Positions 1 to 25,870 of a DNA stretch of 25,870 nucleotides are shown piece after piece. Numbering within the stretch: the first letter of the stretch is position 1; every line of letters starts with the position of its first letter. The notes under the pieces were generated by a model, which saw only the letters and a program-made list of their open reading frames with translations, searched no databases and was not told the origin of the DNA. This stretch comes from Octopus sinensis. Its lineage: Eukaryota. The DNA is taken from positions 1-25,870 of the forward strand of contig NW_021836082.1 of NCBI RefSeq assembly GCF_006345805.1. Reading direction: 5' to 3'. Both the position numbers and the translations under genes were made by a program.

Positions 1-310
1 AGTGGAAGTGTGTGCATTGCATGTTCTCTCTTTACCCCTCCCCCCTACACCTACGGTTTTCCCCCGTCTCTATGTGTCTGTTTGTCTGTCTGTCCTTCTG
101 TGAAAGACAGAGAGTAAGTGTGCTCTCTCTCTCTCTCTCTCTATCTCCTCTCTCTGACCCTATCCGTGTCTAATTGTTTCTTTGTCTTTCTGAGTTTTGT
201 GTTGTCTGTTTCCTTTATTTGTTATACACGCAGGCACATATACACTGTTGCTTTCTTTTTACATCTTTTTCCCCTCTTTCTCCTTCACTCCACTCATTCA
301 TTTATTTCTC

Positions 311-340
311 TATTTGTCTCTTTCACTTTCTCTCTCTCAG
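311..340 (+). promoter_or_regulatory. Candidate 3' splice acceptor 8 nt upstream of the ATG
   Basis: Long polypyrimidine tract ending ...tctctctcag|ccaccgacATG. Confidence 0.6.
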
Positions 341-348
341 CCACCGAC

Positions 349-967
349 ATGCCATCATCTTCACCCGTCGTCGTGTCACCCCATCGCCGAAGACGATCTT
401 TCCTCATCGGTTCTTCCTCGTCATCATCACCAAAACCATGGTCACGCTGGCATCGACGGCGCCACTGCCTCGGTTATGTTATGGCCACACTACTCTTGCT
501 CTCTTCTGCCGACGTGGGGCGATGTCGTGCTGACAAATTTACCAACAATGCCAACAGTGACAACACCAATAGCAACAACAACAATAACAACCACAACAAT
601 GCAAATCATCATTCGAAGAATGAGCACAACAAATTGCAAGCGCTTTTGAAACTGAACTACAAGGATTCGGACAGCGGGCGAGACCGTACGGAAACCACCC
701 GCGGGATGTTCTTGGCAGGTAGCGCCGTTAAGAGTGTGTCAGGTTTACTTATACATGTTCGATCAGGCAATAATTCCTTTGGATGTACCACTATTGATAA
801 CCCGCCGCCCCCGAGCGTAAAGCAGTGGATTGCTATACTCATGAAAGGTGGCTGTGATTTCATCGACAAAATCCGGGTAGCGGCTGCTTTCAATGCCTCG
901 GCTGCGGTCATCTATGACGAGAAAAACGGGCTACAACCTGTCTTTGCTAACAGACACGATGCAGACG
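349..967 (+). CDS. Coding exon of a PA-domain/TM/RING E3 ubiquitin ligase (Goliath/GRAIL family, RNF130/RNF150-like): signal peptide, Asn/His-rich insert and most of the PA domain; exact orthologue uncertain
   Basis: ATG at 349 in frame with ORF 118..978. Hydrophobic CLGYVMATLLLLSSA then CRA/DKF resembles a signal peptide. WIAILMKGGCDFIDKIRVAAAFNASAAVIYD matches the GRAIL-type PA motif (WIALI.RG.C.F..K...A...NA.AVVIYN). The exon ends gcagacg|gtaagt (phase 1 donor at 968). No downstream exon was recognised in the window. Confidence 0.88.
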
Positions 968-973
968 GTAAGT
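968..973 (+). promoter_or_regulatory. 5' splice donor (GTAAGT) opening an intron that appears to run past the window end
   Basis: Perfect consensus g|gtaagt; the reading frame closes at 978 if unspliced. Confidence 0.85.
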
Positions 974-1085
974 TGTGATGTATTTTATTTATTTATTTCT
1001 ATTTCCAGGTGGAAAGTATCACGGTCTGAACCAAATTCTGACCGCAACTTATCTAAGTTACTATACGGTATATATTGCATCTTGT

Positions 1086-1318
1086 AAGGCGGCGAGCTGG
1101 CAGAACCGTTAGTACGCCGGACGAAATACTTTGCGGTATTTCGTCCGCCGCTACGTTCTGAGTTCAAATTCCGCCGAGGTCGACTTTGCCTTTCATCCTT
1201 TCGGGGTCGATTAAATAAGTACCAGTTACGCACTGGGGTCGATATAATCGACTTAATTCGTTTGTCTGTCCTTGTTTGTCTTCTCTGTGTTTAGCCCCTT
1301 GTGGATAGTAAAAAAATA
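1086..1318 (+). mobile_element. Full-length tRNA-derived SINE with 19-bp target-site duplication
   Basis: Head ggcggcgagctggcagaa, B box gagttcaaatt, A-rich tail; identical ggtatatattgcatcttgt at 1067-1085 and 1319-1337. Confidence 0.9.
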
Positions 1319-1351
1319 GGTATATATTGCATCTTGTGTTTATGTTTGTAG

Positions 1352-1880
1352 GAGCAGTGAGTGGATTGGTAGACTATAACGTCAGGCTTTGGTATATTTC
1401 CGTTGCTTTACACTTTGAGTTCAAATTCCACCCCGCTTGACATTGCGTCCCCTCAGTCAGGGGTGACTCGGTCCACTAAAATTTTTTTCTGCAATTGGCA
1501 CAAGAGGCCTGAAATTTTTTAATGGGGTAGGATGCTAGTCGATTACATCGTTCCTGAAAAGATGAAAGGCAAAGTTGAACTCGGCGGTATTTGAACTCAG
1601 AACGTAAAGAGCCGGAAGAAATGTCGCTAAGCATCTTGTCTAGCGTACTAAACGACCCGGCAAATTCGTTACCATAATAATTCTTTCTACTTTGGGTTGA
1701 AGGGGCTGGAATTTTGAAGGAGCGAGTAAGTCGATTACATTGGCTCCCAATGCTCGATTAGTACTTATTTTATCGACCCTGAAAGGATGAAAGGCAAAGT
1801 CGACCTCGGCGGAATTGGAACTCTGTAAAAGCTAAGCTTTTTGTCCGGCATGCAAACGATTCTGCCCGCTCACCGCCTTG
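1352..1880. mobile_element. Cluster of decayed copies of the 1086 SINE family in both orientations
   Basis: gagttcaaattcc at ~1417 (+); gaaaggcaaagt(t/c)gac/aactcggcgg...gaactc at ~1565-1600 and ~1790-1822 (-). Confidence 0.7.
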
Positions 1881-1892
1881 CGAGGAGTGATG

Positions 1893-1944
1893 GATCACTA
1901 AAATACGATCCACTAAAATACGATCCACTAAAATACGATCCACT
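1893..1944. repeat. 15-bp tandem repeat (gatccactaaaatac), ~3.5 copies
   Basis: Units start at 1893 (1-nt deletion), 1907, 1922 and 1937 (partial). Confidence 0.9.
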
Positions 1945-2384
1945 TAGTACTAAAGTACTTGTATAGATCTGACCTATACCAATTCCTATCTTAGAAATTA
2001 TTGTCCTAAGAGTGAATCGGAAGTGTGTTCCGAGTTTACATGCGGTCAAGTCAAACTTGACTTTCAATGTTTTTAGTGTCAATAAAAAATAAAGTACAAA
2101 CCAAGTACTTCAAAAGATTGATTATCGAGCTCTAAAACAACTTCCCCGTATTGTATGGCATTTGACTCGTTATTGTTGTTTAGCCCACGGTCAGTCCTTA
2201 TCGAATTGACCTTACTACCAAAGATATTTCAACTTTGTTTTTTTCAAACATAATGTATCTGGAAATATATCATTTGATTTGAGGGAGATTTGGTTTCTAT
2301 TTCTAGCAAGTCTGATGGCCACATTATTATTGGTGTTGTTGGATTGGTGGAATCAGTTGAGCGTCTGAACGGAACACCTTGTAG

Positions 2385-2690
2385 TATTTAGTTCCAGCTC
2401 TTTATGTGTTCTGAGCTCAAATCCTGCCGAGATCAACATTGTTGTTCATGCCCACGGAGTTGATAAAATACCCATCAAGCATAGGGGTTGAACTGATCGT
2501 CTGACGTCCTCCCATCAAAATTGCTGGCCTTGTAGTATTAGTAGATTCGGTTCTTTACGTTCTGAGTTCAAATTCAGCCGAGATCAACTTTACCTTTCAA
2601 CTCTCAGTGGTTGATAAAATACCATTAAAGTGTTGAAGCCGATGAAATCGTCTAACCACCTCTCAAAATTACATGCCTTGTACCCAAATT
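2385..2690 (+). mobile_element. Two decayed SINE copies (1086 family)
   Basis: ttctgagctcaaatcctgccgagatcaac and ttctgagttcaaattcagccgagatcaac followed by ttgataaaatac. Confidence 0.65.
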
Positions 2691-3246
2691 CGAAATAGTT
2701 ACTGCTTAGCCCTGGTCAGGCCTGACTGGGCTCATCTATTAACAAGCATTTCAAGTCGTGATCATCTTGTTCTCTACTCCTTATAATCCATCTTGGATTA
2801 GAATATCCATGTAATTTTTATTTAAACAGCAACATTATCATTTGAGGGAAATTTCTTTTCTATTTCGTGTTTTTTGAATCAATACTGTTCAATATTTAAA
2901 CGTAAACCGTACGATTTTCAATAATTGCTTGAAGTCTCTCAGTTTCACTATCGTCCATCCGGAGAAATACGAGCAGAAAGTAATTCTCATAGCTTCTCAT
3001 TCCTCCTCTGTTCCTTGGAAATTTATCAATTTCTCGGTGAGTTCCAAAGACAAGAATGTTATCTTTATATCCAGTTGCAACAATTACTCAGTATCTATAC
3101 ATATTGGCAGAAGGAATTCTATTGAAAGATGAATTTCAAGTTTTATATTTGTACCGTTTTTGAAACATCGTTCTAGCCAGAACAATTTCAGGTGTGTGAT
3201 TGTATATATAAGCGTGTGTGTGTGTATAAGTAGGTATGCATATATG

Positions 3247-3293
<47 letters not shown>

Positions 3294-3389
3294 GTATGTA
3301 TATATGTGTATGCATTTGTGAATGTGTACATTGGTGTTTATGTGTTTGTGTATATGTGTCTATGCATATATATGTGTTTGTGTGTGTGT

Positions 3390-3725
3390 AGGTACAAGCA
3401 TGGTTATGTGGTTAAAAACCACTTAGGTTTTGAGTCCAGGCACTACTTTAAGTAAGTGTTTTACTACAGTAGCCCTGGGGGAGAGGGTAGACAACAAAAG
3501 CTTTATATCCAGACTTGGTAGATGGAAAGTGAAAAAAGACCTTTGTATAAGTTTCTGTGTGGATGTTTGTGTCTCCTCATCTTAATAATGCACAGTAGTT
3601 GTAAATGAGTGTCACCACCATACAAGCAGGGTCCCTTCTTTCCAGTCTTCCATGAAAACATGTCTGGTCAAGGGGAAGTGTTACCTTGCTTGGATGACAG
3701 GAAGGGTATCAGGGTATTGAAACTC
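3390..3725 (+). mobile_element. Decayed SINE with RTE-type tail motif
   Basis: Degenerate match to the 11962 SINE head and body; ttggatgacaggaagggtatc resembles the RTE tail motif. Confidence 0.5.
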
Positions 3726-3808
3726 TATTTCAATGAGTTCCCTATTTCTTGTGAAAGCATAGAAAAGTGTGTATACATATGTATGTATGTGTGTGGGTTT
3801 GTGTAATA

Positions 3809-4028
3809 TGAAGGGGTACTGAAAAGTTCCTGGCTTAGGGTAAAAGAAAATTCAGGAAGATCAATTAATTATGATTTTATACAACAAAATTCACACTCTC
3901 AAATTCACACATTTATTGCAGCAGTTCTTCATTTTTTTCTTTACCCTGTAAAAGAACTTGGAATGTTGATCCTCCAACCGGGTCTTTCACAATACCCTTA
4001 AAGAGTGGAACCTTTCAGCACTCCCTCG
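3809..4028. mobile_element. Tc1/mariner-type MITE
   Basis: 22-bp imperfect TIRs: tgaaggggtactgaaaagttcc vs reverse complement cgagggagtgctgaaaggttcc (17/22); TA on the left flank, TG on the right. Confidence 0.75.
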
Positions 4029-4256
4029 TGTGTGTGTGTAATATAACTGCACATGGACTGTTGACGATTTTTCCTTATCTTTCCTTCTTCCTCTTTGGAT
4101 TTTCCTGTTTCCGACAAAGAACTATGCTCAAAATGTTAACAACAACTCTCTCCTTTCACCAAGCATCAAATTAATATATTTCTTGTGCACATCCTCACAT
4201 TCATTTTTTTCTTTTCTTCTCTGTTTTCAATTGTTTGTTTATTTGAATTAATTAAT

Positions 4257-4301
<45 letters not shown>

Positions 4302-4330
4302 ATATATACTATATATATATATATAATATT

Positions 4331-4800
4331 ATCATCATCATTGTCATTTAACATCCATCTTCCATGGGTTGGATGGTTTTGACTGAGGTCTGGAAAGCCA
4401 GCGGCTATACCAGGCTCCATTCTGAGCGGGCAATGTTTTTACAGCTGGATGCCCTTCCTAATGCCAACCACTCCGAGAGTGTAGTGGATGCTTTTTATGT
4501 GTCACCAGCACAGGAGCCAGTCAGGCGGCCTTGGCTTCGATCACCTTCAGATAGTGCTTTGTACATGCCACCAGCATGGGGGCCAGTTGACCACATTTGG
4601 ATTGTGCTTTTTATGTGCCACTGGCACTGGAGCGAGTCAGGTGGCCCAGGCATCAATCACATTCGGATTGTGCTTTTTACATGCATGGGAGCCAGTCAGG
4701 GGGCACTGGCTTCGGCCTCATTTAGATGGTGCTTTTTACGTGCCACCAGCATGGGAACCAGTCAAGCTGACTTGACAGTAACCAAGTTCAGATGGTGCTT
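4331..4800 (-). mobile_element. RTE 3'-UTR/tail fragment with decayed minisatellite
   Basis: (CAT)n, then acagctggatgcccttcctaatgccaaccactccgagagtgtagtgg as in the RTE 3' UTR at ~12830-12877. Confidence 0.85.
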
Positions 4801-5098
4801 TTTAGAAGCGTTAACATGTCAGGCAAATTGCTTAACAGTATTTCACCCATCTTCATGTTCTGAGTCCAAATACTGCTACAGTCAACTTTACATTTCATCC
4901 TTTCAGGGGTGTGTATATATATATATATAATATATAGATGAGAAAGTTGGTTTGTGAAAGCATGTGGTTGAATATATAGAAAATAGTAAAAAGTGAAAAA
5001 ACTACAGAAGGCTTGTTTTAAAAGGTTAAAAAATATATATTTGAGTCAATATGTCTGAAGAATGTTATCAATTTTTTTCTTACAATGACATAGTTTAG

Positions 5099-5138
5099 AA
5101 GAAATGACTGGTTTCGCGTTCAGCTTTTCAAATTTCTT
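5099..5138 (-). ncRNA. Minimal type I hammerhead motif, U3-A8 core variant
   Basis: Minus strand AAGAAAU UUGAAAA GC-UGAAC-GC GAAAC CA GUC| AUUUCUU: 7-bp stem I, 2-bp stem II. Confidence 0.6.
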
Positions 5139-5349
5139 ACATCGTTATGTTTACGTTGAGAAGAGTTCCAAATAAGGGGAGGTAATAAGTGATTTCTTCC
5201 GGTGTAAGGGAGATAATCGCTTAAAATTTTTTGTCTTTCCTTTGGAGTGAATTTCTCTGTATAAGTATGTTGGAATGGTTAAGTTTTATTTGGAACTCTT
5301 CTCAACATAAACATAACGATAACTCTTCTCAACGTAAACATAACGATGT

Positions 5350-5389
5350 AAGAAATTTGAAAAGCTGAACGCGAAACCGATCATTTCTT
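5350..5389 (+). ncRNA. Minimal type I hammerhead motif, U3-A8 core variant (stem III lesion)
   Basis: AAGAAAU UUGAAAA GC-UGAAC-GC GAAAC CG AUC| AUUUCUU. Confidence 0.55.
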
Positions 5390-5522
5390 CTAAACTATGT
5401 CATTGTAAGAAAAAATTGATAACATTCTTCAGACATATTGACTCAAATATATATTTTTTAACCTTTTAAAACAAGCCTTCTGTAGTTTTTTCACTTTTTA
5501 CTATTTTCTATATATATATATA

Positions 5523-5747
5523 TTTCTTTATTGCCCACAAGGGGCTAAACATAGAGGGGACAAACAAGGACAGACATAGGTATTAAGTCGATTATATCGA
5601 CCCCAGTGCGTAACTGGTACTTAAGTTATCGACCCCGAAAGGATGAAAGTCAAAGTCGACCTCGGCGGAATTTGAACTCGAAACGTATCGACAGACGAAA
5701 TACGGCTACGCATTTCGCCCGGCGTGCTAACGTTTCTGCCAGCTTGC

Positions 5748-5748
<1 letters not shown>
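5523..5748 (-). mobile_element. tRNA-derived SINE (1086 family), inverted
   Basis: Reverse complement of 1086-1318 over its full length. Confidence 0.9.
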
Positions 5749-5803
<55 letters not shown>

Positions 5804-5809
5804 TATATA

Positions 5810-5970
5810 GGCACTGGAGTGGCTGTGTGGTAAGTAGCTTGCTTACCAACCACATGGTTCAGCTTCAGTCCCACTGCATGGCACCTCGGGCAAGTGTCTT
5901 TTACTATAGCTTCAGGCCGATCAAAGCCTTGTGAGTGGATCTGGTTGACGGAAACTCAAAGAAGCCCGTA
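5810..5970 (+). mobile_element. tRNA-derived SINE with CORE-like segment (11962 family), 5' half
   Basis: ggcactggagtggctgtgtggtaagtagcttgcttaccaaccacatgg...gcacctcgggcaagtgtctt. Confidence 0.85.
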
Positions 5971-6020
<50 letters not shown>

Positions 6021-6204
6021 ATATGTTTGTGTGTCTGTGTTTATCTGTACTCCAAATTATATTTGTAAATGTTACATTTTATGTTAGAGCTGAAGAAGAT
6101 ACTGGCAAATGCCCTGGCACTTTGCCACCATCTCACTCCTGCTCTCTTCAATTTTCAAGGACACAATGTGCTGCCATGAGGGAATTCATTCAGTCCAGTG
6201 AAGG

Positions 6205-6450
6205 TGCATAGCTTAGTAATGGTAAGAGTGTTGCACTTGCAATTGGAAGATCATGATTTCAAATCCTGGACTGGATGGTGTACTGTGTTCTTGAGCAAAA
6301 CACTTCATTTCATGTTGCTCCAGGCCACTTTACCATAAATGAGTGACCCTGCAACAGATTAGTGTCCCCTTTAGAGGGAATGTTATTTTCTCAGTTACCC
6401 ATTTGTCATTGAAACTGGGTAACCAGCCCCAGGAGTCTTAAGGCTTGGGA
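6205..6450 (+). mobile_element. Decayed tRNA SINE with V/Meta-domain-like segment
   Basis: A-box-like tagcttagtaatgg, B-box-like gatttcaaatcc, and accctgcaacagattagtgtcccc...gaaactggg resembling 24065-24140. Confidence 0.55.
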
Positions 6451-7079
6451 AATACTTGCTTACAGTCCTCCTTATCCATTATTCTGTATTGGTTTTATTT
6501 TATAGACCCTGATATATTAAAATACAAATTTGACCCCTGCATGATTTGAACTCAGATTGCAGAATGTCAGAACAAATATTGAAAGTATTCTGTCCAGCTC
6601 TAGCTTACTTTACCTATCAGAGCACATTAGCCAAATATTGTGGTAAAACAAAATAGTTCAAACAGTGGAGTATGTTTTACGTTGTGGAGACAATCTGAAG
6701 CTTAACATTTTAAACACTTGCTCCTCATCAGAATGAATGTGAAAAAGCAATGGTCTTATTTAATAGGTTGTAAAATGATGGGAATAGCTCTGTGCATGAG
6801 TATACAATTGTGAGTATGAAGTATTTAATTATAGTGGGTATAGCTGTGTTTGTGCATGGGTATTAATCAAATATAATATGTAGGAAAAGCTCCGTGTTTG
6901 TGAGAGAGAGAGAGTGCAATGTGTGAGTATTCAGTCCAAGTTAATTCTTGTGTATTTTGTAAATGCATGATATTTATTTTTGTCTGAGAACAAATATATT
7001 AGTTCATACACACAGTAAATTATATATATATATATGTGGTGTGTGTGCATGTGTTTTATATATGTGTATTTATATATGC

Positions 7080-7111
<32 letters not shown>

Positions 7112-7254
7112 CTATATATATTATATATATTCATACATAAATATCTCCATAATTTATTTGTAAGCATGTTTGACTACATAGATACATCTATCTAAAATGT
7201 AATACATTGTGACTTTCAGATCAAATAGAAAGTAATTTTGTATGTCTGTGTGTA

Positions 7255-7285
<31 letters not shown>

Positions 7286-7861
7286 TTATGTGCTTGGGTA
7301 TGTGCATACTTAAAGAGTTAATGGTTGGACATGTAATGTGCATATATAAATATGTAATTGTGTGACTGTGCAAATGTTTGTGTGTTTAATATTTAATGAA
7401 TCTGCTGTGTATGCATTTGTAATATGTTAATGGACAATAGTTAAGTATGTTATAGCTTAAGAGCGTATGTTATCGTTTGTTTATTAACAATTTGTGTATT
7501 CCCATATATTTGTGTTTGTGTGTATATGTAAATATCTATGTATATTAACGTTTATGTATACATATGTAATTTATGTATACACACACTATATATATATATA
7601 TATATAATTATATAATATATATATATATATAATATATATATATATATATTTCAGCTAGATATGTTTCAGCCAAAGATTGTCCTGGGCCATGTCTAATTAA
7701 TAGCACCACTGATGCTATGTGTGTGTTTGTGTGTGTGTGTGTGTGTGTGCATGTAATTGTTAAAGAGGACAACAAACATTAAGGCAAGACAAACATCTCA
7801 AGTTATATTATTATTGGAAAAATTCTAAGTCTTACAGCTGTTTCTGGGATGTAACATATAT

Positions 7862-7965
7862 AGGCACAGGAGTGGCTGTGTGGTAAGTAGCCTGCTTACC
7901 AACCACATGGTTGCAGGTTCAGTCTCACTGCGTGACACCTTGGGCAAGTGTCTTCTACTATAGCC
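7862..7965 (+). mobile_element. SINE head (11962 family)
   Basis: ggcacaggagtggctgtgtggtaagtagcctgcttaccaaccacatgg...ccttgggcaagtgtcttctactatagcc. Confidence 0.85.
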
Positions 7966-8709
7966 TGGCATCAAGACACCTCTACCATATTTCTACCCAC
8001 CCTTCTCACTCACTTCAGAAGGTTTGTTTCTCTTCATCTTTGTGTATTATATGTCTGCCTCACTAGTGTCAGTGCTCCCCCCACTCCAACACACTATGCA
8101 CACTGTAACATTGGTTGGCATTAGGAAGGGCATCTCACCGTAGAAACCATGCTATCCATGCCACTCTTTTAATAATACTAACCATGATGATGATGACAGT
8201 GGTGATTGTGGCAGCAGTAATGATGATGATGATGATGATGATGAAGAGGAGGAGGAGTAGGAACTTGATGAAAAAAAATCCAGAGAAGATAGTTACTTTT
8301 GCAATCATCATTGATGAGTTTGCTTAGATTTGCCCACTTTGGCCATGTCACCCATTACAACCCCACAAATGGTATTCAGAAACCTGATGGGGGACAGTGC
8401 CCCATTAGTCATACAGAATTGGTCTAGTCAAAGAAGGAGTTTAGCTGGACAGTTGATTCTTGTATATCCATCTCGAAGTGTCCATTAGAGTTTATCGCTT
8501 ATGAATTGTTGCTTACCTCTTCAGTAATATCCTGCAAAAACGCACACCCCCTCCTCTCTCTCTCTAATAACATCAGCGCTTGCAAGAAGACTTCCATAGT
8601 CTTTGATCAGCTGCTCTTACCAGTAAATAATTAGAATTTCAAAAAGCACCATAATTCTTTGCTACAACCTGTTTGGTGACTAACCAAGCAGTGAACTTGT
8701 ACAATAGCA

Positions 8710-9000
8710 TCATCATCATCATCATCATACGTCCATTTTCTATGCTGGCATGGGTTGGACGGTTTGACAGGAGCTTGCAAGGCCAGAGAACTGCACCAGC
8801 CTCCAATTGTCTGTTTTGGCAAGGCTTTTACAGTTAGATACCCTTCCTAATGCCAGTCACTTTATGGAGTGTACTGGGTGCTTTATATGTGGTAACAGCA
8901 CAGGTGCTCTATATGTGGGGCCAGCACAGGTGCACTGTATGTGATGCCAGCATGGTTGCTTTATAAGCCAGCTGCTTATTACGTAACACCAGCACATGAA
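8710..9000 (-). mobile_element. RTE 3' tail fragment
   Basis: (CAT)n, gctggcatgggttggacggtt, cccttcctaatgcca, decayed minisatellite. Confidence 0.75.
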
Positions 9001-9137
9001 CAGTGTTTTGATTTCAACAAAGTAAAACTTCAACATATACAAACATGTAGTATATTTGGTGGCATATAAGGCATACCTTTTTCTATCCCTCCCAAAACAA
9101 TGTCTCAAAAAATGACTGTGGGTCCTATATGCAAATA

Positions 9138-9360
9138 TTGGGTTGTCCAGAAAGTTCATGCCGATTTATAGTAGCTTACCTTTTGACTTATTTTAGAACA
9201 TGGTTGAGTCCATGAAATAGGATTTGACTACACCTCCATTTAGAGCACAGTTTAAGCTATCTTTTCGTGGAAGAAGGTTTATGTTCCTATAACCTGTGTT
9301 AATTCTGTAACCCTTTAAAATGGGCTGCTGCAATTAGGGTGCAAATTTTATGCCATCTAA
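9138..9360. mobile_element. Possible mariner-like MITE remnant
   Basis: Left end TA-ttgggttgtccagaaagtt resembles mariner TIRs; the right-end match is only ~10/20. Confidence 0.3.
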
Positions 9361-9689
9361 TATGGCTTCTATGGTGTTTGTTTGTGTGTGTGTGTGTGTG
9401 TGTGTGGTGCAGATGTAGTAGATATAAGACAACATCGAAACCAATGGATAGGCAGCTGTATAAGAAATGTTTCTTCATCTCACTCCTTTGAATTCAAGTC
9501 CTGTTGGAATGTGTTTATCTTCTTGCTCTCTTATGAATGAATACCTGTAATTATAGGGTGAACTCTCCCATTGAAGATGACAAATGAGCGTTCAGCTTTT
9601 GCCGAACGACTTACACAAATGAATTGTTTATAATCATCATCATCATATGTTTATAGTGATCAATTGTTTGAGCCACGCATTAGCTCATT

Positions 9690-9870
9690 CTCTCCAAATC
9701 AATGTTGTTTGAACAGGTGCACTGTGAGCTATGCCTCAGGTGTCGAAGTGATTGCAGAGCAATGTGATGAAGTGTTTTCCTCAAGAACACAATGCACCAC
9801 CTAGTCCAGGAATTGAAACCACAATCTTGAGATTCCAACACACTAACCACTAGGCAATGCACCTTCATCT
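9690..9870 (-). mobile_element. Decayed tRNA SINE
   Basis: ctcaagaacacaatgcacc...ggaattgaaacc...ctaaccactaggcaatgcacct (reverse B and A boxes). Confidence 0.7.
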
Positions 9871-10076
9871 GTGATTTATATATATATATATATATTTGCG
9901 GGTTTGGCTCTGTGAAGTTATACACCTTTGTTATTTGTAGAGAGATTTGATGTGAACATCATTTGGTACAATGTGATGGTAAATGTGGTTCATTGATCTG
10001 TCTGGTTTGATAATAAGTGTGTGTATGTATATATGTATTATATATATATATTATATATATATATATATCTATATAT

Positions 10077-11095
10077 ACATTGTCTGTCTGGACTCCTATG
10101 CCATACTTAAGCTAGTAACCTGCCTCATCTTGATTCCGAATTCCTTTTGACAAGAATGTCCGTAAACGAAGTGATCCCAAGATAAGAAACCTTGCTTTAA
10201 TTCACCCGTTATTTCTATTTATTATTATTATTATTTATTAATTATTATTATCTTCTGATCCCCCTAGACGCCACTCTGTTTACTATTTAGCCTCGCCTCG
10301 TTTTTTTGCATATTCTGTATAATTCACTAGTTCATCGTTAGAGATATTTAAGATCTATTCTCCCTTACAGGGGATGATAGAAATTGGTGCCGATTCTTCG
10401 CGCCCTCTCCCCCCCTTCTTTTTACATTGTCTGTCTGGACTCCTATGCATACTCAAGCTAGTAACCTGCCTCATTCTTGATTCGATTCCTTTTGCCAAGA
10501 CTGTCCGTAAACGAAGTGATAAGCCCAATGATCCAAGACTAAAAAATCCTTGACTTTAATTCATCCCGTATTTCTTTTATTATTATTATTTATTAATTAT
10601 TATTCTGATCCCCCTAGACGCCACTCTGTTTACCTATTTCAGCCTCGCCTCGTTTTTGCATATCTGTTATAAATTCACTAGTTATCGTTATAGATATTTA
10701 GATCTATTTCTCCTTACAGGGCTGATAGAAATTGGCTGCCGATTCTTCGCGCCCTCTCCCCCTCTTTTTACATTGTCTGTCTGGACCTATGCATACTTAA
10801 GCTAGTAACCTGCCTCATTCTTGATCCGAATTCCTTTTGCCAAAACGTCGTAAACGAATGAGTCATCCCAAGATAAGAAATCCTGGATGTTGTTTCATCC
10901 CGTACCTATTTATATTTTCTATTATTTATTAATTATTTTATTCTGATCCCCCTAGACGCTCTGTTACTATTTCAGCCCCTGCCTCGTTTTTGCATATTCT
11001 GTATAATTCAATAGTTTATCGTTATAGAATTTAAGTCTATTCTCCCTCTACAGGGCTGATAGAAATTGGCTGCCGATTTTCGGCGCGACCGCCCT
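10077..11095. repeat. Tandem array of ~347-bp units, ~3 copies
   Basis: acattgtctgtctggac starts at 10077, 10424 and 10770; copies differ mostly by 1-nt indels. Confidence 0.92.
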
Positions 11096-11151
11096 ACCAC
11101 CCCACCACCAATACCGAATACTCTTTTGCTCCAACTAACGGATGTGTTGCT

Positions 11152-11410
11152 CCCACCACCATTATAGGTGTCTACTCTTTGAACCCCCCTCTTCAATACG
11201 CTATTATTTCACCATGCATTACCCCTCTCTCGATATCCTACGTTCTACTTGCCTAGAACCTGTCCTCTGAACCACCCCCCACCACCATTATAGGTGTCTA
11301 CTATTCGAAGCCCCCTCTTCAATACGCTATTTCATTCATTCACCATGCATTACCCCTCTCTCGGTATCCTACGTTCTACCTGCCTAGTACCCTGTCCCCC
11401 TCTGAACCAT
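11152..11410. repeat. Tandem duplication of a ~126-bp unit
   Basis: cccaccaccattataggtgtctact starts at 11152 and 11278. Confidence 0.9.
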
Positions 11411-11450
11411 CCCTCCCACTGGTGCTCCCCTATATTTCTGCACCCCCCCC

Positions 11451-11694
11451 CATAAAAAGCACCATCCGATCGTACGTGCCGATGCCAGACCCGCTTGGCA
11501 CCTGTGCAGGTGGCACGTAAAAAACACCCACTACACTCGCGAGTGGTTGGCGTTAGGAAGGGCATCCAGCTGTAGAAACACTGCCAGACTAGACTGGAGC
11601 CTGGGGCAGTCCCGAGCTCCCCAGACCCCGGTCGAAACCGTCCAACCCGTGCTAGCGCGGAAAACGGACGTTAAATGATGATGATGATGATGAT
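11451..11694 (+). mobile_element. RTE 3' tail
   Basis: gtggttggcgttaggaagggcatccagctgtagaaac...ccgtccaacccgtgctagc...ggacgttaaa(TGA)n. Confidence 0.88.
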
Positions 11695-11961
11695 GATATA
11701 CATAAACATAAACATATGTGTGTTTATATGTTGACAGGAAAATGTCCACAAGCCTCACCGTTTATAGCTCAGCAGGTTTTCTTTTCTTTTGGTTTGCTTT
11801 TTGGGGGACAATCTAGAACAGTGTTCCTCAACTGTTTTATCTTTGCATAAACCTTAAAATAAATTACATGTGTGAAGGAACACCTGCACCAAAAAATTAT
11901 ATATCAAAACTTTCTTATAATTTTTCATCATAGTTCACAGAGTAAATATCATATATATATA

Positions 11962-12122
11962 GGCGCAGGAGTGGCTGTGTGGTAAGTAGCTTGTTTACCA
12001 ACCACATGGTTCCTGGTTCAGACCCACTGCGTGGCACCTTGGGCAAGTGTCTTCTACTATAGCTTTGGGCCAACCAAAGCCTTGTGAGTGGATTTGGTAG
12101 ATGGAAACTGAAAGAAGCTTGT

Positions 12123-12156
<34 letters not shown>

Positions 12157-12297
12157 TATATTTGTGTGTCTGTGTTTGCCCCCACCCCATCACTTGATAA
12201 CTGATACTAGTGTGTTTATATCCCTGTTCGAATTGTTTGACTAAAGGCGGTGCTCCAGCATGGCCACAATCAAATGACTGAGACAAATAAAAGAATA
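11962..12297 (+). mobile_element. Full-length tRNA-derived SINE with CORE-like segment and internal (TA)n
   Basis: ggcgcaggagtggctgtgtggtaag head, ggttcagaccc B-box-like, gcaccttgggcaagtgtctt (resembles CORE gaccttgggcaagtcactt), tail aaataaaagaata. Confidence 0.85.
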
Positions 12298-12302
12298 TAT
12301 AT

Positions 12303-12606
12303 ATAGCCTCGGGCCAACCAAAGCCTTGTGGGTGGATTTGGTAGCCGGAAACTGAAAGAAGCCCGTCGTATATATGTATATATATATGTATGTGTGTGTA
12401 TATGTTTGTGTGTCTGTGTTTATCCCCCAACATCACTTGACAACCGATGCTGGTGTGTTTATGTCCCCCGTAACTTAACGGTTCGGCAAAAGAGAACGAC
12501 AGAATAAATACTAGGCTTACAAAGAATAAATCCTGGAGTTGATTTGCTCGACTAAAGGCTGTGCTCCAGCATGGCTGCGGTCAAATGACTTAAACAAGTA
12601 AAAGAG
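12303..12606 (+). mobile_element. Headless tandem copy of the 11962 SINE
   Basis: Repeats from atagcctcgggccaaccaaagcc to the gactaaagg...caaatgact tail. Confidence 0.8.
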
Positions 12607-12885
12607 TTAAGTGAGAGGGAGTGTGTGTGTGTATATATATATATTTATATATATATATATGTATATATATGTATATATGTGTATATATATGTATATATAT
12701 GTATCATCATCATCATCATCATCATCATCATTTAACGTCCGCTTTCCATGCTAGCATGGGTTGGACGGTTCAACTGGGGTCTGGCAAGCCCGAAGGCTGC
12801 ACCAGGCCAGTCAGATCTGGCAGTGTTTCTACAGCTGGATGCCCTTCCTAACGCCAACCACTCCGAGAGTGTAGTGGGTGATTTT

Positions 12886-13170
12886 ATGTGCCACTGACAC
12901 AGGTGCCAGACGAGGCTGGCAGACGGCCACGTTCGGATGGTGTTTTTTATGTGCCACCGACACAGGTGCCAGACGAGGCTGGCAGACGGCCACGCTCGGA
13001 TGGTGTTTTCTTATGTGCCACCGACACAGGTGCCAGACGAGGCTGGCGAACGGCCACGATCGGATGGTGTTTGTTATGTGCCCACAGCACGGAGGCCGGT
13101 CGATGCGGTACTGGCTACGGTCACGTTCGGATGGTTTTCTTATGTGCCACCGGCACTGGTACCACAAGGA
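12886..13170. repeat. ~63-bp VNTR in the RTE 3' UTR, ~4.5 copies
   Basis: atgtgcc at 12886, 12949, 13013, 13076 and 13142. Confidence 0.9.
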
Positions 13171-13332
13171 TACAAATTCCATTGATGTTCATCTATTTTG
13201 ATTTGGTTTGATTTGATTTGATTTGATTTGATTTTCACTTGCCTCAACAGGTCTTCACAAGTGTCACAAGAAGGAAGGTATGCACAGGTGGACTGACTAC
13301 GTCCCAGGTAGGGGCCACATGTTATGGCTTCA

Positions 13333-16146
13333 CTAGTCTTGCCGGGTCTTCTCACGCACAGCATACTTCCATAGGTCTCGGTCTCTAGTCTTTTCCATGG
13401 TGAGACCTAACGTTCGAAGGTCGTGCTTCACCACCTCGTCCCAGGTTTTCCTAGGTCTACCTCTTCCACGGGTTCCCTCAACTGCTAGGGATTGGCATTT
13501 TCTCACACACTTATCTTCATCCATTCTCGCCACATGACCATACCAGCGCAATCGTCTCTCTTGCGCACCACAACTGATGCTTCTTAGGTACAACATTTCT
13601 CTCAAGGAACTAACGCTCTGTCGAGTAAGTACACTGACATTACACATCCATCGGAGCATACTGGCTTCATTCCTCATGAGCTTACGCATGTCCTCAGCAG
13701 TCACGGCCCTGTTTCACTGCCATGTAGCATGGCAGTTCGTACACATGCATCATACAGTCTGCCTTTTACTCTGAGCGAGAGGCCTTTAGTCACCAGCAGA
13801 GGTAAGAGCTCCCTAAAATTTGCCCAGGCTATTCTTATTCTAGCAGTTACACTCTCAGCGCACCCACTCCCACTACTGACTTGGTCACCTAGATAACGGA
13901 AGCTATCAACTACTTCTAGTTTTTCCCCCTGGAAAGTGACGGAAGTTGTTTTCTGCAGATTTTTGGAGGTCAATGCTCCCGAGCATCTGCCACATACAAA
14001 AAACTATCTTCCCAGTTAGCCTACCTTTGACATTGCTGCACCTCTATGTCCATAGCTTACACTGGGTACATCTTATAGAGTTTCTACCCACACCTTTTCT
14101 ACAGATCGAGCAGGGCCATCTTCCTGAGGAAATTGTGGATTGTCTACCTTTCTACTTATTAGTACTTTGGTTTTAGCTAGGTTGACTCTAAGGCCCCTCG
14201 ATTCTAAACCCTCCTTCCACACCTGGAACTTCTCCTCCAGTTCTGATAGTGACTCAGCAATTAGAGCAAGGTCGTCAGCATAGAGGAGCTCCCAGGGGCA
14301 ACCTGTCTTGAATTCCTCCACAATTGCCTGGAGGACTATGGGAGGGGGCTGAGTACTGAACCCTGGTGGACCCCAACCTCTACTTTGAATTCTTCTGTGT
14401 ACATGTTGCCAACCCTAACCTTACTTACGGCATCTCTGTACATGGCTTGCACAGCCCTCACCAGCCATTCATCTATCCCTAGTTTCCTCATTGACCACCA
14501 GATGAAGGAAAGCCAGGTACAGGGGCTTATCTTTGGCTAGGTATTTCTCCTGCAGCTGCCTTACCAGGAATATAGCATCAGTGGTGCTTTTCCCTGGCAC
14601 GAACCCAAACTGCATCTCATCTAAACTAACTCTCTCTAATTAGTTGGGCTATGACCCTCTCCGTGACCTTCATTACCTGATCCAACAGCTTGATACCTCT
14701 GTAATTATTTGTATTTAGGGCATCACCTTTACCTTTGTAGCAGTTGACTAGTATGCTGCTACACCAGTCATTGGGTATGACTCCTTCGTGTATCACCTGG
14801 TTGACTATACGGGTGACTAGGTTTAGCCGACAGCCAGATATTTTGAGCATCTCTGCAGTAATCCTGATGGGCCTGGCTTTCCCTGTCTTATGTTCTAATT
14901 GCCTTAGCTACCACGGAACTATCAACTCGGATAGCTGGTCCCTCTGTTGGGTCAACATTCGGCAGACTCTCTTTATCCCATTCATTTTCTTTATTCAGCA
15001 ACCTTTCATAGTGGCATCTCCAAACCTCTCTCTTTGCATCCTCATTTAGCGCAAGTGAACCATCATCCATGCGAACACACTTCTCTCCTACCACATCACA
15101 ATTCTCTCTCACACACTGTCTTGCAACACGAAATACCTCAAGTCTTTCATCCACACAGCTCAGAACATTGGCAAATTTTTTCTTATCCGCTTCCCCTCTG
15201 GCTAAATAAACCTGTCTCCTAGCTTCCCTTCTGGCTGTCTGATACAATTCCCTGCTACCACCGTTCTTCCAGTCCTTCCAAGCCTGTCTCTTTTGTCTAA
15301 TAGCCCTGTCAACCACAGTGTTCCACCACTATGTTACTCTGGGTCGAGATGGTACTTTGCTCTATCCACAGATCTGGTCAGTGGCTGTCAGCAGATTGTC
15401 CCGTAGAAATCTCCAGTTGTCTTCCACATTAAGTGAAGCTATATCCCCTTCTATTTCGTCAAAGGCTTCGAGTAGTATGTCTCTAAATCTCTGTCCATTT
15501 GCAGGATCTTTAAGCTTCCAGACCCTTCTCCTCCAAGCTGGTCTTCTTCTGGGCAACCATTTAGCTCTGATCCTGAAGTCGCTTACTACTAATCTATGTT
15601 GAGGAGTACATTCTTCGCCTGGAAAGGTTTTGGCATTTATAATCAGCCCTCTTTCCCTTTTTCTGGCAAGGATGTAGTCAATCTGGCTGGTGTGTCTGCC
15701 AGAACGGTAGGTGACTAGGTGAGAGGTGGGTTTCCTGAAGTTGGTATTGCAGACCATAAGGTCATTTGCATCGCAGAACTCCAGCAGCCTGGTTCCCTCC
15801 TCATTACGAGAGCCAAAACCGTAGCCTCCATGGACGCCATGGAAGCCCCCGACATGCCGTCCAACATGTCCATTGAAATCACCTGCCACGAAGAGAAGGT
15901 CACTGTCATTTGTCAACGAGGTAGTCCGCAATAGGGTGTCATAAAATTGGTCTTTTTGTCCTTCCGGTAGCCCTGGTTGAGGGGCATATGCCGAGATGAT
16001 GGTAGCTGTCCTATGGTGAAGGACTAATCTAATTTTAATTACTCTGTCACATACTCTGACTACCTCGATTACCTTACCTACCCATTTCTCCGCAAGAAGT
16101 ATACCCACGCCCCCGACCCCGTCAGTGTTCCCTGCCCAGAAAATCT

Positions 16147-16147
<1 letters not shown>
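13333..16147 (-). pseudogene. Disrupted RTE EN-RT polyprotein
   Basis: Split across ORFs 15362..16306, 14888..15316, 14626..14850, 14073..14321, 13701..13973 and 13333..13704, with frameshifts and a deletion of RT motif A near 14505. Confidence 0.92.
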
Positions 16148-16200
<53 letters not shown>

Positions 16201-16235
16201 ACATATGTATGGGATTGAACCTGTGCCCAATGTCA

Positions 16236-16277
<42 letters not shown>

Positions 16278-16611
16278 ATATATATATATATATAATATAT
16301 ATACATGTATGTATGTATATAAACAGACAGACAGGTAAGTGGGGTGGGAGGAATGAGATAATGATGGGGGATAAGGGCAAGTTAGTGAAAGGTTGGATAG
16401 GAGAAACAGAGATCGTGAAAGAGTAAAGATGGTGAAGATGATGATGATGGTAATGGTGATGGTAGTGGTATTGATGATCATGGTAGTTGTGGTGGTAATG
16501 ATGATGATGATAATGATGACGCTCATCATCATTATCATTATTGCACCATATTTATCAATATGGTGTAATGAAAATTGTGGAGATGCAGAACAAACAAGAA
16601 TGGGTGGACTC

Positions 16612-16642
<31 letters not shown>

Positions 16643-16645
16643 GAG

Positions 16646-16680
<35 letters not shown>

Positions 16681-17093
16681 AGGAATTGTGTGTGTGTGTG
16701 TGAGACTGAAGTGTAAGTTGTCAGAAACTAATTGAAATGTTGCCTCAGGCTCCAGACATACCACTTGCTCTTACAACCAGAAATATATTCCTTTAGATAT
16801 ATATTTTCTTCTTGAGGAACCCCATCGAATGGCGGAATTGGTAGATTTAACAGACAATTATGATTTGCTATGATTGAGTTTGTGGTCTGATTCCATGCCA
16901 ATTCCAAATCTTGTCACATTTGATAAAATAAGTACCAAATGTCAAATTAGCAGAGCCATCAGAACCATATGGGATGTGAGCATGACATTCTTGGGGAGAA
17001 ACTTGCTTTCCAACCATATGGCCTTGGATTCAGTCCCACCAGCCAACTAAAACCTTTGTACGGATTTGGTAAGCAGAAACTAAAAGAAGCCTG

Positions 17094-17134
<41 letters not shown>

Positions 17135-17545
17135 ATAGTATAGTGATCTCGCTCGCTTTGTGGCCATTTTCTCCCCTGTCAGTATATGAAAATGTGCTTT
17201 CTTGCAGCTCCAAAGTTTTTTAACTCTTATTTCTAGCAATGTAGACACTACGTGACACCCTCAGTCACAATTACTGACAATTGAATTTTTCCTTTTTTGT
17301 TTTATATTGTGTATAGCTGTCTTTGTTATTTTATACACACACACACACATATATATATCTTTTACTGTGGCACCACCTTGGAGAATTTTAGTCAAATGAA
17401 TTGACCAGTACTTTTTTTTTGTTAAGCCTGGTACTTATACTGTCAATCTCTTTGCCAAACTGCTAAGTTACAGGACATAAACTCACTAACACCTGTTGCC
17501 AAGCATTGTGATGGGGAACAAATACAGACACACCATCTTTAGGAG

Positions 17546-17582
<37 letters not shown>

Positions 17583-17589
17583 ATATATA

Positions 17590-17752
17590 TATATGATGGG
17601 CTTCATGCAGTTTCTATCTACTAAATTCACTCACAAGGCTTTTGATCAGCCCAAGGTTATAATAGAAGACATTTGCCCAGAGTGCCACACAGTTGGACTG
17701 AACCTGGAACCATGTAGTTGGGAAGCAAGCTTCTTACCATACAGCCATGCCT
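17590..17752 (-). mobile_element. Decayed SINE (11962 family)
   Basis: gggcttc...aaattcactcacaaggctttg...tgggactgaacc-like...ttaccatacagccatgcctg. Confidence 0.75.
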
Positions 17753-18504
17753 GTGTTCTTTTTTATACCAACGCCACACCTAGAACCAGCCCTGAGTCGG
17801 ATCTAAAGTTTAAACTGGATTTGGCACTTACTAACATGATACTTTACTGATTCTTCTACCTCACTGTAAACTCTATGTTATTGTACCTAGCCATTTCTGA
17901 TGCCCTACTTGTTGATATGCCTACATTCTAAAAGGTAATGAGTAAAGACCTCCTTCAGTCATGAACGACCATGGGGTTGCACCTAGAAAGTTCCCTTCCG
18001 AGGCACAAGTCTGGGCAAGGTTGTTTGTGAAAAACTCGCAGTCACCCATGCATACCAGCCTCCCCACTCCATGCCACCAATGTTATCCAAGGCAAAGGCT
18101 TGGCACCAGCGATGTTGCAACTCATTTCTACAGCTGAGTGAACTGGAGCAATGTGAAATAAAGTGTCTTGCTCAAGAACACAACACATTGCCCAATCTGA
18201 GAATCGAACTCATTATCTCATGGTTGTGAATCCTATGCCGTAACCCAGTGTTTTCCAAACCTTTCATTTATATTTTATAAATATATAACTTGTAAGCAAA
18301 GTAAAATACATTTTCACGAGAAATGTGAGTTATCATTTATCGATAATAATCTGTAAATATTTGCAAGGATTAATAAAAAAAGAAATTATTATAACTTACT
18401 GTTTCAGTGAGATACATGACCTTGATGGGAAGAACAGAGATTTTGGATATTCGGTGGAATAGTAGACAATGGCATGCATTTCATTATCAAGCATTTTCAC
18501 TTTT

Positions 18505-19020
18505 CTATATTTTGATGTATAAGTTTTGCGTTGCTGAAAAAGATGCTTCACAAATGTATGTAGTAGAAAATTGCAAAAGAATTTGTAAAGCTTTTTTAGC
18601 TAGGTTTGAATGCTTCTTTGAGACATGAATCCAAAAGTTCTGTAAGTTCCCCTCTTCATAAATCAATAACAGACACCGATCATTCTTGATTTCAGCTAGT
18701 TCTTCGGTAAGTGAAAAATCAATCGTTGCAGTTGCAAGAAATAGATTTCTGATCCAATCATAGTTTTGGATTTCAATATTTGGAAAATAATAATCAAGTT
18801 TTTCTCTAAGCAATGTTAAATGGTCAACAATTAACAAGTTTTGGAAAACATTTCAAAATTTCCTTCTTTTATTTTGCATTTCCAAATTGTTATCTCGTCT
18901 CTCAAAGCATAGATTTTATCAGCCGATGTTAAGATATTTTCTGCTTTTCCTTGCATACCTATGTTCATTAGAACAAATTTTGTTAATTAGAAATGCCATC
19001 TTCTGCAACTTTTCTTTTCA
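18505..19020 (-). pseudogene. hAT transposase C-terminal remnant (dimerisation domain)
   Basis: FWIHVSKKHSNLAKKALQILLQFSTTYICEASFSA; upstream MQGKAENILTSADKIYALRDEITIWKCKIKEGNFEMF. Confidence 0.9.
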
Positions 19021-19507
19021 TAATTAAAAACTTATCCATTTTATTGGTAATTTAATTACAATTTATGAATAAAACTAAGTTGATTTATTATAAAGTTATG
19101 ATAACTAAACATGTAATTAATTTCACCGGCACTAAGCATGATAAAATTAGAGATGGCAAGTTGCACTTAATTAGAACACCCAGTTCCTAAGGCTAAGCTT
19201 GCGAGACTGATGAACAAGGGACAAGAGTGTCATGAGTTAAAATGTGATTTCATAATTATTAATTCACCCCCAGTAATGCATAATACCAGTATAGGTGAGC
19301 AATAACTTTAGGCAATTTGAAAGCAGTTCTAGTGTGCGGATTTGCACAGGTGAGGATTTGCAAATTTTTAATTGATTTTCAGTTTACTTCAGATAAGAGA
19401 AGAGTGTTTGCAATATATTAATTCTTTTCAGTTCTATATTTAAGAGATGAGGAATTAGGTACATTATTTACATTTGACAGGTATTTGTCCTCATCTTGTT
19501 TGTTGTT

Positions 19508-19553
19508 AACACAACGTTTCAGCTGATATATCCTCCAGGCTTCATCAGCTGTC
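19508..19553 (-). ncRNA. Minimal type I hammerhead motif, canonical C3-G8 core (stem I and II lesions)
   Basis: GACAG CUGAUGA A GCCUG-GAGGAUAUAU-CAGCU GAAAC GUU| GUGUU. Confidence 0.65.
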
Positions 19554-19806
19554 TTGGGAAAATTGCGAACCTGGGTTCTCATTCCTAAGGTACTTTTTGG
19601 TGTTCTTGTTATTATTATTAATTTATTCACCACGCATATGGCGTAGTGGTTAATTTATTCACTACGCATATGGCATAGTGGTTAAGAGTGCAGGCTACTA
19701 ACCCCAAAATTCCGAGTTCGATTCCCAGTAGTGACCTGAATAAATTAATAATAACAACACCGAAAAATACCTTAGGAATGAGAACCCAGGTTCGTAATTT
19801 CCCCAA

Positions 19807-19852
19807 GACACCTGATGAAGGCTGGAGGGTATATCAGCTGAAACATTGTGTT
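19807..19852 (+). ncRNA. Minimal type I hammerhead motif, canonical C3-G8 core (stem III lesion)
   Basis: GACAC CUGAUGA A GGCUG-GAGGGUAUAU-CAGCU GAAAC AUU| GUGUU. Confidence 0.7.
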
Positions 19853-20891
19853 AACAACAAACAAGATGACAAATATCCATCAAATGTAAATAATTCTTTT
19901 ACATTGAATAAACTACAATGAAAACGAGCATTATTTAATGAAGATTACTTGTGCCTTTCTTCTTTTTTTTTTTTAATCTTGCCTCCAAACATTAAATGGG
20001 AAACAATAGCTAACAGGTACATTCATTGATAGGTTTGCTAACAAACAGATTCTGAAAAGCTGAAACAAATTGGTATTGTGTATTTTATATACTGGTTTCC
20101 TGTAGGTTTGTGACACACTCACACCCTACTGGCGGCACACAGTTTGGAAAACACTGCTCTAACCACTGAGCCATGCACCTAGATTCTAATGAAACTTATA
20201 ACTAATCAGTATATCATCATCATCATCATCATTTAACATCTGTTTTCCATGCTGGCATGGGTTAGACAGCTTGACCAGAAACTGGTAAGGCCAGCGCCTG
20301 TTTCTTCAAGGCGGTGCCCCAGCATGGCCGCAGTCTCATATACCCGCATAAGCAAGCATGTCAGACAGCTGTTGCAGTGTGTGGAGCGAAGCAGTGGGAG
20401 AATAACGAGTTAAATGTTCATTGTTGAACGTTCTGGTGGGTTTCCCAAATATTCTTTGTTGATGTGTGTGTGTATGTGTGTGTGTGTGTGTGTGTGTGCG
20501 CGTGTGTGTGTGTGAGTGTGTGTGTGTGTTGGGGTTATTGATATCTGTTGGGTCCCCTACTTAGCTGTTTTCCACAGATCCATATCACCACCATAACTAT
20601 TATTAGTAATGGAATATCTCAACTGGATATGGCCGGTTTAAGTGCTAACGGGGTTAATCCAAGGCTGTCAAGCACACATGATGCTCAGGTCACATCCAGC
20701 CTGCAAGTTGCACCCAATCTGCATTTTTGCAACAAGCCTGTTGCAATGCACTGTTAGATTAGAGACCCCCCCCCAAAAAAAAATATTGTGAATGGCAAGG
20801 AAATTCATATCTTTTTTAATTCTATTCCTCTAGCTTTTATTTGCTTTTTTTCATTTTTTCCCTGTTAACCCTTTCTCTCTCATCTGGCTTC

Positions 20892-20928
<37 letters not shown>

Positions 20929-21309
20929 CTCTCTCCTCTCTCTCGTTTTACTTTCTTTTCTTCTCCCTTCCCCTCTTTGTCATCCTTCTCTTTTTTCCAA
21001 TCCTCCCCCCACACATACACTTCTCTTCTCTCTCTCCCTTTGCTCTCATTCAGCCAGTCCCACTCCTGACTATCCCCATGTCCTTGTAGACAATCCCTGC
21101 AAAATGTCAAATGTTAAATCTCTAATTTCACATTGGTGATATGGAAGGGGTTGCAGGGGCTGTGGGGAGGGGTGAGAGAGAGAGAGAGAGAGAGAGCATG
21201 TCTGTTTGAACTAACAACATCATGTCTTACATCAAAAGCCAACCACCAACACTGCCACAAAAGTTGGCACTGCTACCACCACCACCACCACTACTACTAC
21301 TACTACTTT

Positions 21310-21410
21310 ATCCGAAATGTTTGGGACCGGAAGTGTTTTGGATTCTGAACTGTTTTTTTTTTCTTTTCCTTTTCAGATTTCAGTAAATTTTTTAGGAATT
21401 CGGAAATATT
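21310..21410 (+). mobile_element. Possible pogo/Tigger-like MITE end fragment
   Basis: ttatccgaaatgtttgggaccggaagtgttttggatt recalls Tigger4/MER46-type termini; no matching right end seen. Confidence 0.35.
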
Positions 21411-21736
21411 GTATGTTTTCATTGTGTTCATGCTGGAGCATTGCCATAAAAGGGTTGAGTTGAGCAAAATCAACCCAGGTTCTCTTTTGTTTTATTTTTA
21501 AGTCTGGTACTTATTTTATCAGTTCTTTGGTAGAACTGCTAAGTTATGGGGATGTAAACAAACTAGGGGTGTTAAATATGGACACACATACATACACATA
21601 TATCATAATTTCTCACATACACACACTCATATATATATATATATTTATATATAAACAATTGCAGCGTGGAAGGTGTTTATAAGCCATTTAAGAAACACAC
21701 AAAAGCCGTTCGATTCACTTCAACATTTAAGTTTAA

Positions 21737-21787
21737 TTTGTCAAAATATTTTCGTCGCTTTAAGACCGCGACCTGTTCACTGACAAA
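21737..21787 (-). ncRNA. Minimal type I hammerhead motif, G3-C8 core variant
   Basis: UUUGUCA GUGAACA G GUCGC-GGUCUUAAA-GCGAC GAAAA UA UUU| UGACAAA. Confidence 0.65.
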
Positions 21788-21795
21788 AATCCGTT

Positions 21796-21845
21796 TTTGT
21801 CAGTGAACAGGTCGCGGATTTTAGCGACGAAAATATTTTGACAAA
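21796..21845 (+). ncRNA. Minimal type I hammerhead motif, G3-C8 core variant
   Basis: UUUGUCA GUGAACA G GUCGC-GGAUUUUA-GCGAC GAAAA UA UUU| UGACAAA. Confidence 0.65.
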
Positions 21846-21983
21846 TTAAACTTAAATGTTGAAGTGAATCGAACGGCTTTTGTGTGTTTCTTAAATGGCT
21901 TATAAACACCTTCCACGCTGCAATTGTTTTCGTTTCAGCACACAATCTCAGATCAAATTACTTGCTATGTGAGTACATCTCCA

Positions 21984-22018
<35 letters not shown>

Positions 22019-22044
22019 CACACACACATATATATATATGTGTG

Positions 22045-22347
22045 TTGTTTGTTCCTTCTTGAGCCACGCCTGGCTCATAAGGCCTGGTTTCCCGGTTTCT
22101 TTGGCATATAGATTCCCCACCTGAACGGGACGCCGGCCCATCGCAGGTGTGCTGCAAGATACAGGAGGAAAGAGTGAGAGAAAGTTGTGGCGAAAGAGTC
22201 AGCAGAAGTTCGCCATTACCTTCTGCCGGATCCATGTGGAGCTTAGGTGTTTCGCTCATAAACACACTCATCGCCCGGTCTGAGATTCGAACCCGCGATC
22301 CCTCGACTGCGAGTCTGCTGCTCTAACCCCTAGGCCATGTGCCTCCA
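22045..22347 (-). mobile_element. tRNA SINE with V/Meta-domain-like segment
   Basis: Reverse head tggaggcacatggcctaggggttagagc, B box ggttcgaatc; related to 23863-24174. Confidence 0.85.
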
Positions 22348-22714
22348 TGGTGAGAGATAAATATTACTTAATAGACACAATACATGTATTTATGTGTTAC
22401 TAAGAGTTTCATACTTTGAGAAATACCTCAAATGTATTCATCAGGCACAAACTACATATCATAATGAAATATAAATTGAATGAGAGAAGAAACACGAAAA
22501 GTTGAGAAGGAAACATAGAAAACATGACAGGTTAAAAAAAACAGAAAATGTATAAGTAAAAATCAAAGAAGGTAGAAGAGTTATGCTCCTTAGACATTAA
22601 ATTATAAGGCTGGAAAGATATCGACAAGTTAATCAGGTATAGACGGAATTTTCCAATTCTTCAAAATAAACTTAGACATATGTTTACAGCTGTTAAATTG
22701 AAATGGATGCTGGT

Positions 22715-22895
22715 ATCATATAAAAAGCACCCAGTACACATTGTGGAGTGGTTGGTGTTAGGAAGGGCATCCAGCTATAGAAACCATGCCAGAACAGACA
22801 AATGGAGCCTGGTGCTACCCCTGGTTTTATCAGCTCCAGTCATACCGTCCAAACCTCCAACCCATGCCTGGATGGAAAATGGACATTAAATGATT
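22715..22895 (+). mobile_element. RTE 3' tail fragment
   Basis: gtggttggtgttaggaagggcatccagctatagaaacc...ccaacccatgcctggatggaaaatggacattaaatgat. Confidence 0.85.
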
Positions 22896-23792
22896 ATATA
22901 TATATATATATATATATATATAACAAAATAATAAATAAAACATATGCATATATACATACATATATGTACATACCTACATCTATATGTATATATACATGCA
23001 TATATGGGTACAGGACACCAAATAGACGTTGAACACAACGAGAAATGAAAACATCAAAACAAACCATGGAAACGGACTTTTTTCAAACAACGAAAAAACG
23101 GAGTACAAGACATACAACACAAGGAATATTCCCCTTCTTCAGCTGCCCCTGCTTCGTCTCCCCCGTGTTTTGAAGGTAAGGGCAAGACACGACTTTGTTG
23201 AAACAGTCCTTCCCGTAAAGCAAATTAAATAAAATTTGGAATTTTTTGCGGAGGGGTAAAAGTGGTAACAAGAACAGGACAGTAAAAACAAACCAAGACA
23301 GTAAAAGCAATACAAATAAAAACAGTAAAAGACAGGACAAGGAGAATAACACAGTAAAAACAAACGGTAAGGGCTGTTAAGCCGGAACAAAAGGAAAAAT
23401 TATTTTGAACACTTTGAGAGAATGGCTTAAGAGAGGGACAGGAAAGCCGTCTGCACATGAGTGGCTGTGTCGTAAGTAGCTTGCTTACCAACTATATGGT
23501 TCCAGGTTCAGTCCCACTGTGTTGTCAACAAAAACTGTACCAGCCGAACACTGGGGTGGGGGTGGGGGTCAATGTTATTGACTTACCCCATCTCTTGAAC
23601 TTGCAGCCCTTGTACCAATATTTGATGCTAATATTCTCTGTAAGCAAGTCTGGTTGGTCATGGGGAAATGGAGAAATGTTACCTTACTTGGAAACAAGTG
23701 AGGGTTGGTGACAGGAAGGGCATCCAGCTGTAAAAAAATCTCCCCCTATAAATTCCATCTGACCCATGCAAAGATGGACAAGTGGACATTAA

Positions 23793-24344
23793 CCCTTTTG
23801 TTACTTCTTTTGTTCTTTCTTTTGAGGTGCTCTGTGTTTCTTTCCAATTAATTTTAATTATAGTGGAGGTGCAATGGCCTAGTGGTTAGGGCAGCAAACT
23901 TGCGGTCAGAGGATCGCAGTTTCGATTCCCAGACCAGGCGTTGTTTGTGTTTATTGAGCAAAAACGCCTAAAGCTCCACGAGGTTCCAGCAGGGGGTGGT
24001 GGCGACTCCTGTTGTACTCTTTCGCCCTAACTTTCTCTCACTCTTTCTTCCTGTTTCTTGAATAATGCTGCAATGGACTGGCATCCCGTCCAGCTGGGGG
24101 AGAACGCATACTCCATGGAAACTGGGCCCATGAGCCTGGCTAGGCTTGAAAAGGGCGCATAAATAAAAAAAAAATTTAATTATAACAAAAAACTTAGTAA
24201 AATAACTTCATTATCATTAAGCTAGTGTTATGAACATAAATTGTGACTAGGGTTTGGTGGAAGATTTTAATTCAGAACTTTGGAAAACATGACATTTGTA
24301 CTACAGAGCCAGATGCGGTTCTAGCCTGGTTGGCATTGAAAGGG
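23793..24344. mobile_element. piggyBac-like MITE inserted in the TTAA of an RTE tail
   Basis: TTAA at 23789-23792 and 24345-24348; CCCTTT...AAAGGG termini; splits ggacattaa from atgatgatg. Confidence 0.8.
23863..24174 (+). mobile_element. Full-length tRNA SINE with V/Meta-domain-like segment, poly-A tail and 10-bp TSD
   Basis: A box tggcctagtgg, B box gtttcgattcc, gatggactggcatcccgtccag-like domain; tttaattata at 23853-23862 and 24175-24184. Confidence 0.88.
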
Positions 24345-24519
24345 TTAAATGATGATGATAGTGGTGGTGGTGGTGGTGGTGATGATGATGATGATTATTT
24401 CAGTCAATCAAATTTTGGACTTTGAAAGCTCTCAGGATTTCACATAAAGGGTTATCCATGTGACTACTGTTTCTACTACCATCATTTCCATTCATGTTTG
24501 CCTTGTCTTTCCTCTCTCT

Positions 24520-24880
24520 CTCTCTCTTCTACTACACCACTGCAACTACCACCACTACCACCATCACCACAACTACCAACACCACCACTACCACCATTGT
24601 CACAATTACTGTCACTGTTTATTTATCACTTCCAAGACTGCTACCTCTGCTGTCACTAACATTGCCCTCACCATCACTCTGACCCCTGCCTCCACTATAA
24701 CTCCCACCTCTATCATCACCCCACCACTACTAACACTGCAACCACCTCCATCACCCACCACCACCACCACCACCTCTCCTGCTACTACTATCACCACCAG
24801 CAGCAGTGCCACCATCACCTCTCCTACCACTATCCTATCACCACTACCCTCCACCTGCCACCCACCACCACCACCGCTAA
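24520..24880. repeat. (CAC/CAT/CTA)n low-complexity tract
   Basis: Degenerate trinucleotide repeats; the poly-Thr/His ORFs here are artefacts. Confidence 0.85.
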
Positions 24881-24969
24881 ACCAGTGCTTGTTAGTCAAT
24901 ACTTAAGTTCTTCAACTTAAGGTATTTCCTCTGTAGTGGGGGTAGGGGGAAGGTTATTTTACATATTTC

Positions 24970-25560
24970 ATGTTGATGTTCTTATTCTCTTTCTGTACCT
25001 CTCCCCACCACTTTCCGGTACAATTGTTGTTATTTGTTAATTCTCATTCTTCATCTTTCACCTCTGTTTCTTTTTTTTTTTTCATTTTCATGTTCACAAT
25101 TTTTTTTATTTATCTATTTCTTCAACCTCATTCTTCTTTTTTCATCACCTTATTACTCTTTCCATCATCACCTTGTTGTTTTTTTCATCATTTCATTCTT
25201 CTTCTTCTTCACCTCATTCTTTTTTTCATCCCATTCTTCTTCTTTGTCACCTCATTCATCTTATTCATCACTCCAATTTTTCTTTGTCATCTCATTCTTT
25301 TCTTTCATTGCCTCATTCTTTTTCATTAACTTTTCTTTCATTTACTTCTTCTTCAACTCCTCCTCATCTTTTCTCATCTCTATTCATCTATTTTTATTTC
25401 TTTTTCTCTTTTCTCCATCTCCTCCATCTTCTTATCTCTCTTCCCTTTCTCAATTCATATTCTCTACACCCTCCTCTTCCTTATTCTCTAATCCCTTCCT
25501 CCACCTCCTTCCCTCCTAATCTCACTTCTACCATCACTGTCTATTTTTCTTTGCCCACTG
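24970..25560. repeat. Pyrimidine-rich (TTC/TCA)n low-complexity tract
   Basis: Strong T/C strand bias; the poly-Phe ORFs are artefacts. Confidence 0.85.
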
Positions 25561-25783
25561 TTGTTATTTTCCTTCCTTTCTGAGGTAAATATACCCTTTC
25601 TAAACAAGGCTCACCAACGGAAAACTAATCCCCAATGTTTTGAATTGACTCCCTTATGTATGTGTCATGTGTGTAGTCATCATATCAACATGATTACCTT
25701 AAGGTCGGGGGAAAAAGGAAGGGTCCATGTTTTCATGTATATAAGTGCATGTGGATGTATGTGTAATAATGTATAGTGCCTAT

Positions 25784-25833
<50 letters not shown>

Positions 25834-25870
25834 TAATATACATATATGTAGTATATATACGCATGTATGT

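Follow-up and report, generated by a model that had tools for sequence, protein, structure and literature searches.

Three inverted-repeat insertions of Octopus sinensis carry outward-pointing minimal type I hammerhead-like motifs and probably derive from PLE-type insertion

The present analysis identified three short inverted-repeat insertions (A, B and C) in an intron-like region of Octopus sinensis, each carrying hammerhead-like motifs in its arms. Throughout, the window is the whole stretch of DNA analyzed (25,870 nucleotides, contig NW_021836082.1). These motifs are real and far commoner than chance would provide. Their best reading is the minimal hammerhead already described in Penelope-like elements (PLEs), rather than a new foldback class. 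We consider it probable, although by no means assured, that short, non-coding retroelement units inserted independently to give A, B and C, and that these units bear the minimal type I hammerhead usually found in the pseudo-LTR/3′ region of PLEs.

Results

Foldback elements and their arms

The original prediction proposed three unrelated foldbacks with inverted arms, and this was confirmed by the complementarity of the arms and by the lack of shared sequence. No sequence is shared among A, B and C, or between any of them and the remainder of the window, and searches including that remainder and 113 kb of other Octopus DNA found no second copy of any of them. The inverted arms span 4972-5167/5321-5515 in A (98-100% complementary), 19491-19614/19746-19869 in B (92%, extendable to 19463/19894) and 21653-21759/21823-21929 in C (100%). 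The ends of A (4972-5515) and C (21653-21929) are approximately those that had been proposed, but the left end proposed for B (19429) lies about 34 nt too far out. Only inverted pairs, and no tandem units, were found at the three loci.

4972..5515, no strand assigned: foldback A, two inverted copies (minus strand on the left, plus strand on the right) whose 3′ ends face outward
5294..5347, plus strand: 27-nt tandem duplication, in the right copy of A only
19463..19894, no strand assigned: foldback B, an older inverted pair with an arm divergence of about 8%
21653..21929, no strand assigned: foldback C, a near-perfect palindrome centered at 21791/21792

At each locus the paired copies measure only 140-350 nt and do not code for protein. 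In the alignment of their arms, the copies of A differ by an AG/GA swap, a 1-nt indel in an A run, the 27-nt duplication and nothing else, and those of C only by stem II's loop and 2 nt at the center. The inner ends are asymmetric in A (center at about 5177-5284) and in B, whose right copy is longer than the left one and includes a tRNA-like head. The two copies of C terminate at the identical inner nucleotide, around an unpaired 4-nt center, TCCG.

Such a geometry could mean that the foldback itself is a heritable architecture, i.e., a new class of non-autonomous ribozyme-bearing retroelements in which selection acts on the outward hammerheads; transcription diverging from the center might, for instance, give two identical RNAs that dimerize via helix III. 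This explanation, which we regard as unlikely, draws on the complete palindrome of C with its shared inner end and on the identity of the arms in A and C (about 99-100%). However, the asymmetric centers of A and B are what unequal 5′ truncation would give. The shared inner end of C speaks against PLE-type insertion, as it also fits snap-back synthesis or a heritable palindrome.

Hammerhead-like motifs

The six motifs have a type I hammerhead-like layout around the cores UUGAAAA (A), CUGAUGA (B) and GUGAACA (C). The motifs point outward, the left arms holding their mirror copies on the minus strand.

5350..5389, plus strand: right-arm motif of A, AAGAAAU / UUGAAAA / GC-UGAAC-GC / GAAA / CCGA / U / C / AUUUCUU; stem I 5350-5356/5383-5389 (7 bp), core 5357-5363 (U3-A8), stem II GC/GC 5364-5372 (2 bp), GAAA 5373-5376, CCGA, U5381, C5382; predicted cleavage after 5382
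5099..5138, minus strand: left-arm mirror motif of A, core 5131-5125
19807..19852, plus strand: right-arm motif of B, GACAC / CUGAUGA / A / GGCUGG-AGGGUAUA-UCAGCU / GAAA / CA / U / U / GUGUU; stem I GACAC/GUGUU, core 19812-19818, unpaired A19819, stem II GGCUGG/UCAGCU 19820-19839 (6 bp, two G-U), GAAA 19840-19843, CA, U19846, U19847; predicted cleavage after 19847
19508..19553, minus strand: left-arm motif of B, core 19548-19542, palindromic ACGU helix III kept
21796..21845, plus strand: right-arm motif of C, UUUGUCA / GUGAACA / G / GUCGC-GGAUUUUA-GCGAC / GAAA / AUAU / U / U / UGACAAA; stem I UUUGUCA/UGACAAA (7 bp), core 21803-21809 (G3-C8), unpaired G21810, stem II GUCGC/GCGAC 21811-21828 (G10.1-C11.1), GAAA 21829-21832, AUAU, U21837, U21838; predicted cleavage after 21838
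21737..21787, minus strand: left-arm mirror motif of C, core 21780-21774, different loop 2 (GGUCUUAAA), z = -2.4; predicted cleavage after 21744

In single-arm RNA of all three elements, hammerhead stems I and II belong to the minimum free energy (MFE) structure or equal it in energy, and the quality of the motifs differs: it is good in C, that of a decayed canonical motif in B and weak in A. The MFE structure of the right arm of C consists of the hammerhead stems and an open core (z = -2.8), and its helix III, AAUAUU, is self-complementary. In the left arm of B, the pair closing stem I (now G.G) and one pair of stem II (now C.C) are gone, and helix III is ACGU on the left versus ACAU on the right, a CpG-to-CpA change. 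Since the right arm keeps the pairs of stems I and II and the left arm keeps ACGU, the ancestral motif must have been intact and have decayed neutrally afterwards. The right-arm stems of A are part of the MFE structure, but its motif is marginal alone, with a stem II of only 2 bp and a z-score for local folding close to zero (+0.13). Furthermore, A is devoid of the spacer and its helix III is non-palindromic (ACCAGU in the left arm, ACCGAU in the right one).

The hallmarks of PLE minimal hammerheads are an unpaired base after A9, a G10.1-C11.1 pair and a palindromic helix III (PMC4209133). The unpaired base between A9 and 10.1 is present in B and C, G10.1-C11.1 in A and C, and a palindromic helix III, of 1 bp, in C (AAUAUU) and in the left arm of B (ACGU), none of which is demanded by the descriptor used below.

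Descriptor search and chance expectation

The relaxed descriptor comprised a stem I of at least 5 bp, N-UGA-N-N-A with a Watson-Crick 3-8 pair, a spacer of 0-1 nt, a stem II of at least 2 bp, GAAA, 2-4 nt, U and H. It matched the window only at A, B and C, in five of the six arms, the left arm of B failing at the length of stem I. By comparison, 300 dinucleotide shuffles gave a mean of 0.03 matches per window, 95 decoy descriptors (permuted core letters) a mean of 0.074 in the real window, and the product of structural frames and sequence probability an expectation of 0.07. The descriptor also recovers the Poseidon_Ac hammerhead, used as positive control, whose spacer, 6-bp stem II and ACGU are laid out as in B. 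Both the read-out of the motifs and this excess bear out the earlier claim of outward-pointing layouts that belong to the PLE-associated minimal type I form. A search restricted to CUGANGA would indeed have missed A and C, as had been anticipated. That every match with at least 5 bp in stem I sits in a foldback is in keeping with a heritable foldback.

The hammerhead likeness could be coincidental in hairpin-rich, AT-rich DNA, the three elements being ordinary foldback/MITE-type DNA transposons or local palindromes. Their terminal inverted repeats are long, TA dinucleotides can be read at both ends of A (as in a TA-flanked MITE), the motif of A is marginal by itself, and the ranges of the descriptor were chosen after the candidates had been seen. 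Moreover, no Rfam hammerhead model matches at the six sites, even at E ≤ 10 (searches of 300-570 nt), and the only Rfam matches there are sub-threshold ones to MITE-derived miRNA hairpin families. We nevertheless hold this reading to be very improbable: three independent matches were obtained against 0.03-0.07 expected under the same tuned structure, and the motifs show PLE-specific features beyond what the descriptor requires.

The 3-8 pair

As had been stated, positions 3 and 8 form a Watson-Crick pair in all three elements (U-A, C-G and G-C), and none has an unpaired 3-8 at the main stringency. The descriptor with a non-Watson-Crick 3-8 found no match in the window, although chance was about 3:1 in its favor; a match with an AA core (23045-23084, plus strand) surfaces in a very relaxed scan only. 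Reading this as natural covariation was however overstated, as three sequences from three unrelated families do not make a covariation test, and it is not a new principle: Perreault et al. 2011 (PMC3088659) had already described the natural change from C3-G8 to U3-A8, as had Cervera & de la Pena 2014 (PMC4209133) in the hammerheads of PLEs. G3-C8 is known as an engineered partial rescue (PMC11167929), and only this engineered form was found in the literature searched. The natural G3-C8 core of C thus seems undescribed so far and would be the sole novel core variant here.

The tRNA-like head of B

The center of B carries a tRNA-like internal pol III promoter upstream of the right-arm hammerhead, with its A and B boxes 45 nt apart.

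19639..19725, plus strand: tRNA-like internal pol III promoter, pointing toward the right-arm hammerhead
19639-19649, plus strand: A box TGGCGTAGTGG, within a 32-nt duplication
19671-19681, plus strand: A box TGGCATAGTGG, in the center of B
19716-19725, plus strand: B box GTTCGATTCC, whose core is unique in the window
19897..19900, plus strand: TTTT run, 3 nt past the right end of B, a weak candidate for a pol III terminator in AT-rich DNA

Neither ARAGORN nor the Rfam tRNA model calls a tRNA at this head, which is therefore a degenerate tRNA derivative. By analogy with the schistosome Sm-alpha, the unit of B appears SINE-like (A/B-box head, hammerhead, 3′ end). A SINE-type head argues against a DNA transposon. 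An outward-pointing, promoter-like head in the center would suit a heritable foldback, but it serves one arm only.

Insertion signature

A and C each have a (TA)n tract directly at one end, whereas at the other end it is 34 nt (A) or 53 nt (C) away.

4938..4971, no strand assigned: one-sided spacer of 34 nt separating A's left end from the upstream (TA)n, a candidate PLE tail
21930..21982, plus strand: one-sided extension of 53 nt, following the right end of C and within the target-site duplication, a candidate PLE tail
21641..21652, plus strand: left copy of the target-site duplication, ATATTTATATAT, 12 bp, abutting C
21983..21994, plus strand: right copy of the target-site duplication, ATATTTATATAT, 12 bp, immediately 3′ of the 53-nt tail

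The 12-mer duplicated around C has only three occurrences in the window. A target duplication of 12 bp with an asymmetric extension is outside the usual range of TIR transposons, which further counts against a DNA transposon, and one-sided tails break the symmetry expected of a heritable foldback. The extension of C may indicate a start of the right copy at a more 3′ position of the RNA template. In C, 91 nt separate the predicted cut site from the end of the arm, compared to 85-92 nt in Poseidon_Ac. B shows neither microsatellite, nor tail, nor target duplication. (TA)n tracts are 2-3 times more frequent in the window than at other Octopus loci, which fits three insertions here and none in 113 kb elsewhere.

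Each locus could also have received a single copy of a hammerhead-bearing SINE or retrozyme. An event at the DNA level, e.g., repair of a hairpin-capped break or template switching during replication, would later have made it palindromic, the inverted duplication being unrelated to retrotransposition. The unpaired center of C resembles snap-back structures and (TA)n tracts are fragile sites. However, this would require three occurrences in 17 kb, restricted to hammerhead-bearing elements, while no other comparable SINE palindromes were noticed in the window despite its abundant SINEs. Furthermore, the target duplication of C brackets both the palindrome and the tail, pointing to a single insertion event. 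We therefore give this scenario little credence.

Discussion

PLE-type insertion as the preferred explanation

PLE insertions are known to place an inverted 5′-truncated copy beside the main copy at (TA)n targets, both DNA strands being cleaved and extended; an optional tail of 30-40 bp is confined to one end (PMC8557442, PMC11167929). Under PLE-type insertion, the reverse transcriptase/GIY-YIG endonuclease would cut a (TA)n microsatellite and both DNA ends would be extended with the 3′ portion of the element's RNA as template. Two 5′-truncated cDNA copies joined head-to-head would then give a foldback with 3′ ends and ribozymes outward, and the arm that is 34-53 nt longer would correspond to the published tail between two reverse transcription start sites. 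The hammerhead would serve the life cycle of the source element, two sense copies pairing via the palindromic helix III and cleaving as a dimer, and three source families would have kept the 3-8 pair as C-G, U-A or G-C. On the opposing side, tblastn searches with 120 PLE proteins from one clade detected no PLE coding sequence, whether within the window or across 113 kb of other Octopus DNA. The weak motif of A, the lack of second copies in the DNA searched and of Rfam hammerhead matches, the missing microsatellite, tail and target duplication of B, the long tail of C and the choice of descriptor ranges after the candidates had been seen likewise count against this explanation.

Within the inserted foldbacks, the ribozymes are probably inactive passengers. 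Folding predicts that read-through RNA forms a long hairpin, whose stability exceeds that of the ribozyme fold by about 60 kcal/mol. Since each strand holds one sense ribozyme, helix III requires a second copy and the hairpin outcompetes the ribozyme, the present copies are unlikely to cleave, even if their source elements may have done so. Selection for cleavage, as originally proposed, finds no sign on the inserted copies, since the arms of B drifted equally inside and outside the motif. A perfect hairpin of about 100-200 bp would also be a poor template for reverse transcription, which argues against a heritable foldback, and the same geometry is already known as a by-product of PLE insertion (PMC8557442, PMC11167929). 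The proposed foldback retroelement is thus probably not a heritable design.

Comparison with known systems

A, B and C resemble PLE minimal hammerheads (type I, reduced helix III, unpaired base after A9, G10.1-C11.1, U3-A8, opposite-strand pairs), whose helix III consists of just A15.1-U16.1 and a palindrome of 2-4 nt, so that they would act as dimers, and which in Schistosoma occur in pairs about 100-700 bp apart on opposite strands (PMC4209133). They differ from them by the lack of a PLE ORF or pseudo-LTR in the DNA searched, by the G3-C8 core of C, and by the 2-bp stem II and non-palindromic helix III of A. Octopus lies outside the hosts covered by the PLE hammerhead literature searched. 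The right arm of B has the layout of the Poseidon_Ac hammerhead (spacer, 6-bp stem II, GAAACGU), which cleaves in vitro (PMC11167929).

As in PLE insertions (Craig et al. 2021, PMC8557442; PMC11167929), we found an inverted truncated copy, (TA)n and a one-sided tail; in these insertions target duplications are often unreadable and the hammerhead lies about 90 nt upstream of the reverse transcription start. Unlike them, the copies are only 140-350 nt long and non-coding, the tail of C measures 53 nt instead of 30-40 bp, and B has neither microsatellite nor tail.

B is also like the schistosome retroposons Sm-alpha and Sj-alpha, in which a type I hammerhead comes after a pol III head of tRNA origin within a few hundred nt (cited in PMC2770079), but differs in its minimal dimer-type hammerhead, its inverted pair at the locus and its lack of sequence similarity. 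Metazoan non-LTR retrozymes are likewise short non-coding units with type I hammerheads, proposed to depend on PLEs; however, they are direct tandem repeats yielding circular RNAs, compared to inverted pairs only in this work (Cervera & de la Pena 2020, PMC7229834; 2026 preprint 10.64898/2026.07.22.740005). Finally, the three elements share long inverted arms, small size and AT-rich targets with foldback/MITE DNA transposons, from which they are set apart by the 12-bp duplication and asymmetric tail of C, the pol III head of B and the non-random hammerhead motifs.

Foldback geometry of elements A, B and C

The three longest inverted repeats of the window are the foldback elements A (4972-5515), B and C (21653-21929), whose arms are listed below. 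All three foldbacks of the original prediction were recovered, but the left end of B had been placed about 34 nt too far out: the limits of this element after arm-to-arm alignment are 19463-19894.

Inverted arms of the foldback elements
4972-5077 / 5410-5515: element A, outer part of the arms, 100% complementary
5073-5167 / 5321-5415: element A, continuation of the arms, 98% complementary
19491-19614 / 19746-19869: element B, arms, 92% complementary
21653-21759 / 21823-21929: element C, arms, 100% complementary

No sequence is common to A, B and C, or to any of them and the rest of the window. All three consist of an inverted 5′-truncated copy adjoining the main copy, with the 3′ ends outward, and the arm alignment shows unequal inner ends of the two copies in A and B. 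No direct tandem units of the retrozyme type carrying a hammerhead were detected, just internal duplications of 27 and 32 nt.

Hammerhead motifs of the six arms

Direct reading of the arms confirmed the motif layout originally proposed for A, B and C. The left-arm mirror motifs lie on the minus strand and the right-arm motifs on the plus strand, the ribozyme sense running outward from each centre.

Hammerhead motifs (stem I / core / unpaired base, in B and C / stem II / GAAA / helix III segment / U / H / stem I′)
Element A: AAGAAAU / UUGAAAA / GC-UGAAC-GC / GAAA / CCGA / U / C / AUUUCUU
Element B: GACAC / CUGAUGA / A / GGCUGG-loop-UCAGCU / GAAA / CA / U / U / GUGUU
Element C: UUUGUCA / GUGAACA / G / GUCGC-loop-GCGAC / GAAA / AUAU / U / U / UGACAAA

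The invariant positions (U4 G5 A6, A9, G12 A13 A14, the A15.1-U16.1 pair and H17) are in register between stems I and II in six arms out of six. Stem I has 5-7 bp across the motifs; stem II has 5-6 bp in B and C and 2 bp in A. Since helix III is a single A-U pair, it can form only between two copies. The predicted cleavage points lie directly after C5382 (A), U19847 (B) and U21838 (C).

Minimal type I hammerheads occur within pseudo-LTRs of Penelope-like elements (PLEs) (Cervera & de la Pena 2014, PMC4209133). They are characterized by (i) a helix III of 1-2 bp with a palindromic loop of 2-4 nt, two copies giving an active dimer, (ii) an unpaired base between A9 and 10.1, and (iii) a conserved G10.1-C11.1 pair (PMC4209133). 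Pairs of minimal hammerheads located 100-700 bp apart on opposite strands have also been noted earlier (PMC4209133). Element C has all three features, i.e. the spacer G21810, the G-C pair and the self-complementary AAUAUU. In B, the spacer is A19819, and the helix III palindrome is kept in the left arm (ACGU) and lost in the right arm (ACAU) by a CpG-to-CpA change. Element A lacks both the spacer and the palindrome (ACCGAU/ACCAGU), the G10.1-C11.1 pair being its only feature of the minimal PLE type.

The arms of B differ at four motif positions, the pairs of stems I and II being kept in the right arm, and its motif decays at the same rate as the remaining arm (about 8%). That the arms keep different parts of the motif implies that the ancestral unit of B was an intact minimal hammerhead. 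Substitutions distinguish the two arms of A at a single place, an adjacent AG/GA swap in the helix III segment (5108-5109 versus 5379-5380), which reads ACCAGU in one arm and ACCGAU in the other; a palindromic ancestral ACCGGU, followed by one G-to-A change per arm, is a possible origin. Over about 130 nt, the arms of C show just four differences, clustered in the 8-9 nt loop of stem II (GGAUUUUA at 21816-21823 versus GGUCUUAAA at 21759-21767). Such clustering is not expected of random mutation after insertion; two template RNAs, a mutational hotspot in the hairpin loop, or a homogenisation of the arms that skips the local hairpin are possible explanations.

Specificity of the motifs

A relaxed hammerhead descriptor was built, which combines a stem I of at least 5 bp, N-UGA-N-N-A with a Watson-Crick 3-8 pair, a spacer of 0-1 nt, a stem II of at least 2 bp (a bulge being allowed), GAAA, 2-4 nt, U, H and stem I′. 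On both strands of the window, it matches only the A, B and C sites (five of the six arms). Dinucleotide shuffles gave 0.03 matches per window, and 95 decoys with permuted core letters, run on the real window under the same structural rules, gave 0.074; these rates apply to structural ranges set post hoc, with the candidates already seen, and shared by the decoys. The decoy rate per window is 0.011 at the stringency of A and 0.021 at that of B and C, and the product of 36,392 structural frames and a sequence-constraint probability of 1.9e-6 is 0.07. Furthermore, a version of the descriptor with an unpaired 3-8 position has no match in the window, though chance favours it about 3:1. The motifs are not accidental, with strong support in the case of C and B and less in that of A. 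A descriptor reduced to the core, a hairpin and GAAA, with no requirement for stems I and III, was discarded as unspecific, its decoys reaching about one match per window and about six in 113 kb.

The consensus of Poseidon_Ac, a PLE whose hammerhead cleaves in vitro, protein being needed (PMC11167929), was taken from the supplement of that paper as a positive control and matches the descriptor with a spacer of 1. It shares this spacer and a 6-bp stem II with G-U pairs with element B, and then continues with GAAACGU. A Tenebrio PLE locus, initially intended as control, has no CUGANGA...GAAA anywhere, and the Poseidon_Ac junction was taken instead.

Rfam was run on each element and on the complete window, in gathering (threshold 34 bits) and E-value modes; with E≤10 allowed and 300-570 nt searched, the six sites still matched no hammerhead model. 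The sole Rfam hammerhead match of the window (Hammerhead_1, 5267-5308, minus strand, 16.8 bits, E=0.48 for 571 nt searched) falls within the asymmetric centre of A, has no CUGANGA core and was regarded as due to chance. Since CUGANGA descriptors and Rfam models miss motifs of this kind, hammerhead counts in invertebrates are probably underestimates.

Predicted folding and activity

The minimum free energy fold of C consists of exactly stem I and stem II, the core being left open (-15.4 and -14.5 kcal/mol for the two arms; z = -2.8 and -2.4). In the right arm of B, both stems form and part of the core is also paired (z = -0.9); in its left arm, a competing hairpin is preferred. The stability of A, with its 2-bp stem II, does not exceed that of shuffled sequence (z = +0.1 to +0.2). 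In all three elements, the hammerhead stems of the single-arm RNA either belong to the minimum free energy structure or tie with it in energy. The unit therefore has the hammerhead as its native fold, in line with what a function in the source elements would predict. When the RNA covers the full foldback, a structure constrained to stems I and II is 58-60 kcal/mol less stable than the long hairpin. Because this hairpin wins and each foldback carries a single sense ribozyme per strand, when helix III needs two, the inserted copies of A, B and C are probably inactive.

The 3-8 pair

The 3-8 pair is C-G in B, U-A in A and G-C in C. The covariation initially claimed is true of these three sequences and agrees with what is known, but its novelty is confined to the G-C state, since natural covariation from C3-G8 to U3-A8 was already reported (Perreault et al. 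2011, PMC3088659). About 1,300 Schistosoma matches document U3-A8 among PLE hammerheads (Cervera & de la Pena 2014, PMC4209133), and an engineered G3-C8 double mutant partially restores cleavage, including in a PLE hammerhead (PMC11167929). Neither natural examples of G3-C8 nor hammerheads in Octopus were found in the open-access literature. Three unrelated sequences are no statistical test of covariation. The G3-C8 core would be a natural probe of what position 8 requires, a guanine base or just its ribose and its pairing partner.

Pol III boxes of element B

Element B is SINE-like; it alone carries pol III boxes, which lie in its centre and upstream of its ribozyme.

Pol III boxes in element B (strand of the right-arm hammerhead)
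19639-19649: first A box, TGGCGTAGTGG
19671-19681: second A box, TGGCATAGTGG
19716-19725: B-box core, GTTCGANNCC, sole occurrence in the window

The second A box is 45 nt from the B box, and a TTTT run lies just past the arm end. No tRNA is callable in the centre of B; ARAGORN proposed one only when its stringency was set very low, the intron model being implausible, and it was rejected.

Search for relatives and for PLE partners

Comparison DNA (113 kb), retrieved via LINE proteins, comes from O. bimaculoides, O. sinensis and O. vulgaris. It contains neither copies of A, B or C nor descriptor matches, and its (TA)n tracts are 2-3 times fewer than those of the window. A protein search with the RT-EN region of Poseidon_Ac gave 4523 matches, with no Octopus protein among the 120 listed. 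A tblastn search with those 120 proteins detected no PLE coding remnant (RT and GIY-YIG) in the window or in the 113 kb of Octopus loci, and in this DNA no placement of A, B or C in the pseudo-LTR of such an element was seen. No database record was found for the ORFs internal to B and C or for a LINE ORF, and exact-pattern scans of viral and metagenome contigs returned merely chance matches of 17-23 nt.

One O. sinensis locus (L017, CM016861.1) has a good hammerhead-like motif at 5495-5551 on the plus strand (GGGAU/CUGAUGA/U/11-bp helix II/GAAA/CCUAACG/U/A/AUCCC) and, at 2519-2545, a CUGAUGA core with AGGAG/CUCCU and GAAA followed by the palindrome AUAUGCAUAU. Our analysis suggests that PLE-type hammerheads are scattered in Octopus genomes, with overall counts in that DNA not above decoy levels.

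Surroundings of the foldbacks

The window is AT-rich, with many TA/TG microsatellites, tRNA-derived SINEs and a degenerate LINE (13333-16306, minus strand). The latter is flanked by (TA)n and includes an endonuclease ORF (Exo_endo_phos) and reverse-transcriptase-like fragments in several frames; the endonuclease ORF shares 83% identity with an Octopus bimaculoides protein and is named "craniofacial development protein 2-like" in Octopus annotations. Repeats common to the window and an O. sinensis locus are 96-97% identical.

Other features of the window
118-978 (plus strand): exon-like ORF with a signal-peptide-like start (MATLLLLSS...), C-terminal part resembling PA-domain (PF02225) proteins
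4508-4828 and 12884-13106: repeats of 59-66 nt in short arrays (GTGCCACC.ACA.GGTGCCAG...), a dispersed repeat
12718-13202: copy of the dispersed repeat, 97% identical to an O. sinensis locus
5521-5748; 5791-5860, 7844-7913, 11943-12012 and 23433-23502: copies of tRNA-derived SINE families
22398-22444 (minus strand): fourth hammerhead-like motif, canonical CUGAUGA, helix II of 10-11 bp (AUACAUUUGAG...CUCAAAGUAU), then GAAA-CUCU-U-A
19567-19793 and 21677-21905: sub-threshold Rfam matches to the plant MITE-derived miRNA families MIR2606, MIR1435 and MIR2655

One SINE copy begins 6 nt past the right end of A and is 96% identical to an O. sinensis copy. The fourth motif has a stem I of about 3 bp only and lies outside the inverted repeats, with a tRNA-derived SINE head about 50 nt downstream on the same strand. 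A protein search with the 118-978 ORF gave only two matches (about 54% identity), with no Octopus protein or annotated orthologue; the first intron of this gene may contain the foldbacks. The miRNA-family matches (62 bits against a threshold of 139.7 for MIR2606) reflect only the long hairpins. If transcribed, foldbacks of 100-200 bp would give long dsRNA, a possible substrate for RNA editing or small-RNA pathways in cephalopods.

Insertion patterns and comparison with known elements

In A, (TA)n adjoins the right end and the left (TA)n lies beyond a unique stretch of 34 nt; in C, which also has (TA)n on each side, one tract adjoins the left end and a unique stretch of 53 nt lies on the right. 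The resulting 330-bp unit of C is bracketed by the direct repeat ATATTTATATAT (21641-21652 and 21983-21994), a 12-mer with only three occurrences in the window. The target duplication is ambiguous within (TA)n for A and absent for B, which has neither a (TA)n target nor a one-sided tail. TIR DNA transposons and MITEs generate short, family-specific target duplications, for which a 12-bp duplication enclosing an asymmetric 53-nt extension, as in C, is atypical. Such a duplication around an asymmetric insert favours target-primed reverse transcription over cut-and-paste transposition. The near-identical arms of A and C suggest that both insertions are young.

PLE insertions are strongly 5′-truncated, often with an inverted 5′-truncated copy against the 5′ end (Craig et al. 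2021, PMC8557442). Some clades strongly favour (TA)n; target duplications can often not be read, and one end bears a tail of 30-40 bp (PMC8557442), to be compared with the 34-nt spacer of A and the 53-nt extension of C. The Poseidon_Ac enzyme cleaves and extends both DNA strands, and the spacing of its two internal reverse-transcription start sites explains the tail (PMC11167929). Elements A, B and C appear to fit this published picture. Of the original interpretation, the PLE-type hammerheads with a paired 3-8 position stand, but the foldbacks are probably not a new class: A, B and C are best filed as PLE-type inverted insertions of hammerhead-bearing non-autonomous units, a known kind of insertion. 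If this is true, Octopus has, or recently had, a PLE machinery moving tiny hammerhead passengers into (TA)n. A broader proposal, which we consider rather doubtful, is that C keeps a naturally evolved G3-C8 hammerhead, which together with U3-A8 in A and C3-G8 in B would make three Watson-Crick versions in PLE-dependent elements of one Octopus genome, and that B is a SINE with a tRNA head, by which the Sm-alpha design, known from flatworms, would also exist in cephalopods.

The schistosome Sm-alpha/Sj-alpha retroposons share with B the design of a tRNA-type head and a hammerhead. The predicted cut site of C lies at a distance of 91 nt from the arm end, and the matching distance in Poseidon_Ac is 85-92 nt (PMC11167929).

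Follow-up and report, generated by a model that had tools for sequence, protein, structure and literature searches.

The 330-bp unit at positions 21653-21982 of the window (by which we mean the whole stretch of Octopus sinensis DNA that was analyzed, 25,870 nucleotides in length) can be read, with a probability of roughly 0.7, as a recent retro-insertion of the Penelope-like element (PLE) type, which consists of two head-to-head partial copies with minimal hammerheads. This probability refers to the reading as a whole, including the PLE authorship, which rests on a converging signature and not on homology. In more general terms, the unit is most likely the footprint of a retro-insertion, and neither a free-standing ribozyme element nor a MITE. 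A PLE minimal hammerhead within an inverted PLE insertion is a known arrangement; what appears to be new relative to the described PLE hammerheads is a G3-C8 pair.

Anatomy of the Inserted Unit

The core of the unit is a palindrome of 277 bp (21653-21929), the outer arms of which (21653-21759 and 21823-21929, 107 nt each) and the inner arms of which (21766-21789 and 21794-21817, 24 nt each) are 100% complementary. Differences between the arms are confined to loop II of the hammerheads described below and to the 4-nt centre: loop II reads TTAAGA (21760-65) in the left arm and corresponds to ATTTT (21818-22), taken as its reverse complement, in the right arm, which amounts to approximately four differences within 9 nt (21759-21767 vs. 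21816-21823), compared to none in the other 268 nt. A flip-flop inversion of loop II between the arms was considered and rejected, as no match exists among TTTAAGACC, GGATTTTA and their complements. In both copies, the truncation falls at an identical position, 4 nt upstream of stem I.

The palindrome had been noticed earlier in a sequence-only reading of this DNA, and the fully complementary outer and inner arms confirm it. The young age proposed at the time is borne out as well, with arms that are 100% identical and a flanking duplication that is intact (Table 1). The accompanying statement that the arms are identical except in loop II holds, with the non-palindromic 4-nt centre as the other asymmetry. 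The extent of the unit has to be corrected, too: instead of the 277-bp palindrome, it comprises an insertion of 330 bp, i.e., the palindrome plus a one-sided extension of 53 nt, enclosed by a target-site duplication of 12-13 bp.

Table 1. Coordinates of the inserted unit, of its hammerhead motifs and of the second palindrome in the window (position 1 is the first nucleotide of the window; a dot marks features without strand).
Feature	Positions	Strand	Basis and remarks
Left target-site duplication, ATATTTATATAT(A)	21641-21653	.	Abuts the palindrome; 12-mer at 21641-52
Copy A, 5'-truncated, 3' end at 21653, tailless	21653-21791	-	Palindrome arms; orientation by hammerhead sense
Minus-strand minimal hammerhead, G3-C8, loop II GGUCUUAAA	21737-21787	-	Descriptor match and fold; cut predicted at 21744/21743
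4-nt centre TCCG	21790-21793	.	Non-palindromic; head-to-head junction of both truncated copies
Copy B, 5'-truncated, including the 53-nt tail	21792-21982	+	Palindrome arms and bounding duplication
Plus-strand minimal hammerhead, G3-C8, loop II GGAUUUUA	21796-21845	+	Descriptor match and fold; cut predicted at 21838/21839
53-nt tail	21930-21982	+	Between palindrome end and right duplication; right side only
Right target-site duplication, ATATTTATATAT(A)	21983-21995	.	12-mer at 21983-94; followed by the remaining (TA)n(AC)n microsatellite
Older palindrome (comparator)	~19463-19895	.	Arms ~92% identical; 131-nt spacer with a tRNA-like SINE piece
Canonical PLE-type minimal hammerhead	19807-19852	+	Right arm of the older palindrome; relaxed scan; cut after 19847

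The microsatellite into which the unit is inserted is compound, (CA)n(TA)n. Three copies of the 12-mer ATATTTATATAT are present in the 25.9 kb (at 12641, 21641, and 21983), and the exact length of the duplication is ambiguous within 12-13 bp since the target site is itself a microsatellite. No direct repeat is present at the ends of the palindrome proper, where the left flank reads ...TATATAT and the right flank TCGTTTC... Neither the window nor 166 kb of Octopus DNA, a sample that was drawn via homologues of the window's LINE protein, yielded a further copy of the 53-nt tail.

The Hammerhead Motifs

On the plus strand, stem I is formed over 7 bp by UUUGUCA (21796-21802) and UGACAAA (21839-21845), and encloses the core GUGAACA (21803-09), an extra G (21810), and a 5-bp stem II (GUCGC, 21811-15, with GCGAC, 21824-28) that is closed by loop II (21816-23). 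GAAA (21829-32), AUAU (21833-36), U16.1 (21837) and U17 (21838) complete the motif. The minus-strand motif mirrors this arrangement from 21787 to 21737, with the complement of C21773 as the extra purine. The consensus check found the core of both motifs canonical at U4, G5, A6, A9, G12, A13, A14, A15.1, U16.1, and U17; it departs from the invariant hammerhead core by C3 to G, by G8 to C, and by the G inserted after A9. The exchange of C3/G8 for G3/C8 preserves the Watson-Crick 3-8 pair.

Helices I and II, which are expected of any hammerhead, form in the predicted folds: in the isolated 54-nt plus-strand RNA, stems I and II constitute both the minimum-free-energy and the centroid fold (-15.4 kcal/mol, z = -3.5), the minimum-free-energy fold of the minus-strand motif reaches -14.5 kcal/mol, and in the 191-nt single-arm unit (21792-21982) both stems are retained in the minimum-free-energy and centroid folds. 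A helix III, by contrast, is marginal: the self-duplex of AAUAUU, which would be an all-A/U helix, is predicted at -0.2 kcal/mol, compared to -1.7 kcal/mol for the ACGU of the Anolis element. The anatomy given in the sequence-only reading (stems, extra purine, GAAA, and palindromic AAUAUU on both strands) is recovered, as is its reversed 3-8 pair on either strand, and its view that the motif requires dimerization is supported.

The frequency of such motifs was assessed with a descriptor of the type-I/minimal hammerhead, which asked for a minimum of 5 bp in stem I and of 4 bp in stem II, with G10.1-C11.1 as the closing pair of the latter, for the core N3-UGA-N-N8-A, in which any Watson-Crick 3-8 pair was accepted, and for 0-1 inserted nucleotide; GAAA, at most 8 nt, and U-H had to follow. 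In the real window, the plus- and minus-strand motifs of the palindrome are the only matches, and no match occurred in dinucleotide-preserving shuffled windows (0/600 and 0/6000), which places the chance expectation below approximately 5e-4 per window. The stringency of the descriptor matters, as a much looser version yields approximately 0.4 matches per shuffled window. A hammerhead-like motif is thus present far beyond chance. The Rfam hammerhead models, in turn, gave no match to the palindrome at the gathering threshold or at E ≤ 10. This negative result carries no weight, because the canonical minimal hammerhead at 19807-19852 is missed by the Rfam models as well. Sub-threshold Rfam matches to snoRNA and miRNA models were dismissed as a generic response to a long hairpin.

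A Second Palindrome in the Same Window

The hammerhead in the right arm of the older palindrome reads GACAC CUGAUGA A GGCUGG AGGGUAUA UCAGCU GAAA CA UU GUGUU. In the left arm, a decayed mirror hammerhead is found on the minus strand, with CG in place of CA. The canonical hammerhead of the right arm shares with the motifs of the 277-bp palindrome the inverted pair, the extra purine after A9, U17, and an 8-nt loop II that is similar in sequence (AGGRUAUA vs. GGAUUUUA), but differs from them in its CUGAUGA core, in a G10.1-U11.1 pair, in its older arms (~92%), and in the distance from cut to end, which is approximately 46 nt. Around the second palindrome, neither a duplication nor a microsatellite target can be seen. 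As it shows the same arrangement, inverted pairs of this kind, with a hammerhead on each strand, are recurrent in this genome.

Penelope-Like Elements and Other Hammerheads

The minimal hammerheads of PLEs are type I, lack a real helix III, and are thought to be dimeric; their activity in vitro is low, and they cleave poorly even as dimers (Cervera and de la Pena, 2014, PMC4209133). Several hallmarks of this family lie outside the descriptor of those authors, namely the nucleotide that sits between 9 and 10.1, the G10.1-C11.1 pair, and the palindromic 15.2-16.2; pairs of motifs that lie 100-700 bp apart on opposite strands and a U3-A8 covariation at the 3-8 position in the hammerhead of the Schistosoma PLE Cercyon have been described as well (PMC4209133). 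In the motifs of the 277-bp palindrome, G21810 (plus strand) and the complement of C21773 (minus strand) occupy the place between 9 and 10.1, stem II is closed by G10.1-C11.1 (G21811-C21828), and 15.2-16.2 is palindromic (AUAU, 21833-36), without a stable helix III. The presence of all four hallmarks (the nucleotide between 9 and 10.1, G10.1-C11.1, the palindromic 15.2-16.2, and the lack of a real helix III), none of which was imposed by the descriptor of those authors, points to a PLE origin, and so does the precedent of opposite-strand dual motifs and of 3-8 covariation (U3-A8) in the same paper.

Overall, the likeness to PLE minimal hammerheads comprises the open stem I, the extra nucleotide after A9, G10.1-C11.1, GAAA with a short palindrome, and the dual motifs on opposite strands. 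The differences are the core pair, which is C3-G8 or U3-A8 in PLEs and G3-C8 here, and the lack of a linked PLE ORF or family in the DNA searched; compared to the Schistosoma consensus, stem I is longer (7 bp instead of 4-5 bp) and stem II shorter (5 bp instead of 6-8 bp). In the PLE Poseidon_Ac (PAc) of Anolis carolinensis, the hammerhead parsed from the deposited consensus is CUGAGGA-U-GCCUGC...GUGGGC-GAAA-CG-U-C, with the cut at nucleotide 29. PAc resembles the octopus element in motif architecture (the stem II of PAc having 6 bp) and in its AT-rich target, and the cleavage and extension of both strands and the two-start tail would be shared by the mechanism inferred below. Unlike the octopus element, however, it has a natural C3-G8 pair, an ORF that begins inside the motif, and a tail of 30-40 bp instead of 53, and there is no sequence homology between the two.

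The dimeric type-I hammerheads of newt satellite 2, Schistosoma Sm-alpha and the metazoan retrozymes likewise depend for activity on a second copy, their helix III being minimal, but they occur in head-to-tail tandem arrays and have canonical cores and loop-loop contacts. Here, a single inverted pair is present, and the window holds no direct copy, in contrast to the head-to-tail repeats, each with a hammerhead, that define retrozymes and satellites. The (+) hammerhead of the CChMVd viroid, which had been proposed as precedent for the extra nucleotide, indeed carries one between A9 and G10.1, but it is a viroid ribozyme of type III, has a canonical core and a stable helix III, and is unrelated to insertions into a DNA genome. 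The closest precedent is instead the metazoan PLE minimal hammerhead, with which the hallmarks are shared (PMC4209133).

A Putative Mechanism of Insertion

PLE insertions are 5'-truncated, often with an adjacent inverted 5'-truncated copy, have a tail of 30-40 bp at a single end, and preferentially enter microsatellites, (TA)n among them (Craig et al., 2021, PMC8557442). The Anolis PLE protein was shown in vitro in 2024 to cleave AT-rich targets on both strands and to extend both; it initiates reverse transcription at two internal positions, 111-118 nt into the ORF, and the stretch between these positions is the tail (PMC11167929). The octopus unit displays the corresponding features: two inverted, 5'-truncated copies lie head to head, with their 3' ends pointing outward by hammerhead sense, the tail is one-sided (at 53 nt, above the cited 30-40 bp), and the target is an AT-rich microsatellite with a duplication. 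The inverted truncated copy, the tail at one end, and the microsatellite target thus all match published PLE insertions. Moreover, the duplication of 12-13 bp together with the asymmetric extension argues for target-primed reverse transcription and not for cut-and-paste transposition.

By analogy with the Anolis PLE, the insertion might have occurred by priming on both strands: PLE machinery would have used the RNA of a PLE itself, or else a non-autonomous RNA mobilized by PLEs, as its template. In this mechanism, an RT-GIY-YIG protein would nick both strands of the AT-rich microsatellite with a stagger of 12-13 nt, and each nick would prime reverse transcription of an RNA that bears a minimal hammerhead. 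Reverse transcription could begin at either of two internal sites of the RNA, the intervening segment being the "tail": one cDNA would stem from the proximal start, giving the arm end at 21653, and the other from the distal start at 21982, leaving the tail. Both cDNAs, as 5'-truncated copies of the 3'-terminal region of the element, would then be joined head to head at 21790-93. The hammerheads would be cargo of the template RNA.

The distance from the predicted cut site to the shorter 3' end is 91 nt. In the Anolis PLE, reverse transcription starts approximately 82-89 nt past the hammerhead cut, because the cut is at nucleotide 29 and the start 111-118 nt into the ORF, and the similarity of the two distances is in line with a PLE-type insertion. 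This match may be coincidental, because the cut-to-end distance of the second palindrome is approximately 46 nt. No stable stem-loop as in Anolis was detected at the putative start of reverse transcription, where the folds are not significant (z ~0).

Further support comes from the window itself. The second palindrome bears a canonical minimal hammerhead (CUGAUGA-A-...-GAAA-CA/CG-UU), the motif lies beyond chance (0/6000 shuffles), and the DNA stems from Octopus, whose genomes are rich in PLEs, some of them recent; indeed, PLEs are a major order of transposable elements in Octopus, with recent insertions included. Other observations count against a PLE origin: a tblastn search of the window with the Anolis PLE protein revealed no coding remnants of RT or GIY-YIG, and downstream of the motif the sense strand lacks an ORF, unlike in the Anolis element; the tail is longer than usual (53 nt vs. 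30-40), the length of the duplication is ambiguous, the truncation point is shared by both copies, and the differences between the arms are clustered in loop II.

Searches for relatives, which likewise count against a PLE origin, gave no match for arm or tail in the window or in the 166-kb sample from O. bimaculoides, O. sinensis, and O. vulgaris; the same sample contains no arm copy of the second palindrome and no PLE ORF. No relative of the element was found in metagenome, viral, and prokaryote collections, and the sole 21-mer match, in a soil metagenome contig (L001), was set aside as chance, since the hammerhead does not continue there. Exact look-ups of two ORFs within the element returned nothing on record, and the arm's three longest open frames, translated and concatenated, had no match among 5.8 billion proteins.

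Alternative Explanations

The long and perfect arms and the TA-rich surroundings would also suit a MITE or foldback DNA transposon, in which the arms are long terminal inverted repeats and the likeness to a hammerhead is incidental, and other foldbacks do occur in the window (4972-5515 and 19491-19869). A MITE with conserved TIR/TSD was the alternative raised in the sequence-only reading. However, no duplication flanks the ends of the palindrome, and the specific flanking repeat encloses the palindrome together with the 53 nt of unique sequence. Its 12-13 bp are longer than the duplications of the cut-and-paste superfamilies. In addition, a second copy is absent from the window and from the 166 kb of Octopus DNA, and one of the neighbouring foldbacks itself bears a canonical PLE hammerhead, which together render a MITE improbable. 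A local inverted duplication, generated by template switching during replication or by repair of a hairpin-capped break, would leave the hammerhead likeness to chance; that two invariant core positions are off consensus, that Rfam gives no match, and that no relatives were found would fit such an event. Yet inverted duplication does not create a flanking duplication, whereas one is present here; the motif did not arise in any of 6000 shuffled windows and displays four family hallmarks that were not imposed, and the silence of Rfam extends to the canonical sibling, which leaves little likelihood for this origin. Even less should be expected of an assembly artefact: missed adapters or chimeric fold-back reads can yield perfect, but false, palindromes, but the centre is not adapter-like, the arms differ in one internal loop, and the one-sided extension and the duplication are embedded in a continuous microsatellite, so that we consider an artefact very improbable.

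Two other explanations concern the product of the locus instead of its origin. Both strands retain intact stems and a largely intact core, the element is young, the change to G3-C8 is compensated, and the arm differences fall in a loop, all of which might be expected if the ribozymes worked in place on both strands, as a retrozyme-like source of circular RNA or as a self-cleaving intron element. A single inverted pair without a tandem array offers no dimer in cis, though, the AAUAUU self-duplex is marginal, a transcript spanning both arms is predicted to form a perfect hairpin of -225.6 kcal/mol that sequesters the motif, and PLE minimal hammerheads cleave poorly even when dimeric (PMC4209133); self-cleavage in place is hence unlikely. 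Alternatively, the hairpin RNA itself could be the functional product, serving as siRNA, miRNA-like or ADAR substrate, with the hammerhead being irrelevant. The hairpin would contain approximately 131 perfect base pairs, and generic miRNA models do give weak sub-threshold matches, but these are far below gathering scores and are expected of any long hairpin, the insertion fully accounts for the structure, and no evidence of conservation is at hand; we regard a hairpin-RNA locus as highly unlikely.

Activity of the Hammerheads

Under the preferred interpretation as a PLE-type insertion, the ribozymes are probably inert cargo in this genomic copy, because they have no tandem partner, their helix III is marginal, and a hairpin competes with the active fold. 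The formation of this hairpin implies that stem I, core, and stem II would be sequestered before the 3' half of the motif is transcribed. Possible function at the locus, as had been envisaged initially, is therefore unlikely, given the lack of a tandem copy and the competing hairpin. In the parent RNA, the motif would, if active at all, cleave weakly, as a dimer and probably with the help of a protein.

It is plausible that a G3-C8 core can be catalytic, given that the C3G/G8C exchange partially rescues cleavage by a PLE hammerhead: in the Anolis element, protein-assisted cleavage was partially restored in the double mutant (PMC11167929). The G3-C8 pair equals the engineered C3G/G8C rescue pair of Martick and Scott (2006), as cited in PMC11167929, and a G3-C8 variant is also mentioned in PMC3884650. 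No report of a natural G3-C8 hammerhead was found in the literature searched, the coverage of which is incomplete.

Genomic Context

The window is rich in microsatellites and SINEs and contains one decayed LINE. The latter (13333-16306, minus strand) is RTE-like, with fragments of AP-endonuclease and RT that are annotated elsewhere as "craniofacial development protein 2-like," and has its best protein match in O. bimaculoides (83%), with further matches in O. sinensis and O. vulgaris. An ORF at 118-978 on the plus strand encodes a PA domain (Pfam PF02225, E = 5e-8), its closest database proteins being 53-54% identical, and probably represents the initial coding exon of a protein with this domain, which may belong to the PA-RING ligase type. 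The position of this exon suggests that the palindrome element could be intronic and be co-transcribed as a hairpin.

Several other repeats accompany these features. The foldback at 4972-5515 is near-perfect over 544 bp, has (TA)-rich ends and adjoins a (TA)n tract; its arms are 100% complementary at 4972-5077/5410-5515 and 98% at 5073-5167/5321-5415, no hammerhead-like motif was found in it, and it may be a MITE or another inverted insertion. A remnant of the C-terminal dimerization domain of a hAT transposase lies at 18505-18837 on the minus strand (PF05699, E = 0.003, which is below the curated cut-off). The head of a SINE-like repeat, GGCRCWGGAGTGGCTGTGTGGTAAGTAGCTTGCTTACCAACCACATGGTTC, is present in four copies (5791-5860, 7844-7913, 11943-12012, and 23433-23502) that are 71-100% identical, several of which abut (TA)n tracts. 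Tandem arrays at 12884-13106 and 4489-4809 consist of several degenerate copies of repeats of approximately 63-66 nt (TTATGTGCCAC...GGTGCCAGACGAGGC) and look like satellite or SINE-tail arrays. Outside of the window, positions 5489-5560 of a further O. sinensis sequence (L006, CM016861.1) contain a motif that resembles a hammerhead: it has the canonical core CUGAUGA, an additional U, GAAA, a 6-bp stem I (UGGGAU/AUCCCA), and a long bulged stem II, and may be another octopus hammerhead of a different type.

Implications for Octopus Penelope-Like Elements

The locus provides an unusually clean genomic example of what is predicted for PLE integration by both-strand priming from two RT start sites, with perfect arms, an intact duplication and a one-sided tail, features that have previously been reconstructed mostly in vitro for one lizard element. 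For annotation, it would follow that perfect palindromes in cephalopod introns can be footprints of retroelements, and not MITEs.

A further-reaching, tentative interpretation is that a recently active Octopus lineage of PLEs, or of elements mobilized by PLEs, carries G3-C8 as a selected family trait and not as a one-off mutation; the two arms would derive from two template RNAs that differ in a hypervariable loop II, and the motif would be the first natural C3G/G8C hammerhead. The restriction of arm differences to loop II would fit two template RNAs, in which case G3-C8 would be a trait of the family; as a whole, this scenario is possible but doubtful. If G3-C8 were fixed across copies, the C3-G8 tertiary pair in the active site would be supported by natural covariation, with the U3-A8 variant of flatworm PLEs as the earlier case. 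Rfam searches and descriptors bound to CUGANGA would then be seen to miss part of hammerhead diversity.
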